A DNA stretch of 52,676 bases, from positions 1 through 52,676 of the forward strand of contig CAZOLF010000001.1 in NCBI GenBank assembly GCA_964580855.1. The letters run 5' to 3'. A program made the translations under genes and the position numbers. The stretch comes from an uncultured Candidatus Saccharibacteria bacterium (lineage in GTDB: Bacteria > Patescibacteriota > Minisyncoccia > Phycocordibacterales > UBA9973). This document shows, in pieces, positions 1 to 52,676 of the stretch (positions within the stretch are counted from its first letter, which is position 1; each line of letters opens with the position of its first letter). The notes beneath the pieces are model-generated. The model had not been told where the DNA came from. It did not search any database and worked only from the letters and a program-made list of their open reading frames with translations.

Positions 1-633
1 GTAGTGCCCATTGCCTTTCGTAAACATTCGGAAAGTATCAATAAATCCTGCATCGATGAAATTTTGAAACCCTTCACGCTCTTCATTCGTGAAGCCTTTG
101 TTGCCAATATTTTCTTTTGGCCGAGCCAAGTCATCTTCCGTGTGAGCAACATTGAGATCTCCGCAAAATATTACTGGCTTTTTCTTTTCAAGCATTTGCA
201 TATATGCAAGGAATGCTCTGTCCCACTGTTTGTGCCGGAGGGGAATCCGAGAGAGATCATCTTTGGCATTGGGCGTATACACGGTGACTACGAAAAATTT
301 GGCAAGCTCAATTGCGATCACACGCCCCTCGGTATTTGGGTCGCCATATTTATCTCCAACAAGTTTGCACTTCTTCGTAATCGATTCCGGAATATCATAA
401 AGTACCTTCAGAGGTTTCTCGCGCGTAAAAATTGCGGTACCACTGTAACCCTTCTTGATAGCTGAATTCCAGAACTCTTGGTACTCTGGCAAATCAATCG
501 GGGACTGATGTTGCTCTGCTTTGGTTTCTTGGAGACAAATAATGTCGGGCTTGAACTTCTTCACAAATGGCACAAAGAGACCTTTTTTATCCACCGCCCG
601 TATTCCATTCACGTTCCAAGAAATAAGTTTCAT
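1..633 (-). CDS. xth: Exodeoxyribonuclease III (ExoIII/APE family); 3' end runs off the window start
   Basis: Absent from the ORF track because it is open at the window edge. Reverse complement from ATG (633-631) reads MKLISWNVNGIRAVDKKGLFVPFVKKFKPDIICLQETKAEQ...VIFCGDLNVAHTEDDLARPKEN. SWNVNG, CLQETK and GDLNVAH are EEP-nuclease hallmarks. Plus-strand ORFs 4..465 and 152..400 are its shadows. Confidence 0.85.
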   Translation of the reverse strand, partial: MKLISWNVNGIRAVDKKGLFVPFVKKFKPDIICLQETKAEQHQSPIDLPEYQEFWNSAIKKGYSGTAIFTREKPLKVLYDIPESITKKCKLVGDKYGDPNTEGRVIAIELAKFFVVTVYTPNAKDDLSRIPLRHKQWDRAFLAYMQMLEKKKPVIFCGDLNVAHTEDDLARPKENIGNKGFTNEEREGFQNFIDAGFIDTFRMFTKGNGHY

Positions 634-780
634 ACACACAGTATATCAGAAATAAAAATTGTTGACTTTTTATGTGGGAGGAGTAGGATTTAAATGAATT
701 GCAATAACATATACCCCAGAGGAACTTATGGCCCCGGCTGGGAAGTACTTAGGTCGTTTAAAACGGTAAAAGTAGTAGTT

Positions 781-841
781 AAAAGGGGATTAGTCACCCC
801 TAGAAAAAGCCTTGGTTACACATCTGCTAAGGCTTTTTTTA
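781..841. terminator. Two tandem hairpins; bidirectional intrinsic terminator at the xerC 3' end
   Basis: Hairpin 1: aggg(g) 784-788 pairs with cccct 797-801. Hairpin 2: aaaagcctt 805-813 pairs with aaggctttt 829-837. A T-run follows on the + strand and A-runs (U-tracts on the - strand) precede. Confidence 0.6.
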
Positions 842-1759
842 TTTCCCCTTGCTATGGAATTTCTTATGTACGTCACGAAGGTGTGCATCAGTAACATGTG
901 TATAAATCTGAGTCGTTGCGATGTTGGCGTGGCCGAGCATCATTTGTACACTTCTTATGTCTGCGCCATTGGAGAGTAAGTCTGTTGCGAAGCAGTGGCG
1001 AATCACGTGTGGGGTCACTTTCTTGGAGATACCTGCCTTGATCGCGCACTGTTTCACAATACGCTCTATCGATCGTCGTGTGAGACCACGCACATCTTTT
1101 TTAGTTTCCAATTCTTTGCCGACTTGGACAAAGAGGGCGTCAGACATATCTTTTCGCAAGCTAAGATATTTTTTGAGAGCATCGCGCGCCTCGAGTGAAA
1201 CAAAGACGACTCGCACCTTGCCACCTTTACCACGGATCGAGAATTCTTCGGCACTTAGATCAAAGTCATTGGTGAGTGAACACAATTCCGACACACGGAG
1301 GCCGGTAGAGAAGAGGAGCTCAAGGATAGATTTATCGCGAAGAGATTTGATATCGTCACCTTCGGAACTTTTCAATAGTCGTGAAAGTTCACTTGATGAA
1401 ATAAGATCAAGGTGCCGTTCGGGAATCTTTGCCAAGTCAATTTCTTCGGCCGACATTGATTCCACTTTTCGACGAGTGAGGAACTTGAGAAACACTCGGA
1501 GCGCAATCATATAATAATTTTGGGTTTTGCGCGAAACAGTTTTGCCAGTGGCACGGTTGTTGCCCATCGATTGTCTGTTGAGCCAGAGTCTGAATTCGCG
1601 GACAGATGTGGCCGTAATATCCTCTGGGTTCTTGGCTTTTGAGAATTCAAGATAGCGCGAAATATAATGGTCGTAATTCTCCACTGTCTTCAGAGCTCGC
1701 CCCTTCTCGATTTCAATATGCTCTAGAAATTCACGTTTTAATGTTTCAAGTTGTGTCAT
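839..1759 (-). CDS. xerC: Tyrosine site-specific recombinase, XerC/XerD family
   Basis: ORF 839..2116 trimmed to the Met at 1759 (MTQLETLKREFLEHIEIEKGRALKTVENY...). Catalytic signature present: GLRVSEL (Arg), HVIRHCFAT (HxxR), LGHANIATTQIYTHV (His..Tyr). The upstream extension is hydrophobic junk antisense to rpsO. Confidence 0.85.
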   Translation of the reverse strand: MTQLETLKREFLEHIEIEKGRALKTVENYDHYISRYLEFSKAKNPEDITATSVREFRLWLNRQSMGNNRATGKTVSRKTQNYYMIALRVFLKFLTRRKVESMSAEEIDLAKIPERHLDLISSSELSRLLKSSEGDDIKSLRDKSILELLFSTGLRVSELCSLTNDFDLSAEEFSIRGKGGKVRVVFVSLEARDALKKYLSLRKDMSDALFVQVGKELETKKDVRGLTRRSIERIVKQCAIKAGISKKVTPHVIRHCFATDLLSNGADIRSVQMMLGHANIATTQIYTHVTDAHLRDVHKKFHSKGK

Positions 1760-1808
1760 ATATGTCGCACAATAATTGTAACATAAAAACATAAGAGAGG
1801 CTTGGGGC

Positions 1809-1837
1809 TTGCAAAAAAATATAATGTGTGCTAATAT
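1809..1837 (+). promoter_or_regulatory. Sigma70-like promoter of rpsO (leaderless type)
   Basis: TTGCAA (1809-1814), 17-nt spacer, then TGC-TAATAT (-10 at 1832-1837). The ATG at 1845 lies 7 nt after the -10. Confidence 0.5.
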
Positions 1838-1844
1838 ATGTCCT

Positions 1845-2111
1845 ATGTTAAAAGCAAAGAAAAAGGCAAATATTGTAAAGAAAAACCAAATCCACGATAA
1901 GGATACAGGTAGTCCTGAAGTGCAAATTGCTATTATCAGCGAGCGAATCGATGAGCTTGCGATACACCTAAAGAAGCACAAGAAGGATAACCATTCTCGC
2001 CGAGGACTTATCAAGATGGTTGCAGACCGAAGAAACCATTTGAAATATTTAGAAAAGAAAGACAAGACACGCCACGAGACAGTTACAAAGAAAATAAAAA
2101 CCGTAGCATAA
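1845..2111 (+). CDS. rpsO: 30S ribosomal protein S15
   Basis: ORF 1809..2111 trimmed to [69 protein letters not shown]. Typical S15 length and motifs ([15 protein letters not shown]). Confidence 0.9.
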
Positions 2112-2149
2112 ATCAAAACATCTCGATTAGTCGAGATGTTTTGATTTTG
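2111..2149 (+). terminator. Intrinsic terminator after rpsO
   Basis: Perfect 16-bp stem: aatcaaaacatctcga (2111-2126) pairs with tcgagatgttttgatt (2131-2146), loop ttag, T-rich tail. Confidence 0.75.
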
Positions 2150-2163
2150 ATATAATAAAATAT

Positions 2164-2667
2164 ATGATTATAAAACATAAAGAACAGCGCGTTGGAGTAT
2201 TTATTGATACCGCCAATCTGTACCACAGCGCAAAAAATTTATATAAAAGAAAAGTAAACTTTGGCGCAGTCCTCCGAGACGCAGTTGCTGGTCGCAAACT
2301 TGTGCGCGCAACAGCATATGTGATTACAAGTGAAGCTGGAGATGAGAAAGGATTTTTCGAAGCACTAACCAAATTAGGAATCGAAACAAGAACAAAAGAA
2401 CTCCAAGTATTCGCCGGTGGGGCAAAGAAGGGTGATTGGGATGTAGGTATAACAGTAGATGCTATCAAGATGGCTCCAAGACTCGATGCCGTAATCCTCG
2501 TAGCAGGAGACGGAGACTTTATCCCCCTTGTAAAATATTTGCAAAGTACATCTGGTACACAAGTTGAAGTTGTGTCATTTGGCAAATCAACTTCAATGAA
2601 ATTAAAAGAGTCTGCCGACGACTTCCTAGACCTTTCTGAAAATCCTCAAAAATATCTAATGCGATAA
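2164..2667 (+). CDS. NYN-domain (LabA/DUF88-like, PIN-related) protein, putative RNase
   Basis: RVGVFIDTANLYHSAK... and AVILVAGDGDFIPLVKYL match the acidic-residue pattern of the NYN/LabA family. TGA-TATAAT (2148-2156) lies 7 nt before the ATG. Confidence 0.7.
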   Translation: MIIKHKEQRVGVFIDTANLYHSAKNLYKRKVNFGAVLRDAVAGRKLVRATAYVITSEAGDEKGFFEALTKLGIETRTKELQVFAGGAKKGDWDVGITVDAIKMAPRLDAVILVAGDGDFIPLVKYLQSTSGTQVEVVSFGKSTSMKLKESADDFLDLSENPQKYLMR

Positions 2668-2670
2668 ATT

Positions 2671-3486
2671 ATGGAAATATCTCACATACATAAAATTTCT
2701 GATATGCATGTAGGAGGATTTGAAAATATTGAAAATCCAAAGGAACTTTTTGAACTTATAACCTTGCACAAAAAAAAATTTGCAAATAATTTGCAAAATT
2801 ACAAAAATAAAATTTTAGAAAGTAATAATTATAAGGAAATTCAAAGTGGCGTTTTTGTACACAAAAACGCCACTTTGTCAGACCATATTGTCTTCAGTAC
2901 TGAAAAGGGAATTATTGTAATTGAAGAACATGCCACCATTCTGCCATTTTCGTATCTTGTTGGGCCACTCCGAATAGACGAGGGAGCTACAATCAATCCA
3001 CATTCAGACATCGGTGGATCTTATATTGGTAAATTTTGCAAAATTGGTGGTGAAGTAAAAAATTCTGTTTTTGAGCAATACAGCAACAAAGCACACGCAG
3101 GCGGAATGTATGATGCATATGTTGGATCTTGGGTAAATATTGGAGGTGGCACATCCAATTCAAATCTTAAAAATACTTACGGGACAATCAAGATGGCAGG
3201 CGTTGAGACTGGCGAGCAATTCCTAGGATGCGTAATTGCCGACCATGCAAAAACAGCAATCAATACATCTATATATACAGGCAAAGTAATCGGGGTAGGT
3301 GCACATATATATGGCACTGTCACAAATGATGTGCCAAACTTCGTGAATTATTATAGTAAAGACAATATGACAAAAATCCCAATCGAAGTCACAGAGAAAA
3401 TAGCTACTCGCATGATGGAGCGTCGTGGTGTACAATTTGGGGAAGTTGATAAAAATTTATTAATTAACTTATATAAAAATGAGTAA
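2671..3486 (+). CDS. Left-handed beta-helix (hexapeptide-repeat) transferase, GlmU C-terminal-like; no obvious nucleotidyltransferase domain
   Basis: Hexapeptide-like periodicity (IGGSYIGKFCKIGGEVKNSVF..., VGSWVNIGGGTSNSNLKNTYG, VIADHAKTAINTSIYTGKVIGVGAHIYG). Overlaps tdh by 8 nt. Confidence 0.55.
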   Translation: MEISHIHKISDMHVGGFENIENPKELFELITLHKKKFANNLQNYKNKILESNNYKEIQSGVFVHKNATLSDHIVFSTEKGIIVIEEHATILPFSYLVGPLRIDEGATINPHSDIGGSYIGKFCKIGGEVKNSVFEQYSNKAHAGGMYDAYVGSWVNIGGGTSNSNLKNTYGTIKMAGVETGEQFLGCVIADHAKTAINTSIYTGKVIGVGAHIYGTVTNDVPNFVNYYSKDNMTKIPIEVTEKIATRMMERRGVQFGEVDKNLLINLYKNE

Positions 3487-4423
3487 AATTTTGATAATGG
3501 GTGCATGTGGGCAAATTGGTGTGGAATTAACTTTAGCTTTAAGAAAAATTCATGGAAATGAAAATGTTTTTGCTAGCGACTTGCGCGATAACCACCCAAT
3601 GCTAGTAGATGGACCCTTTGTACAACTCGATGCTACAGATGCGAGCAAGACTCGCGAAGTTGTTGAAAAAGAGGGGATTACAGATATCTATTTACTCGCA
3701 GCATTGCTCTCAGCAACAGGCGAAAAGAACCCAAAGCTTTGCTGGGATTTAAATATGAACAGTTTACGCCAGATTCTCGATCTAGGAGTTGAGAAAAAAT
3801 TAAAAATCTTCTGGCCAAGCTCTATCGCAGTTTTTGGCCCTACAACTCCTCGTGATAATACTCCACAACAGACAGTGATCGAGCCATCTACAATGTATGG
3901 TATTACTAAATACGCTGGTGAAATGCTCTGCCAATATTACAATAATAAATTCGGACTTGATGTACGAAGTGTGCGATACCCAGGATTGATAAGCTGGAAG
4001 AGTGAGCCAGGTGGTGGCACGACAGATTATGCTGTAGAAATTTTCTATGAGGCTATCAAAAATAAAAAGTATACATGTTTCCTTTCTGAAAATACATACT
4101 TACCGATGATGTATATGGACGATGCCATCCGCGCAACTATTGAGCTTATGCAAGCCCCAAGTGAAAATATTAAAAATAGAATGTCTTATAATCTTTCTGC
4201 AATCAGTTTCTCCCCAAAAGAAATTGCTTTATCTGTAAAAAATCACATTCCTGAATTTGAAATTTCATACAACCCAGATCACCGCCAAAAGATTGCTGAC
4301 AGCTGGCCTGCAAGTATTGATGACTCTGTAGCCCGAAGCGACTGGGGCTGGAAACCAGAATTTGATCTCGAAAAAATGACAGAGATGATGTTAGTAAATT
4401 TAAAAAATAAGTTAAGTTTATAA
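3479..4423 (+). CDS. tdh: L-threonine 3-dehydrogenase, extended-SDR (UDP-galactose-4-epimerase-like) type
   Basis: Rossmann motif GACGQIG, catalytic YGITK (YxxxK), YPGLISWKSEPGGGTTDYAVEIFYEA typical of SDR-type TDH. Lies directly upstream of kbl, the classic tdh-kbl pair. Confidence 0.7.
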   Translation: MSKILIMGACGQIGVELTLALRKIHGNENVFASDLRDNHPMLVDGPFVQLDATDASKTREVVEKEGITDIYLLAALLSATGEKNPKLCWDLNMNSLRQILDLGVEKKLKIFWPSSIAVFGPTTPRDNTPQQTVIEPSTMYGITKYAGEMLCQYYNNKFGLDVRSVRYPGLISWKSEPGGGTTDYAVEIFYEAIKNKKYTCFLSENTYLPMMYMDDAIRATIELMQAPSENIKNRMSYNLSAISFSPKEIALSVKNHIPEFEISYNPDHRQKIADSWPASIDDSVARSDWGWKPEFDLEKMTEMMLVNLKNKLSL

Positions 4424-4552
4424 AATTGTCGCAGGCGTATATTTGTGAGGGGCTTTCAACGGCGACGGCCGGAGAACCGAGCAAATTTTTACCAAAAAAT
4501 TTGAGTCCCCGAATAAAAGATATGCGAAGAAAGATTTTATAAACAAGAATGT

Positions 4553-5682
4553 ATGTATACAAAAAAAATTACAGATCAAATAGAAGGCGATTTGAAAGCC
4601 ATAGCGGATAATGGCAAGTTTAAGACTGAGCGACTTATCGAAGGTGCACAAGGTGCACATGTGGTTGTCGATGGTAAAGAAATGGTTATGTTTGCATCGA
4701 ACAACTACCTTGGCCTCGCCAATCACCCAGATTTAATCAAAGCTTCAGTTGAAGGAATGCAAAAATTTGGCTTCGGAACGGCAAGTGTACGATTCCTTTC
4801 AGGAACACAGACAATCCACCGCGATTTGGAAAAACGAATTGCAAAATTCATTGGAACAGAAGATGTGATTTTGTATTCTACAAATTTTATGTCCAACCTT
4901 GGGCTTTTTGCCACATTAGTAAATGAACCATTTGGAGCAACTGAACCTTGGAAAGATGTGATTTACAGCGATGCCAACAACCACGCATCAATTATTGATG
5001 CTTTTAAACTTTGCAAAAAAGAAAATTTGGATAAAAGAATTTATAAAGGTGGCAATGTTGCAATGCTCGAACAATTTCTCGAAGAAGATAAAGATAAAGG
5101 CTACCGAAATAAAATAATCGTAACCGATGGAATATTTAGTATGGAGGGTACAATGGCAGATTTGCCAAAATTGATTGAACTTGCCGAGAAATACGAAGCA
5201 CTATTATTCGTAGATGATGCACACGGCATTGGCGTAATGGGTGAGCACGGTAAGGGAACGGCAGAAGCCCAAAATGTATTCGGTAAAATTGATATCATTT
5301 CAGGAACTCTTGGCAAAGCGCTCGGTGGGGCAATCGGTGGATATGTTGGCGGCAAAAAATCTTTAAAGCCCTCGATGTTTTGGAAGGTGACAATACTCTC
5401 ACAAAAAAGGTAAAAGAAAATGCTTCATACTTCCGAAGTAAATTAGAAGAAAATAATTGGCCAACTCTAGCAGGGAGTCACGCCATAGTGCCCTTGATGA
5501 TCGGCGATGCTAGAAAAGCAAGTGAACTCTCGAAAAAACTTTTTGAAAATGGCATCTATGCCACCTCGCTTTCATTCCCAGTTGTGCCCGAAGGGGAGGC
5601 TCGTATTCGATTTCAACTTTCAGCACTCCATACAAAGGAAGATATAGATAAAACTATTGAAATTATAAAGAAAGTTTACTAA
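4553..5682 (+). pseudogene. kbl: Glycine C-acetyltransferase (2-amino-3-ketobutyrate CoA ligase), disrupted by an internal deletion plus frameshift
   Basis: ORF 4553..5413 carries NNYLGLANHP, DDAHG and the PLP-lysine motif SGTLGKALGG, then ends in a frameshifted tail. ORF 5380..5682 resumes in another frame at (KIF)KALDVLEGDNTL...FPVVPEGEARIRFQLSALHT. About 26 residues equivalent to E. coli [26 protein letters not shown] are absent. The junction is near 5353-5365. Confidence 0.7.
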
Positions 5683-5722
5683 AAATAAGCTTGTAAAATA
5701 AGGGTTAAATAGATAATTTAAC

Positions 5723-5751
5723 TTGACAAACAGATATAAATATGCTATTCT
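5723..5751 (+). promoter_or_regulatory. Sigma70-like promoter with extended -10
   Basis: TTGACA (5723-5728), 17 nt, then TGC-TATTCT (5743-5751). Confidence 0.5.
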
Positions 5752-5806
5752 TCCGGGGATAGCTGTTCTTTGACATCGGATTAGATGTTTTTTTGTTTTT
5801 GTGGGC

Positions 5807-5858
5807 AATGATTGATTTCCCTAGCTCCTTTTCCAGGGAATTGAGGTAATCAATCATT
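5807..5858 (+). other. Nested stem-loop in the 5' leader of ORF 5886
   Basis: aatgattgatt (5807-5817) is the exact reverse complement of aatcaatcatt (5848-5858). An inner stem pairs ttccct with agggaa. Confidence 0.45.
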
Positions 5859-5885
5859 CACTCTTTAAAAAACAAATAAACTCTT

Positions 5886-6188
5886 ATGAAAAATGTACCT
5901 AAACTCCTGTGGGCACTAATTGCCTTATCTATTTTCGAATCCGCGTTAAATTCTATTTCCATTTATTCAAAGAAAGAACTGAACGAGAGGTTGGATGCCG
6001 TAACAAAAACACACGAAAAAATTAAAGCTGAAAACATTGCTGTGAAGCAAGAAAATGATTCACTGAAAACGGTAATTCACACTTTTGAAGCAAAGGAAGC
6101 AAAGTACTACGGTCACACTGACCCTGGTGTGCTTAATTATCAGAAAATGAAAGATGGACAATTCGGAACAACAACCAAAGCAAAGTAA
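5886..6188 (+). CDS. Hypothetical membrane-anchored coiled-coil protein
   Basis: N-terminal hydrophobic segment (LLWALIALSIF) followed by a charged helical region. Long ORF in AT-rich DNA. No family recognised. Confidence 0.6.
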   Translation: MKNVPKLLWALIALSIFESALNSISIYSKKELNERLDAVTKTHEKIKAENIAVKQENDSLKTVIHTFEAKEAKYYGHTDPGVLNYQKMKDGQFGTTTKAK

Positions 6189-6214
6189 ATTCTCACCTTC
6201 TAAAAACTCAGAAA

Positions 6215-7585
6215 ATGAAAAAGTATGCAATCAAGGTAACTTTTTACCTATTCGTTACAACAATCTTGTTTCTCGTTGGGCTTGGTATATACCACTCAAT
6301 CAAAGGAAATGAAGTAGCTATCTACCCACGCTTTCAAAAAAGTGAGGGCAAGTCCAGTGAATTTAACTGGTGTTCTCCATTTTTCCCGATCCAGTTTGAA
6401 TATCAAAAGCTAGAAACTTTTGAATTTAAATTTGATCATCGGGTTAAATACCCTATTGCACCAAAATTTAATGTCGTGCACGGAATTGATTCTTCTGAAA
6501 TAATTGTAGCCAATGAAATTGCTGACTTTATTTATGACAGCCTTCATTACATTCAATTTAATCTTGGTTTTGATCTGGATGGACAATCTCTTGCGGTAAG
6601 AACAGCCAAGAGTCCTTGGACGTTACATGTTAACAAAGCTTACCTAACAGAGTTAAACTTTAAGGGCACAGCCTCTCCAGAAGCTTTGAAGTACGGTCTT
6701 GAAAAAAGCCTGCAACCTGGCGCTTTTGAACCAGAAAATGCAAACCTTGCAAAAGGCAGACTTGAATTAACTGATTCACTAACTAAAGCAAACCTTGCAA
6801 AAAGAGGAGTGGATTTAACAAAAACACTAATTGTATTAAATTCAGAGGAATTGCAGTTAGACTCAGCAGATGTAAAGAAAGCCATGACTGATTCTTCTAT
6901 CCTTGATGAAATGCGGTACGTGCAAGCTACTATTAAAGGTAGGGCTCAACGACTAATAATAACTCCTGTCCTTTTACCTATTGGTTTTCTATTTTGGATT
7001 TTGTTATTGTTACTTTTAATTTCATTTTTTAGTAAATTAAAGTTTCAAAAACCCCGAAATATCAAGCAACTATGGTGGCTTTTAGCTTTAATCTTGGGCT
7101 TGCTGAGTTTAGTATTCATCGCAACTCAGTTCGGTGAATTCTTTAACTCAAACAATACCGAAACAGCAGAGAAAAGTATTGAAAATTTTAAAGTCATTAA
7201 TAGATATGTTGACTCAGATTATTTTATACTTTTTACAATTATTGTGGAAATTTTGTTTATCGCACTTCTCTTATGGGCAATACTATGGATAATTTTTCGC
7301 AACTGGAAAGAATTTATTTTTTTTCTATGGGCACTTTTAAAAGGCCTCTGGTGGTTGATCCGATTGATAGTACTCGGTATCATGATGGCATTGTTACTAT
7401 GCTTATCCTTGGCTTTAATGTTATTAGCCTTCGTAGTATTACTTATTGTCTTTGTTGGAGTAGTCTTGATCATTTCATGGAGAGAAGCCAACTGGTGGCA
7501 ACGAATACTTGTTGTTCACCTTATCCTTGATATCATTGCCTTTGTAGCATGGTTGATGGGTGTATGGACCCCAACTTTTCTCTAA
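6215..7585 (+). CDS. Hypothetical polytopic membrane protein
   Basis: N-terminal TM segment, a soluble domain of about 230 aa, then a very hydrophobic Leu/Trp-rich C-terminal half with several TM segments. No family recognised. Confidence 0.7.
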   Translation: MKKYAIKVTFYLFVTTILFLVGLGIYHSIKGNEVAIYPRFQKSEGKSSEFNWCSPFFPIQFEYQKLETFEFKFDHRVKYPIAPKFNVVHGIDSSEIIVANEIADFIYDSLHYIQFNLGFDLDGQSLAVRTAKSPWTLHVNKAYLTELNFKGTASPEALKYGLEKSLQPGAFEPENANLAKGRLELTDSLTKANLAKRGVDLTKTLIVLNSEELQLDSADVKKAMTDSSILDEMRYVQATIKGRAQRLIITPVLLPIGFLFWILLLLLLISFFSKLKFQKPRNIKQLWWLLALILGLLSLVFIATQFGEFFNSNNTETAEKSIENFKVINRYVDSDYFILFTIIVEILFIALLLWAILWIIFRNWKEFIFFLWALLKGLWWLIRLIVLGIMMALLLCLSLALMLLAFVVLLIVFVGVVLIISWREANWWQRILVVHLILDIIAFVAWLMGVWTPTFL

Positions 7586-7605
7586 TCCGATAATAATCTG
7601 TTTGC

Positions 7606-7645
7606 AAAAAATCCCGTCATATTTAATCCTGACGGGATTTTTTCA
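7606..7645 (+). terminator. Intrinsic terminator (AAAATCCC...GGGATTTT class)
   Basis: aaaaaatcccgtca (7606-7619) pairs with tgacgggatttttt (7630-7643). Confidence 0.7.
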
Positions 7646-7674
7646 TTTTTATAATACAAGAAAATAAATCGCAA

Positions 7675-7703
7675 TTGACACCCTTATATAATAGTGCTAA
7701 ATT
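7675..7703 (+). promoter_or_regulatory. Sigma70-like promoter with extended -10
   Basis: TTGACA (7675-7680), 17 nt, then TGC-TAAATT (7695-7703). The 21-nt leader contains AGGA 5 nt before the ATG at 7725. Confidence 0.5.
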
Positions 7704-7724
7704 TTAGTTAAATTCACAGGAATT

Positions 7725-8339
7725 ATGACAGCAAAAATTTTTATCCCAGACGGAGGCATTTGGATCAGCGAACGCGGACACCAAGATGGAAACTCCAAGA
7801 AATTTTTTGGCCTTTTCTGCATTAAAAATGTAGGAATTGTACTAACAATAGGGCTAAGTGACAAATTGGTTTCAAGCTTAATGAACAAAACAAATTTTAC
7901 CTCGATCCACAAGAGGCAAATTCTGCAGTTCAAAAACGCCAATGATGCAAACCCTGCAAATATGCTCGATTTCATTGAGCAACTTCCAGATACAGACAAG
8001 GAACAATTGCTTATGGATTCCATATTAATTCCATATGACCAGAGAGCAAAATTCTGGGATAAAGGAAAAGGTGGAATGATCATACATCCACACTTAATCA
8101 TCGAATGCATATGGCCAATAACATTGTCTATCGGTAAATTCCAAGAAGAGCAGTGGGAAGAAAAACTTTCAGGATTCCTTTTTGTTAAGTACCCAGAATT
8201 CAGAACGGCCCACAATGCGACCTACTATCCAGGTGTACATATAATGGAAAAAAATAACCACAAGCTTGCCTTGGGGAAAACAGTCAAAGCAGAGAACTTC
8301 ATTGACTACATTCATGAGATTCTCCCTTTGCCGGCATAG
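7725..8339 (+). CDS. Hypothetical protein
   Basis: Bracketed by a + strand promoter (7675) and terminator (8366). The antisense ORF 7697..8215 is Cys/Ser-rich and not protein-like. Confidence 0.6.
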   Translation: MTAKIFIPDGGIWISERGHQDGNSKKFFGLFCIKNVGIVLTIGLSDKLVSSLMNKTNFTSIHKRQILQFKNANDANPANMLDFIEQLPDTDKEQLLMDSILIPYDQRAKFWDKGKGGMIIHPHLIIECIWPITLSIGKFQEEQWEEKLSGFLFVKYPEFRTAHNATYYPGVHIMEKNNHKLALGKTVKAENFIDYIHEILPLPA

Positions 8340-8365
8340 TTTTTTCTTTTTTTCTTAAATATAAG

Positions 8366-8397
8366 AAATCCCGTGATGACCTCACGGGATTTTTTCA
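8366..8397 (+). terminator. Intrinsic terminator (AAAATCCC...GGGATTTT class)
   Basis: aaatcccgtga (8366-8376) pairs with tcacgggattt (8382-8392), followed by a T-run. The next promoter starts 4 nt later. Confidence 0.75.
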
Positions 8398-8400
8398 TTC

Positions 8401-8428
8401 TTGACAAATAACACTCCCTTGCTATATT
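8401..8428 (+). promoter_or_regulatory. Sigma70-like promoter with extended -10
   Basis: TTGACA (8401-8406), 16 nt, then TGC-TATATT (8420-8428). Confidence 0.5.
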
Positions 8429-8434
8429 AGAAAT

Positions 8435-8497
8435 ATGAGACGCATTGCACAAAATCCGGTCATTCTCATTAACTATCTTAAAGTAGATGGCTTTTGA
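8435..8497 (+). CDS. Candidate leaderless 20-codon mini-ORF (leader peptide?)
   Basis: The ATG lies exactly 6 nt after the -10 box, matching the leaderless spacing of many genes here. Encodes MRRIAQNPVILINYLKVDGF. Too short for coding statistics. Confidence 0.3.
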   Translation: MRRIAQNPVILINYLKVDGF

Positions 8498-8543
8498 TTG
8501 TGCTTGTGTAGACTAACCAACAACAATACGAACAAAGTGAAAA

Positions 8544-8570
8544 GCCCTCTACCAAGAGTGGCATTTTTGT
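8544..8570 (+). terminator. Terminator/attenuator-like hairpin inside the leader of ORF 8606
   Basis: gccctct (8544-8550) pairs with agagtggc (8555-8562) with one bulge, followed by ttttt (8564-8568). Confidence 0.35.
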
Positions 8571-8605
8571 TCTTTATTGTACATTCACAATTAAATATAT
8601 AAATC

Positions 8606-8956
8606 ATGGAAAATAAAAATTACACTTTTATTAGCACTCTCCTCGAATTATTTGGAGTAAGAAATTTTGAAATCTATAATGAAAATCGGTTTTGTCCGAA
8701 AAGCATTAGCGAGACGCATCGCACAACACACATCGTTGTTCAAATGGACAATCCAGAGGAACATGAAATTCTACTCAAGAATAACTTTTTTAAAGAAAAA
8801 GTAATTCAAAATCACACAGACATGAAATGTTTTGAAAAAACATTCGAAACAGAAAAAATGTTAATCTGGATATATCCTCAAAATAAACACCCGGATCTTT
8901 GCAACGATTTTGTTCAACATTATATTTATAAAAAATATTCTCAGACAATTATCTAA
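8606..8956 (+). CDS. Hypothetical protein
   Basis: 116-aa ORF downstream of promoter 8401 and upstream of terminator 9002. No family recognised. Confidence 0.55.
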   Translation: MENKNYTFISTLLELFGVRNFEIYNENRFCPKSISETHRTTHIVVQMDNPEEHEILLKNNFFKEKVIQNHTDMKCFEKTFETEKMLIWIYPQNKHPDLCNDFVQHYIYKKYSQTII

Positions 8957-9001
8957 AGGAAGTAGTAGCAATTTATTGCAACTTGATTCCATGACTTTAA
9001 A

Positions 9002-9035
9002 ATAAAATCCCGCTTTATACAAAGCGGGATTTATT
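9002..9035. terminator. Bidirectional intrinsic terminator shared by ORF 8606 (+) and glmS (-)
   Basis: aaatcccgcttt (9005-9016) pairs with aaagcgggattt (9021-9032), loop atac. A/T runs on both sides. Confidence 0.75.
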
Positions 9036-10872
9036 ATTCTACAGTTACACTTTTCGCCAAGTTGCGAGGCTTGTCTACATCAGCACCACGGAGTATTGCA
9101 GTGTGGTATGCAAGGAGTTGGAGTGGGATAACAGAAAGTATTGGCATCCATTCGTCTGGAACGTTTGGAATTTCGATTGTGTGATCAAAAATATTTTTTG
9201 TATCGTTATTATTCTCTCGAACAATTCCGATAGTCAGTGCGCCACGAGCTTTGACCTCTTGAACATTGGAAATAACTTTCTCAATCAAATTCTCATTTGT
9301 TGCAATCGTAATTACCGGGAAATCTTTCTCTACAAGTGCAATTGGACCATGCTTCATTTCAGCAGCGGGGTAGCCTTCGGCGTGAATGTAAGAAATTTCT
9401 TTTAATTTCAGTGCCCCTTCGAGCGCAACAGGGAATAGGATTCCACGCCCAAGGAATAGTGCATTGTCTTTTTCTTTGAGAATTTCCGCAATCTTTTTTA
9501 TCTTCTCTTCTTCTTTTAATACTTTATTTACTGACTCGCCAATCTTTTCCAATGAATCGATGAGCTTATTGTATTCTGTTTCGTCTAATGTGTTACGCTT
9601 TTTTGCAAGCAATAATGCAAGGAGCGAAAGGATGACAACTTGACCAGTGAAAGCTTTGGTTGATGCAACCCCGATTTCCGGACCCACATGGATGTATGAT
9701 CCACCATCTGTCATACGTGCAATCGATGATCCCACCACATTACAGATTCCATAAGTGACTGCTCCGCATTCTTTTGCCAGCTGTAGCGCGGCGAGAGTAT
9801 CAGCTGTCTCCCCGGATTGGGAAATGGCAATCACAATATCGTGCTTATTTAAAATTGGTTTGCGATAGCGAAATTCGGATGCGTACTCAACCTCCACTGG
9901 CATTTTCGCCAATGACTCAATCAGATATTCCCCAACTAGTCCGGATATCCATGATGTTCCGCAAGCCACAATTATAATTCGACGGGCAATCTCCATTTGT
10001 TCAGAAATTTCTTCCAATCCCCGCAAGTGCACAGTTCGATCAGGCAAGATGTGTCCACGCAATGCGTCGGCAATAGTATGTGACTGCTCGAAAATTTCTT
10101 TCTGCATATAATGCTCATATCCATTTTTCTCTAATGCTTCCGCTTCCATTGTCAGCTTTTCGACAAATGGCGTAGCGGGCACACCAGCAATACTAGAAAT
10201 ATCATATGTTCCATCTCGGCGGACAATCGCGATTTGATTGTCTTCAAGATAAACAACATCTTTTGTGTATTCTACGATTGGCGATGCGTCACTTGCTACA
10301 AAAAATTCTTCCACTCCAATTCCGAGCACAAGAGGACTCCCTCGACGCGCGACAATAAGCTCATCAGGTAAATTCTCATCCATCACAATAATTGCATACG
10401 CACCAATAACTTGTGAGAGCGCACTGCGGACAGATTCAAGTAGAGATAATTTATCTTTTTCTTTTATTGTTTCAATCAGATGCACAAGGACCTCGGTATC
10501 AGTATCACTTTTAAAAGTATGCCCCTCTTTCATCAATGCCTGCTTGAGTACGACATAGTTTTCGATAATTCCATTATGGATGATTGCCATCCTTCCTTTC
10601 TCAGATAAATGAGGGTGAGCATTTCTATCGGAAGGTTCCCCATGTGTTGCCCAGCGAGTATGCCCAATACCAATTGTACCTTTGGTATCCACTCCCTCGG
10701 AAAGTTTCAAAAGTTCAGCGACTTTGCCTTTCTTTTTGAAGACCTTCATCTTACTAGAAGCAACTAGTGCCACCCCAGCAGAATCATACCCACGATATTC
10801 GAGCATTTGTAAGCCTTTTATAATAACTGGGAAGGCTTCGCGCTTCCCAATGTATCCTATTATTCCGCACAT
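9034..10872 (-). CDS. glmS: Glutamine--fructose-6-phosphate aminotransferase (isomerizing)
   Basis: ORF 9034..10920 trimmed to MCGIIGYIGKREAF; Ntn amidotransferases need Cys2 after the initiator Met. SIS motifs SQSGETADT present. Ends AKSVTVE as in GlmS. Confidence 0.95.
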   Translation of the reverse strand: MCGIIGYIGKREAFPVIIKGLQMLEYRGYDSAGVALVASSKMKVFKKKGKVAELLKLSEGVDTKGTIGIGHTRWATHGEPSDRNAHPHLSEKGRMAIIHNGIIENYVVLKQALMKEGHTFKSDTDTEVLVHLIETIKEKDKLSLLESVRSALSQVIGAYAIIVMDENLPDELIVARRGSPLVLGIGVEEFFVASDASPIVEYTKDVVYLEDNQIAIVRRDGTYDISSIAGVPATPFVEKLTMEAEALEKNGYEHYMQKEIFEQSHTIADALRGHILPDRTVHLRGLEEISEQMEIARRIIIVACGTSWISGLVGEYLIESLAKMPVEVEYASEFRYRKPILNKHDIVIAISQSGETADTLAALQLAKECGAVTYGICNVVGSSIARMTDGGSYIHVGPEIGVASTKAFTGQVVILSLLALLLAKKRNTLDETEYNKLIDSLEKIGESVNKVLKEEEKIKKIAEILKEKDNALFLGRGILFPVALEGALKLKEISYIHAEGYPAAEMKHGPIALVEKDFPVITIATNENLIEKVISNVQEVKARGALTIGIVRENNNDTKNIFDHTIEIPNVPDEWMPILSVIPLQLLAYHTAILRGADVDKPRNLAKSVTVE

Positions 10873-10926
10873 ACAACTATCATATGTTACAATAGGGGTA
10901 CAATGCAAGAGACATTTCAAAAAAAT

Positions 10927-11949
10927 ATGGCGAAATATGATACCAAAAATATTTTCGGGTCTATTGAATTATTCCCTGATCAATGCACAACTGCCTGGAA
11001 TACACGAAGCGACACGAGAGAAAGAAAAGCGGTAAACAATATTTTGGTTGCCGGTATGGGGGGATCCGCGCTTGGCGCATACATTTTGCAATCTCTTGAT
11101 ATTTTCACAGTACCGATCACGATGAGTCATGATTATAATATCCCATCTTGGGTGGATGAAACGACGCTTGTCCTTGCGATCAGCTACTCGGGCACAACAG
11201 AGGAAACATTATCCGCAACTCGCAATGCGATAGTAAACAGTGCGCAAGTTGTCTGCATCACCCTCGGCGGAGAATTGGAAAGTATCGCAATTGAAAATAA
11301 TCTAGAACTCCGGAAAATTTATCCTGAAACAAATCCTTGTGGTCAGCCGAGATTCGGAGTCGGATTTATGATGATGGACATAATAAAGACCTGTATGGAT
11401 TATGGCGTCTGTAATTTAGAAAAAGGGGCTGTTGAAAAATCTTTGGAAGAATTGGAAAAGTGGCAAAATAATTTCAAAGAGAATAATTCAATCGATACAA
11501 TTTATAAAGAAGCACAAAATCTGGCGGAAAAAATGCCGATCCTTGTGGCGAATGGGCACCTTGCCAACGTAGCACGCTTTGCTCGTAACCAAATGAACGA
11601 AACAGCCAAGGCCCTCGCACAGTCGTACGAAATCCCTGAACTCAACCACCACTTGATGGAAGGTTTGGAATTCCCAACCACAAATAAAGAAGAATTATAT
11701 TTTATATTTTTTGAATCAAGCTTATACAGCCCTAAAATAAATAAAAGAATTTCTGTGACAAAAGATGTATTAAGTAAACAACATATAAAATACACTAATA
11801 TACAGATAGAGGGAGAAAATAAATTGTCCCAAGTCTTAATAGGGATGCAAAGGGCAATGTACTTGGCCTACACACTAGGCATAATCCACGAAAAAGACCC
11901 AAGCGACATCAAATGGGTCAACTATTTCAAAGAGCAATTATCTAAATAA
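10927..11949 (+). CDS. Bifunctional phosphoglucose/phosphomannose isomerase family protein (SIS domain)
   Basis: VAGMGGSALGAYILQS and ISYSGTTEETLSA are SIS/PGI-PMI motifs. Start set at ATG 10927 (MAKYDTKNIF); 10903 is also possible. Confidence 0.75.
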   Translation: MAKYDTKNIFGSIELFPDQCTTAWNTRSDTRERKAVNNILVAGMGGSALGAYILQSLDIFTVPITMSHDYNIPSWVDETTLVLAISYSGTTEETLSATRNAIVNSAQVVCITLGGELESIAIENNLELRKIYPETNPCGQPRFGVGFMMMDIIKTCMDYGVCNLEKGAVEKSLEELEKWQNNFKENNSIDTIYKEAQNLAEKMPILVANGHLANVARFARNQMNETAKALAQSYEIPELNHHLMEGLEFPTTNKEELYFIFFESSLYSPKINKRISVTKDVLSKQHIKYTNIQIEGENKLSQVLIGMQRAMYLAYTLGIIHEKDPSDIKWVNYFKEQLSK

Positions 11950-11964
11950 ATCAAGACTTTCTAT

Positions 11965-11995
11965 AAAATCCCCTTATTTCACAAGGGGATTTTAC
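11965..11995 (+). terminator. Intrinsic terminator (AAAATCCC...GGGATTTT class)
   Basis: aaaatcccctt (11965-11975) pairs with aaggggatttt (11983-11993). The -35 of the next promoter begins at 11996. Confidence 0.7.
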
Positions 11996-12025
11996 TTGAC
12001 AAATGGGGTAATATTGTGCTATAAT
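11996..12025 (+). promoter_or_regulatory. Sigma70-like promoter with extended -10
   Basis: TTGACA (11996-12001), 18 nt, then TGC-TATAAT (12017-12025). Leader of about 75 nt before the ATG at 12101. Confidence 0.55.
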
Positions 12026-12100
12026 ATATCCAAATTAATTAAACGGGGCCAGCGAAAACCCGACAAAGAAGTAGCACCAAAAAACAAAACCCTTTAACAA

Positions 12101-12949
12101 ATGAAACAAAGATTTATTTTCTTGACAGCTTTGATTGTAGCCTTAACAACAATCGCTAACGCGCAGATGCGCACGTATGTGGACATGTTCTCGAAATCAG
12201 CTTATGTGGTTTCTAGCCAAAAATTGGACAAGGTAACATTCTTTTCCAATGGAAAGCCCGTAATGACTTTTTACGAAACAAATTCACTGGGAGTCGAATT
12301 ACCAAGACGGGTATTCGAAAAAAACTTATCCAGTGCAAAATTTGGTTCATGGAAAGTTCCCGGAGACTTCATGTACTCCTTCAACTACAACGCAAACAAA
12401 GAAGAACCCAATTACAATTTCTGGGAATTAACCGTTGCTGTTGAATGGACTATGGACAGAACAACACATGACACATTATTCAGCCCATGCTGCCCTTCAA
12501 ACATCGTGTATATAACTACCGATGACATTGAAGACGCAAAGGAACGTAACGTTCTTGAAGCAAGAGCGGCAAGGCTGGAGTGGAAGCTAAGATCCTGGGG
12601 GCTCGTTTTAGACTGGAGTGGTTACAATAGTAACTATTTTAGAATAAAACGAGGTAATGATAGTCTCCCTGAGCTCTTATCTTTTTACATTCACAACAAA
12701 CTTGTGGTAAGTGAAAATGATAGTACTGTTATTATCACTGGACTCCCTTATCACAATTACTGTAAGGAAAACAAACCAGAAGATGAATCTTTGTTCCTTC
12801 GATTCAACGGAAAACCTATTGGCTCAGATATCAGGTCTGTAAAAGAAAATTCCTTTGTGCTTACAATTCGTAAAAACAAAGAAGCCGTAGTGAGCACTAA
12901 AACGTTGAATGGGAAAGAAGAGACCTTTAAGGTTGATCTTAAAATTTAA
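12101..12949 (+). CDS. Hypothetical secreted protein
   Basis: Signal-peptide-like N-terminus MKQRFIFLTALIVALTTIANA/Q. No family recognised. Confidence 0.65.
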   Translation: MKQRFIFLTALIVALTTIANAQMRTYVDMFSKSAYVVSSQKLDKVTFFSNGKPVMTFYETNSLGVELPRRVFEKNLSSAKFGSWKVPGDFMYSFNYNANKEEPNYNFWELTVAVEWTMDRTTHDTLFSPCCPSNIVYITTDDIEDAKERNVLEARAARLEWKLRSWGLVLDWSGYNSNYFRIKRGNDSLPELLSFYIHNKLVVSENDSTVIITGLPYHNYCKENKPEDESLFLRFNGKPIGSDIRSVKENSFVLTIRKNKEAVVSTKTLNGKEETFKVDLKI

Positions 12950-12950
12950 A

Positions 12951-13003
12951 TCCCGCCGTAGCTGATGGAAAAATCCCATCTTAGCACGGTGGGATTTTTT
13001 CTT
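12951..13003 (+). terminator. Intrinsic terminator (AAAATCCC...GGGATTTT class) with an extended outer stem
   Basis: aaaaatccca (12969-12978) pairs with tgggatttttt (12990-13000). An outer stem pairs cccgccgt with acggtggg. Confidence 0.65.
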
Positions 13004-13012
13004 TTCTTACGC

Positions 13013-13042
13013 TTGACAGTAGGTACATATTTGTGCTATAAT
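13013..13042 (+). promoter_or_regulatory. Sigma70-like promoter with extended -10
   Basis: TTGACA (13013-13018), 18 nt, then TGC-TATAAT (13034-13042). Confidence 0.55.
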
Positions 13043-13066
13043 TACACCAAATAAATTTAAGCAAAA

Positions 13067-13477
13067 ATGAAAAAAGTACTATTTATTATCGCCATGGTAG
13101 CATTCGGTTCTACCTTAAAAGCAACTGAAGCAGTTCCTCAAACTTTAACCCAAAAACAACTTGAACTTCTGGAACAAAGACCAACTCAGTTAAGCATGGA
13201 AGATGCTTACGAGATGATGACCAAAGGAGGAAGTCAAACTTTTGGACCCAAATATCTTGAGGTTAGAGATCCGAAGTCTGGATGGAAAATCCCTTTCACA
13301 TGCAGTGAGGCCGGAGTCTGGACAACAATCTCATTCTCAAATGGAAATTGGGACATCACCGAAGAAATCGAGTCTTATACTGAAGGGAAAGTTGATTGGT
13401 ACCACATTTGGATAACTTCATGTACTCTTGCTGGAGTATTAGTGGGATTTTGGCTTTTTAAAAGAAGATGGTGGTAG
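13067..13477 (+). CDS. Hypothetical secreted protein with a C-terminal membrane anchor
   Basis: Signal peptide MKKVLFIIAMVAFGSTLKA and C-terminal TM WITSCTLAGVLVGFWLF followed by KRRWW. Confidence 0.6.
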   Translation: MKKVLFIIAMVAFGSTLKATEAVPQTLTQKQLELLEQRPTQLSMEDAYEMMTKGGSQTFGPKYLEVRDPKSGWKIPFTCSEAGVWTTISFSNGNWDITEEIESYTEGKVDWYHIWITSCTLAGVLVGFWLFKRRWW

Positions 13478-13501
13478 ATCAATTAAATTATCTTCAAATC
13501 T

Positions 13502-13541
13502 GTACAACTAGAGAAAATCCAGTTGTACGGATTTTCTTTTT
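13502..13541 (+). terminator. Intrinsic terminator with two interleaved hairpins
   Basis: gaaaatcc (13513-13520) pairs with ggattttc (13529-13536), followed by ttttt. Its loop agttgtac can instead pair with gtacaact (13502-13509). Confidence 0.55.
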
Positions 13542-13615
13542 GCCTGTCTGTCTGCAGGCAGGTCTATTTATAAAAAACCACTTTTATGCTATAAATGACC
13601 TATTAATAGATAGCT

Positions 13616-13676
13616 ACTAGTCGGCAGACAATTAGAGTTGAAACAGTCGTTTCAAAACTAGAGTCTGGAGACTAGT
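13616..13676 (+). other. Long imperfect stem-loop in the pnp 5' leader
   Basis: actagtc (13616-13622) pairs with gactagt (13670-13676). Inner pairs are cagac with gtctg and ttgaaac with gtttcaa, loop agtc. Confidence 0.45.
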
Positions 13677-13686
13677 TATATATAGT

Positions 13687-15816
13687 ATGAAAACACAAGA
13701 ATTCGAGGTAGAAATTGGTGGCAAGAAAATTGTCGCTATGTTTACTGATTTGGCTGACCAAGCCAATGGCTCGGTGATATTAAAAAGTGGAGGCACAGTC
13801 GTAATGGCAACAGCTGTTATTAGTCACGATGGGAAATCTAATCCGGGATTTTTTAATTTGACTGTGGAATATTTAGAGAAATTTTATGCAGCGGGTAAAA
13901 TACTCGGCTCACAATTTATGCGCCGAGAGGGAAGACCAAGCGACCAAGCAATCCTCGCTGCGCGTGTGATAGACCGTACAATCCGCCCACTCTTTGATCA
14001 CAGAATCAAGAATGCTGTGCAAGTAATTATCACAGTAATCGCTGTCGGCGATGCAGACCCAAAAACACTTGGTATCAATGCAGCATCAATTGCATTACAC
14101 ACTTCAAATATTCCATGGGCAGGACCAGTGGGGGGAGTGCATATCAGTAGTACAAAAGATAATTCTACAATTGGAGTTAACAATTATATTCCAAGTTCTG
14201 ATGAGCCGGTGTACACACTCGATTTAATGGTATGCGGAAAAGAAAACACTATAAATATGATCGAGTCAATGGCGTTTGAACTTGATGAAGATACAATGGG
14301 ACAAGCATTTGATTTGGCAATGCAAGAAATCACAAAATGGGAAACTTTCCAGAAAATGTTACGAGAGAAAATTGGTAAAGAGAAATTGCTCTTCCCGCAT
14401 CCAGAAACTCCGAGTGAACTTGCAGAAATTTTTAACAAAGAAATCAAACCAACCCTTGATGCTGACTTGTTCGGTGAACATAGCAAAAAGACAATCAAGG
14501 AAATGTGGGACAAGTGGAAAAAGATTGTCGATGAGATGTATGTAGATGATCAAGAAAAGAAATTCGTCGCCGAAGATTACATTGAAAGCTATATCAATGA
14601 TGTGTTACACAAGCGAGCACTTTCTGATGATATGCGCCCAGACTTACGAAAGCTTGATGAAGTTCGTGCTCTTTCTGGGGTGGCGGGTGGTATATCAGAT
14701 GTGTTACACGGTTCTGGAATTTTCTATCGTGGCGAAACACACGTGATGAGCGTGCTAACGCTAGGCGGACCTGAAAGTATGCATACAATAGATGGTATCG
14801 AAAATGCCTACAAGAAAAGATTCATGCACCATTACAATTTCCCTCCATATTCTGCTGGTGAAACAGGACGCGTAGGAGGAATCAATCGCCGAGAAATGGG
14901 GCACGGCTTCCTAGCCGAGAAAGCGCTTATCCCAGTATTGCCAAGCAAAGTTGATTTTCCTTACACAATCCGTGTGGTGTCTGAATCAACCGCAAGTAAT
15001 GGATCTACATCACAAGCAAGTATCTGCGCAATGACAATTGCAATGATGGACGGAGGTGTGCCAATCAAAGCCCCTGTTGCAGGTATTTCAATTGGAGCGA
15101 TGATTGATGAAAAAGATAATACAAAATACAAGCTCATTACTGATATCCAAGGCCCAGAGGACCACTACGGAGATATGGATTTCAAAGTTGCAGGAACAGC
15201 AAATGGAATTACAGCAATACAATTGGATATCAAAGTTGACGGGGTACCAGTGAAAGTCTTGAAAGATGCATTGGGCAAAGCTAAAACTGCACGCTTACAT
15301 ATTTTGGAAGCGATCAAAAATGTAATAGCAGAGCCAAGGAAAGATATATCATCTCGAGCACCAAAAATCGTAACGATCAAAATCAAGAAAGACCAGATCG
15401 GAATGGTCATCGGCCCTGGTGGAAAAAATATCAATGCAATTCGTGAAGCCACTGGCACAGAGATCACAATCGAAGAAGATGGCACAGTATTTATAACAGG
15501 AAAAGATGGAGGAGCAGAGAAAGCCCGAGTGATGATTGAGGAAATGACTCATGAATACAAAGTAGGCGACACTGCAAATGCAACTATAGTAAAGATCGTT
15601 GAGTTCGGAGCATTCGCAAGTATCGCTCGCGATACAGAGGGCTTGATACACATTTCTGAAATGGCTCCTTTCCGTGTGAATAACGTCAGCGAATTACTGA
15701 AAGAAGGCGACATCGTTCCAATCAAAATAATTAAGGTAGACGAACGTGGAAAATTATCCTTCTCTATAAAAGAAATGGATAAGAATTTCTTTGATAGTAA
15801 GAAACCGCAAAGTTAA
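13687..15816 (+). CDS. pnp: Polyribonucleotide nucleotidyltransferase (PNPase)
   Basis: Two RNase PH-like halves (REGRPSDQAILAARVIDRTIRPLF; RREMGHGFLAEKAL), KH domain (MVIGPGGKNINAIREATG) and a C-terminal S1 domain (VGDTANATIVKIVEFGAFASI...GLIHISEM). Confidence 0.95.
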   Translation: MKTQEFEVEIGGKKIVAMFTDLADQANGSVILKSGGTVVMATAVISHDGKSNPGFFNLTVEYLEKFYAAGKILGSQFMRREGRPSDQAILAARVIDRTIRPLFDHRIKNAVQVIITVIAVGDADPKTLGINAASIALHTSNIPWAGPVGGVHISSTKDNSTIGVNNYIPSSDEPVYTLDLMVCGKENTINMIESMAFELDEDTMGQAFDLAMQEITKWETFQKMLREKIGKEKLLFPHPETPSELAEIFNKEIKPTLDADLFGEHSKKTIKEMWDKWKKIVDEMYVDDQEKKFVAEDYIESYINDVLHKRALSDDMRPDLRKLDEVRALSGVAGGISDVLHGSGIFYRGETHVMSVLTLGGPESMHTIDGIENAYKKRFMHHYNFPPYSAGETGRVGGINRREMGHGFLAEKALIPVLPSKVDFPYTIRVVSESTASNGSTSQASICAMTIAMMDGGVPIKAPVAGISIGAMIDEKDNTKYKLITDIQGPEDHYGDMDFKVAGTANGITAIQLDIKVDGVPVKVLKDALGKAKTARLHILEAIKNVIAEPRKDISSRAPKIVTIKIKKDQIGMVIGPGGKNINAIREATGTEITIEEDGTVFITGKDGGAEKARVMIEEMTHEYKVGDTANATIVKIVEFGAFASIARDTEGLIHISEMAPFRVNNVSELLKEGDIVPIKIIKVDERGKLSFSIKEMDKNFFDSKKPQS

Positions 15817-15842
15817 GCAAATTTTGTAGTATAATGTCATAG

Positions 15843-16736
15843 ATGGAAGAAAAACCTAAAGACACAAAATTAAGTGACGACAAAATTCCTGCACTTCACA
15901 CCTATGCAGGAGATATGGCAACAATGGTCCGCGAGTACGAAGGCTCCGTGATTAAAATCGCGCTTGCTGAACAAAAACGCAGAGAAGAGGAAACGCAAAA
16001 AGTAAAAACCATACAAAAAAAACGAGTTGGTGTATTCCTTTTTATTCTTGGAATTATACTGATTGCTGCATCTATTTATGGAGTAATTATAAGCTTCGAA
16101 CAATCAAAGAAGAATGCCGTCCATGAAGAAATGGGGTTCCTCCCGACACCAATCCCAACCGACGACCAAATCATAGTAAATACAGAAAACATAACAGGGA
16201 AAGAAGATCTCAAAAATTTATTCAAAAATTCGAGGACGACACCAAGCCCAGAAGGACAGGTCCGTGCATTATTTTTCGTAAAGGGTGCAGTGCCTAACCA
16301 ACGCATCATATCCACAAATGAATTTCTGGACCTCGAACTAAGCAGTATGCCAAGCAATATGAGAGAAAATCTCAAGGAAGAATTTATGGTTGGATTTTAT
16401 AATGAGAAGGGGGTCACACACACTTTCTTTATTTTCCAAATCAATGATTATGACAAAGCTTATGCCGGAGCTCTCGCATGGGAGAAGACATTGCTTGATG
16501 AATTCTTTTTAATCTTCAATATCGATGTTTTAGGTGACAATAAAATACTTCTGGAAAAACCATTTGAAGATATCTTGGTAAATAATAAAAATATGCGTGT
16601 ACTCACAGATACAAAAGAAAAACCAATCCTTTACTCCGTTTTCTTAAACCAAAATCTATATATGCTTACGGATAACGAACAGGCTATAAATGAAGTTGCC
16701 AAGCGTCTACGCACTATCAACACTCGACCTTTGTAA
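15843..16736 (+). CDS. Hypothetical single-pass membrane protein
   Basis: One TM segment (VGVFLFILGIILIAASIYGVIISF) followed by a soluble domain of about 210 aa. TATAAT (15830-15835) lies 7 nt before the ATG. Confidence 0.65.
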   Translation: MEEKPKDTKLSDDKIPALHTYAGDMATMVREYEGSVIKIALAEQKRREEETQKVKTIQKKRVGVFLFILGIILIAASIYGVIISFEQSKKNAVHEEMGFLPTPIPTDDQIIVNTENITGKEDLKNLFKNSRTTPSPEGQVRALFFVKGAVPNQRIISTNEFLDLELSSMPSNMRENLKEEFMVGFYNEKGVTHTFFIFQINDYDKAYAGALAWEKTLLDEFFLIFNIDVLGDNKILLEKPFEDILVNNKNMRVLTDTKEKPILYSVFLNQNLYMLTDNEQAINEVAKRLRTINTRPL

Positions 16737-16773
16737 AATTTGCAGGTTTTGAAATGCATGCTAATATTGTAAT

Positions 16774-17127
16774 ATGTCACAAAAATACAAAATACAATTA
16801 GAGGAAGAGCAGAAGTTACTCACAGATGAGCTTTTGGGTATGGGTGCGTACAAAGATAATGGTGGAACTTGGCAAGCAAAGCCAAGCGTACAAACTGCCC
16901 CAGAGGCAGACATGAACGATCTTGCTGATCGTAATGAAGACTTCGAGGAGAAAAGTTCCATTGTTTTCACTTTAGGTGAGCGAATGAAAGATATCGAAAA
17001 AGCACTAGAAAAAGTTGATTCGAAAAAATTTGGGATCTGTGAAAAATGTGGAGGCAAGATACAAGACGAGCGCCTAGATGCCAACCCTGCTGCATCTACT
17101 TGTATGAATTGTTTAAATAAAATCTAA
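16774..17127 (+). CDS. DksA/TraR-family C4 zinc-finger protein
   Basis: C-terminal CEKCGGKIQDERLDANPAASTCMNC (CxxC-N17-CxxC) after a coiled-coil region. TGC-TAATAT (16759-16767) lies 6 nt before the ATG. Confidence 0.75.
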   Translation: MSQKYKIQLEEEQKLLTDELLGMGAYKDNGGTWQAKPSVQTAPEADMNDLADRNEDFEEKSSIVFTLGERMKDIEKALEKVDSKKFGICEKCGGKIQDERLDANPAASTCMNCLNKI

Positions 17128-17156
17128 AAAATCTCCCCTACGGGGGATTTTTTGTT
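17127..17156 (+). terminator. Short intrinsic terminator
   Basis: aaaaaatctcccc-tac-gggggatttttt. Short GC stem with flanking A and T runs. Overlaps the -10 of comM. Confidence 0.5.
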
Positions 17157-17167
17157 ATAATATAAAT

Positions 17168-18739
17168 ATGTCATTTTCGCGGATTTATGCGGCGCAACCG
17201 CATATGCTAAAAGGTAAAATTGTTACTATCGAGGTGGACATTACAAAGAACACTCTGCACGCTTTTACTATGGTGGGCTTGCCCGACAAAGCCGTTGATG
17301 AAGCAAAAGACCGAATGTCTTCCGCTCTCAAAAATTCGGGCTTTGCATCTCCAAAAAATCAAAACCAAAAAATTGTCATTTCACTTTCACCGGCGGATTT
17401 GAAAAAAGAAGGATCGTACTTCGACCTTGGTATTGCACTTGCGTATTTACTCTCTGCAGAGGAAATTGATTTCGACCCCGAGGGTCGGGTATTCCTCGGT
17501 GAGCTATCACTCAACGGTGAGCTCCGCCCAATCAAAGGGGCACTACCACTTGCCCAAGAAGCCAAAGCTCGCGGTTATAAAGAAATTTTCCTTCCATTTG
17601 AAAATGCCACTGAAGCCGCACTAATAGATGGAATTGATGTGTATGGTGCCAAAACGTTACTTGATGTCATCAATCACATATATAAAATTAAATATGACAA
17701 AAAGGGTAATCCTTTGGAAAAGGAAAGGCCTAAACTAACAAAATTCCCAAAAACACAAATTGAAAAATCGAATCCAGAATACAAAACCGATTTCCAAGAT
17801 GTGAAAGGCCAAGAAAATGCAAAAAGGGGATTGGAGATCGCTGCCGCTGGCGGACACAACATCGCACTCTCGGGCCCTCCTGGAACAGGCAAGACAATGC
17901 TTGCGCGTGCCTTTTCATATATACTTCCAGATCTCGACAATGAAGACGTTTTGGAAATTACAGGAATACATTCGATCGTTGGAATGCTCGATGGCAAATT
18001 AATTACAGATGCTCCGTTTCGTGCACCACACCACACAGCAAGCTATGTCTCGATGATTGGCGGAGGTACAAATGTAAAACCCGGGGAAGTTACCTTGGCA
18101 CACAAAGGCGTGCTCTTTCTCGACGAATTTCCTGAGTTTGAAAAACGAGTTCTCGAATCTTTGCGACAACCACTCGAAGACAATATTGTCTCTATATCAC
18201 GCGCAAAAGGCTCGGCGATTTTCCCATCCAATTTTATTCTAATAGCGGCAATGAACCCTTGCCCATGTGGACACAAAGGTAATAAACAAAAAGCCTGCAT
18301 TTGCAAACCAACAGATTTAGACAGATACAATCGCAAACTATCAGGGCCCATTATGGACCGTATCGATATGTGGGTGACAGTTAGTAATGTTGGGTTCGAT
18401 GAACTATCGGAGAAAGACCCCAACTCAACCCCGACAAATGTAATAAAAGAACGCGTAAAAAATGCGCGAGATATTCAAGAAAAAAGGTTTAAGAAAGCTA
18501 CAAGAAAAATAAAAACAAATAGTGATATGAATTCCAAAGATTTAAATACTTTCGCACCACTTACAGACGAAGTTAAAAATATTCTTAACCAAAGCGCCGA
18601 AAGATTACAACTCTCCGCCCGTGCGTATCACCGCACTATCAAACTCGCGAGAACTATCGCCGACTTAGAAAGATCTGAAAATATTACAAGCGCCCACATC
18701 CTCGAAGCTCTGCAGTACAGACCAAAAATAAATCAGTAA
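17168..18739 (+). CDS. comM: YifB/ComM-family Mg-chelatase-like AAA+ ATPase (competence-associated helicase family)
   Basis: Lon-protease-like N-domain, Walker A GPPGTGKTMLA, Walker B VLFLDEFPEF, Cys cluster NPCPCGH...CIC, C-terminal ARAYHRTIKLARTIADL. TGT-TATAAT (17153-17161) lies 6 nt before the ATG. Confidence 0.9.
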   Translation: MSFSRIYAAQPHMLKGKIVTIEVDITKNTLHAFTMVGLPDKAVDEAKDRMSSALKNSGFASPKNQNQKIVISLSPADLKKEGSYFDLGIALAYLLSAEEIDFDPEGRVFLGELSLNGELRPIKGALPLAQEAKARGYKEIFLPFENATEAALIDGIDVYGAKTLLDVINHIYKIKYDKKGNPLEKERPKLTKFPKTQIEKSNPEYKTDFQDVKGQENAKRGLEIAAAGGHNIALSGPPGTGKTMLARAFSYILPDLDNEDVLEITGIHSIVGMLDGKLITDAPFRAPHHTASYVSMIGGGTNVKPGEVTLAHKGVLFLDEFPEFEKRVLESLRQPLEDNIVSISRAKGSAIFPSNFILIAAMNPCPCGHKGNKQKACICKPTDLDRYNRKLSGPIMDRIDMWVTVSNVGFDELSEKDPNSTPTNVIKERVKNARDIQEKRFKKATRKIKTNSDMNSKDLNTFAPLTDEVKNILNQSAERLQLSARAYHRTIKLARTIADLERSENITSAHILEALQYRPKINQ

Positions 18740-18757
18740 GTGTGTTAGAATAAATTT

Positions 18758-19219
18758 ATGAAATTAATAATACCAAATTCAAAAAATATAGAAATAAAAA
18801 CTTTGATCCTAGACCTCAACGGTACATTAACTGTCAAAGGGGAATTAGTTAAAGGTGTTCCAGAAATTTTAGAAAAAATTAAAAACAAAGGTATAAAAAT
18901 AGTTCTATTTTCTGGTGATACAAGAGGCAACGGCAAGAAAGTTGCGGATGAGTTAAATATAGAACTTGTTGTAACACCAACAGGAAAAGACAAACGTAAA
19001 TCTGCCTTGAAATTAAATCCAAGTACCTGTGTAGCTATTGGCAATGGCTTGATCGATGTTCCACTTTTAAAAACAGTTAAACTTTCCATCCTAACCCTAC
19101 AAGCGGAAGGTATACATACTGAATGTGTAAAAGAAGCGGATATAATAGTACCGTCAATCATAGATGCTCTGAATTTACTTATAGACGAAAGTAGTCTAAT
19201 CTCAACTCTTCGAAAATAG
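18758..19219 (+). CDS. HAD-superfamily hydrolase (small soluble P-type-ATPase-like subgroup)
   Basis: Motif I LILDLNGTL (D-x-x-G-T as in P-type ATPases), motif IV AIGNGLIDVPLL. 153 aa. Confidence 0.6.
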   Translation: MKLIIPNSKNIEIKTLILDLNGTLTVKGELVKGVPEILEKIKNKGIKIVLFSGDTRGNGKKVADELNIELVVTPTGKDKRKSALKLNPSTCVAIGNGLIDVPLLKTVKLSILTLQAEGIHTECVKEADIIVPSIIDALNLLIDESSLISTLRK

Positions 19220-19281
19220 AGCTCTGGAGATAAAACCTAAAGAATTGTTTTGCATATTTTGTTTTATGTTATTATGTATCT

Positions 19282-19938
19282 ATGAAAAAAATAATCCTCG
19301 TTGTGTTGGTGATAGTACTTGCTGGCCTAGTCTTGTATTATTTTCCGTATTCACAGAAAGCCCCACACGAGCTCTCTTACAAGATAATCGACATAGGGAA
19401 TCCAAGCCTTGAAGTTAGTATTATTGGTCCCGACCCTGAGAACGAAGATATCCCTCATAATGTAAGGATTGTAGACAAGAGATCAGGTAAAAGCATTATC
19501 GCCGACAATATAAATCCTTATCATATGATTATTAATGATCACCCGCAAAGCGATAAATATATTATTGCAGATTTTGGGACTTCCAATGTCCGCCACACAA
19601 AAATATATGATGCAGATACGGGAGTGGAAAGGATAGCTTTTTGTAACCTGGGTTTTGGAGTTTATAACGATTATATTTTATACACAGACTGTAATACAGA
19701 CCCTGACTTTGAATTTAGATCCGCCGTAATCGAAAATGGACAATATAATCCATTCATACATAAATTAAATCTGGATACTTTAGAAAATGAAGTAGTCCTA
19801 CAATCAGATAAACTTCATAAATATGCTTTCACCCAACATCCTAAAAATAATTATAATATTACAGTTACCTCAGTAGAGAAATTCGCAGATTGGTCCGACT
19901 TTTCTAAGTGGAAAGAAAGTCACTTAACTGTAAAATAA
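19282..19938 (+). CDS. Hypothetical membrane-anchored protein
   Basis: N-terminal anchor KKIILVVLVIVLAGLVLYYF. No family recognised. TGT-TATTAT (19267-19275) lies 6 nt before the ATG. Confidence 0.6.
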   Translation: MKKIILVVLVIVLAGLVLYYFPYSQKAPHELSYKIIDIGNPSLEVSIIGPDPENEDIPHNVRIVDKRSGKSIIADNINPYHMIINDHPQSDKYIIADFGTSNVRHTKIYDADTGVERIAFCNLGFGVYNDYILYTDCNTDPDFEFRSAVIENGQYNPFIHKLNLDTLENEVVLQSDKLHKYAFTQHPKNNYNITVTSVEKFADWSDFSKWKESHLTVK

Positions 19939-19953
19939 CTCGTGAGGCACGGC

Positions 19954-20601
19954 CTAAAGAGTTTTATGGTTTATTCTATTATGAAGGGCAGAAATTCCTA
20001 ATAGAAGGAAGTAACCCATGCTTGCAACTAGAATGTGCCAAAGGAAATGTGTTCCAAAAGGAATATAGTTGCACAAAATTAGATCAAAAGTTCTAGCAAG
20101 AATTCCAACAAAGAATAACAATAAGGCAAGGCAGAAGCTCTTGCTTGCATCTCTATTTTTATCTTTAAAGAAAATAGTTATTGCAATAAAAATTAGAAGT
20201 AAAAATATATAAGACAAAGAACCGTTTAAGAATGGGAGTTGCTCTAGAAATAATCCAATCACAAAAATAGAAAGTAAAGCTCCTGTCTGAAGAATTATAT
20301 TTTTATTAAAAACCTTTCTAATAATTAGAAATAGAGAAGTAAGGGTAAAGAAAATAATCGGCAAGGTATCCCCATAATCTGTCACAGCACTAGGAGCAAA
20401 ATGCCACAGAAAACTTCCAGCACTAATTAGTATGAATAGTGCAGTGAGAATATAATCTCTTGGCTGTAAAACCCCATGGCTTTTTTTAATTCCTTTAAGA
20501 TACAGAATGGCAAAAAGAAGGAAAAATCCATTTGTAATTATGTTCAGATATTGAAATCCAGTAGCTCCAAGCTGTTCGCAATATATAGTTGGAATATCCA
20601 T
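19954..20601 (-). CDS. Ceramidase-like / CREST-superfamily 7-TM putative lipid hydrolase
   Basis: About 7 hydrophobic segments. FLWHFAPSAVTDYGDTLPI and FGTHFLWHILV resemble the His/Asp metal-site motifs of alkaline ceramidase and hemolysin-III type proteins. The match is from memory of those motifs. Confidence 0.45.
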   Translation of the reverse strand: MDIPTIYCEQLGATGFQYLNIITNGFFLLFAILYLKGIKKSHGVLQPRDYILTALFILISAGSFLWHFAPSAVTDYGDTLPIIFFTLTSLFLIIRKVFNKNIILQTGALLSIFVIGLFLEQLPFLNGSLSYIFLLLIFIAITIFFKDKNRDASKSFCLALLLFFVGILARTFDLILCNYIPFGTHFLWHILVASMGYFLLLGISALHNRINHKTL

Positions 20602-20605
20602 AAAT

Positions 20606-21394
20606 TTAAATTTCTTTTTCTAATCTTTTCGCTTCTGACCATGCGAGCTCATAGATCTTTTTCATCGCGTCGGCTATTTCAGCGCTCTCTATAATAATTC
20701 CAAGTTTCTCGCGCCAGCTTGCTATCATAACTTTGTTGTCATAAATATTTATTTCTGGAGAAAAGTAGAATTTATCTGCTGGAACGAAGGCCATCTCGCG
20801 CGCTTCTTCTGAATCTCTTGCTTTTCGTTCCATCCCAATTTGAGTCTTTGGAGTAATTGCACGGATTGAAATACCGGCACTTGCACGACGCTTATAATAT
20901 TTTGGGAAATAATTTGGCAATGCTTGGTGCATATCATCAACAGTCGCATACGCACGAATTGGTTCGTGGCTTGTTAGTGTGTCTTCGTACACTTCGATCA
21001 ATCCATCAGTGCCTTCATAGAATCTTACACTCGGACGATCTAGAACTGTATGAATTGATTTCAATTCTGGAATTAGACTTTCTGTTTTCTTTAGCGATTC
21101 ATGTTTCTTTTTAATATCTTCTGTAATAAATTTACTCAAATTCTCTGGACTCTCGGCGCTGTATTCCTGCTTGGGTTCTTTGCCGGAAATACTTACGAGA
21201 CCCTTTGCAGATAGGGAATCGAGAATGTCATAGCCTGTTGTGCGATTAATATTCGCCCGGCGAGATATTGCCGACACAGTACCACGACCAAGTGAGAGTA
21301 GTGCAATATACACACCCGCTTCCTTCTCAGAAAGGCCTATATCCACAAGACTATTTTGAAGCTTTAGAAATTCACTTTGTAGGCTATTTTTCAT
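20606..21394 (-). CDS. TrmB-family transcriptional regulator
   Basis: N-terminal wHTH LVDIGLSEKEAGVYIALLSLGRGTVSAISRRANINRTTGYDILDSLSAKGLV is typical of TrmB. The stop lies 4 nt before the start of ORF 19954..20601, so they form an operon. Confidence 0.8.
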   Translation of the reverse strand: MKNSLQSEFLKLQNSLVDIGLSEKEAGVYIALLSLGRGTVSAISRRANINRTTGYDILDSLSAKGLVSISGKEPKQEYSAESPENLSKFITEDIKKKHESLKKTESLIPELKSIHTVLDRPSVRFYEGTDGLIEVYEDTLTSHEPIRAYATVDDMHQALPNYFPKYYKRRASAGISIRAITPKTQIGMERKARDSEEAREMAFVPADKFYFSPEINIYDNKVMIASWREKLGIIIESAEIADAMKKIYELAWSEAKRLEKEI

Positions 21395-21402
21395 CCTTTA
21401 AG

Positions 21403-21430
21403 TATATAATATGGGGGCTATTTGTGTCAA
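21403..21430 (-). promoter_or_regulatory. Sigma70-like promoter of the trmB operon (minus strand)
   Basis: On the minus strand: TTGACA (21430-21425), 16 nt, TATATA (21408-21403), then 8 nt to the ATG (21394). Confidence 0.5.
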
Positions 21431-21509
21431 TCTTTTTCCACAAAATTCTTTTTTATTAAATTTTACCTTAAAAATAAGCTATTTTATAAGACTATTTTGA
21501 CGCTACAGC

Positions 21510-21537
21510 TTGACAATATATTTTCATTTGCTATAAA
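21510..21537 (+). promoter_or_regulatory. Sigma70-like promoter, leaderless type
   Basis: TTGACA (21510-21515), 16 nt, then TGC-TATAAA (21529-21537). The ATG at 21544 lies 6 nt after the -10. Confidence 0.55.
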
Positions 21538-21543
21538 TACACT

Positions 21544-22170
21544 ATGTTTATACTAATAACAGTTGCATCGCTACTATTCTTTGGAAATAAAACTTTCCTT
21601 CTTTTAGGCAAGCAGATTGGTCAAAAAGTAGGGTGGTTCATGGGCTCTCTCGGCGCGGTGCTTTTTGTAATTTATTTCTTTATTATAGGCACACCAATAC
21701 TTGCTGTAATGGAAATCGGACTAACCCTACTAATGACATATAGATTTATTGCTGGAATTAGAAGCAGTGAGTTGGTGGAAAAAATATTAGGAATAGTTAC
21801 TGGATTAATAATTATATTTCTTACCATTATTGCAAATCAAGGATTAGTAACCTGGGCACAATTTTTTGGGTCGCTTGGAATGCTTGTTGGAACATATTTT
21901 CTGATTGCAAAAAATCAAGCGGAGTCAATAAATTGGAATTCCAGAATTGGCTGGCTGTTATATGGGCTCGGACACTTATTTACTTCGTACATTGGATATC
22001 AAAAACATGAGTGGATATTTTTTGTATTCCAAGTATGGCAGATGCTACTTTGTTTCGGAGGTTTTGCAACAAAAAATTCTAGCAAGAGAAATTTGATTAC
22101 AAAAATCATTTTAATAATTGGGGCAATTGCATCTTTGATTTTTAGTTTTTTTATTAGTACTATTAACTAA
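21544..22170 (+). CDS. Hypothetical polytopic membrane protein (about 6-7 TM; possibly a small transporter)
   Basis: Continuous series of hydrophobic helices. No diagnostic motif recognised. Confidence 0.65.
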   Translation: MFILITVASLLFFGNKTFLLLGKQIGQKVGWFMGSLGAVLFVIYFFIIGTPILAVMEIGLTLLMTYRFIAGIRSSELVEKILGIVTGLIIIFLTIIANQGLVTWAQFFGSLGMLVGTYFLIAKNQAESINWNSRIGWLLYGLGHLFTSYIGYQKHEWIFFVFQVWQMLLCFGGFATKNSSKRNLITKIILIIGAIASLIFSFFISTIN

Positions 22171-22176
22171 CAATAT

Positions 22177-23862
22177 ATGACAAAACAAAATTGTAAAACA
22201 TGCGAAAAAGAATTTGTGATCCGTGATGAGGACATTGTATTCTATGAGCAAATGAAAAGTCCACATCCACTTTATTGCCCAGACTGCCGAATGGCTAAAA
22301 GATTAAATTTCCGTAACGAAAGAACATTCTACAAGAGACCTTGCGATATGTGCAACAAAGATATGATTACAGTATACACTCCAGAATCACCGTTCACAGT
22401 CTATTGTCACGATTGTTGGTGGGGTGATGGCTGGGATCCAAAAGATTATGCTATGGATTATGATTTTTCTAAATCTTTTTTTGAACAATACAAAATTTTA
22501 CAACAAAAAGTCCCAAAGCTAAGTTTGATGGCATTTAATAATGTCCGTAGTGAATACACAAACGGCTCCGCAGAGAACAAAGATTGTTATTTAATCTTTG
22601 CCGCTGACTACAACGAGGATTGTATGTACGGTAGACTCCTACAACGCGATAAATTTTGTGTAGATTGCGCATTTTTACATGAATCAGAACTCTGTTACGA
22701 GTGTACAGATTGTCGTTCATGTTTTAAATGTATGTACTCAGAACAATGCCAGTCATCTACTGATTTACTCTTCTGTTTCAATATGCGTGATTCTTCAAAT
22801 TGTATATTTTGTACAAACGGACGACACATGTCTAATAGTATTTTGAATGTAAAATACGAGAAAGTTGAATTTGAAAAAAAGAAAAAAGAAATACTCGAGA
22901 GTTTTGAAAGTATAGAAAGGGCAAAAAAAGATTTCGAGGAAATAAAACTTCAAGCAATTAGAAAATACACTTCCCAAACGAAGTGCCACAACGTAACGGG
23001 GGATTATCTACACAACTGTCACGAAGGTGTTATGCTTTTTGATACATATGACTCGAAAAATTGTTCATACATGACGGACTCGGAGAACCCAATAGATAGC
23101 ATGGATTGTAACAACTATTACTACAAACCCGAGTTTGGCTACAATATAATGGGCGCGCTAGAAGGGAGTAAGTTAAAGAACTCTGCATTCGTTTTCTATT
23201 GTAATGAAGTTGAATACTGTGAAAGTTGTCATCATTTATCTAATGCATTTGGATGTATTGCGGTACGCAAAGGTAATTACATGATATTTAACAAGCAATA
23301 TACAAAGGAAGAATATTTTGAAATAAAGAAAAAAATCGATGAACAAATAAAAAATGAGGAGGATTATGGGCAATTTTTCCCAGCAGACCTAGCACCTTTT
23401 GGCTACAATGAAACTCTAGCACAGGACTTTTTCCCACTAGAACGCAATGTAGCACTAGAAAGAGGGTATCGTTGGCAAGAAAAGAATACAGGTACATTTG
23501 GCAAAGAAACAATGCCAGAAAATACAATCCCTTCAAGTATTACAAATGTTACAGATGCAATCACTTCAGAAATTCTAGCTTGTAATGAGTGTGGTAAGAA
23601 TTACAAAATCACCCAGGCTGAATTCGAATTCTATAAACGAATGAATTTACCAATTCCGCACAAAGATTTCGAATGCCGACACCAGGCTCGTATGGCCAAA
23701 AGAAATCCTCGCAAATTATATCCTGGAAAATGCATGTGTGAAATTGAAAATCATCTAAATCACAAAGGGATAACATGCGAGGAGAAATTTGAAACAAGTT
23801 ACGGTCCGGAAAGAAAAGAAGTAGTTTATTGCGAGAGTTGCTACAATCAAGAAATTGCATAA
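22177..23862 (+). CDS. Cys-rich multi-zinc-ribbon protein with duplicated terminal modules
   Basis: N-terminus CKTCEKEFVIRDEDIVFYEQMKSPHPLYCPDCRMAKRLNFRNERTFYKRPC. C-terminus CNECGKNYKITQAEFEFYKRMNLPIPHKDFECRHQARMAKRNPRKLYPGKC. The centre holds many CxxC/CxC pairs. Confidence 0.75.
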   Translation: MTKQNCKTCEKEFVIRDEDIVFYEQMKSPHPLYCPDCRMAKRLNFRNERTFYKRPCDMCNKDMITVYTPESPFTVYCHDCWWGDGWDPKDYAMDYDFSKSFFEQYKILQQKVPKLSLMAFNNVRSEYTNGSAENKDCYLIFAADYNEDCMYGRLLQRDKFCVDCAFLHESELCYECTDCRSCFKCMYSEQCQSSTDLLFCFNMRDSSNCIFCTNGRHMSNSILNVKYEKVEFEKKKKEILESFESIERAKKDFEEIKLQAIRKYTSQTKCHNVTGDYLHNCHEGVMLFDTYDSKNCSYMTDSENPIDSMDCNNYYYKPEFGYNIMGALEGSKLKNSAFVFYCNEVEYCESCHHLSNAFGCIAVRKGNYMIFNKQYTKEEYFEIKKKIDEQIKNEEDYGQFFPADLAPFGYNETLAQDFFPLERNVALERGYRWQEKNTGTFGKETMPENTIPSSITNVTDAITSEILACNECGKNYKITQAEFEFYKRMNLPIPHKDFECRHQARMAKRNPRKLYPGKCMCEIENHLNHKGITCEEKFETSYGPERKEVVYCESCYNQEIA

Positions 23863-23865
23863 ATA

Positions 23866-23899
23866 AAAAATCCCCTATGTTTACCATAGGGGATTTTTT
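23866..23899. terminator. Bidirectional intrinsic terminator
   Basis: aaaaatcccctatg (23866-23879) pairs with cataggggattttt (23885-23898). Lies between convergent genes. Confidence 0.8.
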
Positions 23900-24182
23900 A
23901 TACTTTCTTCTTTACTACTTTTTTATTTGTGACTTTCTTTTTCACAGGCTTGTCTGAATGTGGAGCTGTCTCGAGTGTAATTAGTGGAGGATTTAAATTT
24001 AGGTTATTCTTCTTCACAACCTTTTTCTTTACAACTTTCTTTTTAACAGGAGCCTTCTTTGTAGTTGTGACCTTAGTAGGAGTGGCAACAGCTAGAGCAA
24101 CGGAAGGAACAGCCGACAAAGCAAACATTGCTAACACAAAAAAAGAAATAATCTTAACAAAAATTTTTGATTTCAAATTCAT
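23898..24182 (-). CDS. Small secreted Lys/Val-rich protein
   Basis: Signal peptide (IISFFVLAMFALSAVPSVALA) followed by KKAPVKKKVVKKKVVKK ... KPVKKKVTNKKVVKKKV. Starts 6 nt after the stop of the M23 peptidase gene. Confidence 0.55.
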   Translation of the reverse strand: MNLKSKIFVKIISFFVLAMFALSAVPSVALAVATPTKVTTTKKAPVKKKVVKKKVVKKNNLNLNPPLITLETAPHSDKPVKKKVTNKKVVKKKV

Positions 24183-24188
24183 AGAAGT

Positions 24189-25457
24189 TTATTTATATAA
24201 ATTATAAAAATCTTTACTGGTTCCACCAACTTTCAATGGACCAAATGGATTTTTGAATCCTCCACGTACCTCAAAATGTAAGTGGTTACCTGTAGACTTT
24301 CCAGTAGAACCAACTTTACCGATCAAATCACCTTGATTCACAACTTGTCCGGCAACTGCAGTAACAGAACTCATGTGGGCATAAAGAGCCTGACTACCAT
24401 CTGGAGAGTTGATGACAACATAAAAACCGTATCCTCCATTATATCCTTGACCATCGGCGATCAAAACTTTTCCTCCTTTTACTGCATAAATATCTGTACC
24501 TTTTGGTGCACGCAAATCAAAACCATTACCATGGTGTAGACCTTGAGAAGCACTGCCGACCCCTGCTGGGAAAGGCCATATGTATTCTCGGCCTGACCCT
24601 GTATCCAAAGATGAGGGCGTTGGATTTTGCGGTTCTTGGCTTTCCGGTTGATCTATAAATTCTTCTTCATCTTCTGTTAGAGCTTCTTTCTTGGCAACCA
24701 CATTTACTTCCTTTTTAGCCTTATCAGCCTTATCCATCTTTGCGACGGAGCTTGCATCAAGGCCCGGAAGGATAATTGTACTGCCAGACTTCAAATCACT
24801 CGCCTTTGAAAGAACATTAAATTTCAACAAATCATTAGCTGAAATTTTATACTTCTTCGATATACTCTCCAAAGTGTCGCCCTTCTTTACTGTATAGGAC
24901 GAACCTTTCAACGGCACTATTGTCAAAATTTGGCCTTCTTTAGTTAATTCGCTTCGTGGAATATCACTATTGGCATATATAATAGCGGCTTTTGAAACCT
25001 TCATTGATTTGGCAATACTGTCCAATGTATCACCCTTCTTAACAGTATAGATATCAATCTTTTCGTCAGAAGAATATCTTTCTAAGTCAGTATCTATATC
25101 AAGTGGCCCTGTGTATACCTCCATCGCTTGATCCTCAACTATGGCCATTGCCACAATTTCGGACTCTGGTTTAAGGTCGTGCCTTAAGGATGGAACCAAT
25201 AAAGGCATTGTTTGGAGGTTATAGTTACTTTCAGGAGTAGGTTCAGACGCTTGTGAATATGAACCAAAAAGCCCTGAAACAAAGGACATAAATCCAGCAT
25301 TAGCATTCATAGGAGCGAAAACAAGGGAAAAAGCCACAGCAAATGTGGTTAGCCCTTTCAGCAAATAATGCTTATATAATAAAGATATTTTAGACACAAA
25401 GGCATTTTTATGCTTCAAAATGCTCGGAGTGACTTTTTGAGTTTTGTTTTCTTTCAT
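24189..25457 (-). CDS. LysM-domain M23-family peptidoglycan metalloendopeptidase
   Basis: Two LysM repeats (YTVKKGDTLDSIAKSMKVS..., YTVKKGDTLESISKKYKISANDLLKFN) and M23 motifs HHGNGFDL (HxxxD) and GNHLHFEV (HxH). N-terminal anchor or signal. Confidence 0.9.
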   Translation of the reverse strand: MKENKTQKVTPSILKHKNAFVSKISLLYKHYLLKGLTTFAVAFSLVFAPMNANAGFMSFVSGLFGSYSQASEPTPESNYNLQTMPLLVPSLRHDLKPESEIVAMAIVEDQAMEVYTGPLDIDTDLERYSSDEKIDIYTVKKGDTLDSIAKSMKVSKAAIIYANSDIPRSELTKEGQILTIVPLKGSSYTVKKGDTLESISKKYKISANDLLKFNVLSKASDLKSGSTIILPGLDASSVAKMDKADKAKKEVNVVAKKEALTEDEEEFIDQPESQEPQNPTPSSLDTGSGREYIWPFPAGVGSASQGLHHGNGFDLRAPKGTDIYAVKGGKVLIADGQGYNGGYGFYVVINSPDGSQALYAHMSSVTAVAGQVVNQGDLIGKVGSTGKSTGNHLHFEVRGGFKNPFGPLKVGGTSKDFYNLYK

Positions 25458-25651
25458 AAGAATAGGGGAAATTCGGACGCGCAGGCATAATATAGATTAT
25501 CTCTTCCTTTTCTGTTCTAGTAAGGATTAGGACCTTACTTCCTAAAGGGTACCTCAGGGGGGAGATCAAGTCAATAAAAGTACCAAGTTGAGTGTGGAAA
25601 CAACAGTGGAAAACTAAAAAAAGCCTTAAAACCCCGAAGAGGAGTCAAAAT

Positions 25652-25681
25652 TTGACATGACGAACAAAAAGGTTGTAAAAT
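25652..25681 (+). promoter_or_regulatory. Sigma70-like promoter upstream of the Lys/Glu-rich gene block
   Basis: TTGACA (25652-25657), 18 nt, then TG-n-TAAAAT (-10 at 25676-25681). Confidence 0.45.
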
Positions 25682-25746
25682 ATAAGTGTAAAGTCCTACG
25701 GTAGCAAATATCCACTCAATTAAGGTTATATTAAAAATATATTAAA

Positions 25747-25755
25747 TGGTACAAT
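25747..25755 (+). promoter_or_regulatory. Extended -10 element of leaderless type
   Basis: TGG-TACAAT lies 7 nt before the ATG at 25763. Confidence 0.4.
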
Positions 25756-25762
25756 ATAAAAC

Positions 25763-26539
25763 ATGCCAACATCAGAAAAAATAACTCCACAACAAGACAC
25801 TAATCCTCGAAAATCCGAAGGACGAATTTATGAAGATTATACAAACAACAAACTACAGATTGTTGACGATTTTGGGAAAATGCAGGCAAATCTCAAAGCT
25901 TTGATTGAAAAGAAGAGATCAGCAGAACAAGAAGCAAACAAAGCTTTACCTGAAGATAAGGACGAAGAACAAACAGTAGAGGATACCCCAGAAAAATCTG
26001 CCAAAAAAGAAGAAGAAAAGATAGAAGTTACCCCAAAAGAGGAGCCTCCAAAAATGATTACCTTCGCAGACCAGAAAATAGAGGAGGAATCGATCAAAGG
26101 ATTTTCTGAATCTATAAAACCAGAGATTTTAAAAGAAGAAGTCCTAAATAGTATACAAAAAGTTTTACTTGAAAATAATAAAAAAACTAAAGCGTCTCTT
26201 ACTGCATTTACTTTCAGACGAGGCAAGAATACTTATGCCATCGAAGCCGAGATGAAGATTAGTAAGAAACTTCTTCCAGCAATGAGTGTATCAATGGAGG
26301 CAGGAATTTTTAACAAAGGTGGAAATATTGAAATAGAAAATCCTGAACTTAGTGGAGTGATGATAAAAAAAGAAACTCGAAATTTTATTAATGAAATTTT
26401 CCAAAAGATAATACCACAACTCAAACAATCTCTCGAAGAGAAGATTCGAGTCGAACACCCTGGAGCAGAAATCAAATTCATGAATATAATCAATGAAAAA
26501 TTAGAAATCAATTACGAAATAGAAAAAAATTCTAATTAA
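25763..26539 (+). CDS. Hypothetical Lys/Glu-rich protein, no signal peptide
   Basis: 258 aa. The N-terminal half is E/K/P low complexity and the C-terminal ~110 aa look globular. First gene of the block. Confidence 0.7.
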   Translation: MPTSEKITPQQDTNPRKSEGRIYEDYTNNKLQIVDDFGKMQANLKALIEKKRSAEQEANKALPEDKDEEQTVEDTPEKSAKKEEEKIEVTPKEEPPKMITFADQKIEEESIKGFSESIKPEILKEEVLNSIQKVLLENNKKTKASLTAFTFRRGKNTYAIEAEMKISKKLLPAMSVSMEAGIFNKGGNIEIENPELSGVMIKKETRNFINEIFQKIIPQLKQSLEEKIRVEHPGAEIKFMNIINEKLEINYEIEKNSN

Positions 26540-26544
26540 ACAAA

Positions 26545-29160
26545 ATGCAAACCCCAGAAAACAATTCAAACCCTGAGGGGAAAAGGCTCTCGCCTAAAAC
26601 TGAAGAAATAAAAAACTATTTCCAAAATGAAATTCTTTCTCCATTGGAAAAATTAATTGCGGAGAGAAAATTAAAAGAACAAGCACTTGAACTTGCAAAA
26701 AAAGAAAAGAAAAGTGTCCCAAAAAAAAGGAAGGAAGTCATAGAACCTGAAATCAAACCAGAGGAGGTGATAGAGCCTACTATCAGTGAAGAATCCGAAA
26801 CAGCTCCAATCGTAGAAAATCCGAAAGACGAAATAAATACATCTACAAAATTAGATACCGCCAATTTGCCCCCTGCAACTCAAGACTTGGTAGAACTTCT
26901 TGGGGAAGAAAATGTTCAAGCCTCAATGGATTTTGTTGCACCTCTTTTAGTAGAAAAGGAAGAGGCTTTGAAAAAAGCGGAAGGTGAAAAAGAGAAAGCA
27001 CTGACTGCATTAGAGGAAGTTCACGAAAAGAAACCATACAAAAAAAAGAAATATAACGAACTCAAACAAGAAATAGAAGATAAATATGAAGATGCTGTAT
27101 CTGACATAGAAGCAGAATATAGAAAGAAATTCAAAGACTTAACAAATCCAAAAAAAACCAAAACTCCAGAAATTACAGTAGATGAAATTACAAAGGACTG
27201 GGAAGACTGGAAAAATAATCCAGATAATTTTACAACAACTAAAGGTGGCAAAGAAACTATCTCTGAAATAGAAGAGCTTGGATTTACCGCAAAATTTAAA
27301 ATGCTTGAAAATGGCAAGCCCACGTTTGAAAATACACCTAATAGCCAAGCAATGTTTGCTTATAACCCAGATACCATGCAAGTACTCCCAAGAAAAGAAG
27401 GCTGGAATTATGCTACAGACGGATCTGGACATTATTTTGAACATTACTATGGGCAACTTTTTAATATCCCAGAATTCAAAGTCGGTGATAAATTTGAAGA
27501 TTTCGAATTCACTCCTGCAACATTACACAAAGATGGCAGTATTGTAAAAGGAGATATGAAAAGGAAAATAAATGAAAAATTAAAAGAAGACGCAACAGAG
27601 ACTACTACAGTAGAAACAGAAAATGAGTCCCTCGAAAATAAAATAGCTGATATAGAAAGAAGAAGGAAAGAAGCATTATTAAGTATTAGACAGGCTATTG
27701 ATGGCACAGATAGAACAGAGTTTTGGACGGCCGTTATTGGAAAGGGAGTAGAGGGTGTACTGAGTGGAAAAACTAAAAAAGAGGTTGCAGAGAAAATTAA
27801 TGCTAAATACTACAAAGAATTAGAAGATTTAACGGGGAACAAAACAATCTCCAATATGATTAAGAGGGAAGAGGAAAATGACCGAATTGAAAACGAAGAA
27901 AAAGAAGAGCTGAAGCAATTGGAAGAATTAATCCAGGAAGGGGCAACTGCTAAAAAAAACACAAAGGCATATAAGGCATTTAAAAATCCAGAACTTTATA
28001 GAAAACAAATCAAAGATAAATTTGACGCACAGAGGAAAGTAGCTCTAGAATTGTATTCGCCTGTCGCATATGAATTCGAAGAAAATAAAAAAGGTCAGCT
28101 AAGGAATCTTTATACTATTATGAAAAAAGCTGAAGATGAAAGAGACCAAGAATTGGCGCAAATTGATCAAGACGAGAAAGAGTTACTCGATGCCGAAGTA
28201 AAACGTGCAGGATTAAATAACATAGATACTTATGAAAAATTTAACAAATTCCTAGAGAACAACTTAAAAAATCCAAGCTCAGTCACAGCGCTTGATTGGA
28301 TTAAAGAAGCGTTTGATATAAAAAGAAAAGAAATAGAGGATAAATCCCCAACACAGACAGATAATGCAATGTTTGATTTTATAAGAGAAGAAGAAAGTAA
28401 GAAAAAACCAAAAGTAGAAAAAACCAAAAAGGACGTGGCGGGTAAAAAAAATGAGTTGAAAAATAATATTATACAGCCAGCCAACAAAGATTTTTCTGTC
28501 ACAATCCAAAAAGACCCTACCAAAGAAAAAGGAGTTTCCCCGATTATGACAGTCGAAAAAATTATAGAGAACTACCAAAAAAACCTAGAGGAACTAGAGG
28601 AGCGAGAGCTCGCAGAAAGGGAAAAGTTAGGATTACCAAAGCAGATTTACCCAGTTGATAAAAAGTGGGTCAAGTCGCTTAATACTCTGAAGCAACGTTA
28701 TGTTGAGGAAAGAGGGAAAATAGGCGAAGCGTATCGTAAAGAGCTTGGCAAATTAACAAGGAAGAATGAAGTAGGGAGCCAGAATAACGCAACAGGCTTT
28801 GTCCCACTGACCGAAGAACAACTATCGACAATGACTCCGAAGGAAATTTATGAATATGGATATAAATACAAGCAATACGGTGTAAATAGCCCTGAAGTAA
28901 CAAACGCAATTATCAGGGAACTCGATAACAAAAAAGGAGGGGTAAACAAAAAAGTAGAAAATAAAAATAGAAAAACTTCTTCCAAAATAGAAGGAGGGAA
29001 AGTAAGTCCTCGAATAAAAGCATTGGTAAAATTAGACATATCAGAATTAATGGAAATTGAAAAATTGCCTAAAAATGCACCCAACAGGAAATCTCTAGAA
29101 AAGGAAATCGCCGAAAAATATGCGACATTAAGAGACGAGGTAAACACAAATGTATTCTAA
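26545..29160 (+). CDS. Hypothetical 871-aa Lys/Glu-rich coiled-coil protein, no signal peptide
   Basis: Uninterrupted 2.6-kb ORF in AT-rich DNA. N-terminus NPEGKRLSPKTEEIKNYFQNEILSPLEKLIAERKLKE is paralogous to the N-terminus of ORF 29190. Confidence 0.8.
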   Translation: MQTPENNSNPEGKRLSPKTEEIKNYFQNEILSPLEKLIAERKLKEQALELAKKEKKSVPKKRKEVIEPEIKPEEVIEPTISEESETAPIVENPKDEINTSTKLDTANLPPATQDLVELLGEENVQASMDFVAPLLVEKEEALKKAEGEKEKALTALEEVHEKKPYKKKKYNELKQEIEDKYEDAVSDIEAEYRKKFKDLTNPKKTKTPEITVDEITKDWEDWKNNPDNFTTTKGGKETISEIEELGFTAKFKMLENGKPTFENTPNSQAMFAYNPDTMQVLPRKEGWNYATDGSGHYFEHYYGQLFNIPEFKVGDKFEDFEFTPATLHKDGSIVKGDMKRKINEKLKEDATETTTVETENESLENKIADIERRRKEALLSIRQAIDGTDRTEFWTAVIGKGVEGVLSGKTKKEVAEKINAKYYKELEDLTGNKTISNMIKREEENDRIENEEKEELKQLEELIQEGATAKKNTKAYKAFKNPELYRKQIKDKFDAQRKVALELYSPVAYEFEENKKGQLRNLYTIMKKAEDERDQELAQIDQDEKELLDAEVKRAGLNNIDTYEKFNKFLENNLKNPSSVTALDWIKEAFDIKRKEIEDKSPTQTDNAMFDFIREEESKKKPKVEKTKKDVAGKKNELKNNIIQPANKDFSVTIQKDPTKEKGVSPIMTVEKIIENYQKNLEELEERELAEREKLGLPKQIYPVDKKWVKSLNTLKQRYVEERGKIGEAYRKELGKLTRKNEVGSQNNATGFVPLTEEQLSTMTPKEIYEYGYKYKQYGVNSPEVTNAIIRELDNKKGGVNKKVENKNRKTSSKIEGGKVSPRIKALVKLDISELMEIEKLPKNAPNRKSLEKEIAEKYATLRDEVNTNVF

Positions 29161-29189
29161 AAATTAAAGCAGTTGAAAAATAAATTATA

Positions 29190-29771
29190 ATGAAGAAAGA
29201 AAAGCCCCAAAAACCAAACCCAGAACTAAATTCTTTAAATGAAAAGAAAGAGGAAATAACTGCACATTTTTATAATACATATATTGGCCCTTTGCAATGG
29301 ATGATTGAGCAAAAGAAGAAACAGGAAACCAAAGCTCATATAGAAGAGGTAAACAAAATAAAAGAAGAAATTGAGCAAGCTCGAGATAATGAGTTGCGAA
29401 GTGATCCTCTGAATTCCGAATTTGCCGACAAGCCAAAAACTAATGAATCTGACAAGGTACATAAAACAAAAGCTGATATCTACTTTGCCAACCCCATAAA
29501 ACACCTAGAGGGGATACTAGCCCAAGCCAACAAACAACTAAGTAAAGAAAAATCTCGCACCATGGCCGAAGAAGTTATCAAAAAATATTCCCCAATACTA
29601 CAAAGAGTTAGAGAGATAAATTTAAAATATGACAATATGTATGTAGAAGCAGTGGAAAGCCAGAAACTTACAGCAAAAGAAGCAGCCGCAATATTGACTG
29701 AACTCGAAAGGATAGGACCAGAAATAAGAAAGTCGATAAAAGAAGTGGAGAAGAAAAATTTGCAAAAATAA
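29190..29771 (+). CDS. Hypothetical Lys/Glu-rich protein, no signal peptide
   Basis: N-terminus NPELNSLNEKKEEITAHFYNTYIGPLQWMIEQKKKQE aligns without gaps to the N-terminus of ORF 26545. Confidence 0.7.
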   Translation: MKKEKPQKPNPELNSLNEKKEEITAHFYNTYIGPLQWMIEQKKKQETKAHIEEVNKIKEEIEQARDNELRSDPLNSEFADKPKTNESDKVHKTKADIYFANPIKHLEGILAQANKQLSKEKSRTMAEEVIKKYSPILQRVREINLKYDNMYVEAVESQKLTAKEAAAILTELERIGPEIRKSIKEVEKKNLQK

Positions 29772-29821
29772 GTCAACACCCCAGATCGTGCTTTAAGGCA
29801 CTATCTGGGGTGTTGACTTTC
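29772..29821 (+). terminator. Intrinsic terminator splitting the Lys/Glu-rich block into two transcription units
   Basis: Perfect 15-bp stem: gtcaacaccccagat (29772-29786) pairs with atctggggtgttgac (29803-29817), followed by ttt. Confidence 0.75.
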
Positions 29822-29841
29822 ATTTACAAGTGTTAGATAAT
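29813..29841 (+). promoter_or_regulatory. Sigma70-like promoter overlapping the terminator's 3' arm
   Basis: TTGACT (29813-29818), 17 nt, then GATAAT (29836-29841), within TGTTAGATAAT (compare TGTTAGAAT at 18743 and 35174). Confidence 0.45.
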
Positions 29842-29908
29842 ATAAAGCGTTCATAATAATCACTAAAAGATTACACTAAATTAATATATAATATTGGTAC
29901 ATAATAAT

Positions 29909-31153
29909 ATGGCAAAAGAACAACAACCTAAAAGGAAGTGGTCCCCAGAGGAGATAAAGCAAATCATCAATGATGGTGGTGTGTTTAAAGGCAAAGAATT
30001 GAGTTCAGCTGAACTTGAAGAAGCCTTGAACTTGTCTAAAGTTTACGAGGCAGAAGCCCTCGCAGAAGCAGAAGAAAAATTCATAGAAGATACAAAAGAA
30101 AATGAGCAGGAAGAAAACAAAGCTCCAAAAGAATCAAAGAGACAAAAGAAAATCCGCGAACTAGAAGAAAAACTTGCCAATTTAACCCCAGAACTTACTG
30201 CTCTCAAACTCGAACAACAAGCTGACCTAGAAAAGATAGAGGAACTCAAAAGAAAAATCCAAGAGCAAAAGGCGAGTGGTGCACCACTTACTCCGGCAAC
30301 TCCAGAACCGAACCCCGTAGCAAAAACAGGCAACAAAGCAGAGGAAACATATGGATATGAAGATACAAGAACTCCCCGAGAAATATATTTAGATCAATCC
30401 TCAAAAAGAGCGGAGCAGAGCTTTGGCAAAAACTGGGAAGGTATCAAACAAGTGGACAACCACTACGAAGCATTTTATTATCCAGAAAAGGAACTCAGTG
30501 GAAGAAGCATTGAGCCTATTTTAATACATGGATCAACCACGGAGGAAGTATATTATAAATTAAAAGATAGATACGATGCAGAGTGGAGATTGCTTGCCGG
30601 CCAAGGACCAAAAATACTAGAAGACTTGAAAAAAATAGGGAAAGAAAGATCAGAAAAAATCGCAAAGTCTAATGCGCGCGTTATGCCAATACGATGGATT
30701 CTAGGCCAAGCTAAAAAAGCAAAAGAGAAGACTAACCAACAAATTAATAAAGAGCAAGATATTAAAGTAAATGAGGCTGAGTACCCATTTATGTATTTTG
30801 CGTATGACAAAATAAATCCAAAACTTCAAATCTACCCCCGCGACTTTACAAACAAAAATGGGGAAGATCCCGAATACATGTCTGGTATGATTTTTTCCAC
30901 AGCATACACGGATGCTCCAATCAATAAAAAAGTGGTAGAGGCAAATGATATTGTAGAATTTAACCCGCTAGGATTCTTTGTAGTAAGAGATAAAAGATCA
31001 AAAGAAGGTGAGCAATATGGCGTTGTTGGACCAGATGGAACTCTCCTTACAAATAAAATGGACCTCGAAAGTGCCAAAGCTTTCCTTAAAGACGAAGTAC
31101 TCGAGTATCGGAATAAATTAAAAGAAGAGTTTTTGCAAAAACAAGTTGATTAA
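29909..31153 (+). CDS. Hypothetical Lys/Glu-rich protein with a C-terminal globular domain, no signal peptide
   Basis: ORF 29894..31153 (TTG start) trimmed to ATG 29909 (MAKEQQPKRKWSPEEIKQII...). Confidence 0.75.
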   Translation: MAKEQQPKRKWSPEEIKQIINDGGVFKGKELSSAELEEALNLSKVYEAEALAEAEEKFIEDTKENEQEENKAPKESKRQKKIRELEEKLANLTPELTALKLEQQADLEKIEELKRKIQEQKASGAPLTPATPEPNPVAKTGNKAEETYGYEDTRTPREIYLDQSSKRAEQSFGKNWEGIKQVDNHYEAFYYPEKELSGRSIEPILIHGSTTEEVYYKLKDRYDAEWRLLAGQGPKILEDLKKIGKERSEKIAKSNARVMPIRWILGQAKKAKEKTNQQINKEQDIKVNEAEYPFMYFAYDKINPKLQIYPRDFTNKNGEDPEYMSGMIFSTAYTDAPINKKVVEANDIVEFNPLGFFVVRDKRSKEGEQYGVVGPDGTLLTNKMDLESAKAFLKDEVLEYRNKLKEEFLQKQVD

Positions 31154-31184
31154 ATTAATCCTTATTAATTAATATATAAACTAT

Positions 31185-34100
31185 ATGGCAGAAAAAACAC
31201 CAAAATCAAAAGAAGAAATCGAGCTTGAAAATTTGCAAAAAATAGTTGCAGACAGGGCAAAGACTATCGGCAAGAAAGAAACAGATGTCCACAAAACAAC
31301 TATTGAACTCAACAAACTAAAGAGAGAAGAGAAGAAGGAAAATCCTCCAGAAAAGATTGCCGAGGAAGCTCTGGAAGCACTCAAGAATGAAATGATAAAT
31401 GCCCGAAATGAATACGGCACAAAGAAAGTAAACTACGATAAAACAGTGAGCGGAATAAAGAGTGCAATGCACAAACTTGGAAGCTTTTTGGGTCTGCCTA
31501 AAAATCAAAATTATGATATCGTGCACAAGGCCGAGCAAGTGTATTACGACAAAGCTCGAACATATCTTGATGCATTTACAGACAATCTCCAAGCCGAACA
31601 TTTGGAAAAAACATTTGGAAGCGATGAAGACAAAGCAAAATCTCGCGCAGAAGTAGACCAGAAGGTTGCACAAGAGGAAGCCCTTTATAAGAAACTTCGC
31701 TTTGATAAAAAGGATGACATGTTCCAAGAATCAACAGAACAAAGAGCAGATGCGATGGATGCGAAAGATATAGCAGAAGGAAAAGAACCTAAGAAAGGAA
31801 ACTTCTTGAAAAATTTGTGGGCAGGATTGCGGAGTGGAGCCAAAAAAGGAATTACTGAAGGTATGGATGGTGAAGCCCCTGTAGATGGTGAAAATGAAGA
31901 AGAAAAAGGTAAAAAGAAAAAGAAAGGCAAGGAGGAATTGCCTCCTGTACGCATACCAGAAGCCGAGCTTGAAACCCTCCGTGGTGAGATAGATGCTCTT
32001 CGTGCAGACTACAATGTTAAGCAATTTACTTACGATCAAAAAAATAATTTAATAACTAGGTTTACTGGTAGACTTTTTAATGCATTGGGGGTAAACACAG
32101 ATTACAAAGAAGTAGATGAAGCAAAAGAAGCCTACTTCGAAAAAGCAAAAGAATATGTGGAGAAGTTTACTTCTGACAAAAAAGCTCAGCATTTGGAACA
32201 AACATTTGAAACCGAAGATGCACAAATCACATCTCGAATGCTGACAGAAGATGCAATAGAGGCAGAAGTAGCAAAATTCAAGAAGTTGAAATTCGAAAAA
32301 GCATCGGAAGAATACCAGAAGATGCTTGATGAACGTCATGCGAACCTCGAGAAGAAGGATGCAGAAGCTGGCACTCCAGGCAAAAGACCAGGTGTACTCC
32401 TAAAAGCACTCGGGGTAGTTGGCAGAACATTAGGAACAGGAATGGATTTCTATAAAGCGATGGGAGACTGGGGATTCAATATATATACAATGCGAGACAA
32501 GTCCAACTTGCCAAGCAAAGAAGAAATAGATGCTTTACTAGCAGATGCAAAAACTAATAAGGATGAAGCAAAAAGACTAAAAGGCGAGGCTAGAAATGCA
32601 ACAGGTGCAGACAAAGAGAATCTAGAAAGAGACGCTGAAGTTTTGGAAAAAACAGCAAAGACTCTCGAAGAACAAGCCAAGGGTAAGATAGTTTTCCAAT
32701 ATAAATTTGGACAACTCGTTCGAAACCTTGGTTTTGGAGCACTAACAGGAGTAGGATTCGTAAGTGTAGCATCTGTGGGGACTCGAATAATTCGTGGTGT
32801 TGCAATACAGATGATTTCATCAAAAGTGATCAATAATCTTGAAAAGAAAAATGCTGTTCAAATGATTGCTTTTGAAGAACAAAGAGCCGAAATCGAACAG
32901 AAGTTTGCTCAAGATCAAAATGAGGAAGAGCACAATCATGCACTCCGACTTTTGGATGAAGCTATTAGTAAGGTGAAGTCCCGACATGGCTACAAACGAT
33001 TTGCAGTCCTAGGATTATCAATGCTTGCCAACTATGGTTCTGCAAAACTAGGAGGTGATGCCTTGCTTGAAAAGGGTATTGATTATACAAAGTCTGGTAT
33101 TCTTGGCATGTTTAGTGGAGATACAGGTGAGGCAACTCCAACAGAAACAACCACAACAGAAACAGAAGAAACTAAAACACCAGAAAAGACAAACAAACCT
33201 GTAGGTCCTAGACTAAAAGATACTGCTCAAGCAGTAGACCCAGACACAGGTAAACTTATTCCAAATCCAGTTACTATCCAAGACAGCACAGCAACAGATT
33301 CTTTGAACTCTGGAATTGGAGGGCAAGACACAACTTCAACTGATACTATTAAATCTGGAATCGGAGCACAAGATAGTACATTAAATGATACTCTAAAAAA
33401 TCCTATTGCTGGACAAGATACAACAGTACAAGACACATTAAAAAATATTAAAAATGGTATTGGCTCTAAAGATACTATTGGTTATGATACAACACAAGTT
33501 ATCAAGCCAATCATAAATCAAGATACAACTGGATATGATACGACACAGGTAATCAAGCCGATAATGAACGGCCAAGACACCACTGGATACGACACAACAA
33601 AGATAATTAAACCGATTATATCTCAAGATACTACTGGCTATGATACAACTCAAGTGGCAAAACCAATTATCTCTGGGCAAGATTCAACATCTGTTGATCC
33701 TACAAACACTGGAGGCACTAAATTGGAACAAGATGCTGGTAGTAACCCAGACAATGCAACAGAAGATCTTCCTCCACACAAAGCTATCGAACCAATCAAA
33801 GTCAGTAGTGAAGGAGCAGGAGCTATGATTCAAGATTTGAAACAAGCATTGGAGAAAGAGTACCCAGATCCAGCAACACGCCCAGAAAATATTGATCATA
33901 TAATCAAAACTCCACTTTGGACTTTGGCACAAGAATGGGGAATGTTTAACCCTGAAAATGCAAAAGAAAGTATGTTTGTATTAGAAGGTTCAACTATAAG
34001 TGTTGATGAAAACGGAGTGGTAAGTATCCACGACATCGGCAAGGGCGATGATACAATCATTTCTGGAGAAAATAATGTGAAGTGGCATGAAGGAAGAATG

Positions 34101-34784
34101 TTTGATTCCGATCACAGTGGAGCTCGAGCATCTGAATCTGGAGCCGGAGTTAAGGGTACAGAATCTACCGAGAGCGGTTCTGGAAGTGGAGATCCTCTAG
34201 ATTACACTCCTCCTGATGAAAGTGAATTTTATCAAGATGGCGCTGAAAATAATACAGAAGGCGAAAGTGCACCACTGGAAGAGACCCAGAAACCTAGCAC
34301 ATCTACATGGGAAGATCTAAACAAACAAGAATCAAATGTTGATAATTTCCACCAAGGAAGTAACTTCTATACAGAAGGCTCAACTAACACAAGCCCTGAT
34401 ATCGACCGACCACTAAAAACAATCAACCCAGCTGACGTCCCAGGAACTCCAGAATATACAGCAAGCCACCCACCCGTACCACAAGGAGACCCATTTGAAA
34501 ATACACCACAATTCAAGCAAGAGAACTTGAAGTTAATCAACGAAATCTTCAGTGACAGAACAAATGGAATTTCAGATGAGAATGGTCTATTTACTGAAAG
34601 CTGGAGGAAATTGAAGGATTTGAAGATTATTGATGTGGTAGATAGAGGTAGTCAATATCCTATCTATGTACAAGATGAAATCGATAAAATCGTAAAGTTA
34701 AATTATGAAACTGGTGTGCCGTACGGAGGAAAAACAGTTGAAGAATATTTGGCAAGTGTGGCCAAGAATAAGCTTGGAAAATAA
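31185..34784 (+). CDS. Hypothetical 1199-aa protein: duplicated coiled-coil module, two central hydrophobic segments, Thr/Asp/Gln-rich tandem repeats, C-terminal globular region
   Basis: Uninterrupted 3.6-kb ORF. Hydrophobic segments at about 32725-32815 (LGFGALTGVGFVSVASVG) and about 32998-33055 (FAVLGLSMLANYGSAKLGG). Confidence 0.85.
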   Translation: MAEKTPKSKEEIELENLQKIVADRAKTIGKKETDVHKTTIELNKLKREEKKENPPEKIAEEALEALKNEMINARNEYGTKKVNYDKTVSGIKSAMHKLGSFLGLPKNQNYDIVHKAEQVYYDKARTYLDAFTDNLQAEHLEKTFGSDEDKAKSRAEVDQKVAQEEALYKKLRFDKKDDMFQESTEQRADAMDAKDIAEGKEPKKGNFLKNLWAGLRSGAKKGITEGMDGEAPVDGENEEEKGKKKKKGKEELPPVRIPEAELETLRGEIDALRADYNVKQFTYDQKNNLITRFTGRLFNALGVNTDYKEVDEAKEAYFEKAKEYVEKFTSDKKAQHLEQTFETEDAQITSRMLTEDAIEAEVAKFKKLKFEKASEEYQKMLDERHANLEKKDAEAGTPGKRPGVLLKALGVVGRTLGTGMDFYKAMGDWGFNIYTMRDKSNLPSKEEIDALLADAKTNKDEAKRLKGEARNATGADKENLERDAEVLEKTAKTLEEQAKGKIVFQYKFGQLVRNLGFGALTGVGFVSVASVGTRIIRGVAIQMISSKVINNLEKKNAVQMIAFEEQRAEIEQKFAQDQNEEEHNHALRLLDEAISKVKSRHGYKRFAVLGLSMLANYGSAKLGGDALLEKGIDYTKSGILGMFSGDTGEATPTETTTTETEETKTPEKTNKPVGPRLKDTAQAVDPDTGKLIPNPVTIQDSTATDSLNSGIGGQDTTSTDTIKSGIGAQDSTLNDTLKNPIAGQDTTVQDTLKNIKNGIGSKDTIGYDTTQVIKPIINQDTTGYDTTQVIKPIMNGQDTTGYDTTKIIKPIISQDTTGYDTTQVAKPIISGQDSTSVDPTNTGGTKLEQDAGSNPDNATEDLPPHKAIEPIKVSSEGAGAMIQDLKQALEKEYPDPATRPENIDHIIKTPLWTLAQEWGMFNPENAKESMFVLEGSTISVDENGVVSIHDIGKGDDTIISGENNVKWHEGRMFDSDHSGARASESGAGVKGTESTESGSGSGDPLDYTPPDESEFYQDGAENNTEGESAPLEETQKPSTSTWEDLNKQESNVDNFHQGSNFYTEGSTNTSPDIDRPLKTINPADVPGTPEYTASHPPVPQGDPFENTPQFKQENLKLINEIFSDRTNGISDENGLFTESWRKLKDLKIIDVVDRGSQYPIYVQDEIDKIVKLNYETGVPYGGKTVEEYLASVAKNKLGK
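31362..32390 (+). repeat. Intragenic duplication of a module of about 140-170 aa
   Basis: ...AEHLEKTFGSDEDKAKSRAEVDQKVAQEEALYKKLRFDKK... aligns with ...AQHLEQTFETEDAQITSRMLTEDAIEAEVAKFKKLKFEKA.... The preceding ALEALKNEMINARNEY aligns with ELETLRGEIDALRADY. Confidence 0.6.
33480..33689 (+). repeat. Four in-frame tandem repeats of 51-54 nt
   Basis: GYDTTQVIKPIINQDTT, GYDTTQVIKPIMNGQDTT, GYDTTKIIKPIISQDTT, GYDTTQVAKPIISGQDST. Degenerate QDTT/QDST copies extend upstream from about 33290. Confidence 0.85.
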
Positions 34785-34815
34785 ATTATTAATAATTATT
34801 AAAAAATAAAAATAT

Positions 34816-35124
34816 ATGCAATTCGATAAACAAACATATGATATCTTGGCCAAAGCTTTAGGGATAGCAGATCTTCCTGAAGCAGACCGTATGGAACTCT
34901 TGGAAAGAGCAGGGGTCCTAATTTACCAAGCTGTTATAACTCGTGCGATGGAGGAGATGACAGATGAACAAGTTGATGAATTCGAAAAATTCGTTGACAC
35001 AGGAGAGCCAACCCCAGAGACAATGCTAATGTTCTTCCGTTCAAAAATCCAAAGTTTCGATATGATGATAGATGATGAAGCTCGAAAGTACATAGAGTTT
35101 ACTCAAAAGATGATGGCCGAATAG
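34816..35124 (+). CDS. Small acidic helical protein (resembles the DUF5663-type proteins common in CPR genomes)
   Basis: 102 aa, rich in Glu/Asp/Met: DILAKALGIADLPEADRMELLERAGVLIYQAVITRAMEEMTDEQVDEFEKFV. The family assignment is from memory only. Confidence 0.6.
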   Translation: MQFDKQTYDILAKALGIADLPEADRMELLERAGVLIYQAVITRAMEEMTDEQVDEFEKFVDTGEPTPETMLMFFRSKIQSFDMMIDDEARKYIEFTQKMMAE

Positions 35125-35138
35125 CCAAACAAGCCAAC

Positions 35139-35175
35139 AAAACCCCTCACATCTCAATATGTGAGGGGTTTTGTG
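35139..35175 (+). terminator. Intrinsic terminator ending the Lys/Glu-rich block
   Basis: aaaacccctcacat (35139-35152) pairs with atgtgaggggtttt (35159-35172). Confidence 0.8.
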
Positions 35176-35188
35176 TTAGAATAAGTCG

Positions 35189-37111
35189 ATGCAAGAAACA
35201 TATCTGAAAGATTTAAACGAAAAACAACAAGAAGCTGTCTTGTATACAGACGGCCCACTTTTGATCGTGGCGGGAGCAGGGGCAGGGAAAACAAAAACTC
35301 TAACCTATAGAATTCTTCATTTGATCCGGACTGGAGTTGACCCACGAGAAATTCTGGCGGTTACCTTTACCAACAAAGCCTCGAAAGAAATGCGTGATCG
35401 CGTTGTCTCTTTATTGTCAGATAGGAAATACGATGCGACTCCCTTCGTCAGTACCTTTCATGCTCTCGGAGTATATATAATTCGTGAAAATTCACACCTT
35501 CTAGGATTGAACAAAAATTTCACAATTGCCGATGATAGCGATACAACAGGCTATATAAAAGAGGCTTTGAAAGAGCTTGATCTCGACCCGAAACAATTTG
35601 AACCAAGAAAAATCAAAAGTGTAATTTCCAAATCAAAAGGCGACTTCATAAGCCATGAACAGTTTGTGGAAAATATTCGTGGAGGTTTCCAAGAAGTTGT
35701 CGCAAAGGTTTGGGACAAATACGACGCAAGTTTGAAAAAAGAAGGCGCGCTTGATTTCGATGATTTGCTCATAAAATCAGTAAAAGTTTTAAAAGAAAAT
35801 TTAGAAGTCCGCAACAATTATCACAAAAGATTTAAATATGTGATGATCGATGAATATCAAGATACAAACGAGGTACAATACGAACTCGTAAAGTTGCTCG
35901 TCGGTGAAAATAAAAATATTTGTGTTGTTGGTGACACCGACCAAAATATTTATTCTTGGCGCGGAGCAAACATAAAGAATATGCTACATTTCGAAAAGGA
36001 TTATCCGAGTGCAAAGATTATCATGCTCGAGCAAAACTACCGATCAACCAAAACAATCCTAGAAGCAGCGAATGAAGTTATCAAAAAGAATGTTTATCGT
36101 GTGCCCAAAAATCTTTTTACAGAAAAAGAAATTGGTGAGTCGATAACACTCTTCGAAGCCTTCGACGAAGGAAGTGAGGCCCAGTTCGTGGCTAAAACAG
36201 TCTATGATTTATTAGAGCGTGGAGTGGCCGAACCAACAGAAATTGCAGTACTTTACCGTGCCAACTTCCAATCGCGAATCTTGGAAGAAGCATTTTTAGG
36301 ACGACAAATCCCATATCAAGTCTTGGGGGTAAAATTTTTTGAACGAAAGGAAATCAAAGATGTGCTGGCTTATATTCGTGCAAGTTTGAACCCTGAAAAC
36401 CTTTCCGATATTAAAAGAATCATCAATGTGCCAGTACGAGGAATCGGCAAGGTAACGATTGCGAAAATTTTTGCCAACCAAACTAATTCTTTGCCTGCAA
36501 ATACTCAAATTAAAGTTAACAACTTTTACTTACTACTAGAAGAAATCAGTGAATGTATCCAGAACAATTCTGTATCAGAATCATTAAAATTTGTAATTAA
36601 GAAAAGTGGCCTTGAAGATGAATTGAAGGCGGGGAGTGCGGAAGAAATAGAAAAATTGGAAAATATAAAAGAACTCGTAACACTGTCACTCAAATACGAC
36701 ACTTTTGGCCCTGAAGGTATGAATATGTTGCTCTCGGATGCCTCTTTAGCAAGTGACCAAGATAGTCTGATGCATGAAGAGAAGAAGGGCGGAGTAAGGC
36801 TGATGACCGTTCATGCCTCAAAAGGCCTTGAGTTTAAATATGTTTTTATCACTGGACTTGAGCAGGACCTTTTCCCACATTCACGCACAAATTCCAAAGA
36901 TGCTGGGGAGAGCGAAGAGGAACGCCGATTATTTTACGTGGCACTTACTCGTGCCGAGCACAAGCTATATCTTTGCTATGCATCTTTACGAACAATTTTC
37001 GGAATGAAGCAAGTAAATACGCCGAGTGAATTCCTCAATGACATTCCGGCGCATCTTACAAGCTTCGAACAAGGCGAATCACACAATGGGGAAAAATTTG
37101 TTTATTTTTAA
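35189..37111 (+). CDS. pcrA: ATP-dependent DNA helicase, UvrD/PcrA family (short, 640 aa)
   Basis: SF1 motifs: AGAGAGKTKTL (I), DEYQDTN (II), QNYRST (IV), TVHASKGLEF (V), YVALTRA (VI). TGT-TAGAAT (35174-35182) lies 6 nt before the ATG. Confidence 0.9.
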   Translation: MQETYLKDLNEKQQEAVLYTDGPLLIVAGAGAGKTKTLTYRILHLIRTGVDPREILAVTFTNKASKEMRDRVVSLLSDRKYDATPFVSTFHALGVYIIRENSHLLGLNKNFTIADDSDTTGYIKEALKELDLDPKQFEPRKIKSVISKSKGDFISHEQFVENIRGGFQEVVAKVWDKYDASLKKEGALDFDDLLIKSVKVLKENLEVRNNYHKRFKYVMIDEYQDTNEVQYELVKLLVGENKNICVVGDTDQNIYSWRGANIKNMLHFEKDYPSAKIIMLEQNYRSTKTILEAANEVIKKNVYRVPKNLFTEKEIGESITLFEAFDEGSEAQFVAKTVYDLLERGVAEPTEIAVLYRANFQSRILEEAFLGRQIPYQVLGVKFFERKEIKDVLAYIRASLNPENLSDIKRIINVPVRGIGKVTIAKIFANQTNSLPANTQIKVNNFYLLLEEISECIQNNSVSESLKFVIKKSGLEDELKAGSAEEIEKLENIKELVTLSLKYDTFGPEGMNMLLSDASLASDQDSLMHEEKKGGVRLMTVHASKGLEFKYVFITGLEQDLFPHSRTNSKDAGESEEERRLFYVALTRAEHKLYLCYASLRTIFGMKQVNTPSEFLNDIPAHLTSFEQGESHNGEKFVYF

Positions 37112-37123
37112 TTTATAAAAAAG

Positions 37124-37912
37124 ATGATACACAAAGCCAAAAAATCCATGGGTCAAAATTTTCTCAAATCTAAGTCCGCGCTCGACGCAATGTGCAAGTC
37201 GAGTGACCTTGTGGAAAGTGATGTCGTGTTGGAGATCGGCCCAGGTAAGGGCGCGTTGACTGAATATTTATTACGGGCAGTTAATAAAGTAATCGCCGTG
37301 GAAAAAGATTATAACTTATTTGAAATTCTTTCGGAAAAATTCAAAGATGAAATTGCAAGTGGGCGCCTGATAATGATACAAGGGGATATCTTGGAATTTG
37401 ATCCGCAACAAGCAGGTTTAGGAAAATCCGGATATAAAATCATCGCTAACATTCCATACAATATAACAGGTGCAATTATAAAAAAATTTCTAACAATTGC
37501 AAATCACCCGGAGAGTATGACACTACTCGTACAGAAAGAAGTTGCCGAGAGGATTGTGGCTCGTGATGGCAAAGAGAGTATTCTGTCTATAAGTGTCAAA
37601 GCCTTCGGCACACCAAAATACATAATGAAGGTAGGGAAAAAGTTTTTTAGCCCCGCTCCCAAAGTTGATTCCGCAATTATAACAATTAAAAATGTTTCCA
37701 AAGACACTTTTAAGAAAGTTGGTGAGGAAGAAAAATTCTTTCAGATACTAAAAGCCGGATTCGCACACAAAAGAAAAGTGCTGATTAAAAATTTAGAGGA
37801 TGCTCTGCCGAAAAATAAAATTGCCGAATTTTTTGAAAAAGAAAAATTAAATCCTAAAGCAAGAGCTGAAGATATAAAGCTCGGAACTTGGCTCGAACTT
37901 TTAAATTTTTAG
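37124..37912 (+). CDS. rsmA: 16S rRNA (adenine1518/1519-N6)-dimethyltransferase
   Basis: GQNFL, the SAM motif LEIGPGKGALTEYL and NIPYNITG are typical of KsgA/RsmA. Confidence 0.9.
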   Translation: MIHKAKKSMGQNFLKSKSALDAMCKSSDLVESDVVLEIGPGKGALTEYLLRAVNKVIAVEKDYNLFEILSEKFKDEIASGRLIMIQGDILEFDPQQAGLGKSGYKIIANIPYNITGAIIKKFLTIANHPESMTLLVQKEVAERIVARDGKESILSISVKAFGTPKYIMKVGKKFFSPAPKVDSAIITIKNVSKDTFKKVGEEEKFFQILKAGFAHKRKVLIKNLEDALPKNKIAEFFEKEKLNPKARAEDIKLGTWLELLNF

Positions 37913-38298
37913 AAAGGGGAGGAGCCAAAAGAAGAGATAGTCCCTCCGCTAACATCAAGGGTCTCCTTACAATCTGGTGGTGTAATTACACATTCTCCCC
38001 CAGAGGAGCGTCGTCCCATAATGAACCTCCCTGCACTTATCGCACGATTTTTAAAAGCTTTAGTTTCTCCGGGAACATACAAATAGTTTCCAGGAGAACG
38101 ACCACCTTTAATTATTACCTGAAATCCTCCGCTACACTCACAAGGAGTCATTTTGTCGACTTTCCCTGCGTATAATTGGCTTTTGGAATTAACAAGTTTT
38201 GCTCCAGCCTGAGAGGGACGAGACGGCAACATGAACAACCCAAATAAAGCTGTAATGAAAATAGCTGTAATGAAAATATTTTTATTAGTATGTTTCAT
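37909..38298 (-). CDS. Small secreted 4-Cys protein
   Basis: Signal peptide MKHTNKNIFITAIFITALFGLFMLPSRPSQA. Mature part contains CEC...C...C. Converges on rsmA with a 4-nt overlap. Confidence 0.55.
   Translation of the reverse strand: MKHTNKNIFITAIFITALFGLFMLPSRPSQAGAKLVNSKSQLYAGKVDKMTPCECSGGFQVIIKGGRSPGNYLYVPGETKAFKNRAISAGRFIMGRRSSGGECVITPPDCKETLDVSGGTISSFGSSPF
38248..38277 (-). repeat. Perfect 15-bp tandem duplication inside the signal peptide
   Basis: agctgtaatgaaaat occurs twice, encoding IFITA-IFITA on the minus strand. Confidence 0.9.
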
Positions 38299-38395
38299 AT
38301 AATAATCATATTATAGTAGGTACCAAAGTCAAAGTAAAGAAAACAATTACAATCTATATGTTAATTTAAACAAATGTTTGGTATAATTCCCACAT

Positions 38396-39304
38396 ATGAG
38401 CATACAAGCGTATCTACCTAGCAAATCATTTGGACTAAAAATTTTAATACTTTTAGTTGTTGTTCTTGTTGCTGGGTCACTTTATATATTCAAGCCCTTT
38501 AGTAAAGAAAATGCTCCATCCAAACTTGCCATAAAAATTAATGCGAATCCAGAAATGACCCTAGGGGATTTAATCACAACAGATAGTAACAAAAATTCTA
38601 TCCCAGATTGGGAAGAAACACTGTGGGGACTTGATCCGGAAGGTGATGGAGTAAGCAACAAAGCTATAATTGATTCCAAAAAGGCTTTGAGCGCCCCAGT
38701 TGACGAAGAAATCACAGATGGGACAGACCCAAGTGATAACTTAGCTAAAAAGCTCTTCGGAACAATCGTTTCCTTGAATCAAGTAGGGGAATTAGATAGC
38801 CAGACAATGGCATTAATATCTGCTGATGCAAGTGCTGAAGTGATAAACACAGACTTGGAAGATACATACAAGGCGGGGAACCTAAAGACAATAATCTCCA
38901 ACAAGACTAACTTGAGGAATTATCAAACTGCTGTAGGAAAAATAGTCGATAAATACGAGAATAGTAGTATTGGGGAAGAGTTAGCCATAGCTGGAGAAGG
39001 TGTTGAAAACGAAGACACGGAGACCCTGAACAAACTGGAGACGATATCACTGGATTACAAAAATTTAGCCTTAGATTTATCGCACGTAACAGTCCCAAGG
39101 GGGATTGCAGGATACCATCTAGATCTTATAAATTCTTATGACAAAATAGGGACAGCTCTTGAGCATATTATAGAATCAGTTGAAAATCCACTAGTAGGCC
39201 TAAGCGGGACCGGAATGTATAATAGATATGTACTAGAATCTGAAGAAGCTATCAATATGATAGAGGAAAATCTTATCGCAAATGGTATAATACAACAGGA
39301 ATAA
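38396..39304 (+). CDS. Hypothetical membrane-anchored protein with a degenerate Asp-rich (thrombospondin-type-3-like) motif
   Basis: N-terminal anchor LKILILLVVVLVAGSLYIF. TTDSNKNSIPDWEETLWGLDPEGDGVSN resembles D-x-D-G-x-x-DWEE Ca-binding repeats. TGG-TATAAT (38379-38387) lies 8 nt before the ATG. Confidence 0.7.
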   Translation: MSIQAYLPSKSFGLKILILLVVVLVAGSLYIFKPFSKENAPSKLAIKINANPEMTLGDLITTDSNKNSIPDWEETLWGLDPEGDGVSNKAIIDSKKALSAPVDEEITDGTDPSDNLAKKLFGTIVSLNQVGELDSQTMALISADASAEVINTDLEDTYKAGNLKTIISNKTNLRNYQTAVGKIVDKYENSSIGEELAIAGEGVENEDTETLNKLETISLDYKNLALDLSHVTVPRGIAGYHLDLINSYDKIGTALEHIIESVENPLVGLSGTGMYNRYVLESEEAINMIEENLIANGIIQQE

Positions 39305-39305
39305 A

Positions 39306-41717
39306 ATGTATACATCTTTTGTTAAAAATATCATAGTAATTTTTACAATCATTGGAATATTCATATCTCCTATTCAAATTACTTTCGCGGACACAATTGT
39401 AGACTTAACAGATAATTCAATTGATCCAAACACAGGGACAAACAATTCCGGCCAAACTCCAGGAGGGGAGACGGTAGCTAAAATCTCTGAAAAGTATGCT
39501 GGTTACGACAAATTGATTGGTTGTAAAAACGTCAGTAGCAGACTACTAGGAACACGGACCCTAGATGCATTGAACCGAATAGTTCCCTCCAATAAATCAA
39601 AAACAAATGCAAAAACATCCCAAGAAGTAACAAAAACCATTTTAAACAAAAACGGAGAGGCAATCCCTGTATACAATGAAGAACTCGCAAAAATAGCCGC
39701 CGACCAAGCTGCCACTAAAGCACTTGCTGAAAAGGAAGACGCCAGAGAAGAATGTCTAAATGGGCTATCTTACCGTATTGCAAAATTTTCTCTAGGCCAA
39801 ATCACAGACAAAACAGTCAACTATATAAATACTGGATTCAAAGGCGACTCATTTATCCTAAAAGACCAAAATTCCTACTTTTCCAGCTTGGAAAACAATG
39901 AAGCAGACCAGATCCTTGGTATTATTGGTAAATTCAAAAATAGGAAAGACTATCCTTACGGAAGGGAGTACGCGAGATCATTTTTAAATAACAGAATCAA
40001 TACATACGACTCCCGATCCCGATCTAGCATGACTTTTTTCCTTCCCAACGGAAATACAATACAAGATTATTCCAATGACTTTAGCAAGGGCGGATGGAAT
40101 GCTTGGTTTGGTTTAACACAGAACCCGCAGAACAACCCACTTGGCTTCGGGTTAATAACATCCGATGAGATAGCAAAGCGAAGCGCCAAAGCAACCCAAG
40201 AAGCTCTGAATGAACTTAACTGGGGAGATGGATTCCTCAGCCAAAAGAAATGCGTAAAACCCGAGGACTACACCGTAAGAAATAAAAAGAAAAATCCTTG
40301 CGTAAGATGGGAAACTGTAACTCCAGGAACAACAATCACTAACCAGCTCAACAAAGTTCTTGGGTCCCCTATAGACCAACTTGTAATGGCTGATGAAGTC
40401 AACGAATCGCTTTCTCAAGTTTTCGATGCGCTTATCAACCAAGCGATGGTATTTGGAGTAAGTAAAATCAAAAATAAAAAGAAGATAAACATCTCAGACA
40501 CTTTTGGAGGACCAGGAGAAAACAGGGTCTACGACAGTTTCGGGAATGATATTACAAGCACTTTCACAAGCTCGGCAAAAAGTGGATTATTTGGTGTCCC
40601 TGTCACTGGTAATTGGTATGATTCCAACTCGACATTTGATATCACAAAAGATTTAGCCAAAGTTATTAAAGACCAGACAAATTACTTAGAAGTATTGAAA
40701 GAGTCCGAAAAAGTTTTGCCAGAAATTGCCTATAGTATGCGCGAACTCGACTACTGTCTCCCTGGACCTCACCCAGGATGGGAAGCTAGCACCTATTCAA
40801 AAATCCAAGATTACATAGACTTCTTAAACGACACATCTGTTGATGCGGAAGGAAATGTGATTGTCCCTGAAGGAGCATATGAGCCAGGTTGGGTTACAAC
40901 AACGTTTGGAACACTTGGTAGTATTGGTGGCATGGTGGGCGGACCTGCAGGTTATGCACTACAAGGAATGACTATGATTCAAGGAGCAATCTCAAAAAAT
41001 AACCAAAGGAAAGACTCCGAAATGGTAGATAGAATCCAAAGGGTTGCTGATGCAGAAGAGAACCTAAACGAACACCTGCTAAGATACTCACAAATTATCA
41101 AACCAGAACTACTAGAAAGACAATTTGATGAATATCGAACTGAAATCTATAATCGTTATGGTGAAAACCTATACGAAAAAAATATTCCAGGGGCTTTAGA
41201 CATGCTAGCTCAACTCGATGGGATAGATTCCTTGGCAGAGACACTAGATGATTCATCGAGTGAGTATAGTGACACTATTAATGAAACAACATTAAACATT
41301 GCGAAGTTGAAAAGTATCCAAAGACAAGTGGCACAAATAATGTCTCAAAAATATGTAAAAGATCAAAGAGTTATCTGTGCGGCACAAGGCTTGCCAAACA
41401 ATCCAGGGAATAGTGGCTTGGTATCTAACAGCACAACTGGAACAAACTCTCCAAATTGTTCTATCACAAAACTTACATCAAAAACTCCGGTCACTAACTT
41501 TGACTCAAGTACTAAAAAAGTTTCTGCAAACACCCAAGTCATAGTTGCCTGGGAAACAGATAATTGTACAAATATATCAATCCCTGGGGTTGGTTACGGA
41601 TTGCCAAGCTCTGGGTCTAAAAATGTATACCCAAATGTAACTAATACATATAAATTAATAGCAAAAAATAGTGTCAGCTCTGATAACAAATCAATAACCG
41701 TTGAAGTAACCCCTTAA
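39306..41717 (+). CDS. Hypothetical 803-aa secreted protein
   Basis: Signal peptide MYTSFVKNIIVIFTIIGIFISPIQITFA. Starts 1 nt after the previous stop. The C-terminal ~90 aa look beta-rich and Ig-like. No family recognised. Confidence 0.8.
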   Translation: MYTSFVKNIIVIFTIIGIFISPIQITFADTIVDLTDNSIDPNTGTNNSGQTPGGETVAKISEKYAGYDKLIGCKNVSSRLLGTRTLDALNRIVPSNKSKTNAKTSQEVTKTILNKNGEAIPVYNEELAKIAADQAATKALAEKEDAREECLNGLSYRIAKFSLGQITDKTVNYINTGFKGDSFILKDQNSYFSSLENNEADQILGIIGKFKNRKDYPYGREYARSFLNNRINTYDSRSRSSMTFFLPNGNTIQDYSNDFSKGGWNAWFGLTQNPQNNPLGFGLITSDEIAKRSAKATQEALNELNWGDGFLSQKKCVKPEDYTVRNKKKNPCVRWETVTPGTTITNQLNKVLGSPIDQLVMADEVNESLSQVFDALINQAMVFGVSKIKNKKKINISDTFGGPGENRVYDSFGNDITSTFTSSAKSGLFGVPVTGNWYDSNSTFDITKDLAKVIKDQTNYLEVLKESEKVLPEIAYSMRELDYCLPGPHPGWEASTYSKIQDYIDFLNDTSVDAEGNVIVPEGAYEPGWVTTTFGTLGSIGGMVGGPAGYALQGMTMIQGAISKNNQRKDSEMVDRIQRVADAEENLNEHLLRYSQIIKPELLERQFDEYRTEIYNRYGENLYEKNIPGALDMLAQLDGIDSLAETLDDSSSEYSDTINETTLNIAKLKSIQRQVAQIMSQKYVKDQRVICAAQGLPNNPGNSGLVSNSTTGTNSPNCSITKLTSKTPVTNFDSSTKKVSANTQVIVAWETDNCTNISIPGVGYGLPSSGSKNVYPNVTNTYKLIAKNSVSSDNKSITVEVTP

Positions 41718-41725
41718 ATAATTTT

Positions 41726-44700
41726 ATGGAAAACAAACCCGAACAAACAAATCGATTTAAAGCTCTTTTAAAAAATAAGGCTTTTATAATTACTTTCATA
41801 GTATTCTTAATCCTTTTGATTGTGGGATATTTTGTAATTAAGAAACAACTTCTAACTCCGAGCGATAGTAACACCGAGGTAAAAAAGTTCACACCATTAT
41901 TTGGAACATCTAAAGAAAAAAATTTAACTTACCAAGGATTTTTAGATTGGGTCAGCAATGGGGGGAGTGACGGAGGAGATGACCTGAGAAATACCGTAAG
42001 AAATATACTAAACGGGGGAAGTACCGGATCCGATACTGGCGGAGATTCTAGTGGGGCAACGAACGGGAGTGGTAGTGGGGGAAGTGGAAGTGGTGGAGGT
42101 AGCGGAAATGAAAGTCTAAATGTTGGAATACTGGATGCTAACTCAATAAATCTTAGTGGGTCGGGGGTAACAGCTGGAGCAGATGGCTCAAATAGTGTAA
42201 CAATTAGTGGGTCGGGGGTAACAGCTGGAGCAGATGGCTCAAATAGTGTAACAATAACCAATGCTGATGGATCAAGCTCGGTAACAATAACAGGTCCTGG
42301 TGTGACAATTGATCCGACTAAAGCAAATACTGTAAAGATCACCGGCCCAGGTATTACAGTTACAAACAACGGAACAAATGGAGTCACACTCACAGGAAAT
42401 GGCATCAACACAGGACGATTAATAGGAACGGGTACAGGTACTGGAACAGGGGGAAGTACCTCGGGGAACAACACCGGAACTATTGGATCTGGATTAGGTG
42501 TAAATAATTGGGGCCCTAATAGTTATACAAAAACTCAATTCCAATGTAGTGATGGAATCGACAACGACAAAGATAATTTTATTGATGACAGAGATCCAGG
42601 ATGTCATAGCGATTTGAATCCAAACAATCGTAATTCTTTCACGCCAAATGCAAACAATGAGTATGATGTAGGGAGCGGAGGGGACCCATCTTCAGGACTT
42701 TATACTAAAACAAAAAACCAGTGTAGCGACTTCTTGGATAATGACAAAGACGGAAGTATTGATATCCAAGATCCAGGATGTCACAGTGATTACAATGCAC
42801 TTAATCCAAAATCTTTTACTCCCAATTTAAATATTGAAGATAAAGACAACGGTCAAGCTTTCCTTGGATGTATTACATCAAAGGGTGGTTATACAATTTC
42901 TGGAACTTTTGCTGGAGGGGTTGGAACAGGAACATATGAAGGCGGAACTACACTAGGAGGATCCTATACAAATGCCCAAACTGCTGGGGGAACTTATACC
43001 AAAGGAACAACAATTGGAGGAACATATATTCCGTCAACAACCACAAGTGTCAGCGGAACATGGGTTGGAAAACCAATTGCTCCACCACTTGCGCCAGGGG
43101 ACAGTAGTGGAACTTGGTTTGGGAATTGGCTGAATGGAATCGGTAATGGAACATGGGCAACTACAATGGTAGGATCCGGATCTGTCGCCCAGAATAATAA
43201 TGGAACATGGAATGGTGTTGGTGGAGGAGGTAGTACAACAGGAGGAGGAACAACAGGAATTCTAACCGGCGGGACAACTGGAACAACTACAGGAACAACT
43301 ACAGGAGGAACAACTGGCGGAACAGGATTGTTAACTGGAGGCACAACAGGAGGAGGGACAACTGGAGTTATAACAACAGGAGGAACTGGAACAACAACAG
43401 GGTTAACAACAGGTGGAACTACAGGATTAGTGACTGGGACTGGAGGCACAACAGGAAGTGGGACAGGAGCTCTTAGTCAAGGAACATGGGTTGGCAATGA
43501 TAAAGTTAGAACTTTTGTCGGCACAACAGGAAGTGGCACATGGACTACTCCACCAATAACAACCAAAGATTCATACAAAGGGGGGATCACAACTGGAGGA
43601 ATTTTCACTGGAGATGCAAATACAACATACACATCAGGTAAATTTACTCCAAATGCAAAAACTTACTACACAGATGGAAGATACATAAACGATACAATGA
43701 CTGGTGGAACTGTTGTAAACGCAACATACATCAGTCCAACTGGTAAAAAATATTCAGGAGGAACAGTTACAGGCGGAAAGTATACAGGAGGAGTTGTCCT
43801 TGGGGGAAATTATGAAGGTGGCACTCCTGTCGGTGGAACTTATGTAGGAGGCAACCCATCAGGCGGAATATACACTGGGGGAATTGCTACTGGTGGTACA
43901 TATCTAAATAATAAATTTTATACAAACGGAATTGTCACAGGAGGAATTTATAGCTCTGGGACAATCACACAAGGGAGATATTTGGGTGGGACAATTACAA
44001 AGGGTACTTACACAGGCCCACTACCTATAGGAGGAACTTATAGTGGGGGGACATATGTTGGTCCTGGATGTATCGCTCCGGTAAAACCACAGTGTGTGGA
44101 CGGAATAGACAATGACAAGGACGGACTCGTGGACAAAGATGACGCAAGTTGTCACTCAGATTTTGATTCTGCCAACGACTTTAGCTACAAAGAATATATT
44201 GATTCAGAAGATAGAATCAAAGACAAGCCAAACCCAAAACCAATTATTACCAAAACTTACCAATGTGGTGATGGAATCGACAACGACAAAGATACATTCA
44301 AAGACATCGATGATGCAGGATGTCACACAGACCTAACACTTGACCCTACAACTTTTGATCCAAAGATTGGGGACGAAAGTAGAGACTCGACAACTGACAC
44401 TAGTGGACTTTCGTACCAGTGTAGTGATGGGGTTGATAATGACAAAGATAAACTTGTTGATGAAAAAGACCCAGGGTGTCATATTGATTTCGATGCAACA
44501 AATCCTTCAACATATGTAACAACAATCCGAGAAGAGGTCCGTGATTACGTAGACCCAGAACCAAAAGATACAGACCCGAGTGACCCAAGTATCTGTGAAG
44601 AAAAAATTGTGCTAAATGCTGAAGACAGAGCAAAGATGGATCAACTACTTCGCGAATTTTATAGACTTGCTCCAACCCTTGCTACCACAGAGGATGTAGC

Positions 44701-45658
44701 AATAGAAAAACAAAACAAAGCACGCTACACAAGTAGTATCAACACAAATGAAAGGTTAACAAGCCAATGTTATGACGAAGTCACTGATCCAAAAAACCAG
44801 CCGTCAGCATCCAAATCAGGAGGGAAAAAATTTATGCTTGAAAGAGTTCTTGGGTCACCATTTGACGCACAAATGGCTCCAAAATTAACATTGCCTGAGT
44901 CAAAATCATTCTTGCCAAGTTATCAAGGCTCCCCATATGAAAAAACAATATCTGAACCATCAGACGATTTAAAAAATGTTTTCTTCCTTAATATGGCCCC
45001 AGATGCTTATGGCACAAACAAATACGGTGATAGTGACTACGACATCAGAATGAATGGAGCTTTGTTTGCAACAGATGTAAATACTGCTGTCTATCCTATC
45101 GCAATGCGTATTATGCAAGGACTTCACGATGCAGGAATACTCGAATACTATTTCCCTGATGATGCTGCAAACAAAGACCTTGAAACAGTGAAGAAGATAC
45201 TCGCAGACGAAATTGATCAATATATTGCTCACGTTCAACTAACAAGATCATCTTTTAGTAAGGATATGACTGGATTTTCAAACTGGGGAAGCCTCAACAA
45301 TAGTAAATACCCAACCAGTTCAAAGATAGGAACAATCATCGATGAATACTTACACTCAGATGATAAATTAGGCTCAAAACAAAGTGTGGCTACTCGAAAA
45401 GCCCTCAGTGTCCCTTGGATATTTGATGAGCAAGGTGACCCTAACGCAAAACCTTGGTCTCCACAGTATAGTTCGAATACCCCTTGGATTCCTCAGTTAA
45501 CAGGTATCACAAACACAAACACCCCTTGGAAGAGCTACCCTCCAGCGGAACCAGAATATAGATTTTTCTCAGCAGGAGCAATCTCAGAATACTTCCGATA
45601 TGACAGTAAAGTCATCAACCCATTTGAAGAATTCGAGAAATTGTTTAACGTCTGGTAA
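41726..45658 (+). CDS. Giant 1310-aa N-terminally anchored surface protein: Gly/Ser/Thr-rich tracts, GGxY solenoid-like repeats, five Cys-bracketed Asp-rich modules
   Basis: N-terminal TM AFIITFIVFLILLIVGYFVI. See the repeat features below. The antisense Pro-rich ORFs 41929..42474 and 42994..43449 are shadows of GGN codons. Confidence 0.85.
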   Translation: MENKPEQTNRFKALLKNKAFIITFIVFLILLIVGYFVIKKQLLTPSDSNTEVKKFTPLFGTSKEKNLTYQGFLDWVSNGGSDGGDDLRNTVRNILNGGSTGSDTGGDSSGATNGSGSGGSGSGGGSGNESLNVGILDANSINLSGSGVTAGADGSNSVTISGSGVTAGADGSNSVTITNADGSSSVTITGPGVTIDPTKANTVKITGPGITVTNNGTNGVTLTGNGINTGRLIGTGTGTGTGGSTSGNNTGTIGSGLGVNNWGPNSYTKTQFQCSDGIDNDKDNFIDDRDPGCHSDLNPNNRNSFTPNANNEYDVGSGGDPSSGLYTKTKNQCSDFLDNDKDGSIDIQDPGCHSDYNALNPKSFTPNLNIEDKDNGQAFLGCITSKGGYTISGTFAGGVGTGTYEGGTTLGGSYTNAQTAGGTYTKGTTIGGTYIPSTTTSVSGTWVGKPIAPPLAPGDSSGTWFGNWLNGIGNGTWATTMVGSGSVAQNNNGTWNGVGGGGSTTGGGTTGILTGGTTGTTTGTTTGGTTGGTGLLTGGTTGGGTTGVITTGGTGTTTGLTTGGTTGLVTGTGGTTGSGTGALSQGTWVGNDKVRTFVGTTGSGTWTTPPITTKDSYKGGITTGGIFTGDANTTYTSGKFTPNAKTYYTDGRYINDTMTGGTVVNATYISPTGKKYSGGTVTGGKYTGGVVLGGNYEGGTPVGGTYVGGNPSGGIYTGGIATGGTYLNNKFYTNGIVTGGIYSSGTITQGRYLGGTITKGTYTGPLPIGGTYSGGTYVGPGCIAPVKPQCVDGIDNDKDGLVDKDDASCHSDFDSANDFSYKEYIDSEDRIKDKPNPKPIITKTYQCGDGIDNDKDTFKDIDDAGCHTDLTLDPTTFDPKIGDESRDSTTDTSGLSYQCSDGVDNDKDKLVDEKDPGCHIDFDATNPSTYVTTIREEVRDYVDPEPKDTDPSDPSICEEKIVLNAEDRAKMDQLLREFYRLAPTLATTEDVAIEKQNKARYTSSINTNERLTSQCYDEVTDPKNQPSASKSGGKKFMLERVLGSPFDAQMAPKLTLPESKSFLPSYQGSPYEKTISEPSDDLKNVFFLNMAPDAYGTNKYGDSDYDIRMNGALFATDVNTAVYPIAMRIMQGLHDAGILEYYFPDDAANKDLETVKKILADEIDQYIAHVQLTRSSFSKDMTGFSNWGSLNNSKYPTSSKIGTIIDEYLHSDDKLGSKQSVATRKALSVPWIFDEQGDPNAKPWSPQYSSNTPWIPQLTGITNTNTPWKSYPPAEPEYRFFSAGAISEYFRYDSKVINPFEEFEKLFNVW
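42155..42256 (+). repeat. Near-perfect 51-bp tandem duplication (2 copies)
   Basis: agtgggtcgggggtaacagctggagcagatggctcaaatagtgtaacaat occurs at 42155 and again at 42206. Encodes SGSGVTAGADGSNSVTI twice. Confidence 0.9.
42542..42790 (+). repeat. Cys-bracketed Asp-rich modules 1-2 (24 aa each)
   Basis: QCSDGIDNDKDNFIDDRDPGCHSD (42542-42613) and QCSDFLDNDKDGSIDIQDPGCHSD (42719-42790). Confidence 0.85.
43216..43470 (+). repeat. Gly/Thr low-complexity tract
   Basis: GGGGSTTGGGTTGILTGGTTGTTTGTTTGGTTGGTGLLTGGTTGGGTTGVITTGGTGTTTGLTTGGTTGLVTGTGGTTGSGTG. Confidence 0.85.
44090..44488 (+). repeat. Cys-bracketed Asp-rich modules 3-5
   Basis: QCVDGIDNDKDGLVDKDDASCHSD (44090-44161), QCGDGIDNDKDTFKDIDDAGCHTD (44261-44332), QCSDGVDNDKDKLVDEKDPGCHID (44417-44488). 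Module 4 shares gatggaatcgacaacgacaaagata with module 1. Confidence 0.85.
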
Positions 45659-45660
45659 TA

Positions 45661-45699
45661 AAAACCATCCCCCACCAAATTGGTGGGGGATGGTTTTTA
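45661..45699 (+). terminator. Strong intrinsic terminator
   Basis: Perfect 17-bp stem: aaaaccatcccccacca (45661-45677) pairs with tggtgggggatggtttt (45681-45697). Confidence 0.85.
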
Positions 45700-45750
45700 A
45701 AATTTAAGTTGAAAACTATTGAATAAAGCATTTAAAAGATATAAAGTAAA

Positions 45751-45759
45751 TGCTATAAT
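45751..45759 (+). promoter_or_regulatory. Extended -10 element of leaderless type for the T4SS-like operon
   Basis: TGC-TATAAT lies 8 nt before the ATG at 45768. The -35 is weak. Confidence 0.45.
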
Positions 45760-45767
45760 ACAAAGGC

Positions 45768-48554
45768 ATGAAGAGACTAGGTTCGTACATTCTTATATTA
45801 CTTATATTAGTGAATATCTTCGCACCTTTTAGTGTATTTTTAGACGAGAATAAAAATATAAATATTGAAAAGACCATCGCGAATGCTGCAAGCCTTGCAG
45901 ACCCTAAAGATGAAGCAATGAGGCAAGTTGCAAAGAAAGAATGTCTTGAAACAGAACCTGACCCAAAAGGCCCACCTGTAGAATTTTGTCTGCAAGCAAG
46001 ATATGAAGCAAACGGGACCAAGGTTGTAATAAAAGCTTACACCATAGGGATTAACCGGGGAGGAAAAGATACTTACTTCGTAAAAATTGAGATCAAAGAT
46101 AGCCTTCAAAAGATAGTAAGAACTCTTGTTACTACTTTTGGATCAAGCGAAATAGATGAAAAAGATGTATCCTCCGATCAAGGCATCGAAGCTAATTACA
46201 AAAATGCTGACAAAACTATTCCGTGGGATGGACGAATGTTTACATCTGATGAGATTGAATTAAATGCAAATGAAAGCTACAGCTTCGATGTATATGTCCA
46301 AAAAAGTGACATGAACAGCACAACATGGACGAAAACTTTTCCATTAAAATTAACGATTGGGGGAAGTGGAACCAGCTCATCTGGAAGCACTGATGTCACA
46401 ACTTCTGCTCCTTCCGGCGAAGAAGATGTACTTCCAGATTGTGTATTCGCTCATCCTGTGGACGGAACGATTATGGGTTGTGTTGCTCAAGTAATATACT
46501 ATGCGGTCTTTGTGCCGACATCGTGGTTATTTGGAGCTTCTGGAATGTTCTTTGATTATATTTTTGCTTATTCAATCAATGACACTACATACAGATCCCA
46601 ATTCGTAACAGAAGGTTGGGGCATAGTTCGAGATTTGTGCAATATTTTCTTTATATTTATACTTTTATATGCAGCCTTCAAAATGATTCTTTCGATCGGA
46701 CATGACTCCAAAGGAATTATCATAAGTGTTATTATTATCGGCCTCTTGATCAATTTCAGTCTTTTTGCTGGACAAGTAATGATTGACGCTTCCAATATTT
46801 TAGCCAGATTATTTTACAACTCTGAGGCTCTCAAGGTTACGGTTACAGGGGACACAGGCAAGGTGATGAAGGGAGGTGCTGTTGTGTATGAAGAAGGGCG
46901 AGGAGGCCATATTCCAATATCCGCTGCAATTATAAACAAGGTAAACCCACAAAATATAATTATTGGGGCAAGAAAAATTTCGCAAGTCACTCTTGATGAT
47001 GGCCAAGTTGGAAGTGGATCTATAGATACAAGTGGAAAAACAAATATAAATACAGATCAAGCCAGCATGGGTGCTGGGTCATTCCTCCTTATTACTGTAC
47101 TTGCGACCATAATCAACGTTGTCGGTATTGTGGTATTCCTTTCTGTCGGGTTAATGTTCGTCGGAAGAATTATTGGTCTATGGTTTGCAATGATTGTCGC
47201 TCCGCTTGCATTCCTAAGCTATACAGTACCCAACATGCGTGATATGGAATTCGTCGGTTGGAAAAAGTGGTGGCCAGAAACTCTCAAGCTTGCATTCCTT
47301 GCTCCGATATTTATGTTCTTTATGTATTTGATGATAATGTTCCTTGAAAATGGTTTCAAGGTTATCGAAAAGGCGAGTGCTGGACCAAACTGGGCTCTCG
47401 AAACTATGATCCCATTTATCTTCATAATGGTATTCCTATTGATGGCAAAAAAGGTGGCCAAGGGATTATCCGGAACAATCGGGCAAACTATTACAAAAGG
47501 TGTAGCTACGACTGGAGCATTGGCGCTCGGAGGAGCGGCGATTGGTACTGGGTTACTATTACGCAAAGGAATTGGTCAAACTATGGCCAGAGCTTCTCGT
47601 GGAGAAACTTTAACGCAAAGATATGAAGCTGGAACAAGTAAGACACTCTTCGGGAAAGGGGTTGGTTGGGCTGGTTCTAAACTAGGCTTAGGTAAAGTAT
47701 TTGGTAATACTTATGATGTAAATACCAGAACAATAGATAGTGGACTAGGAGGTAAACTAAACAGAACACAGCATGCTGTTGAACATGCGGACCATGCAAA
47801 ACAGGAATTAAAGGAAACAAAAGAAAAAGCACACATTACAGTTGACGATCATATGCTTTCAGGAGAGGATGCACAAGCAATGCAGAGAGCCTATGGTAAA
47901 ACTAAAAAGAGTGAATTTGAGGCTGATATTCGAAAAGGTAATGTCAAAGGAATTGACCCTAAAACTGGTGAACGAACAAAAGATATAAGCGAAGACGGTT
48001 ACAAAGCTGCAAACAGAGCCCAAGCCAGTGTAGATGCTGAAGCAGAATACCGAACAGAAAATAAGATTCCTGCTGGCAAAAAACTAACTGCTGATCAGAA
48101 CAAACAAGTTGAAAAAGCAACGGAGAATAAATTAAGTAGTGATTATAATACAAAAGTTTTGAAAGTTGAGCTCGACAAGAAAATTGCTACGGACTTCAAA
48201 AATGTTCTTGACACGGCAAGAGCAGGAGCAAACGTATTTGATAGAGTTATTGCAGGTGCAAATAAATATAGCTTCGATGCAAGAAAACTATCGGAAGTAA
48301 AAGCAGACAAGCTCGCTCATCCTCTAGTGAAGATGGGTGCAGGCGCTATCGCAGGTATTGCTATGGGTGTTCGTATGGGAATGAATCATGGAATCGGAGC
48401 AGACCAAGGTAAAGCCACAGGTGATGCAATGAAAGATCTAGGTAATCTAATCAAAGATTCATTGAAAAATCTAAAAGTAGAAGTTAAGATCCCTGAAAGT
48501 AGCGGAGGCGGACATGATGACCACGGAGGTGGCGGGGGAGGTGGACATCACTAA
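45768..48554 (+). CDS. VirB6/TrbL-like polytopic membrane protein with large N-terminal ectodomain and charged C-terminal tail (928 aa)
   Basis: Signal/anchor, beta-rich domain of about 200 aa, about 7-8 TM segments (VIYYAVFVPTSWLFGASGMFFDYIF..., IFFIFILLYAAFKMIL..., IIGLWFAMIVAPLAFLSY...), Lys/Glu-rich tail ending SSGGGHDDHGGGGGGGHH. Topology and position next to PrgI/VirB4 suggest a VirB6 analogue. No sequence search was run. Confidence 0.55.
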   Translation: MKRLGSYILILLILVNIFAPFSVFLDENKNINIEKTIANAASLADPKDEAMRQVAKKECLETEPDPKGPPVEFCLQARYEANGTKVVIKAYTIGINRGGKDTYFVKIEIKDSLQKIVRTLVTTFGSSEIDEKDVSSDQGIEANYKNADKTIPWDGRMFTSDEIELNANESYSFDVYVQKSDMNSTTWTKTFPLKLTIGGSGTSSSGSTDVTTSAPSGEEDVLPDCVFAHPVDGTIMGCVAQVIYYAVFVPTSWLFGASGMFFDYIFAYSINDTTYRSQFVTEGWGIVRDLCNIFFIFILLYAAFKMILSIGHDSKGIIISVIIIGLLINFSLFAGQVMIDASNILARLFYNSEALKVTVTGDTGKVMKGGAVVYEEGRGGHIPISAAIINKVNPQNIIIGARKISQVTLDDGQVGSGSIDTSGKTNINTDQASMGAGSFLLITVLATIINVVGIVVFLSVGLMFVGRIIGLWFAMIVAPLAFLSYTVPNMRDMEFVGWKKWWPETLKLAFLAPIFMFFMYLMIMFLENGFKVIEKASAGPNWALETMIPFIFIMVFLLMAKKVAKGLSGTIGQTITKGVATTGALALGGAAIGTGLLLRKGIGQTMARASRGETLTQRYEAGTSKTLFGKGVGWAGSKLGLGKVFGNTYDVNTRTIDSGLGGKLNRTQHAVEHADHAKQELKETKEKAHITVDDHMLSGEDAQAMQRAYGKTKKSEFEADIRKGNVKGIDPKTGERTKDISEDGYKAANRAQASVDAEAEYRTENKIPAGKKLTADQNKQVEKATENKLSSDYNTKVLKVELDKKIATDFKNVLDTARAGANVFDRVIAGANKYSFDARKLSEVKADKLAHPLVKMGAGAIAGIAMGVRMGMNHGIGADQGKATGDAMKDLGNLIKDSLKNLKVEVKIPESSGGGHDDHGGGGGGGHH

Positions 48555-48571
48555 TAGATAATTAAAATAAT

Positions 48572-49639
48572 ATGGACCAAACACAATTACAACAAAAAAT
48601 AGCTGAATACTTTGCAAAATTGCCTCCAAATGCGCAAGCTATGTTTCAGAGCATGGGGTGGCTCGATGCTTTGGAAATTATTAGCCAAAAGTATTCTCTC
48701 ACTCAAACCCAAAAAGAATCGCTAGGCACAGAGACAACACTACTACTACTAGGAATAATTCACCCAGATGAATACACAAAGTTTCTAATAAATGGACTCT
48801 CTATACCAAAAGGAATAAGCGAGAAGATTATGATAGATGTAAACACAAATATATTGAATGAATTCAAAGATGAATTAGAAAATACTTATAACAAAAATGC
48901 TGAAGAATTAGCGGAAAAGGAATACGGTGGGAAGATCACGTTGGATGAAAGATTTAAAAGTCTTCCCGAGGAAGTTCAAGATGCAATCCTTAATTCCAAT
49001 TACCAAATCAAACTTGCCGAAATTGCAACACGAAATAACTTGAGTATAGCGCAGATGGCAATCCTGGAAAAAACTACCAACAAAGTCTTGTTGGCTATAA
49101 TTCACCCAAATGAATTCAACAAAGCTTTAAGCACAGAATTGAATTTACCTCAAGATAAAATCAATACGCTTATAGATAGTGTGAATGAAGAAGTAATCAA
49201 AAGTATCCGAGCAATCCTTTTGGGCCACGCAGAAGAAAAGAAGGATACTCTATCAGAGGAGCCTCCTGTCCCTCTTCCGCCACCTTCTAGTTTCAAACCA
49301 GCCCCAAAGGTAGAGCAAATCAACACTACCCCGACATCTCCACTAATCGGCAATTATCAGACTCCTATAGCAAATGATCCTCCAGTGCCTAAAGTAGCCA
49401 CAACTCCAGAAAAGGTTTTTGCAGAAAGTAATATTGAAATCCTACCTCAAAACCCAATGATGGGCGCAAATAGTATGATAGGCCAAAGACTTTCTACTCC
49501 TTTTGCCCAAGCTCCGACAATAAGCACAAATACCCCAGCCCAAAGTTCTTCGCCTACTGCAACATTAGAATTCAAAGAAGACCCGGCAAAGAAGACTCAA
49601 GACCCAAAAAGAGATCCTTATCACGAAGCAATAACTTAA
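48572..49639 (+). CDS. Hypothetical protein with an internally duplicated helical domain and a Pro-rich tail
   Basis: KLPPNAQAMFQSMGWLDALEIISQKYSLTQTQKESLGTETTLLLLGIIHPDEY... aligns with KSLPEEVQDAILNSNYQIKLAEIATRNNLSIAQMAILEKTTNKVLLAIIHPNEF.... C-terminus is EPPVPLPPPSSFKPAPK.... Confidence 0.7.
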   Translation: MDQTQLQQKIAEYFAKLPPNAQAMFQSMGWLDALEIISQKYSLTQTQKESLGTETTLLLLGIIHPDEYTKFLINGLSIPKGISEKIMIDVNTNILNEFKDELENTYNKNAEELAEKEYGGKITLDERFKSLPEEVQDAILNSNYQIKLAEIATRNNLSIAQMAILEKTTNKVLLAIIHPNEFNKALSTELNLPQDKINTLIDSVNEEVIKSIRAILLGHAEEKKDTLSEEPPVPLPPPSSFKPAPKVEQINTTPTSPLIGNYQTPIANDPPVPKVATTPEKVFAESNIEILPQNPMMGANSMIGQRLSTPFAQAPTISTNTPAQSSSPTATLEFKEDPAKKTQDPKRDPYHEAIT

Positions 49640-49642
49640 CAT

Positions 49643-50047
49643 ATGCAATTCAAAGTTCCACAATTTATAGATATTGAGGACAAATTATTTGGCCCTTTAA
49701 CCTTCAAACAATTTGCTTACCTTGCAGGAGGTGGCGGTATGATCTATGTATTGTATAAACTTTTACCTTTCTTTATTGCTATTATTCTGATTGTTCCAGT
49801 AGGATTATTTGCCCTTGCTCTAGCATTCTACAAAATAAATGAAAAGCCTTTTCTTTATTATCTCCAAGCAGGGATAACATACGCTACAAAAAGCAAATTA
49901 TATGTATGGAGACAAAAGTTTAAAAAGGTAGAAGCAAAAGATGAAGCAGAGGTTGAAAAAGTGTCCTATATCCCAAATGTTTCATCTAATAGAATCAGGG
50001 ATTTATCATGGAGTTTAGATGTTTTGGATAAAAACAAAGATAAATAG
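49643..50047 (+). CDS. PrgI-family (VirB3-like) small T4SS membrane protein
   Basis: MQFKVPQFIDIEDKLFGPLTFKQFAYLAGGG followed by two TM helices. This is the characteristic PrgI-family N-terminus and size (134 aa), and the gene lies just upstream of virB4. Confidence 0.7.
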   Translation: MQFKVPQFIDIEDKLFGPLTFKQFAYLAGGGGMIYVLYKLLPFFIAIILIVPVGLFALALAFYKINEKPFLYYLQAGITYATKSKLYVWRQKFKKVEAKDEAEVEKVSYIPNVSSNRIRDLSWSLDVLDKNKDK

Positions 50048-50103
50048 CTACGAGAAATAGAATAAACTTACCAATTTAGTGAAGAACCGTGTATAATTAA
50101 AAT

Positions 50104-50760
50104 ATGAAGCTTAATGCGCGTAGAACTCAAGAATTCGTACCGATAAAAGAAATACGAGATGGTATCATAATACTCAAAGACGGGGGACTCCGTTGTGTAC
50201 TTATTGCATCTTCTATCAACCTGTCGCTAAAAGCCGAGGAAGAGCAGAGGGCAATCATAAACCAATTTCAATCATTTTTAAATGGGCTCGATTTTACTAC
50301 TCAGATATCGGTACAATCAAGACGTTTAGACATAAGACCGTATTTATTAAGACTGGAGAATCGCATGCAGGAACAAGTTGAACCTTTGATCAAAACTCAA
50401 ACAAAAGAATATATCGAATTTATCCGAAGGTTTACCGAAGAGGTAAACATAATGACTAAGAGCTTTTTTGTTGTAGTCCCATATAGCGGAGATTCATCTT
50501 CGAATAAAAAAAGTGGAGTTGAAAAACTTCTTGACCTTGGAAGCAGAAGTGAGAAGATGAAAGGAAAGACCAAAAAGGAAGAAGACATGGTCAGCTTCGA
50601 GGAGAAACGCTCCCAACTTGACCAGCGCATCAATGTTATCGTCGAAGGATTGGCAGGGCTTGGAGTTCAGGTTTCGCAATTAAATACAGAAGAAATTATC
50701 GAGCTTTTTTATAAAACATTTAATCCTGGAGATATAAGTCAGGGGATAAAATTGTCATGA
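50104..50760 (+). CDS. VirB4 N-terminal-domain-like protein (CagE/TrbE/VirB-type), translationally coupled to the ATPase ORF
   Basis: TQEFVPIKEIRDGIIILKDGGLRCVLIASSINLSLKAEEEQRAIINQFQSFLNGLDFTTQISVQSRRLDI follows the pattern of the first ~70 aa of long VirB4/TrbE proteins. The stop overlaps the next start (ATGA at 50757-50760). Confidence 0.45.
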   Translation: MKLNARRTQEFVPIKEIRDGIIILKDGGLRCVLIASSINLSLKAEEEQRAIINQFQSFLNGLDFTTQISVQSRRLDIRPYLLRLENRMQEQVEPLIKTQTKEYIEFIRRFTEEVNIMTKSFFVVVPYSGDSSSNKKSGVEKLLDLGSRSEKMKGKTKKEEDMVSFEEKRSQLDQRINVIVEGLAGLGVQVSQLNTEEIIELFYKTFNPGDISQGIKLS

Positions 50761-52598
50761 GTATATTTTCAAATATTTTTGGTTCAAAAAGTAAAATAAC
50801 TACCCAATCCCAAAAGGGAGCTTTGCCGATCCTACCCCAAGAAATATACCAAGCCGCAACATTGGAACTCCAAGATATTATCGCTCCGTCTGCTTTACAA
50901 ATCACTCCAAAGTCGCTAAACCTCGGAGATAAGATTGCACGCACATTTTTTGTCATCTCTTATCCACGATACCTTACAGACAACTGGTTTTCCCCGATCA
51001 TCAATTTGGACAAAATCTTTGACGTTTCCATATTTATTCACCCGATCGAAACAGCAGAAATCTTACATGTTTTCCAAAATAAAGTTGCCGAAGTTCAAAG
51101 CCAGATCTCAATCCGTGAATCCAAAGGTATGGTTCGCGACCCAATGCTCGACACTGCATATAAAGATCTCGAATCTTTGCGTGATAGCCTAATGCAAGCG
51201 CAAGAAAAGATGTTTGAAGTTGGATTATACATCACAGTATATGCTGATAATGAAACAGAGCTATTTCGAACAGAAAATGAAATCAAATCACTCCTTGAGT
51301 CAAAAATTATTTATCTAAAACCGGCTCTATTCCAACAAGAAGAAGCATTCAAAACGGTTATCCCCCTTGGTACAGACCTCCTTGGTATCCACCAAAAGCT
51401 AAATACTGAGCCACTTTCAAGTGTATTTCCTTTTGTATCTTTCGACCTGACTTCCGATAACGGGATTCTTTATGGTGTTAATCGCCACAATTCAAGCTTA
51501 ATCCTCTTTGATAGATTTTCATTGCCAAATTACAACTCTATTACCTTTGCGACTTCAGGTGCTGGTAAATCTTATGCGACAAAATTAGAAATCCTTCGTA
51601 CCTTAATGTTTGATACAGAGGTAATCGTGATTGATCCGGAACGTGAATACGAATTTTTAGCCGAAGCGGTTGGTGGAAGATATTTCAATATCTCACTTTC
51701 AAGTGAGCACCATATCAACCCATTCGACCTGCCTATCCCAAGCGCCGATGAAACGGGGGCTGATGTTTTGCGTTCAAACACAATCAACTTGGTCGGATTA
51801 TTCCGTATTATGCTTGGGGGCCTAACTCCAGAAGAGGATTCAATCATAGATCGCGCTATCACTGAAACATACGCACTCAAAGATATTACATCAGAATCAG
51901 ACTTCACAAATATTGAACCCCCACTCCTTTCTGATTTTGAAGTTGTGCTTGCTGGGATGGAGGGGAGTGAGTCGATTATTTCGCGTTTAACAAAATTTAC
52001 AAAAGGGTCCTGGGCATCATTCCTCAACCAACCTTCCAACATAGATATCAACCGCAAGCTTGTTGTGTTTTCAGTCCGAGATATGGAAGATGAGTTGAAA
52101 TCCGTCGCTATGTATATAGTCACACACTATATATGGAATGCGATCCGAAAGAATATCAAGAAAAGACTCCTTGTTGTAGATGAGGCTTGGTGGATGATGA
52201 AGTCTGAAGATACAGCATCTTTCCTTTTCTCTATAGCGAAACGCGGACGTAAATATTATCTAGGGCTTGCTACTATTACTCAAGATGTGGGGGACTTTAT
52301 GAAAAGCCAATATGGAATCCCAATTGTTACCAACTCTTCAATCCAACTACTCTTGAAACAATCACCTTCGACAGTCGATCTCCTGCAAAAAACTTTTAAT
52401 CTCACTGATGAAGAAAAGTACCTCCTTCTCGAAGCCAATGTTGGGGAAGGAATCTTCTTTGCGGGACTCAAGCACGTAGCCATAAAAACTATAGCAAGCT
52501 ACACAGAAGACCAAATCATCACTTCAGACCCATCACAATTACTTGCAATCAAAAAGGCCAAGGAAGAACTTGTTGAAAACGGTAATCAAGCCTCTTAA
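50757..52598 (+). CDS. virB4: VirB4-family type IV secretion/conjugation ATPase
   Basis: IAPSALQITPKSLNLGDKIARTFFVISYPRYL (VirB4 middle domain), Walker A TSGAGKSY (51558-51572), Walker B LLVVDEAWWMM (52178-52189), GLATITQD. 613 aa. Confidence 0.85.
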   Translation: MSIFSNIFGSKSKITTQSQKGALPILPQEIYQAATLELQDIIAPSALQITPKSLNLGDKIARTFFVISYPRYLTDNWFSPIINLDKIFDVSIFIHPIETAEILHVFQNKVAEVQSQISIRESKGMVRDPMLDTAYKDLESLRDSLMQAQEKMFEVGLYITVYADNETELFRTENEIKSLLESKIIYLKPALFQQEEAFKTVIPLGTDLLGIHQKLNTEPLSSVFPFVSFDLTSDNGILYGVNRHNSSLILFDRFSLPNYNSITFATSGAGKSYATKLEILRTLMFDTEVIVIDPEREYEFLAEAVGGRYFNISLSSEHHINPFDLPIPSADETGADVLRSNTINLVGLFRIMLGGLTPEEDSIIDRAITETYALKDITSESDFTNIEPPLLSDFEVVLAGMEGSESIISRLTKFTKGSWASFLNQPSNIDINRKLVVFSVRDMEDELKSVAMYIVTHYIWNAIRKNIKKRLLVVDEAWWMMKSEDTASFLFSIAKRGRKYYLGLATITQDVGDFMKSQYGIPIVTNSSIQLLLKQSPSTVDLLQKTFNLTDEEKYLLLEANVGEGIFFAGLKHVAIKTIASYTEDQIITSDPSQLLAIKKAKEELVENGNQAS

Positions 52599-52676
52599 AA
52601 CATTGTTTATATCCTCATATTTTAATATAATAGGGGAATGGTAGTTAAATACTATTTAAAGCTTGTCATTGTGGTA

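Follow-up and report, generated by a model that had tools for sequence, protein, structure and literature searches.

The window analysed here is a single stretch of 52,676 nucleotides, and the block under study occupies positions 25763 to 35124, where five Lys/Glu-rich open reading frames and a sixth, small and acidic, follow each other on the + strand, exactly where the first-pass annotation had placed them. All block features given below lie on this strand. The predicted products are of 258 aa (25763..26539), 871 aa (26545..29160), 193 aa (29190..29771), 414 aa (29909..31153, with its ATG at 29909), 1199 aa (31185..34784; hereafter the giant protein) and 102 aa (34816..35124). The genes are tightly spaced, and a division into two transcription units, proposed at first reading, is borne out by an intrinsic-terminator-like hairpin with a U-rich tail (29770..29826), whose stem-loop (29770-29819; -37.9 kcal/mol, z -10.2) is followed by UUUCAUUU and is retained in strain variant L081 despite an indel in the loop. 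Promoter-like sites, identified by consensus match only, lie 5' of the first gene (TTGACA-18-TAAAAT, 25652..25681, 11/12 matches) and at the start of the second unit (TTGACT-17-GATAAT, 29813..29841), and a 16-bp hairpin (35137..35174; -26.3 kcal/mol) separates the block from uvrD. Gene coordinates agree with the earlier statement that only uvrD (35189-37111) and rsmA (37124-37912) stand between the block and a type IV secretion system (T4SS)-like region, which comprises a PrgI/TcpE-like gene and a gene for a VirB4/TraG-type ATPase.

The composition of the proteins was only partly as first described. Lys plus Glu makes up 27-31% of residues in the 258-, 871-, 193- and 414-aa proteins, with lower shares of 20% and 19% in the giant and the 102-aa protein, in keeping with the K/E half of a claimed K/E/P/T dominance; Pro plus Thr amounts to only 9-13% and is therefore no dominant component. 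Coiled coil had also been thought to dominate, yet heptad periodicity covers 0-16% of residues in a crude heptad and charge test. The reported lack of signal peptides holds for all five larger proteins, none of which has a signal-peptide-like hydrophobic stretch in its first 35 residues (top 10-residue Kyte-Doolittle mean 0.39). Net charge is -12 for the 102-aa protein, -13 for the 871-aa protein and -50 for the giant protein.

Given that 42-62% of residues fall in low-entropy windows, and that three of the six proteins are without relatives anywhere searched, one might ask if these are spurious or decaying frames held open by A/G-rich low complexity. We consider this very improbable. Frames of 871 and 1199 codons are open in a genome of 34-39% G+C, the spacing, promoter-like sites and conserved terminators are those of an organized locus, and members of three conserved families occur in many genomes. 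In addition, a strain variant of the 193-aa protein that is 96% identical (from an ENA sample) differs by 11 synonymous versus 7 non-synonymous changes, a pN/pS of 0.155, and the gene is under purifying selection. On the strength of this ratio and of the strong terminator hairpins, the six frames are real genes.

A variable gene island between M23 and uvrD

The host genome is that of a Paceibacteria-type Patescibacterium, and the block is this genome's form of a variable island that these bacteria have between a peptidase gene and the uvrD-rsmA-T4SS genes. In 80 related loci, 0-4 Lys/Glu-rich, fast-diverging genes occupy the slot bounded on one side by a LysM-M23 peptidase gene, the constant upstream neighbour, which is transcribed divergently, and on the other by uvrD-rsmA-T4SS. 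The series usually ends with genes for a protein of 700-1700 aa and a DUF5663 protein of ~100 aa, one or other of which lies directly 5' of uvrD in most loci. The order M23(-) > giant > (DUF5663) > UvrD > RsmA was also found in three independent contigs from other sources. In some related genomes among the 80 loci M23 directly adjoins uvrD, and the island is thus either dispensable or sited elsewhere in those genomes.

The island diverges far more quickly than the genes around it. In the closest relative the conserved neighbours are 90% (ComM-like), 84% (UvrD), 70% (RsmA) and 51% (M23) identical, versus 36% for the DUF5663 protein and 28%, over 28% of its length, for the giant protein; the 258-, 871-, 193- and 414-aa proteins have no match there. 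The giant, 414-aa and 102-aa proteins each represent a family of their own that is conserved in relatives, so that the conservation in related genomes that the first-pass annotation had proposed to look for was found for these three and not for the 258-, 871- and 193-aa proteins. The giant protein is the anchor of the island and the ~100-aa DUF5663 protein its commonest companion, the 414-aa protein represents a further accessory family, and the remaining three are orphans, i.e. species-specific additions. Three unstudied families with members at this position in related genomes, together with three orphans, offer a lead into new biology that belongs to no known system.

The 414-aa protein carries the motif PKRKWSPEEIK in its N-terminal part, is charged in the middle and has a conserved domain of ~145 aa at its C-terminus (30710..31141). 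This domain recurs in proteins from 7 related loci, whose genes are usually directly 5' of the giant gene, and has no match in PDB or Pfam; a TraB match of the 414-aa protein reaches 15.7 bits, the cut-off being 504. The 102-aa protein is a divergent member of DUF5663 (PF18908), a family of which we found no mention in the literature searched. Its own score (15.5 bits, E 0.027) is under the Pfam gathering cut-off of 23.7, whereas it aligns over its full length with accepted DUF5663 members: acidic helical relatives of ~100 aa occur in 33 related loci (phmmer E 1e-31 to 1e-4, over residues ~10-100), and in an alignment of 33 members, made up of the window protein and its syntenic relatives in 32 loci, 30 match PF18908, with a best E of 1.5e-09. 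As its gene almost always adjoins the giant gene, in either order, the role of candidate partner or chaperone, the latter suggested at first reading, fits the 102-aa protein.

The giant protein and its family

The giant protein belongs to an unannotated family of Patescibacteria membrane proteins of 700-1700 aa that forms at least 159 clusters at 50% identity (E up to 1e-3). Its N-terminal motif, MAEKTPKSKEEIE (31185..31244), is a case of a family-wide PPK...EE[I/L] signature. Behind it lies a tandem duplication that is visible by self-alignment, with copies at aa 56-215 (31350..31829) and aa 256-415 (31950..32429; score 218 versus a shuffle mean of 39, z 27). A first hydrophobic, membrane-type segment is apparent from hydropathy at aa 515-548 (32727..32828), and a second, weaker one, read by eye after KVKSRHGYKR at aa ~618-640 (33036..33104), is probable, its hydropathy being under the thresholds applied to the window protein and the family. 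Both the duplication and the internal hydrophobic segments had been missed in the first-pass annotation. There follow Thr/Asp-rich tandem repeats (33279..33655; a 45-nt unit x2.3 and a 51-nt unit x3.6), a 117-aa alpha+beta domain of three helices and a beta-meander (aa 866-982, 33780..34130; profile E 1e-41, model pLDDT 79.5), and, at the C-terminus, a helical tail domain that is likewise conserved (aa ~1100-1199, 34482..34781; model pLDDT 70-87). The 117-aa domain, present in 20 frames (19 related loci plus the window), bears the signature G-A-I...L-K...Y...A-P...E-S...G-N...Y-x-G-K-M-F-D-S-D, which the window protein also has. Foldseek gave no match for this domain or the tail, and the giant protein as a whole is without a Pfam or PDB match.

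From these features we infer an order of cytoplasmic charged half, hydrophobic segments, external repeat stalk, 117-aa domain and helical tail, a topology that rests on hydropathy and charge statistics. A hydrophobic segment lies N-terminal to the 117-aa domain in 125/129 full-length relatives from other genomes, and the 15 residues before the last such segment hold on average 3.99 K+R versus 1.83 after it. Family members have 1-2 segments, about 71 residues apart; two simple membrane spans would place the C-terminal part in the cytoplasm. The N-terminal region of the family is 29% K+E, and the regions past the membrane segments are acidic, with 17-18% K+E and 43-46% S/T/N/P/G/Q/D. Modules of cytoplasmic type (DnaJ, FtsK-gamma and SAP) are confined to the N-terminal part of the relatives. 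The charged N-terminal half, the hydrophobic segment(s) before the domain and the helical tail are all present in the window protein.

The N-terminal modules of these relatives could be read as signs of a membrane-DNA tether, in which the charged region of the giant protein, along with its soluble companions, would, at the membrane, bind DNA or organize it for chromosome handling, transfer or uptake together with the UvrD/PcrA-type helicase and the T4SS. An FtsK-gamma-type winged helix (aa ~85-148) occurs in at least four relatives and SAP motifs in two to three, the giant or DUF5663 gene mostly sits directly 5' of uvrD, and the proteins are Lys-rich. On the other hand, only a few of the ~150 relatives have such modules, and the window protein has none. 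The net charge of the window proteins is negative (-50 for the giant and -13 for the 871-aa protein), the strong hairpin intervenes before uvrD, and synteny with a housekeeping helicase may be purely historical. A DNA tether seems improbable to us.

The inferred architecture also invites comparison with bitopic scaffolds for division or morphogenesis in monoderm bacteria, such as MapZ/LocZ, EzrA and RodZ. MapZ has a large cytoplasmic part at its N-terminus, helical or disordered, a membrane anchor and external domains with a flexible linker. By analogy the giant protein might be a landmark tied to LysM-M23 that binds the wall through its external part and positions or regulates the hydrolase or the division machinery, an idea with which the constant divergent LysM-M23 gene next door, the MapZ-like sequence of cytoplasmic part, anchor, disordered linker and two external domains, the J domain of one relative and the FtsK-gamma domain of others would all be compatible. 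The likeness, however, is one of inferred architecture and of a neighbouring cell-wall hydrolase gene only: we found no sequence or fold likeness to these or any other division proteins, the giant protein is far larger and faster evolving, contains tandem repeats and in the usual case has a second hydrophobic segment. Landmarks also tend to be well conserved, in contrast to the very fast divergence of this family, and the island is missing from its position in some genomes. We regard a landmark role as doubtful.

Orphan proteins and a shared N-terminal motif

No relatives of the 258-, 871- and 193-aa proteins were detected anywhere searched. The 871-aa protein is a singleton in a collection of 15 billion proteins, and neither the 80 syntenic loci nor JGI metagenome contigs contain a relative. 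The first-pass annotation had aligned the N-termini of the 871- and 193-aa proteins without gaps, and this alignment clearly beats shuffles: 15 of 37 residues are identical between aa 9-45 of the former (26569..26679, with TEEIK) and aa 10-46 of the latter (29217..29327, with KEEIT), the Smith-Waterman score being 75 versus a shuffle mean of 31.8 (z 7.35, with 0/1000 shuffles as high). A second comparison gives E 0.003 for a module of ~45 residues, which is absent elsewhere in the window and in the 80 related loci. In this module duplication is visible at the sequence level.

A paralogous family of all five proteins, as proposed earlier, goes beyond this pair and could not be demonstrated. All other N-terminal pairwise comparisons are no better than shuffles (z < 1.6), and jackhmmer started from each protein recruits none of the others. 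A claimed FAY..P..Q..PR similarity between the 871- and 414-aa proteins is a chance match, the profile of the 414-aa domain scoring -1.8 on the 871-aa protein, a value that 295/500 shuffles equal or exceed. Of the proposed common K-x-x-EEI motif, the EEI core survives: it occurs within the first 25 residues of 4/5 proteins, the 258-aa protein being the one without it, and the chance of any tripeptide being common to at least 4/5 composition-matched shuffles is 0.0016.

Independent backing comes from the N-termini of giant proteins in other genomes. Among the 129 relatives PP[K/x] lies within 14 residues of the start in 14.7%, versus 0.9% internally and 0.45% among background proteins, and EE[I/L] lies within 25 residues in 20%, versus 4.5% and 0.9% (Fisher p 2e-6 to 1e-16). 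Moreover, when the 38 frames of the window are ranked by a profile built only from these foreign N-termini, the 414-aa protein comes first, followed by the 1199- and then the 871-aa protein (p 0.001 for the top three ranks; per-protein empirical p 0.007-0.09). The motif is carried by 15-20% of giant family members and ~10% of island proteins in relatives, and part of it (M-x-K-E) may be mere A-rich codons after the start codon. A putative common short N-terminal signal for docking or targeting gains some support from these comparisons.

Such a signal could also mark T4SS substrates, the soluble Lys/Glu-rich proteins being effectors exported to the host cell with DUF5663 as their secretion chaperone. 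PrgI/VirB4-type genes are 3-15 kb away from the island, an arrangement kept in most of the 80 loci, and the block proteins resemble known effector and chaperone pairs in being fast-evolving and without signal peptides near T4SS genes and in having a small acidic helical protein as conserved neighbour. Their extreme divergence and gene turnover are typical of host-interaction proteins, and several of them have the N-terminal motif in common. The T4SS of Patescibacteria is reported to be essential for epibiotic growth, with substrates that are not known (PMC12857230). Even so, we think export unlikely. The motif is best kept on the giant protein, whose membrane segments make it an unlikely translocated substrate. 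Known T4SS signals are C-terminal, whereas the shared one here is N-terminal. Furthermore, uvrD, rsmA and strong hairpins stand between the block and the T4SS genes, we identified no coupling protein in the window, and a published survey of virB4 neighbourhoods in Patescibacteria names KsgA and neither UvrD nor DUF5663. No block protein matched a known effector, chaperone or T4SS component family, and none had any Pfam or NCBIfam hit above threshold.

A putative envelope scaffold with docking partners

The reading we prefer, with a probability of roughly 0.35 for the whole, is that the island encodes a membrane-anchored giant scaffold, its docking partners and a DUF5663 adaptor. The giant protein would be anchored in the membrane, with a charged helical N-terminal half of ~500 residues in the cytoplasm and the Thr/Asp-rich repeat stalk, the alpha+beta domain and the helical tail outside the cell, and could thereby act as a scaffold or tether that spans the envelope. 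More speculatively, the short N-terminal P-x-K...EEI peptide on the soluble Lys/Glu-rich proteins and the giant protein might dock its bearers to one common cytoplasmic partner, for which the acidic DUF5663 protein, as adaptor or chaperone, would be the obvious candidate.

Further known systems share some of these traits. The cytoskeletal proteins of the Mycoplasma attachment organelle (HMW1/2/3, P65, P200, P30) likewise form clusters in which proteins that are large, charged, of low complexity or helical, and lack signal peptides, accompany a membrane protein with external repeats in a small-genome, host-attached bacterium; homology to them was not found, and acidic proline-rich/EAGR-type domains are absent. 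Phage tape-measure proteins are similarly long, helical and charged, with internal hydrophobic segments and an adjoining M23 peptidase gene. Unlike them, the block genes are part of a conserved chromosomal backbone, flanked by housekeeping genes that are syntenic in many genomes; none of the five proteins matches PHROGs, no BFVD Foldseek hit falls below E 0.3, and a phage origin is not supported. Anti-phage defence likewise finds no support, the sole PADLOC match being a weak one to CARF3 on the Thr/Asp-rich repeats, no stretch of which passes by itself.

For the envelope scaffold, again speculatively, new subunits would be expected to arise when the 5' part of an existing gene is duplicated and then diverges quickly.

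Organisation and internal similarities of the gene block

Six tightly spaced ORFs occupy the + strand of the window, encoding proteins of 258 aa (25763-26539), 871 aa (26545-29160), 193 aa (29190-29771), 414 aa (29909-31153), 1199 aa (31185-34784; the giant protein) and 102 aa (34816-35124). Lys and Glu together make up 27-31% of the 258-, 871-, 193- and 414-aa proteins, 20% of the giant protein and 19% of the acidic 102-aa protein (net charge -12), and the AT skew of the region, 0.36-0.38, is due to purine-rich codons. Low-entropy windows cover 42-62% of the residues in the five large proteins, and their first 35 residues are free of any signal-peptide-like hydrophobic stretch, as the first-pass annotation had stated. 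The coiled coil that it also ascribed to them is not established, since a crude heptad test reaches only 0-16% of residues, and the proteins could equally well form charged single helices or be disordered. The terminator described within the block was recovered as a hairpin (29770-29819; -37.9 kcal/mol, z -10.2) with UUUCAUUU after it. It splits the six genes into two sets of three and is followed by a promoter-like site; a second hairpin (-26.3 kcal/mol) ends the block ahead of uvrD. The genes of the block are real and probably form two transcription units. In a strain variant of the 193-aa gene region (L081, 622-665) the terminator differs from window 29772-29819 by a loop indel and a C-T mismatch repair, with the stem retained in both strains (-35.6 versus -37.9 kcal/mol).

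At 90% identity five of the six proteins are singletons, the exception being the 193-aa protein, whose gene differs from its single strain variant by 11 synonymous and 7 non-synonymous changes; the resulting pN/pS of 0.155 identifies it as a real gene under purifying selection, and drift of non-functional ORFs is disfavoured as an account of the block. Searches of phage, defence and Rfam/tRNA collections gave no matches, and explanations of these kinds are also disfavoured. The 30 nt 5' of all six starts are nearly pure A/T (25733-25762, 26515-26544, 29160-29189, 29879-29908, 31155-31184 and 34786-34815) and contain no Shine-Dalgarno-like purine motif. Five of the six proteins open with Met and A-rich codons, and such codons may be the source of part of the N-terminal 'M-x-K-E' similarity.

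The five large proteins had been proposed to be paralogues with related N-termini. When the first 60 residues were locally aligned against 1000 shuffles, this held for the 871/193 pair only (score 75 versus 31.8 +/- 5.9, z 7.35) and failed for the nine other pairs (z <1.6); composition-corrected BLASTP likewise returned E 0.003 for this pair and no other. The 871/193 module was rejected as a general family module, since its profile has no other match across the window and 80 related loci. Chance accounts for the FAY-type resemblance that had linked the 871- and 414-aa proteins: on the 871-aa protein, the family profile of the 414-aa C-terminal domain reaches a score of -1.8, and 295 of 500 shuffles score just as well. 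The reported EEI motif does lie within the first 25 residues of four block proteins, one of the five lacking it, and in both the 871- and the 414-aa proteins the N-terminal EEI is the only one in the whole sequence. The probability that any tripeptide is common to at least four of five such N-termini by chance is 0.0016, and, as the EEI codons differ between the genes, the motif is not a DNA repeat.

The block as a variable island at a conserved chromosomal site

UvrD relatives assign the window to the Paceibacteria/Nomurabacteria-type Patescibacteria, the UvrD of the closest species representative being 84% identical. Across 80 genomes of this type, surveyed over the 10 kb upstream of uvrD, we found a constant gene order that starts with a divergently transcribed LysM-M23 peptidase gene and continues with 0-4 + strand genes rich in Lys and Glu, most of which lack detectable relatives. 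Next come a protein of 700-1600 aa in most loci, a protein of about 100 aa in 34 of the 80, and finally uvrD, rsmA and T4SS-like genes. The peptidase gene has housekeeping genes on its upstream side, for PNPase, a DksA/TraR-type protein and a ComM-like protein. The same order occurs on contigs from other data sources; the minimal arrangement is M23(-), giant protein, UvrD and RsmA, and a few genomes have the M23 gene right next to uvrD. With the peptidase as a fixed neighbour, the block might be a division or wall landmark tied to it, which we regard as improbable. The block is thus shown to be an island of the chromosome that is conserved yet hypervariable, with a core formed by the giant protein and DUF5663 to which accessory families and species-specific orphans are added.

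This variability can be read from identities to the closest relative, which are 90% for the ComM-like protein, 84% for UvrD, 70% for RsmA, 51% for the M23 peptidase, 36% for DUF5663 and 28% for the giant protein, the last over only 28% of its length; the 258-, 871-, 193- and 414-aa proteins find no match there. Divergence so far above that of the neighbours is expected of host- or phage-facing proteins, and if its products do face hosts or phages the island could determine host range. The 258-, 871- and 193-aa proteins have no relatives among the 80 related loci. The 871-aa protein found only itself in a word-indexed protein collection, a search whose sensitivity is limited by charged low-complexity words and by database-size correction, and pattern scans of metagenome contigs yielded no relatives of the 871-aa (JGI contigs) or 414-aa protein.

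The 102-aa protein has full-length relatives in 33 related loci, and 30 of the 33 aligned members match the Pfam family DUF5663, the window copy being a divergent member that scores below the Pfam cut-off. A search of a literature collection found no mention of DUF5663. DUF5663-like genes also occur directly upstream of the giant gene. This inverted order is seen in the loci L006 (5941-9717), L038 (4324-8435, - strand), L058 (3864-8934) and L086 (140-4100), where the giant Lys/Glu-rich proteins measure 1146-1576 aa; the small gene in L086 encodes 104 aa with no Pfam match. As for the 414-aa protein, its C-terminal ~145 residues, which have no PDB match, are found again in 7 related loci, as a rule encoded immediately 5' of the giant gene. 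A further accessory family, f16, takes this slot in 8 related loci (L001 5190-6980, L025 5553-6800, L037 5580-7028 and five others), in genomes lacking a relative of the 414-aa protein, except that L004 carries both; homology of f16 to the 414-aa protein was rejected on comparison.

Two further features lie beside the island. The stretch at 18758-23862, encoding a HAD hydrolase, a ceramidase-like membrane protein, a TrmB-type regulator and unknowns of 208 and 561 aa, is missing between the ComM-like and M23 genes of the two closest relatives and is therefore a second variable segment beside the island. Just downstream of the peptidase gene lies a 94-aa ORF (23898-24182, - strand) that has a hydrophobic segment near its N-terminus and repeats of the KKKVVKKK type; in the related loci L001, L005, L014 and L017 the equivalent position is taken by short ORFs (~100 aa) rich in Lys.

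The giant protein family

A 117-aa domain (aa 866-982 of the 1199-aa protein) is common to 19 related loci, and an exhaustive HMMER search of 1.84 billion representative proteins placed it in at least 159 clusters at 50% identity, its carriers nearly always being 700-1700 aa long. Word-indexed searches returned one fragment only with the C-terminal 360 residues, and nothing at the required E-value with the domain profile. AlphaFold2, supplied with alignment rows from the representative-protein search, models the domain as three helices and a beta-meander (pLDDT 79.5). The second conserved module is a helical C-terminal tail, and neither module matched PDB sequences, PDB folds, viral folds or a Pfam family. 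Weak PDB profile matches of the 117-aa domain to designed 'Pizza' propellers accumulate by summation, with single-blade i-E-values >190; Foldseek likewise gave no real match, and we therefore read them as beta-hairpin motif resemblance rather than homology. Beyond DUF5663 no known family or fold is assignable to the block; its newness lies in family and fold, with no claim to a new mechanism.

The 1199-aa protein carries at its N-terminus the motif MAEKTPKSKEEIE and, in its charged region, a tandem duplication (aa 56-215 versus 256-415, z 27); hydrophobic segments come next, at aa 515-548 and, more weakly, near aa 618-640, the latter with KVKSRHGYKR before it, and Thr/Asp-rich tandem repeats, the alpha+beta domain, a disordered acidic linker and the helical tail follow. 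The internal repeat was rejected as a shared module. Taken with the identity gradient and the 871/193 module, it points to an island that has grown by duplication, with very fast divergence afterwards. Among 129 relatives, 125 have one or two hydrophobic segments, about 71 residues apart, and the 15 residues flanking the last segment average 3.99 K+R before it versus 1.83 after. The N-terminal region holds 29% K+E versus 17-18% beyond the membrane segments, where the sequence is acidic and rich in S/T/N/P/G/Q/D, and cytoplasmic-type modules (DnaJ, FtsK-gamma, SAP and TPR) appear sporadically in the N-terminal part only. On these family statistics we infer that the N-terminus lies inside the cell and the C-terminus outside, in which case a hairpin or an interfacial helix would account for the first hydrophobic region. 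On three contigs from other sources (L082 1483-4767, L083 1073-3922 and L084 1471-6684) the N-terminal region contains an FtsK-gamma winged helix, a DnaJ J-domain or a weak SAP motif, so the putative cytoplasmic half accepts DNA-binding and chaperone-recruiting modules. A membrane-DNA tether acting with UvrD and the T4SS is a doubtful reading of the block, such modules being sporadic in the family.

The N-terminal motif and the secretion-system neighbourhood

Within the first 14 residues PP[K/x] is found in 14.7% of the 129 full-length giant relatives, compared with 0.9% for internal windows and 0.45% for background proteins; for EE[I/L] in the first 25 residues the figures are 20%, 4.5% and 0.9%. 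Island proteins of related loci reach about 10.6% for PP[K/x] and likewise for EE[I/L] (Fisher p for enrichment, 2e-6 to 1e-16). A scoring profile made from foreign PPK-type N-termini alone ranked the 414-, 1199- and 871-aa proteins first, second and third of the 38 window ORFs (p about 0.001) and the 193-aa protein sixth, and did not pick out the 258-aa protein. What seems to remain of the shared N-terminal signal of the first-pass annotation is a short linear motif at home in the giant-protein family; overall, its observation was borne out in part and its interpretation gained partial support.

Patescibacteria are a large, mostly uncultivated bacterial branch living attached to other microbes; little is known of how they attach to their hosts and exploit them, roughly half of their genes lack an assigned function, and blocks of hypothetical proteins are common in their genomes. 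In our preferred but tentative reading the giant protein would cross the membrane and join a charged scaffold in the cytoplasm to external domains, the N-terminal peptide would be a common docking signal, and DUF5663 would be the adaptor. We give a probability of roughly 0.12 to a further-reaching reading, in which an envelope-spanning apparatus specific to Patescibacteria, and not recognised before, is built from the giant protein, DUF5663 as its partner and the proteins with the docking motif. It would couple the scaffold to a fast-diversifying surface domain, be genetically linked to the essential T4SS and serve host attachment or communication, and the P-P-K...EE[I/L] peptide would be a novel type of signal for assembly or targeting. 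The earlier suggestion of T4SS substrates with a small acidic chaperone, favoured by the nearby T4SS genes and the lack of signal peptides, is, in our view, unlikely. The block yields a conserved gene pair, an unannotated but widespread family, a motif that is a candidate signal peptide and a fixed place beside an essential secretion system, so that an anonymous run of charged proteins is now testable as a membrane-protein family with a partner, a recurrent N-terminal peptide and a fixed address.

The Patescibacteria T4SS has been reviewed as essential for epibiotic growth (PMC12857230), and a published survey of its neighbourhoods noted KsgA (RsmA) near virB4 and did not describe the island. 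In the window the T4SS-like region (38396-52598) retains its synteny in most related loci, its only Pfam matches being a PrgI/TcpE-like protein and a VirB4/TraG-type ATPase. Its large proteins (803, 1310 and 928 aa) diverge fast, at 35-42% identity to the closest relative, to which only 10% of the length of the 1310-aa protein aligns.

Follow-up and report, generated by a model that had tools for sequence, protein, structure and literature searches.

The window, by which the whole analysed stretch of 52,676 nucleotides is meant, contains three tightly packed genes, gA, gB and gC, that are encoded directly upstream of the core genes of a T4SS (Table 1). The ORF coordinates confirm the three plus-strand genes of 302, 803 and 1310 aa that the original prediction had described, with intergenic gaps of 1 nt (gA-gB) and 8 nt (gB-gC), and as orthologues of all three are found at equivalent positions in 80 species-level genomes, the genes can be regarded as real. 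Also the predicted N-terminal anchor or signal of each protein is borne out, since hydropathy gives one strong hydrophobic segment apiece, all of them N-terminal (residues 14-32 in gA, 9-27 in gB and 20-38 in gC). The N-terminal Sec signals were judged from hydropathy alone; in case of gB, the segment is signal-like (...ITFA/DT). Cysteines are absent from gA and come in even numbers in gB (8) and gC (14), where they are probably engaged in disulfide bonds, and the anchors together with these even counts fit an extracytoplasmic location. The E/K-rich proteins that are encoded upstream of the trio have neither cysteines nor TM segments. A divergently transcribed gene in front of gA, gUp129, occurs only in some relatives, and it is uncertain whether it belongs to the trio module.

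Table 1. Features of the trio and of the adjacent T4SS core, with positions in the window.
Feature	Position	Strand	Description or basis
gUp129	37909..38298	-	129 aa, divergently transcribed, N-terminal TM or signal, 4 Cys
Extended -10 element TGGTATAAT (TGnTATAAT)	38379..38387	+	read from sequence
gA	38396..39304	+	302 aa ORF
gB	39306..41717	+	803 aa ORF
gC	41726..45658	+	1310 aa ORF
Perfect 51-nt tandem duplication in gC (SGSGVTAGADGSNSVTI unit)	42153..42255	+	Tandem Repeats Finder: 2.0 copies, 100% match
gC acidic disulfide repeat 1 (CSDGIDNDKDNFIDDRDPGCHSD)	42545..42613	+	NF033662; regex
gC acidic disulfide repeat 2	42722..42790	+	NF033662; regex
gC acidic disulfide repeat 3	44093..44161	+	NF033662; regex
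gC acidic disulfide repeat 4	44264..44332	+	NF033662; regex
gC acidic disulfide repeat 5	44420..44488	+	NF033662; regex
gC conserved 2-Cys core (aa ~940-1030; Cys957, Cys1015)	44543..44815	+	phmmer domain matches
Intrinsic terminator	45659..45699	+	19-bp perfect hairpin then U5; folding calculation
Extended -10 element TGCTATAAT of the T4SS-core operon	45751..45759	+	gD ATG 8 nt on, at 45768
gD	45768..48554	+	928 aa, polytopic; N-terminal signal/TM, ~5 TM within aa 286-560 (hydropathy)
gE	48572..49639	+	355 aa; neither a TM segment nor a family match (Pfam, NCBIfam)
PrgI/TcpE family protein (VirB3-like)	49643..50047	+	134 aa; PF12666, 37.7 bits vs cutoff 27
TrsD/TraC-like protein	50104..50760	+	218 aa; free-standing VirB4 N-terminal-like module
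VirB4-like ATPase, CD1110 family	50757..52598	+	613 aa; NF045971, 375.8 bits vs cutoff 325; PF19044

The leaderless-type promoter that had been proposed for the trio is present, with the extended -10 element TGGTATAAT lying 8 nt before the ATG of gA. The same design of TATAAT, 6-8 nt and ATG is found in front of 7 ORFs of the window, among them the first one of the T4SS-core operon, which indicates a genome-wide leaderless style that is not specific for the trio. Directly behind gC, folding calculations identified an intrinsic terminator that a simple pattern scanner had overlooked. Its hairpin has a folding energy of -33.3 kcal/mol (z = -6.65, with 0 of 200 shuffles being as stable) and, as it is flanked by A5 and T5, it could work in both directions. 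The strong terminator had thus been predicted correctly, but the 70 nt that had been given as its distance to the T4SS promoter would fit a count that starts at the gC stop codon. The terminator itself ends some 32 nt ahead of a -35-like TTTAAA (45731) and some 52 nt ahead of the extended -10 element TGCTATAAT. In the window, the trio hence is a separate transcription unit with its own promoter and a very strong terminator. A comparable hairpin was detected in only a few relatives, in a survey of terminators and promoters that has to be taken as unreliable, given that the gene starts were not certain.

Scans of the three proteins with Pfam, NCBIfam and PHROG models gave nothing except NF033662 in gC, and the earlier view that none of them belongs to a recognisable family therefore has to be given up in part, namely for gC. 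Searches of PDB sequences with phmmer and profile hmmsearch found nothing at E < 0.04, and above that value only coiled-coil noise. In agreement with the original prediction, none of these searches (Pfam, NCBIfam, PHROG, PDB sequences) revealed a homology to housekeeping envelope proteins. The LPxT[GASN] motif is absent from gA, gB and gC.

In the variable gC, the anchor is followed by a conserved juxtamembrane region that extends to residue ~125. G/S/T-rich spacers cover residues ~90-260 and ~385-780, and the C-terminal domain (residues ~1030-1310) is common only to close relatives. Five copies of the acidic double-disulfide repeat NF033662 (122.8 bits, curated cutoff 41) follow the pattern C-x-D-G-x-D-N-D-x-D...C-H-x-D, which suggests that they probably bind Ca2+. 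The trio had been described as repeat-rich, and this applies to gC but not to gA and gB. In the relatives, the genes in the gC slot encode proteins of 241 to 1744 aa. According to phmmer, what gC has in common with the same-slot genes of at least 53 relatives is limited to the N-terminal module and the 2-Cys core, and the minimal versions of 241-320 aa match gC only in the N-terminal anchor and this core.

The search with gA retrieved 38 relatives besides the window protein. A D-W-E-E-T-L-W-G-x-D-P motif is carried by gA and its relatives; it is a conserved TSP3-like acidic motif (D71 W72 E73 .. L76 W77 G78. D80 P81), the columns D71, W72, E73, L76 and W77 of which are invariant in the alignment. 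A precomputed match to PF18884 (bacterial TSP3 repeat) exists for 4 of the 39 proteins (the 38 relatives and the window protein), and gA of the window itself has no PF18884 match in the Pfam scan at E<=0.1. Like NF033662, PF18884 is a short module that is found in many unrelated surface proteins, and neither of them defines the function of the whole protein. The AlphaFold model of gA has a mean pLDDT of 79, with values above 90 for residues 150-300, and this C-terminal domain (residues ~150-300) is predicted to be all helical and four-helix-bundle-like. There is no PDB match to gA by fold (Foldseek) or by sequence.

Also gB is largely helical. Its signal or anchor (residues 9-27) is followed by a low-complexity linker and two conserved all-alpha regions (~120-390 and ~445-695), the second of which contains a variable glycine-zipper loop (~525-560), and a variable beta module (~730-803) forms the C-terminus. 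The helical core is modelled by AlphaFold with a pLDDT of 75-95, and the cysteines C73, C150, C316, C332 and C484 are conserved. Long relatives gain C-terminal fn3, SASA esterase or InlB B-repeat modules. There is no Pfam model for the family, which comprises 5551 cluster representatives at E<=1e-3 in an exhaustive profile search whose tail was only counted. A profile search of a word-indexed protein database brought up no distant relatives that the first search had not already given. One relative is labelled 'Dojkabacteria', on a contig that is too short for gene context. In tblastn searches of 72,556 plasmids and 50,697 phage records, no match to gB was found, and within these sets gB thus is not a protein of mobile elements. 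Foldseek searches of gB against PDB and BFVD and of gA against PDB gave nothing significant (all E > 0.01, TM < 0.3); in PDB, there was no match to gA or gB at E<0.48, and the top 50 did not include any T4SS protein. Resemblances of gB to alpha-pore-forming toxins and tape-measure proteins are insignificant, and gB was therefore assigned to neither. They are of the generic long-helix type, since the toxins score no better than chemoreceptors, SMC coiled coils and tape-measure proteins.

The core next to the trio is a Patescibacteria MPF_FATA-like T4SS, as its VirB4 is of the CD1110/MPF_FATA type and has PrgI/VirB3 and TrsD nearby. The TrsD assignment comes from NF041427 (2.5e-9) and from VirB4 N-terminal matches, all of them under the curated cutoffs, and from a precomputed PF26593 match. 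The polytopic gD, which has orthologues in 63 loci, matches no Pfam, NCBIfam or PHROG family and no VirB6, PrgH or TrbL profile, and it is termed VirB6-like by position and topology only. The VirB4 type, the free-standing TrsD, PrgI/VirB3, the polytopic VirB6-like protein, the nearby ksgA and the lack of a relaxase in view are all as in the T4SSs described for Patescibacteria, for which also a free-standing TrsD has been reported (PMC12102498). The typical VirB2-like pilin arrays of Saccharimonadia, in contrast, are not seen in the window. In a survey of Patescibacteria T4SSs, homologues of VirB8 or VirB1 were few and adhesins were not found (Quinonero-Coronel et al. 2025, PMC12102498). Genes without profile matches were left unannotated there, and the families of gA, gB and gC are not described in it (PMC12102498). 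A repurposing of the T4SS is assumed for this lineage of obligate symbionts (PMC12102498), and for the one genetically tractable species, Southlakia epibionticum, the system has been shown to be essential for growth on the host (Wang et al. 2023, as cited in PMC12857230).

The conservation of the locus was followed in 80 species-level genomes of Paceibacteria/Nomurabacteria, which are ultra-small bacteria, in a sample without the lineages whose T4SS lies elsewhere in the genome. The order UvrD, KsgA, gA, gB, variable gC, VirB6-like polytopic protein, gE, PrgI, TrsD, VirB4 is constant in all 80, and it recurs identically in seven metagenome loci, where the identity of gB goes down to 25-26%. 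A gA orthologue precedes gB in all 78 loci with enough sequence, and the PrgI/TrsD/VirB4 core was present wherever the species-level locus was long enough to show it (54/54). The observation that would have spoken against the predicted association, trio orthologues in genomes without virB4, was therefore not made. UvrD (61/62) and KsgA (72/72), which clearly have nothing to do with secretion, are as strictly syntenic as the trio, however, and a wider synteny with a ComM-type Mg-chelatase, a LysM/M23 peptidase, UvrD and KsgA is shared as well. Position alone is therefore weak evidence, gene order cannot prove a functional link, and the conserved order may simply be a frozen chromosome layout of the clade. 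In the relatives, the gaps range from 0 to 34 nt between gA and gB and from 3 to 82 nt between gB and gC, and in two loci gA overlaps the preceding gene. The gene in the gC slot ends 2-11 nt before gD in at least four relatives in which the alignment of gD starts at residue 1, and in up to 10 of 53 loci this gap is <=20 nt, which leaves no space for a terminator. Median identities are 31% for gA, 29% for gB, 36% for gD and gE, 55% for KsgA, 60% for UvrD and 83% for VirB4. The trio is thus very fast-evolving, at a rate that resembles that of the T4SS membrane parts gD and gE, and its conservation is well below that of UvrD, KsgA and VirB4.

A combination of such surface proteins with a VirB3/4/6 core had been considered undescribed, but there is a precedent in monoderm T4SSs. 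On pCF10 of Enterococcus faecalis, PrgA, PrgB and PrgC are encoded directly upstream of PrgD-H, PrgI and a CD1110-family VirB4 (bioRxiv 10.1101/2020.06.18.156562). The layout of the trio is therefore of a known kind for monoderm T4SSs, and it is undescribed only for Patescibacteria. As in the prgQ operon (MPF_FATA), three surface proteins with an N-terminal Sec signal (for the trio by hydropathy) have their genes immediately before, and on the strand of, channel genes that include PrgI and a CD1110-family VirB4; they are of very unequal sizes (891, 1305 and 285 aa for PrgA, PrgB and PrgC; 302, 803 and 1310 aa for the trio), although the order of sizes differs, and both sets have one helix-rich and one repeat-rich member. 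Unlike PrgA, PrgB and PrgC, which carry a C-terminal LPXTG sortase signal, the trio proteins have an N-terminal TM anchor, and their locus lies on the chromosome of an obligate-symbiont lineage, with no relaxase in view. Direct comparison with PrgA, PrgB, PrgC and PrgD of pCF10 gave no homology (hhalign probabilities 0.2-2%), and the best BLASTP match of the trio to Prg proteins covers only the hydrophobic N-terminus. The trio thus appears to be an analogue of PrgA/PrgB/PrgC and not a homologue.

Of the extracytoplasmic accessory parts of T4SSs, VirB5 is helical, and VirB8 combines an N-terminal TM anchor with an alpha+beta NTF2-like fold. Such an anchor is present also in gA, but the confidently modelled residues 150-300 are all-alpha, and gA was therefore rejected as a VirB8-like protein (PrgL/TcpC/TraM). 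By Foldseek and HMM, neither gA nor gB matches solved structures of VirB5, TraC, VirB8, PrgL or TcpC. An assignment of the trio to VirB5, VirB2 or TrbC was discarded as well, with no Pfam or NCBIfam match at E<=0.1-1, and all three proteins are far larger than pilins. The idea that the trio replaces VirB2, VirB5 or PrgB hence finds no support, as no similarity to any T4SS component was detected in sequence or, for gA and gB, in fold.

We infer that the trio may be functionally or physically associated with the T4SS and may have an adhesin or stalk role. Owing to their constant position just upstream of the T4SS genes, gA, gB and gC are the best candidates for the missing outer, host-facing parts of this system, with gene order as the only support so far. 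There is about an even chance that they form a lineage-specific, Sec-exported and membrane-anchored extracellular or adhesin module that works together with the chromosomal MPF_FATA-like T4SS of Paceibacteria/Nomurabacteria. Besides the co-location, this reading is favoured by the tight packing, the extracytoplasmic signatures, the evolutionary rate, the modular surface-type additions, the example of pCF10 and the lack of an adhesin in the surveyed T4SSs. Against it speak the equally fixed UvrD and KsgA, the separate transcription unit in the window, the lack of similarity to known T4SS components and a crude test for rate covariation with T4SS genes that revealed nothing. Each protein would be inserted via its N-terminal hydrophobic segment, and most of it would lie outside the cell. 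The helical bundle gA and the large helical gB with its conserved cysteines would be translationally coupled and could form a conserved base, on which gC would be a stalk of variable length, made of G/S/T-rich spacers and acidic disulfide repeats and ending in the small 2-Cys core, to which further domains may be added. At the C-termini of gB and gC, the variable modules (Ig/fn3-like, esterase, repeats) may cross the wall and touch the host or partner cell, and in this way they would serve as the adhesin or outer part that is not explained by the known components. The fast change in sequence and length may reflect an adaptation to host surfaces.

A closer involvement is conceivable but doubtful: the trio may be a true structural part of the T4SS, a hitherto undescribed extracellular stalk or tip complex of new folds that extends through the wall and makes contact with the host cell, with the zipper of gB breaching or docking to the host membrane. 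Just as tentative is the opposite idea that these are general envelope or surface proteins (wall-associated, S-layer-linked or for host attachment) that have no link to the T4SS and simply inherited their position. The equally strict conservation of UvrD, KsgA and the wider block, the trio's own promoter and strong terminator in the window and its lack of homology to T4SS parts would all be in accordance with such a role, and a crude test for rate covariation of the trio with T4SS genes, with the housekeeping trend removed, revealed nothing. Against this stand the 2-11 nt that separate the gC-slot gene from the VirB6-like gene in some relatives, the resemblance of the trio to the membrane components of the T4SS, both in topology and in the rate at which it evolves, and the absence of known envelope-biogenesis domains from the trio as judged by Pfam and NCBIfam.

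It is quite improbable that gB, possibly together with gA, is a Sec-exported membrane-active factor whose glycine-zipper hairpin forms a pore or translocon in the host membrane, with gC as a tether. The long helices and the Gly-rich hydrophobic loop of gB would suit such a function, a clear zipper hairpin of ~40 aa is found at the same place in 19 of 85 relatives, one of the relatives bears the name 'glycine zipper family protein' in its source, and the weak top Foldseek matches include the alpha-pore-forming toxins AhlB, SmhB and MakA. These toxin matches are not significant, however (E > 0.5, TM < 0.25), most relatives lack the zipper, which in gB of the window is weak and under the hydropathy threshold, and the hairpin could equally sit in the membrane of the producer. 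A similarly slight chance, if not a slighter one, is given to a PrgA-like surface exclusion or self/non-self recognition layer that would limit T4SS action between siblings. The position of the trio may be seen as analogous to that of PrgA in pCF10, and extreme diversity in sequence and length is expected of recognition determinants, but there is neither PrgA homology nor a CAP domain, and the data do not separate such a function from adhesion.

Patescibacteria represent a large share of bacterial diversity. For the Paceibacteria/Nomurabacteria branch, the families of gA, gB and gC are concrete and testable candidates for the missing outer part. Should the trio be a structural part of the system, it would be the first outer module to be defined for a T4SS on which an epibiotic lifestyle depends, and the first such module made of N-terminally anchored rather than sortase-anchored proteins. 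If the link to the T4SS is true, the trio would offer handles for the prediction of host ranges, for the interpretation of cryo-ET data and for genetics, and if it is false, the trio would still stand for a large family of CPR surface proteins that awaits characterisation.

The original prediction had described three tightly packed plus-strand genes, each with an N-terminal anchor or signal, and for this trio (gA, gB and gC) coordinates, gaps and hydrophobic segments are all as claimed: only 1 nt separates gA from gB and 8 nt gB from gC, and by hydropathy each protein has one strong hydrophobic segment, near its N-terminus. A leaderless-type promoter is indeed present before gA, but it is not peculiar to the trio, as seven ORF starts of the window share the design of TATAAT, 6-11 nt and ATG (6 nt in the case of trsD). 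The leaderless style is general in the genome and no special mark of the trio, and the seven TATAAT-preceded starts suggest that leaderless or near-leaderless transcription is widespread in the source genome. The strong terminator that had been described after gC was also confirmed, as a perfect hairpin that is missed by a simple pattern scan.

Features of the window, with the median identity of the relatives' proteins to the window proteins
Feature	Position	Strand	Description	Median identity
TATAAT-preceded starts	2164, 15843, 17168, 38396, 45768, 50104	+
TATAAT-preceded start	38298	-
LysM + Peptidase_M23 protein	24189-25457	-
Five consecutive E/K-rich protein genes	25763-34784	+	258, 871, 193, 419, 1199 aa
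UvrD				60%
KsgA				55%
Small protein	37909-38298	-	129 aa; divergent from gA; N-terminal signal or TM, 4 Cys
gA promoter element TGGTATAAT	38379-38387	+	gA ATG 8 nt downstream
gA	38396-39304	+	302 aa; hydrophobic segment aa 14-32	31%
gB	39306-41717	+	803 aa; hydrophobic segment aa 9-27, signal-like ITFA/DT end	29%
Glycine-zipper position (gB alignment)	~40878-40976	+	query aa 525-557
gC	41726-45658	+	1310 aa; hydrophobic segment aa 20-38
Terminator after gC	45659-45699	+	19-bp perfect hairpin, then U run; -33.3 kcal/mol, z = -6.65
Promoter element of operon after trio	45751-45759	+	ATG at 45768
gD	45768-48554	+	928-aa polytopic membrane protein	36%
Gly/His tail of gD GGGHDDHGGGGGGGHH	near 48500-48551		C-terminus
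gE	downstream of gD	+	355 aa	36%
PrgI/VirB3 protein	after gE	+		55%
TrsD/TraC-like module	50104-50760	+	218 aa, free-standing	65%
VirB4 ATPase	50757-52598	+	613 aa, CD1110-family; NF045971, 375.8 bits vs cutoff 325	83%

A word-indexed search with gB gave 96 relatives, every one of them patescibacterial and lacking a Pfam domain, and an exhaustive profile search gave 5551 cluster representatives at E<=1e-3, 2413 of them at E<=1e-30. gB represents a large family without a Pfam model. Its alignment contains conserved Cys columns and the motifs GGWxGW..TQxPQNNPLGF and LDYCIPGP, and in the AlphaFold model long helices build two confidently predicted all-alpha regions (aa ~120-350 and ~440-690, pLDDT 75-95), for which Foldseek found no significant match in PDB or BFVD; the gB profile had no match among PDB sequences either. 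A strongly hydrophobic glycine-zipper hairpin of ~40 aa occurs in 19 of 85 gB relatives at a position that is otherwise a variable loop, and the window protein has it in a weak form. Long gB relatives carry fn3, SASA esterase or InlB B-repeat modules as C-terminal additions. For gA, 38 relatives were found besides the window protein, PF18884 being carried by 4 of these 39 proteins, and a D-W-E..L-W motif is invariant in the alignment. The gA model ends in a confident C-terminal helical bundle, and neither fold nor sequence profile gave a match in the PDB. This bundle is unlike VirB8, which led to the rejection of gA as a VirB8-like protein.

That none of the proteins has a recognisable family is not right for gC, in which five stretches match the acidic double-disulfide repeat NF033662, and of the repeat-rich nature ascribed to the whole trio, only gC truly has it. 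gC has 14 Cys and G/S/T-rich spacers, and it contains a perfect 51-nt tandem duplication. With the genes that occupy its position in relatives (slot genes, 241 to 1744 aa) it has just two parts in common, the anchor region at the N-terminus and, at aa ~940-1030, a 2-Cys core.

Downstream of the trio, gD is VirB6-like in its topology and position only, and its Gly/His tail might bind metal. The VirB4 function is split over TrsD and VirB4, the genes of which overlap by 4 nt; because the split is kept in all relatives, it is no frameshift, and it agrees with the TrsD of Patescibacteria T4SS (PMC12102498). The entire core agrees with the MPF_FATA-like T4SS of Patescibacteria of Quinonero-Coronel et al. 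2025, including TrsD, PrgI and the nearby ksgA (PMC12102498). Upstream of the trio lie DUF5663, UvrD, KsgA and the small divergent secreted protein, which has homologues only in some relatives (loci L002, L004, L007-L011, L051, L076). The remaining genes encode a XerC-type integrase, PNPase, GlmS, PGI, a ComM-like Mg-chelatase and a LysM/M23 peptidase, and outside the trio and T4SS region the window is ordinary chromosome. The LysM/M23 gene also flanks the UvrD-KsgA-trio-T4SS block in relatives, in L087 immediately before UvrD, and M23/LysM proteins near virB4 in Paceibacteria have been counted as VirB1-like (PMC12102498). The five E/K-rich proteins are without Cys, TM segment or family, their genes are poorly conserved or missing in relatives, and a strong AT skew (~0.36) of the region is due to them.

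When one genome per species was scanned, a gB relative turned up in 178 species, and in all of the best 80 loci, which were the ones retrieved, the order is UvrD, KsgA, gA, gB, slot gene, gD, gE, PrgI, TrsD, VirB4. Co-occurrence of the trio orthologues with the virB4 region was confirmed, since PrgI, TrsD or VirB4 is present in 54/54 loci that reach that far, the other 26 of the 80 ending before that point. gA was found in 78/78 loci, KsgA in 72/72 and UvrD in 61/62, and the same gene order is seen on seven metagenome contigs with gB identities down to 25-26%. The gap between slot gene and gD is 2-11 nt in at least 4 relatives, where the gD alignment begins at residue 1, and <=20 nt in up to 10 of 53 loci; because these gaps are so short, trio and T4SS core cannot belong to different transcription units in those loci. 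In L087 and L088, conversely, gA overlaps the preceding gene. In its rate of change the trio resembles the membrane components of the T4SS, and it far outpaces the housekeeping genes. VirB4, with 71-90% identity over 48 species-level relatives (L007-L086), is clearly more conserved than UvrD and KsgA of the same loci, and for a secretion ATPase so strong a constraint is unusual.

In some relatives small selfish-type genes have inserted into the cluster, for a PemK toxin between slot gene and gD (L089, 17000-17461) and for a 23S_rRNA_IVP family protein before PrgI (L006, 20128-20487). A full Paceibacteria-type cluster has the record title 'Burkholderiales bacterium' (L040), and many loci among L011-L076 are titled 'uncultured Candidatus Saccharibacteria'; such titles seem to reflect mis-binning or generic labelling.

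The signals of topology, the conservation, the shared location and the rate of evolution were observed directly. The best-supported reading, to which we give about an even chance, makes the trio an extracytoplasmic module that is specific to the lineage and associated with the T4SS. gA and gB would be translationally coupled and form a conserved base, gC would be a stalk that differs in length between relatives, variable modules at the far end would touch the host surface as in an adhesin, and the acidic repeats may bind Ca2+. The main rival, which we regard as rather unlikely, takes the three for independent surface proteins whose position is kept by a frozen gene order, and it stands because UvrD and KsgA are just as syntenic as the trio: all evidence linking trio and T4SS comes from gene position, and general synteny weakens it. 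Two further variants are minor, namely a PrgA-like exclusion role of the trio and a gB that is membrane-active via the glycine zipper, but in the latter case the likeness to alpha-pore-forming toxins is weak and insignificant. VirB2, VirB5 and VirB8 were excluded as identities of the trio by profile (all three) or by fold (gA and gB models).

The combination of surface proteins with a VirB3/4/6 core had been thought an undescribed architecture, which is not correct, because it is already known for monoderm T4SSs from the Enterococcus faecalis plasmid pCF10, where PrgA/PrgB/PrgC are directly upstream of the channel genes PrgD-H, PrgI and a CD1110-family VirB4. The closest analogue of the trio is found in the prgQ operon of pCF10, the first module of which encodes PrgA (891 aa), PrgB (1305 aa) and PrgC (285 aa), all three of them surface proteins (bioRxiv 10.1101/2020.06.18.156562). 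Membership in these families was rejected, as hhalign and BLASTP detected no homology to the Prg surface proteins and a motif search of gA, gB and gC found no LPXTG signal, unlike in the PrgA/PrgB/PrgC families. VirB2-like pilin arrays, which have been stressed for Saccharimonadia (PMC12857230, a FEMS review), were not seen in the window. Within Patescibacteria the module is undescribed, and a 2025 survey of their T4SS found no adhesins (PMC12102498). The trio is a real, well-conserved and uncharacterised gene set, and plausibly a novel version of the kind of surface module found with monoderm T4SSs.

What the first reader, a model, noticed from the sequence alone, without database searches (positions are those of the whole stretch)
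41726..45658. Giant surface protein with five Cys-bracketed Asp-rich 24-aa modules (candidate Ca-binding knots)
Seen: five copies of Q-C-x-D-[GF]-[ILV]-D-N-D-K-D-x-x-x-D-x-x-D-[PA]-[GS]-C-H-x-D. They lie at 42542-42613, 42719-42790, 44090-44161, 44261-44332 and 44417-44488. Each is followed by a short N/P/T-rich linker. They are arranged 2 + 3 around a core of about 1.3 kb of Gly/Thr tracts and GGTY/GGxY repeats (for example GGTVTGGKYTGGVVLGGNYEGGTPVGGTYVGGNPSGGIYTGGIATGGTY), which suggests a beta-solenoid. Established: D-x-D-x-D-G loops held by disulfides bind Ca2+ in thrombospondin type-3 repeats, and C-x-DG-x-DND-C-DG motifs occur in some secreted bacterial proteins. The invariant C-H-x-D after the second Cys is not part of those motifs as I remember them. 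Inference: a metal-stabilised, extended adhesin or stalk.
Basis: partly seen in the sequence, partly recalled or inferred. Interest (0 to 1): 0.6.

Follow-up and report, generated by a model that had tools for sequence, protein, structure and literature searches.

The report
Calcium-module surface protein beside secretion machine
A 1310-residue membrane-anchored surface protein of an ultrasmall (Patescibacteria) bacterium carries five copies of an already catalogued, probably calcium-binding, disulfide-closed repeat; what is less ordinary is that the gene sits in the cell's type IV secretion locus and is the locus's fastest-changing gene.

Summary
ORF 41726-45658 (+) encodes 1310 aa, and the five modules lie at exactly the stated coordinates.

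The modules are not new. They match NCBIfam NF033662 (acidic double-disulfide repeat) at 122.8 bits against a cut-off of 41. Their best solved relative is the Ca2+-binding C-rich domain of teneurin-4 (PDB 7PLP). Seven of its nine side-chain ligands and its C838-C857 disulfide are kept in all five copies. This scan reached the same answer at least eight times on other DNA.

C-H-x-D belongs to a roughly 42-aa unit that is common in CPR and DPANN surface proteins.

The beta-solenoid idea is untested. The GGxxxGGxY array has a strict 5/10-residue period, but AlphaFold gives no fold (pLDDT 37).

What is specific to this locus:
- The gene sits between a secreted protein and the VirB6-like and VirB4 genes of the Patescibacteria T4SS.
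- It belongs to an undescribed family with an N-terminal anchor, a variable ectodomain, a two-Cys helical hairpin and a C-terminal N-[IVL]-W. There are 338 cluster representatives, and the gene is single-copy in 56 of 64 genomes of the genus.
- The acidic modules are optional inserts.
- It is the most divergent gene of the locus.

Best reading: a calcium-stiffened stalk carrying a variable tip next to the T4SS. A role in host contact is inferred, not shown.

The parts
41726..45658 (+). Whole gene: 1310-aa bitopic surface protein, a member of the anchor / hairpin / N-[IVL]-W family
   Evidence: ORF list. Positional orthologues at the same place in eight related genomes.
41726..41839 (+). Basic N-terminal tail (aa 1-18) and a single hydrophobic anchor (aa 19-38, AFIITFIVFLILLIVGYFVI). 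No signal-peptidase site is evident, so the topology is N-in / C-out.
   Evidence: Read from the sequence. The N-terminus M-E-x-N-P-K-K-S-K-A-x-I-I-T-F-I is conserved in orthologues.
41840..42538 (+). Spacer 1: conserved F-x-P-L-x-G-T-S-K motif (aa 55-63), then a Gly/Ser/Thr/Asn-rich low-complexity region with 17-aa repeats
   Evidence: Composition. The motif appears in the orthologue consensus.
42153..42255 (+). Perfect 2 x 51-bp tandem duplication inside spacer 1
   Evidence: Tandem Repeats Finder: period 51, 2.0 copies, 100% matches.
42539..42661 (+). Acidic module 1 (C274-C293) with its H-x-D...N-x-x-S-F...E tail
42716..42838 (+). Acidic module 2 (C333-C352) with tail
42869..44071 (+). Core bracketed by C382 and C782: Gly/Thr/Tyr/Trp-rich, no Asp-rich modules. 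The fold is unknown.
   Evidence: Cys positions, composition. AlphaFold2 mean pLDDT 36.9.
43208..43480 (+). Gly/Thr tract (aa 495-585; G+T about 80%), probably disordered
   Evidence: Composition. Only weak periodicity. pLDDT about 30-38.
43754..43903 (+). Five perfect decapeptides x-G-G-x-x-x-G-G-x-Y (aa 677-726), continued more loosely on both sides
   Evidence: Gly autocorrelation at lag 5 z = 7.9 and Tyr at lag 10 z = 8.0, against 2000 shuffles. Not found in any orthologue retrieved.
44087..44209 (+). Acidic module 3 (C790-C809) with tail
   Evidence: AlphaFold2 pLDDT 73-80.
44258..44377 (+). Acidic module 4 (C847-C866) with tail
   Evidence: pLDDT 80-84.
44414..44536 (+). Acidic module 5 (C899-C918) with tail
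   Evidence: pLDDT 83-89.
44594..44770 (+). Conserved two-helix hairpin closed by C957 and C1015 (C...F-T-x-E-E...L-L-R-x-F-Y-x-I-A-P-x-L...L-T-x-Q-C), the family signature
   Evidence: Alignments A2, A4 and A5. Helices at aa 965-984 and 988-1020, pLDDT 60-75. 292 cluster representatives at E <= 1e-10.
44771..45625 (+). Lineage-specific insert of about 285 aa between the hairpin and the C-terminal motif. No detectable relatives except partly in two genomes.
   Evidence: No Pfam hit at E <= 10. pLDDT below 50.
45626..45655 (+). Conserved C-terminal end E-E-F-E-K-L-F-N-V-W-COOH
   Evidence: 148 of 150 family representatives end in W, and 115 end in N-[IVL]-W. E and W are invariant in A4 and A5.
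38396..41717 (+). Context: two conserved upstream envelope genes (302-aa anchored protein, 803-aa signal-peptide protein). The stop of the second lies 9 nt before this gene's ATG.
45768..52598 (+). Context: T4SS core downstream.
   Evidence: VirB4: NF045971, 375.8 bits against a cut-off of 325. Same gene order in eight relatives.

Best explanation
The gene encodes a bitopic protein with its N-terminus in the cytoplasm, and about 1270 residues lie outside the cell.

The ectodomain has two glycine-rich spacers. It has five acidic modules of about 42 aa. Each module is a 20-residue loop closed by one disulfide, and its Asp/Asn side chains chelate Ca2+ as in the teneurin C-rich domain and in thrombospondin type-3 repeats. 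It ends in a small two-Cys helical hairpin, a lineage-specific insert of about 285 aa, and a conserved N-V-W carboxy-terminus.

The protein is the local, much expanded member of a small undescribed family. That family is encoded directly upstream of the VirB6-like and VirB4 genes of the chromosomal type IV secretion system in Nomurabacteria-like Paceibacteria.

Shown:
- the architecture
- membership of the repeat family
- conservation of the ligand positions
- presence of a disulfide-forming system in the genome
- synteny with the T4SS
- single-copy conservation in the genus
- extreme divergence of the gene

Inferred:
- Ca2+ is the metal, and it rigidifies the modules into stiff beads.
- The protein works as a stalk that carries its variable distal part through the envelope beside the secretion channel.
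- That distal part contacts the host cell or another external partner.
For: Modules:
- NF033662 scores 122.8 bits against a cut-off of 41, in five stretches.
- The module profile finds teneurin-4 7PLP first, with the alignment pqCsDgiDNDkDglvDdkDpgC against [22 protein letters not shown].
- The paper assigns Ca2+ ligands E835, D840, D843, N844, D845, D847, D851, D854 and D856, and a C838-C857 disulfide (PMC9058538). The equivalents of D840, D843, N844, D845, D847, D851, D854 and of both Cys are present in all five modules.
- These positions are invariant in 43 copies from nine loci (the window and eight related genomes).
- AlphaFold2 gives the three C-terminal modules pLDDT 73-89.

Disulfide chemistry: the genome encodes VKOR (98 bits) and a DsbA-like thioredoxin (69 bits).

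Topology: there is one N-terminal hydrophobic segment preceded by five basic residues.

T4SS link:
- The gene order PcrA, RsmA, 300-aa anchored protein, 700-1200-aa secreted protein, this gene, VirB6-like..., VirB4 is the same in eight relatives.
- In 16 of 80 VirB4-centred loci the family gene is present. It is always on the same strand, 4.6-7 kb upstream of VirB4.
- The gene is single-copy in 56 of 64 genomes of the genus that are at least 90% complete.

Exposure and variability:
- VirB4 is 81-88% identical to its relatives and RsmA 57-65%. This protein aligns over only 99-313 residues, at 31-51%.
- Orthologue lengths in the retrieved same-genus genomes range from 273 to 1348 aa, with 0 to 11 modules.
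- The 2025 survey found no adhesin for Patescibacteria T4SSs (PMC12102498).
Against: - No metal binding was measured, and AlphaFold2 does not model ions.
- The PDB match is short, compositionally biased and only borderline significant (E = 0.0013).
- Two teneurin ligands (E835, D856) and two of its three disulfides have no counterpart, so the number of Ca2+ sites per module is unknown.
- The link to the T4SS rests on gene order alone.
- Most of the more distant T4SS loci examined go straight from the secreted protein to VirB6 and lack this gene. It is therefore not a core component.
- The distal 285 aa and the 400-aa core gave no confident fold and no structural match. A binding function for either is pure inference.
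- Rapid divergence could reflect relaxed constraint on a spacer and not selection for new partners.
Confidence: 0.5

Rival explanations
1. The protein is an envelope-spanning scaffold and not an adhesin. It is a structural accessory that helps the T4SS cross the wall or S-layer. Its hairpin and N-V-W end dock on a neighbouring component, and the variable middle is only an unconstrained spacer of adjustable length.
For: - The conserved parts are the two ends (the anchor, and the hairpin with N-[IVL]-W), while everything between them varies.
- Minimal 272-340-aa members have only a low-complexity linker between the ends, with no modules and no tip.
- VirB8-like and VirB1-like parts are rarely detected in Patescibacteria (PMC12102498).
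Against: - Most related T4SS loci lack the gene.
- There is no similarity to VirB8, VirB1 or any Pfam, NCBIfam or PDB entry.
- In this genome a specific 285-aa insert sits distal to the hairpin. A pure spacer would not need it.
Confidence: 0.22
2. The modules bind a transition metal (Zn2+ or Cu), not Ca2+. They would use the conserved His and Asp of C-H-x-D, in the manner proposed for MopE-type 'putative metal-binding motifs'.
For: - His follows the second Cys in 50 of 62 orthologue modules, usually as H-x-D.
- There is a weak hit to PF11617 Cu-binding_MopE.
- One homologue is annotated as a 'putative metal-binding motif-containing protein'.
Against: - The PF11617 hit is far below threshold (10.4 bits against 27, E = 0.8).
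- A single His per module is a poor Zn or Cu site.
- The seven invariant oxygen ligands match a solved Ca2+ site.
- In unrelated proteins most modules of the repeat (215 of 338) have no His at that position.
Confidence: 0.08
3. It is an ordinary cell-surface protein whose position next to the T4SS has no functional meaning.
For: - NF033662 modules occur in very many unrelated surface proteins: with PKD, CARDB, DUF11, vWA, peptidoglycan-binding and cellulase domains.
- The T4SS locus lies in a conserved housekeeping neighbourhood (RsmA, PcrA) near the origin (PMC12102498).
Against: - The gene is found only at this position: 16 of 16 occurrences in the VirB4-centred loci and all eight fetched genomes.
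- It is single-copy.
- It was not found elsewhere in four genomes whose T4SS locus lacks it.
- It is packed 9 nt after the preceding gene.
- No terminator-like site lies in the 110 nt before the VirB6-like gene.
Confidence: 0.1
4. It is a polymorphic toxin or effector: a conserved delivery part carrying a variable C-terminal payload.
For: The region after a conserved motif is hypervariable.
Against: - The extreme C-terminus is conserved (N-[IVL]-W), which is unlike swapped toxin tips.
- The protein is anchored by an N-terminal transmembrane segment.
- No small immunity-like gene follows; VirB6 does.
- No toxin domain appears in Pfam.
- Minimal members have almost no variable part.
Confidence: 0.04

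Closest known systems
NCBIfam NF033662, acid_disulf_rpt (acidic double-disulfide repeat-containing protein)
   Same: All five modules match the model. The whole protein scores three times the curated cut-off. The same repeat occurs in 31 of 36 genomes of the genus and in 10 of 24 other families of the order sampled.
   Different: - The family name implies two disulfides per repeat. These copies have one Cys pair, and matches cover model positions 3-29 of 32.
- The family is a catalogue entry. No paper in the searchable library uses its name.
Teneurin C-rich domain (human teneurin-4 residues 834-871, PDB 7PLP; Meijer et al. 2022, PMC9058538)
   Same: - It shares the core C-x-D-x-x-D-N-D-x-D-G-L-V-D-x-x-D-P-x-C.
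- Seven of the nine side-chain Ca2+ ligands and the first (1-3) disulfide are conserved.
- Like this protein, it is an extracellular domain of a type II membrane protein.
   Different: - Teneurin has six Cys and three disulfides, plus a conotoxin-like C-terminal half. Here there are two Cys and a different tail (H-x-D...N-P-x-S-Y...E).
- Teneurin has a single copy. Here there are five.
- The E835 and D856 equivalents are missing.
- The match is borderline (E = 0.0013).
Thrombospondin type 3 repeats (PDB 1UX6; Pfam PF02412)
   Same: - The D-x-D-x-D-G-x-x-D-x-x-D motif lies within a disulfide-closed loop.
- The teneurin paper equates its Ca2+ sites I and II with T3 geometry.
   Different: There is no Pfam TSP_3 hit even at E <= 10 and no thrombospondin among the PDB hits. 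The resemblance is at motif level only.
Surface adhesins of Gram-positive conjugation systems (for example PrgB of pCF10)
   Same: Both are large surface proteins encoded with a monoderm-type T4SS (VirB4 of the CD1110 family). Both have a presumed role in contact with the partner cell.
   Different: - No sequence similarity was detected.
- This protein is anchored by an N-terminal transmembrane segment, not by an LPXTG signal.
- The survey of Patescibacteria found no PrgB-like adhesin.
Elastomeric Gly/Tyr pentapeptide repeats (flagelliform-silk GPGGX type; from my own knowledge)
   Same: Both have a strict 5-residue GGxxx period with Tyr in every second unit.
   Different: There is no Pro in most units, there are only about ten units, and no homology was tested. 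This is a resemblance recalled from memory, not a test.

Membership tests
NCBIfam NF033662 acid_disulf_rpt | Whole-protein HMM score above the curated cut-off of 41 bits | tested here: met
   122.8 bits, E = 3.1e-36, five stretches.
NCBIfam NF033662 acid_disulf_rpt | Two disulfides (four Cys) per repeat, as the family name implies | tested here: inconclusive
   Each module has only two Cys. I could not read the model's consensus. Near-maximal scores for two-Cys copies (47.8 bits over 24 positions) suggest that the model core itself holds two Cys.
Teneurin C-rich domain (7PLP) | Detectable sequence relationship | tested here: met
   The module profile gives 7PLP as its best PDB hit, E = 0.0013. 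Five more teneurin sequences follow, down to E = 0.03.
Teneurin C-rich domain (7PLP) | Six Cys forming disulfides 1-3, 2-5 and 4-6 | tested here: not met
   Only the 1-3 pair has counterparts. The C852 position is D, I, K, I or E in the five modules, and C858 is His.
Teneurin C-rich domain (7PLP) | Eight acidic residues plus one Asn coordinating three Ca2+ | tested here: inconclusive
   Seven of nine are conserved in all five modules. The E835 and D856 equivalents are absent. The paper's text does not assign ligands to individual sites.
Teneurin C-rich domain / TSP type 3 | Ca2+ actually bound | not testable with these tools
   This needs ITC, DSF, ICP-MS or a structure.
Thrombospondin type 3 repeat (PF02412) | Pfam model match | tested here: not met
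   No hit at E <= 1 for the whole protein or at E <= 10 for module segments.
MopE-type putative metal-binding motif (PF11617) | Pfam model match above 27 bits | tested here: not met
   10.4 bits, E = 0.8, on the three-module segment only.
Beta-solenoid / pentapeptide-repeat / RTX beta-roll | Regular repeat predicted or known to stack as a solenoid | tested here: inconclusive
   Periods of 5 and 10 residues are confirmed. AlphaFold2 of aa 370-790 gives pLDDT 36.9 with the array as coil. There is no Pfam pentapeptide or RTX hit, and the array has no Asp for an RTX-type site.
Patescibacteria-clade T4SS locus (Quinonero-Coronel et al. 2025) | Encoded with a Patescibacteria-clade VirB4 and its partner genes | tested here: met
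   VirB4 (NF045971, 375.8 bits) lies 5.1 kb downstream on the same strand. Synteny holds in eight relatives.
Patescibacteria-clade T4SS locus (Quinonero-Coronel et al. 2025) | Homology to a named T4SS component (VirB1, 2, 3, 5, 6, 8, PrgB and so on) | tested here: not met
   Nothing in Pfam, NCBIfam, PHROGs or PDB for the conserved C-terminal core or for minimal family members. CONJScan profiles were not available.

The most novel reading that the evidence does not exclude
The anchor / hairpin / N-[IVL]-W family is a so far unrecognised extracellular component of the essential Patescibacteria T4SS in Nomurabacteria-like lineages. Its conserved C-terminal strand and Trp would dock on the channel, either on the VirB6 ectodomain or on the neighbouring secreted protein. 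Its freely expandable ectodomain, here stiffened by five Ca2+ modules, would be the missing host-contact arm that sets host range.
Probability: 0.2. Interest if true: 0.65.

Novelty: new member of a known kind. Interest (0 to 1): 0.38.

Why it matters
The repeat itself adds little. It is catalogued, it has a solved calcium-binding relative in teneurins, and this scan has already met it many times.

The context is the useful part. Patescibacteria depend on a chromosomal T4SS for life on their hosts, and the 2025 survey found no adhesin and few wall-spanning parts for it. Here a single-copy gene sits inside that locus. It is anchored in the membrane, conserved only at its two ends, and diverges faster than any neighbour. 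Its length ranges from about 270 to over 1300 residues within the genus (up to 1865 among related proteins in public databases).

That makes it a concrete, testable candidate for the part of the machine that faces the host. It also gives a defined family (338 cluster representatives) that could be added to T4SS annotation sets. If it proves to be only a spacer, the result is still a clean annotation of a giant hypothetical protein.

Tried and rejected
- **Pfam on the whole protein, on module segments and on the C-terminal 386 aa:** nothing. PHROGs also gave nothing.
- **Word-indexed homologue search with the C-terminal 386 aa:** it found only the protein itself. Relatives appeared only with six-frame and profile searches.
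- **The search for related loci with the 13-sequence hairpin alignment:** I scanned genome contigs with VirB4 instead.
- **Hairpin profile A2 over 150 genomes of the class:** no match outside the window's own genome. The family is narrow or diverges beyond that profile. The later A5 profile reached relatives whose VirB4 is 75-80% identical.
- **AlphaFold2 of aa 780-1310 with 14 sequences:** the modules and the hairpin were modelled, and the remainder was below pLDDT 50. Foldseek against PDB was meaningless, with best E = 6.6.
- **AlphaFold2 of the core, aa 370-790:** no fold.
- **PDB and Pfam searches with the C-terminal core profile:** no hit. NCBIfam on minimal members gave nothing either.
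- **Cluster look-up for names of orthologues:** none carry a name.
- **Promoter and terminator scan:** no more sites than in shuffles.
- **Readings rejected:** RTX beta-roll (period 5/10 and not 9, no Asp), a sortase or CTERM sorting signal (no C-terminal hydrophobic helix), and a polymorphic toxin (conserved extreme C-terminus, no immunity gene).

Full report
**1. Observation**

The window holds an intact ORF at 41726-45658 (+) of 1310 aa under table 11. They are at aa 274-296, 333-355, 790-812, 847-869 and 899-921.

The protein has 14 Cys, all in obvious pairs:
- ten in the five modules
- C382 and C782, flanking the Gly/Thr/Tyr-rich core
- C957 and C1015, in the C-terminal part

The quoted GGxY string is at aa 678-726.

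**2. What the module is**

Pfam finds nothing. NCBIfam finds NF033662, 'acidic double-disulfide repeat-containing protein', with five stretches at 122.8 bits against a curated cut-off of 41, E = 3.1e-36. A six-frame search of the whole 593-kb, 30-contig genome (71% complete) finds these five copies only. None of 14 control genomes has the repeat.

The repeat is present in 31 of 36 sampled genomes of the same genus and in 10 of 24 other families of the order.

Forty-three copies taken from nine loci (the window and eight related genomes) show C1, D6, D8, D10, D14, D17 and C20 invariant, with D3 and N7 nearly so. They also share a conserved tail: H21 in 37 of 43, D23 in 34 of 43, then N-P-x-S-[YF] and an acidic Glu near +39 (alignment A1).

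Position 15 is never Cys in the 62 orthologue modules counted (2 of 338 in unrelated proteins). This is a single-disulfide form, despite the family name.

The C-H-x-D feature is not special to this protein. It follows the second Cys in 50 of 62 orthologue modules. It also does so in 123 of 338 modules of unrelated proteins retrieved by homology search. The other common subtype has C-[SAGT]-x-x-x-D-[ND]-[DN]-E.

**3. Link to a solved calcium site**

A profile of 20 modules searched against all PDB sequences gives the 49-residue teneurin-4 C-rich domain (7PLP) as its best hit. E is 0.0013, and further teneurins follow. EF-hand proteins and lanmodulin appear only at E above 0.2. The aligned stretch is [22 protein letters not shown].

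The paper describing that 1.5 A structure reports three octahedrally coordinated Ca2+ ions. They are held by E835, D840, D843, N844, D845, D847, D851, D854 and D856 and by three backbone carbonyls. The disulfides are C838-C857, C852-C863 and C858-C869. Sites I and II resemble thrombospondin type-3 repeats, and site III resembles LDL-receptor class A modules (PMC9058538).

The numbering maps without ambiguity onto the aligned string. In all five window modules the equivalents of D840, D843, N844, D845, D847, D851 and D854, and of the C838-C857 pair, are present. E835, D856, C852 and C858 have no equivalent.

I conclude that the modules very probably bind Ca2+ in the T3-like manner. The number of sites per module is open. 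The His/Asp/Glu tail may replace the missing part of the teneurin domain, but that is an inference.

Other evidence:
- AlphaFold2 models modules 3-5 with pLDDT 73-89. No coordinates were available to me, so I could not check geometry.
- The genome encodes VKOR and a DsbA-like thioredoxin, so extracytoplasmic disulfides are plausible.
- TSP_3 (PF02412) does not match at all, and MopE-type PF11617 reaches only 10.4 bits.

I reached NF033662 and the teneurin link before looking at earlier notes of this scan. Those notes show the same family and the same teneurin link found at least eight times on other DNA.

**4. The rest of the protein**

- **aa 1-38:** a basic tail and one hydrophobic segment with no evident cleavage site. 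This is a signal anchor with the bulk of the protein outside the cell.
- **aa 39-270:** Gly/Ser/Thr/Asn-rich. It includes a perfect 2 x 51-bp tandem duplication at 42153-42255.
- **Core between C382 and C782:** a Gly/Thr tract, with G+T about 80% at aa 495-585, and the GGxY region.
- **C-terminal part (aa 957-1310):** described under section 6 (C-terminal family).

In aa 655-780, Gly autocorrelates at lag 5 (z = 7.9), lag 10 (6.8) and lag 15 (6.3). Tyr autocorrelates at lag 10 (z = 8.0) and lag 20 (6.6), against 2000 shuffles. Residues 677-726 are five perfect decapeptides x-G-G-x-x-x-G-G-x-Y.

No orthologue retrieved has such an array. AlphaFold2 of aa 370-790, run as a single sequence, gives mean pLDDT 36.9 with the array as coil. 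A beta-solenoid is therefore neither supported nor excluded. A flexible or elastic spacer is at least as likely.

**5. Genomic context**

The gene starts 9 nt after an 803-aa signal-peptide protein. 110 nt after its stop comes a 928-aa polytopic protein, then small genes, and then a VirB4 ATPase at 50757-52598 (NF045971, CD1110 family, 375.8 bits against a cut-off of 325). This is the chromosomal Patescibacteria T4SS described by Quinonero-Coronel et al. 2025. That survey reports KsgA/RsmA nearby, finds few VirB8 or VirB1 homologues, and states that no adhesins such as PrgB were detected (PMC12102498).

Eight related genomes have the same order: PcrA, RsmA, an anchored protein of about 295 aa, a secreted protein of 720-1220 aa, this gene, VirB6-like, a protein of about 350 aa, a 217-aa protein, and VirB4.

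Identity to the window falls from the cytoplasm outwards:

| Gene | Identity to the window |
|---|---|
| VirB4 | 81-88% |
| 217-aa protein | 65-69% |
| PcrA / RsmA | 57-68% |
| VirB6-like | 35-44% |
| The two upstream envelope proteins | 27-39% |
| This gene | alignable over only 99-313 residues, at 31-51% |

Record titles of the VirB4-centred loci name Candidatus Nomurabacteria, Paceibacteria and Parcubacteria RAAC4_OD1_1.

**6. The family behind the gene**

Fourteen orthologues from the protein database share three features:
- the N-terminus M-E-x-N-P-K-K-S-K-A-x-I-I-T-F-I
- a two-Cys helical domain, C...F-T-x-E-E-x-A-x-L...L-L-R-x-F-Y-x-I-A-P-x-L...L-T-x-Q-C
- an end E-x-x-[FL]-x-[IV]-W

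In the window protein the helices are aa 965-984 and 988-1020, with pLDDT 60-75.

In VirB4-centred loci the gene ranges from 272-340-aa minimal forms up to the giant forms. The minimal forms consist of the anchor, a low-complexity linker, the hairpin, about 60 further residues and the N-[IL]-W end, with no acidic modules.

A profile of the C-terminal core (A5) finds 338 cluster representatives among 1.84 billion, 292 of them at E <= 1e-10. The domain is always at the C-terminus. Of the best 150:
- 148 end in Trp, and 115 end in N-[IVL]-W.
- The median length is 390 aa.
- Only 54 carry acidic modules.
- The window's protein is the second longest.

Distribution:
- Within the genus the domain is found once per genome in 56 of 64 genomes that are at least 90% complete.
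- It was not found in four genomes whose T4SS locus lacks it.
- It was not found in 150 genomes sampled across the class with an earlier, weaker profile.
- Of 80 VirB4-centred loci, 16 have it. In all 16 it lies on the same strand, 4.6-7 kb upstream of VirB4. Most of the more distant loci go straight from the secreted protein to VirB6.

The core has no match in Pfam, NCBIfam or PDB.

The acidic modules are therefore optional inserts into the ectodomain of a lineage-specific, T4SS-linked membrane protein. The same modules are scattered over many unrelated surface proteins of CPR bacteria, DPANN archaea and others.

**7. Mechanism**

Shown:
- topology, from the sequence
- repeat family membership
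- conservation of ligand positions
- presence of an oxidative folding system
- synteny and single-copy status
- divergence gradient across the locus

Inferred:
- Each module folds around Ca2+ into a rigid bead.
- Beads and Gly-rich spacers together form a long arm from the membrane.
- The conserved hairpin and terminal Trp form an interaction module.
- The lineage-specific distal insert faces the outside and meets the host.

I give the Ca2+ reading about 0.8. I give a functional link to the T4SS about 0.6, and the host-contact role about 0.35-0.4. The main rival is a purely structural, length-adjustable envelope-spanning accessory.

**8. Verdict**

The motif is already catalogued and was seen repeatedly in this scan, and the solenoid idea remains untested.

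The residual interest lies in the T4SS-embedded anchor / hairpin / N-[IVL]-W family, which I could not find described. It is a reasonable candidate for the missing outward-facing part of the Patescibacteria T4SS in this lineage.

Noticed in passing
window 45626-45655; family-wide: The protein ends E-E-F-E-K-L-F-N-V-W. Of the 150 best family representatives, 148 end in Trp and 115 end in N-[IVL]-W. In minimal members the end reads R-[IL]-N-[IL]-W, which alternates like a beta-strand. Its role is unknown; docking or strand complementation are possibilities.
   Followed up: partly
window 42869-42871 and 44069-44071 (C382, C782): The only two Cys outside the modules and the hairpin sit exactly at the two borders of the 400-aa Gly/Thr/Tyr core. 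A long-range disulfide may therefore close the core into a loop.
   Followed up: no
window 42153-42255: There is a perfect 2 x 51-bp tandem duplication (100% matches) encoding SGSGVTAGADGSNSVTI twice. This is a recent expansion inside spacer 1.
   Followed up: partly
L038:3272-6532, L040:2831-6091, L042:3227-5734, L043:2272-5940, L039:4717-7542: In relatives, the secreted protein encoded just upstream (the counterpart of window 39306-41717) carries one acidic module near its C-terminus. The window's 803-aa copy has none by the strict pattern.
   Followed up: no
L065:827-3760: This genome lacks the family gene. Here the upstream 977-aa secreted protein ends in F-E-N-F-L-N-I-Y, which resembles the family's E-x-x-[FL]-x-N-[IV]-W end. 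This is a single example.
   Followed up: no
window 38396-52598: Conservation falls in steps across the locus: VirB4 81-88%, housekeeping genes 57-68%, VirB6-like 35-44%, and the three envelope proteins 27-39% or less. The extracellular parts of this T4SS locus evolve much faster than its motor.
   Followed up: partly
G000:C12:154-525 (-) and G000:C6:7654-8097 (-): This 593-kb reduced genome keeps a VKOR homologue (98 bits) and a DsbA-like thioredoxin (69 bits). That fits its many Cys-paired surface proteins.
   Followed up: partly
window 45731-45759: A promoter-like site (TTTAAA, 17 nt, TG-extended TATAAT, 10 of 12 matches) lies just before the VirB6-like gene. No terminator-like hairpin lies in the 110-nt gap. 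Overall, such sites are no more frequent than in shuffled sequence.
   Followed up: no
G260:C4:34403-34738, G023:C1:653161-653559, G254:C3:21868-22320, G248:C1:48255-48656, G084:C13:41808-42224: In several genomes of the genus the match to the C-terminal core contains in-frame stop codons (one to five). The gene may be decaying or frameshifted there.
   Followed up: no
L048-L127 record titles: Many close relatives are deposited as 'uncultured Candidatus Saccharibacteria' (TPA assemblies). Their VirB4 and locus organisation group them with Nomurabacteria/Paceibacteria records, so the label is probably a generic or wrong taxonomic assignment.
   Followed up: no

Follow-up and report, generated by a model that had tools for sequence, protein, structure and literature searches.

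An intact chromosomal type IV secretion system of the Patescibacteria type with a probable role at the host interface

Patescibacteria represent a substantial part of bacterial diversity and depend on their hosts for nutrients. A relaxase-free, chromosomal type IV secretion system (T4SS) is already known from the phylum, and was the first T4SS found to be essential to its own carrier bacterium (Wang et al., 2023, PMC10633639; FEMS review, 2025). Its VirB4 clade is nested in MPF_FATA, is mostly relaxase-free and lies near ksgA/dnaA (PMC12102498), and Quinonero-Coronel et al. (2025, PMC12102498) report VirD4-like genes for the majority of Patescibacteria genomes, as a rule distant from virB4. 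Epibiotic growth of Southlakia epibionticum requires T4SS genes, among them those for the pilins, TrsD, PrgI and VirB6, but not its T4CP homologue or comEC (PMC10633639; PMC12102498; PMC12857230); these essentiality data come from the Saccharimonadia, a class other than that of the Paceibacteria-type source described here. A 2026 preprint on a cultivated member of the phylum describes uptake of host RNA and host-penetrating tubular structures that have been suggested to represent T4SS pili. We analysed a stretch of 52,676 nucleotides (the window) that carries an intact copy of the T4SS found in nearly all Patescibacteria (CPR). Since the system was published in 2023-2025, the locus is a good example of it and not a discovery. 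The preliminary description of this DNA had read the genes as a Firmicute-type T4SS core in a CPR-like cell that may not be conjugative; this reading is supported and agrees with Wang et al., 2023 (Cell, PMC10633639) and Quinonero-Coronel et al., 2025 (Microb Genom, PMC12102498). It had also remarked that T4SS-like sets are known in CPR genomes and that their function and substrates are unresolved, the latter in agreement with the 2025 FEMS review.

Five forward-strand ORFs span positions 45768-52598, at exactly the coordinates first given for them, with intergenic gaps of 17, 3 and 56 nt followed by an ATGA start/stop overlap (Table 1). The terminator claimed ahead of them could be read directly as the hairpin CCATCCCCCACC-AAATT-GGTGGGGGATGG at 45665-45693 (stem 45665-45676/45682-45693), followed by TTTTT at 45694-45698. 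An A-run at 45660-45664 ahead of the stem gives it a bidirectional look, and the hairpin at 45665-45693 was absent from the list of a simple terminator scanner. Between the promoter-like site and the ATG at 45768 lie 8 nt, and the genes for the VirB6-like, 355-aa, PrgI, TrsD and VirB4 proteins are co-transcribed downstream of the terminator. The set had been called a minimal core; the five listed genes stand, but the word "minimal" partly reflects the window end, which falls 78 nt past virB4. An ORF opening at 52638 begins MVVKYYLKLVIVV... and runs off this end, and the operon runs on past 52676.

Table 1. Features of the T4SS operon and its upstream neighbours (window positions).
Feature	Coordinates	Strand	Basis or remark
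Two bitopic proteins, 302 aa and 803 aa, each with an N-terminal TM segment	38396..41717	+	Synteny, TM scan
Hypervariable 1310-aa surface protein	41726..45658	+	NCBIfam NF033662, 122.8 bits, 5 stretches
Intrinsic terminator	45660..45698	+	Closes the upstream 1310-aa surface-protein gene; seen directly in the letters
Promoter-like site TTTAAA-17-TGcTATAAT, extended -10	45731..45759	+	Consensus match alone, 10/12 positions, TG present
Extended VirB6/PrgH-like polytopic membrane protein, 928 aa	45768..48554	+	Remote homology, TM scan, AF2 model
Soluble 355-aa protein	48572..49639	+	Two copies of a ~90-aa helical domain
VirB3/PrgI-family small membrane protein, 134 aa	49643..50047	+	Pfam PrgI
TrsD-type protein, free-standing VirB4 N-terminal domain, 218 aa	50104..50760	+	NCBIfam matches
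VirB4 ATPase, 613 aa, middle and C-terminal P-loop domains	50757..52598	+	NCBIfam, Pfam, PDB matches
Next operon gene, first 13 codons	52638..52676	+	Hydrophobic signal-peptide-like N-terminus; truncated by window end

The ORF that had been described as a VirB4 ATPase with Walker A and B motifs passed the curated cut-off of NCBIfam conju_CD1110 (375.8 bits, cut-off 325, profile positions 182-734 of 752) and contains both motifs (ATSGAGKS near residue 266 and LLVVDE at 471). Pfam matches were to P-loop_TraG (E 8e-23), AAA_10 and DUF87, and the closest solved structure is the VirB4 C-domain (PDB 4AG5, E 1.5e-38). More than 8000 database relatives were found, the best 120 of them at 85-100% identity. 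Among the matches listed, the nearest named relatives (75-90% identity) are all Patescibacteria, Paceibacteria (Paceibacterota) or Nomurabacteria MAGs, in keeping with the CPR-like cell proposed earlier, and we regard the locus as almost certainly the chromosomal T4SS core of a patescibacterium of the Paceibacteria type (Parcubacteria/Nomurabacteria-like). The 218-aa ORF, whose stop overlaps the virB4 start, agrees with its description as VirB4 N-domain-like in matches that all lie below curated cut-offs: to NCBIfam TrsD/TraD (E 2.5e-9, 37 bits, cut-off 200) and to the N-terminal 130-140 positions of two VirB4 models (VirB4_plasma positions 101-237, E 1.9e-10; CD1110 positions 2-128). Its orthologue in the related locus L081 carries PF26593 (TraC-like), and the gene is a separate ORF of ~215 aa in 76 of 80 relatives. 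Judged from these matches it is a predicted TrsD-type VirB4 N-domain, with a split from VirB4 that appears native; a frameshifted or pseudogenised VirB4 was ruled out by the retention of the split, with its start/stop overlap, in the same 76 relatives. The 134-aa protein, previously called PrgI/VirB3-like, exceeded the Pfam gathering score for PrgI (37.7 bits against 27), also matched TcpE (26.4 bits) and has a single strong hydrophobic segment at 43-61 (TM scan). Its gene is present in 75 of the 80 related loci and is separated from virB4 by the TrsD gene alone. The lack of any significant VirB4 or PrgI profile match, which had been named as an outcome that would speak against a T4SS, did not occur.

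Remote homology and a predicted fold suggest that the 928-aa protein is VirB6-like. It comprises a signal/TM segment, a beta-rich N-terminal exodomain (~20-200, low confidence), a TM core of 6-7 helices at ~234-590 (TM scan, AF2) and a C-terminus with a long K/G/A-rich helical domain and a GGGHDDHGGGGGGGHH tail. The AF2 model reached a pLDDT above 90 in the TM core, and the top three Foldseek matches in the PDB were all TrwI/VirB6 of R388 (the first two at a probability of 0.96-0.97, the third at 0.57; E 0.1-0.34; TM-score 0.31-0.44). In hhalign, the family aligned with a 9-member PrgH-family profile over 139 columns (residues 435-571; 93%, E 3.3e-7), with a second alignment at 75% (E 2.5e-5); YidC controls gave 0.1-0.3%, and this was the sole pair to stand out among 104 comparisons. 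The alignment covers the last three TM helices, and an invariant Arg is common to both families. The earlier VirB6-like designation held in its 6-7 TM helices and its remote links to PrgH and TrwI, but not by the curated model: Pfam TrbL/VirB6 gave no match at E below 0.05 for the protein or 44 homologues. The protein itself had no Pfam, NCBIfam or PDB-sequence match, and one distant database relative scored 16.7 bits with TrbL, under the cut-off of 25.9.

The 355-aa protein is always encoded between the VirB6-like gene and prgI. Its duplicated domain, noted at the outset, is an internal repeat with 27% identity over 88 aa (E 5e-9). The middle of the protein is Pro-rich and of low complexity, and DPY[RH]E at its C-terminus is invariant (alignment of 33 homologues); the motif was found in 64 genes of the related loci, all of them in this slot, and nowhere else. 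A TM scan detected no TM segment and no Pfam family was matched; the protein is lineage-specific, with a conserved DPY[RH]E tail. A kinship of its repeat with a nearby DUF5663-like 102-aa ORF was rejected (probability 0.1%).

Upstream of the T4SS genes lie uvrD/pcrA and ksgA, and the order uvrD-ksgA-302-803-x-VirB6L-355-PrgI-TrsD-VirB4 is kept in related loci. In Paceibacteria the genes for the 302- and 803-aa proteins keep synteny with those of the T4SS (38 and 47 of the 80 related loci, respectively), and their products are candidate accessory T4SS components. The former carries a DxDxDG/WEE motif and has a topology that fits a VirB8-like bitopic protein; the latter has conserved Cys pairs and GGW, NNPxGF and TPG motifs. 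Neither had a Pfam, NCBIfam or PDB-sequence match, hhalign linked neither family to PrgK, PrgL or PcfC, and an AF2 model of the 803-aa protein (17-sequence alignment) was unusable at a pLDDT of 43. The gene for the 1310-aa protein is flanked by the 803-aa gene and the VirB6-like gene. This protein has an N-terminal TM segment, G/T/S-rich low complexity and acidic double-disulfide repeats (found by regex), and is detectable in only 8 of 80 relatives; it is possibly an adhesin, and its tie to the T4SS is positional. Elsewhere in the window, comM was confirmed at 17168-18739, a PNPase gene is also present, and an M23/LysM protein is encoded 20 kb upstream of the operon on the opposite strand. The whole window gave no Rfam matches. 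GC skew was rejected as an origin locator: in L001 and L007 as well as in the window, skew simply mirrors which strand is coding, and it is therefore uninformative on the replication origin.

Eighty related loci served as a proxy for the region beyond the window end. In these, virB4 is followed by three further conserved forward-strand genes and then by jag/khpB, yidC, rnpA, dnaA and dnaN. The gene directly 3' of virB4 (cluster C1, 75 related loci) encodes a conserved secreted protein of ~330 aa. The second has 67 members, of which 59 encode a VirB2-like pilin domain; behind it come NlpC/P60, VanY, amidase, SLT, YkuD or 3D domains. We infer this pilin-hydrolase gene from the relatives because the window ends so soon after virB4; within 45768-52598 there is no cell-wall hydrolase. 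Searches of Pfam, NCBIfam and PDB sequences yielded no useful match for the 355-aa protein or for the C1 and C2 families (a TolB-like match to C2 had E 0.0095), and hhalign of the 302, 803, 355, C0, C1 and C2 families against pCF10 PrgD-PrgM, PcfB and PcfC gave no VirB8, VirB1 or T4CP link. PrgL likewise showed no hhalign link to the 302-, 803-, C1 and C2 families, with a single-sequence template of low sensitivity. Besides the TolB-like one, weak matches in the 928-, 355-, 302-, 803-aa, C1 and C2 searches consisted of a calmodulin-like DxDxDG motif and coiled-coil noise.

Domain scans of the window ORFs of at least 250 aa found neither a relaxase nor a T4CP, as the preliminary description had reported; either could be encoded elsewhere in the source genome. 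The sole recombinase, already singled out as remote from the operon, is a tyrosine recombinase at 839-2116 on the reverse strand, 43 kb off among sugar-metabolism genes. The window holds no tRNA genes, and the commonest kind of ICE integration site is therefore absent. A relaxase, T4CP and integrase just downstream had been considered the mark of an ordinary ICE, and none of these was found among the conserved genes in the 10 kb downstream of virB4 in relatives. Comparison across genomes showed that gene order and chromosomal position are conserved: about 60 related genomes carry the locus at one and the same place, between ksgA and dnaA, with the 10 kb on each side free of relaxase, T4CP and integrase. 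As the downstream region in relatives runs into jag-yidC-rnpA-dnaA-dnaN, the locus is not an ICE. VirB4 has diverged in step with DnaA, DnaN and YidC (Spearman rho 0.83-0.85; DnaA 0.85), with a median identity for the same genome pairs of 79.6% for VirB4 vs 64.4% for DnaA, 55.9% for DnaN and 47.4% for YidC. This co-divergence indicates a vertically inherited chromosomal locus and not a mobile one. The absence of a relaxase in view, the fixed position and the co-divergence with DnaA agree with the earlier suggestion that the apparatus may not be conjugative, and we consider a non-conjugative system very likely.

Identity, non-conjugative status and a role at the host interface, taken jointly, make up an account that we hold to be probable. 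For its core activity we tentatively favour pilus or contact-tube assembly, giving it a little under an even chance. The system would descend from monoderm MPF_FATA conjugation machinery and would have lost the conjugation role. A VirB4 hexamer, held at the membrane by VirB3 and VirB6 and operating without a dedicated adjacent coupling protein or relaxase, would drive assembly of a VirB2-type pilus or tube, for which the pilin-hydrolase gene lies just downstream in relatives. The pilus or tube would then contact and breach the host cell envelope, so that macromolecules could pass between the metabolically reduced epibiont and its host. As to direction, we favour uptake from the host, with less confidence than we place in assembly itself, and effector export is the main alternative.

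The 89K streptococcal T4SS and the bacteria-killing T4SS of Xanthomonas are effector translocators, and export of cytoplasmic substrates by T4SSs normally requires a VirD4-type receptor. An effector translocator, delivering proteins such as cell-wall hydrolases, toxins or factors that manipulate the host to the inside or the surface of the host cell, is an unlikely but serious reading of this locus. Protein export was proposed as an alternative by Wang et al., 2023 (PMC10633639) because coupling and relaxase proteins are lacking, and large, fast-evolving secreted or charged proteins are encoded upstream; yet the locus and its surroundings contain no VirD4-type receptor, and Saccharibacteria can do without their T4CP homologue (PMC12102498). 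The hydrolase domains encoded two genes past virB4 in relatives, with their rapidly swapped catalytic types, would suit effectors, but they are fused behind a signal-peptide-bearing pilin domain and are therefore likelier to be Sec-dependent structural parts.

The DNA importers ComB and Ced are among the systems known to rely on VirB4 alone, with no T4CP. By analogy with H. pylori ComB and archaeal Ced, the locus might import DNA or RNA of the host to obtain nucleotides, again without a T4CP; we think this rather improbable. The likeness of VirB4 to CedB is weak (34.9 bits against a cut-off of 700) and reflects generic P-loop homology, and CedA- or ComB-like partners were not detected. ComM and PNPase are encoded in the window, but ComM lies 28 kb away among housekeeping genes. 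The 2026 preprint shows host-RNA uptake and host-penetrating tubes but draws no genetic link from uptake to the T4SS, and in S. epibionticum competence needs T4P and comEC, with a comEC deletion viable and the T4SS essential (PMC12857230). More speculative, and improbable as it stands, is a feeding organelle in which a VirB2-type tube with a host-matched cell-wall enzyme would pierce the host and import RNA or DNA as a nucleotide supply, the DPY[RH]E-tailed protein acting as a lineage-specific cytoplasmic VirB4/TrsD adaptor that replaces VirD4.

An ordinary or decaying ICE with its relaxase, T4CP and integrase beyond the window would explain the PrgI, TrsD, VirB4 and PrgH-like set and the prgH-prgI-virB4 order of Gram-positive conjugative elements such as pCF10, and the window does close just past virB4, but this is very improbable and largely refuted by the fixed ksgA-dnaA position without flanking mobility genes, by a VirB4 that evolves more slowly than DnaA while co-diverging with it, by the distant recombinase and missing tRNA genes, and by the intactness of every ORF.

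The window thus contributes a clear-cut case from the Paceibacteria but no novel type of system. Through its relatives it offers leads in the invariant C-terminal DPY[RH]E peptide of the 355-aa operon protein, in a VirB4 more slowly evolving than DnaA and in a pilin fused to interchangeable peptidoglycan-active domains; these are traits expected of a core, housekeeping-like host-interface machine. A term search of the main text of PMC12102498 and a search of the PF18895/T4SS_pilin literature found neither the fusion of a pilin to interchangeable cell-wall enzyme domains, nor a DPY[RH]E-tailed protein between VirB6 and VirB3, nor a VirB4 more conserved than DnaA.

Compared with the diderm MPF_T systems (R388 Trw and A. 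tumefaciens VirB), the locus shares the structural likeness of its TM core to TrwI/VirB6, a VirB4 homologous to TrwK and, in its relatives, a VirB2/TrbC-type pilin domain, but it lacks the VirB7/9/10 outer-membrane core, VirB11, VirB5 and VirD4, and the envelope is monoderm. The pCF10 Prg/Pcf system of Enterococcus faecalis has the same prgH(VirB6)-prgI(VirB3)-prgJ(VirB4, CD1110 family) order. However, the pCF10 VirB4 is a single chain where this locus has TrsD and VirB4, PrgH is 266 aa long against 928 aa here, and the 355-aa gene between VirB6 and VirB3 has no counterpart in pCF10; the PrgK hydrolase, VirB8-like PrgL, PcfC coupling protein, PcfG relaxase and PrgB adhesin were not detected at this locus. 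The Trs system of pGO1/pSK41 and Tra of pIP501 (MPF_FATA, Staphylococcus and Enterococcus plasmids) share the order TrsC(VirB3-like)-TrsD-TrsE(VirB4) with a separate TrsD, a predicted one at this locus. They differ in being plasmid-borne and conjugative, with a relaxase and a TrsK/TraJ coupling protein, and in having their own TrsG/TraG hydrolase and VirB8-like TraM/TraH without a pilin; a VirB6 of PrgH type is not recognisable in the pGO1 subclass (PMC12102498), whereas this locus encodes a predicted one. By its matches and context, namely adjacent predicted TrsD and VirB3, a ksgA/dnaA/dnaN/rnpA setting and no relaxase, the locus fits the chromosomal T4SS of the Patescibacteria clade (PMC12102498; Wang et al., 2023, Cell, PMC10633639, SEML1_0006-0019). 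At the Saccharibacteria locus six free pilins form an array, unlike the pilin-hydrolase fusion in the relatives of this one. The clade system and the present locus show no essential difference: each is chromosomal and relaxase-free with no adjacent T4CP, each has VirB4, TrsD (predicted at the present locus), VirB3/PrgI and VirB6, the setting close to ksgA, rnpA, dnaA and dnaN is that described for Paceibacteria, and VirB2-like pilins lie nearby (for this locus, as seen in relatives).

The five plus-strand ORFs named in the preliminary description lay exactly at the coordinates assigned to them, with lengths of 928, 355, 134, 218 and 613 aa. They are closely spaced, and the last two (218 aa and 613 aa) overlap as ATGA. 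The terminator that had been placed before the operon was recovered as a GC-rich 12-bp hairpin followed by a T-run, and closes the upstream gene. The best extended -10 promoter-like site is a consensus match (TTTAAA-17-TGcTATAAT) that ends 8 nt before the ATG (45768) of the VirB6-like gene, so that the mRNA, if this site is used, would be leaderless or nearly so. A further gene with a hydrophobic, signal-peptide-like start opens in the final 39 nt of the window (13 codons), indicating that the operon extends past the window; in relatives, the slot after virB4 holds a secreted protein of ~330 aa. That the core was described as 'minimal' is partly a matter of truncation by the window end.

The 613-aa protein is the VirB4 that had been proposed. 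It scored 375.8 bits against NCBIfam conju_CD1110 (curated cut-off 325), with the match spanning profile positions 182-734 of 752, and also matched Pfam P-loop_TraG, AAA_10 and DUF87. Both Walker motifs claimed for it were found (Walker A, ATSGAGKS; Walker B, LLVVDE), and the nearest solved structure was 4AG5, a VirB4 C-domain (E 1.5e-38). Database relatives of this protein number in the thousands; the best 120 share 85-100% identity with it, and the named ones among them are Patescibacteria, Paceibacterota or Nomurabacteria. The 134-aa PrgI/VirB3-like protein passed the Pfam PrgI gathering score (37.7 versus 27). The 218-aa protein, which had been called VirB4 N-domain-like, matched TrsD/TraD and, in two VirB4 models, the N-terminal 130-140 positions (E 1e-9 to 1e-10), indicating that TrsD and the 613-aa protein reconstitute a full VirB4. 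A separate TrsD ORF of ~215 aa is kept in 76/80 related loci, and a sequencing artefact was therefore rejected as the source of the split.

The assignment of the 928-aa protein to VirB6 is the weakest part of the first observation. Neither this protein nor any of 44 homologues matched Pfam, NCBIfam or PDB sequences, and the claim stands on remote homology and fold. An AlphaFold2 model built from an alignment of 53 sequences showed pLDDT above 90 in a membrane core of 6-7 helices and in a helical C-terminal domain. The best three PDB fold matches of the model were to TrwI/VirB6 of plasmid R388, followed by DotA in fourth place; the TrwI/VirB6 matches were weak (probability 0.96-0.97 for ranks 1-2 and 0.57 for rank 3; E 0.1-0.34; TM-score 0.31-0.44). 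We also compared the family with a profile of PrgH, the pCF10 VirB6, made from nine plasmid genes that each lie directly upstream of prgI or a VirB4 gene. This profile-profile comparison gave 93% probability (E 3.3e-7, 139 columns), aligning residues 435-571 of the window protein with PrgH 123-266, including an invariant Arg of both families, while YidC controls gave 0.1-0.3%. It was the sole outstanding pair among 104 comparisons (eight local families against 13 pCF10 proteins), and on this remote evidence we accept the protein as 'extended VirB6/PrgH-like'. Its C-terminus, SSGGGHDDHGGGGGGGHH, is a Gly/His tail that may bind metal, and the family consensus likewise ends in GGGGH.

The 355-aa protein does contain the internal duplication ascribed to it (E 5e-9). 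Members of this family end in DPY[RHK][EML] plus 0-5 residues and are otherwise divergent almost beyond recognition, the sole invariant feature being the C-terminal DPY[RH]E peptide. The DPY motif was found in 64 genes of related loci, every one in the slot between the VirB6-like gene and prgI, and in none of the other genes of the window and of the 80 related loci. The peptide looks like a docking peptide.

Coordinates of features in the window and of pilin-hydrolase genes in related loci (L001, L004, L007, L081), the latter at a position beyond the window end (52676)
Feature	Sequence	Position	Strand
Block of co-directional genes	window	25763-52676	+
Five Lys/Glu-rich ORFs	window	25763-34784	+
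129-aa ORF	window	37909-38298	-
302-aa and 803-aa bitopic proteins	window	38396-41717	+
1310-aa protein	window	41726-45658	+
Terminator	window	45665-45698	
Promoter-like site	window	45731-45759	
T4SS operon	window	45768-52598	+
C-terminus of 928-aa protein	window	48497-48554	
355-aa protein	window	48572-49639	
Pilin-hydrolase	L001	12906-14360	
Pilin-hydrolase	L007	12872-14281	
Pilin-hydrolase	L004	6558-8759	
Pilin-hydrolase	L081	20560-21714	

The window is ordinary chromosome, encoding a tyrosine recombinase, GlmS, PGI, PNPase, ComM, an M23/LysM hydrolase, UvrD/PcrA and KsgA; no tRNA genes or Rfam matches were found within it. Synteny and the region downstream of virB4 were checked through 80 related loci, which share the order uvrD-ksgA-302aa-803aa-[variable giant protein]-VirB6-like-355aa-PrgI-TrsD-VirB4. 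Downstream of virB4, the relatives encode the ~330-aa secreted protein, a protein of 300-700 aa bearing a VirB2-like pilin domain and a ~450-aa protein with a weak match to TolB, followed by jag/khpB, yidC and rnpA on the opposite strand and then dnaA and dnaN. The parts of the T4SS locus and their order are conserved and the locus is fixed in the chromosome. For this lineage, the possibility of an ICE whose relaxase, T4CP and integrase lie just downstream is excluded. The second gene after virB4 in relatives joins, in one protein, the N-terminal pilin domain (PF18895 in 59/67 members, TrbC/VirB2 in 19/67) to a peptidoglycan-active domain. The type of enzyme varies between genomes (NlpC/P60 17, VanY 8, Amidase_5 7, YkuD 5, and more rarely M15_4 3, SLT 3, Amidase_2 2, CHAP 2 and 3D 1).

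Several neighbouring genes were also inspected. The two bitopic proteins are syntenic in the interval from ksgA to the T4SS genes. A calcium-binding-like DxDxDG...WEE...DP motif marks the 302-aa protein, and Cys316/Cys332 are invariant in the 803-aa protein, which also carries GGW, NNPxGF and TPG motifs. Neither could be assigned to a family, and modelling the 803-aa protein with AF2 gave a pLDDT of 43. Directly upstream of the T4SS operon lies a membrane-anchored 1310-aa protein, a possible adhesin, with G/T/S-rich tracts and acidic double-disulfide repeats (NF033662; CxDGxDNDxD...C); it is hypervariable and detectable in 8/80 relatives. The gap between ksgA and the 302-aa gene contains a 129-aa minus-strand ORF with a clear signal peptide, overlapping a seemingly spurious 95-aa plus-strand ORF. 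Further upstream, five consecutive Lys/Glu-rich ORFs (258, 871, 193, 419 and 1199 aa), seemingly mostly low-complexity, showed no TM segment and no Pfam match, and the AT skew of their DNA reaches 0.36-0.38; in the further related locus L081, the stretch from the M23/LysM gene to a DUF5663 gene likewise holds large ORFs without annotation. From these ORFs to the window end, ~27 kb of genes are all on the plus strand, directed to jag-yidC-rnpA/dnaA in relatives. If oriC lies, as usual, at rpmH/dnaA, this block including the T4SS would be transcribed head-on to replication. GC skew tracks the coding strand in the window and in two related loci (L001, L007), and is hence uninformative on replication direction.

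Since all proteins were compared on the same 1128 genome pairs, their ranking by conservation is fair, although the 80 loci were picked by VirB4 similarity to that of the window and a small selection bias is possible. Median identity was 79.6% for VirB4, 64.4% for DnaA, 55.9% for DnaN and 47.4% for YidC; the remaining components change far more quickly (median identity of about 59% for TrsD, 48% for PrgI and 30% each for the VirB6-like and 355-aa proteins). VirB4 identity correlated with that of DnaA, DnaN and YidC (Spearman 0.83-0.85; DnaA versus DnaN, 0.92). This co-divergence and high conservation are the marks of a vertically inherited core function under strong constraint, and not those of a relic or mobile element.

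No relaxase or coupling-protein domain was found in any window ORF of at least 250 aa, in line with the claimed absence. Because the locus lacks both, and because Saccharibacteria need the pilins but can dispense with the T4CP homologue (PMC12102498), we tentatively favour assembly of a pilus or contact tube as the core activity. From established T4SS biology, VirB3 and VirB6 would keep a hexamer of VirB4 at the membrane, and VirB4 by itself could energise pilin extraction and pilus assembly, the purpose of which may be macromolecule exchange with the host. Effector export by the same apparatus seems rather unlikely and import into the epibiont is doubtful, the two being inseparable by sequence data. 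Conjugation is highly improbable. The overall interpretation of the preliminary description, of a T4SS-like core that is perhaps non-conjugative, was supported and its observation confirmed.

Beyond the literature, the higher conservation of VirB4 than of DnaA, the DPY[RH]E peptide and the pilin-hydrolase fusion are leads and not findings; neither a term search of the 2025 survey's main text nor a literature search on PF18895/T4SS_pilin returned a description of the fusion. The Saccharibacterium Southlakia epibionticum cannot grow epibiotically without a T4SS cluster that has pilins but lacks recognisable coupling or relaxase proteins (Wang et al., 2023, Cell, PMC10633639). A 2025 FEMS nomenclature review recognises the Patescibacteria systems as a newcomer; its speculation is that the T4SS and its pilus make up a conduit, used for uptake from the host or to exchange signals. 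According to a June 2026 preprint, a cultivated member of the phylum has tubes, tentatively interpreted as T4SS pili, that penetrate the host, and it takes up host RNA by a mechanism that the preprint calls unresolved. In a survey of 3,035 Patescibacteria genomes (Quinonero-Coronel et al., 2025, Microb Genom, PMC12102498), 2,425 VirB4s formed one clade nested in MPF_FATA, with TrsD as the commonest partner and VirB3/PrgI and VirB6 nearby; relaxases were nearly absent, VirD4-like genes lay mostly far from virB4, and the Paceibacteria locus was near ksgA, rnpA, dnaA and dnaN. The window and its relatives show exactly the same partners and the same ksgA/rnpA/dnaA/dnaN setting, and the locus is one more instance of this catalogued, already described system.
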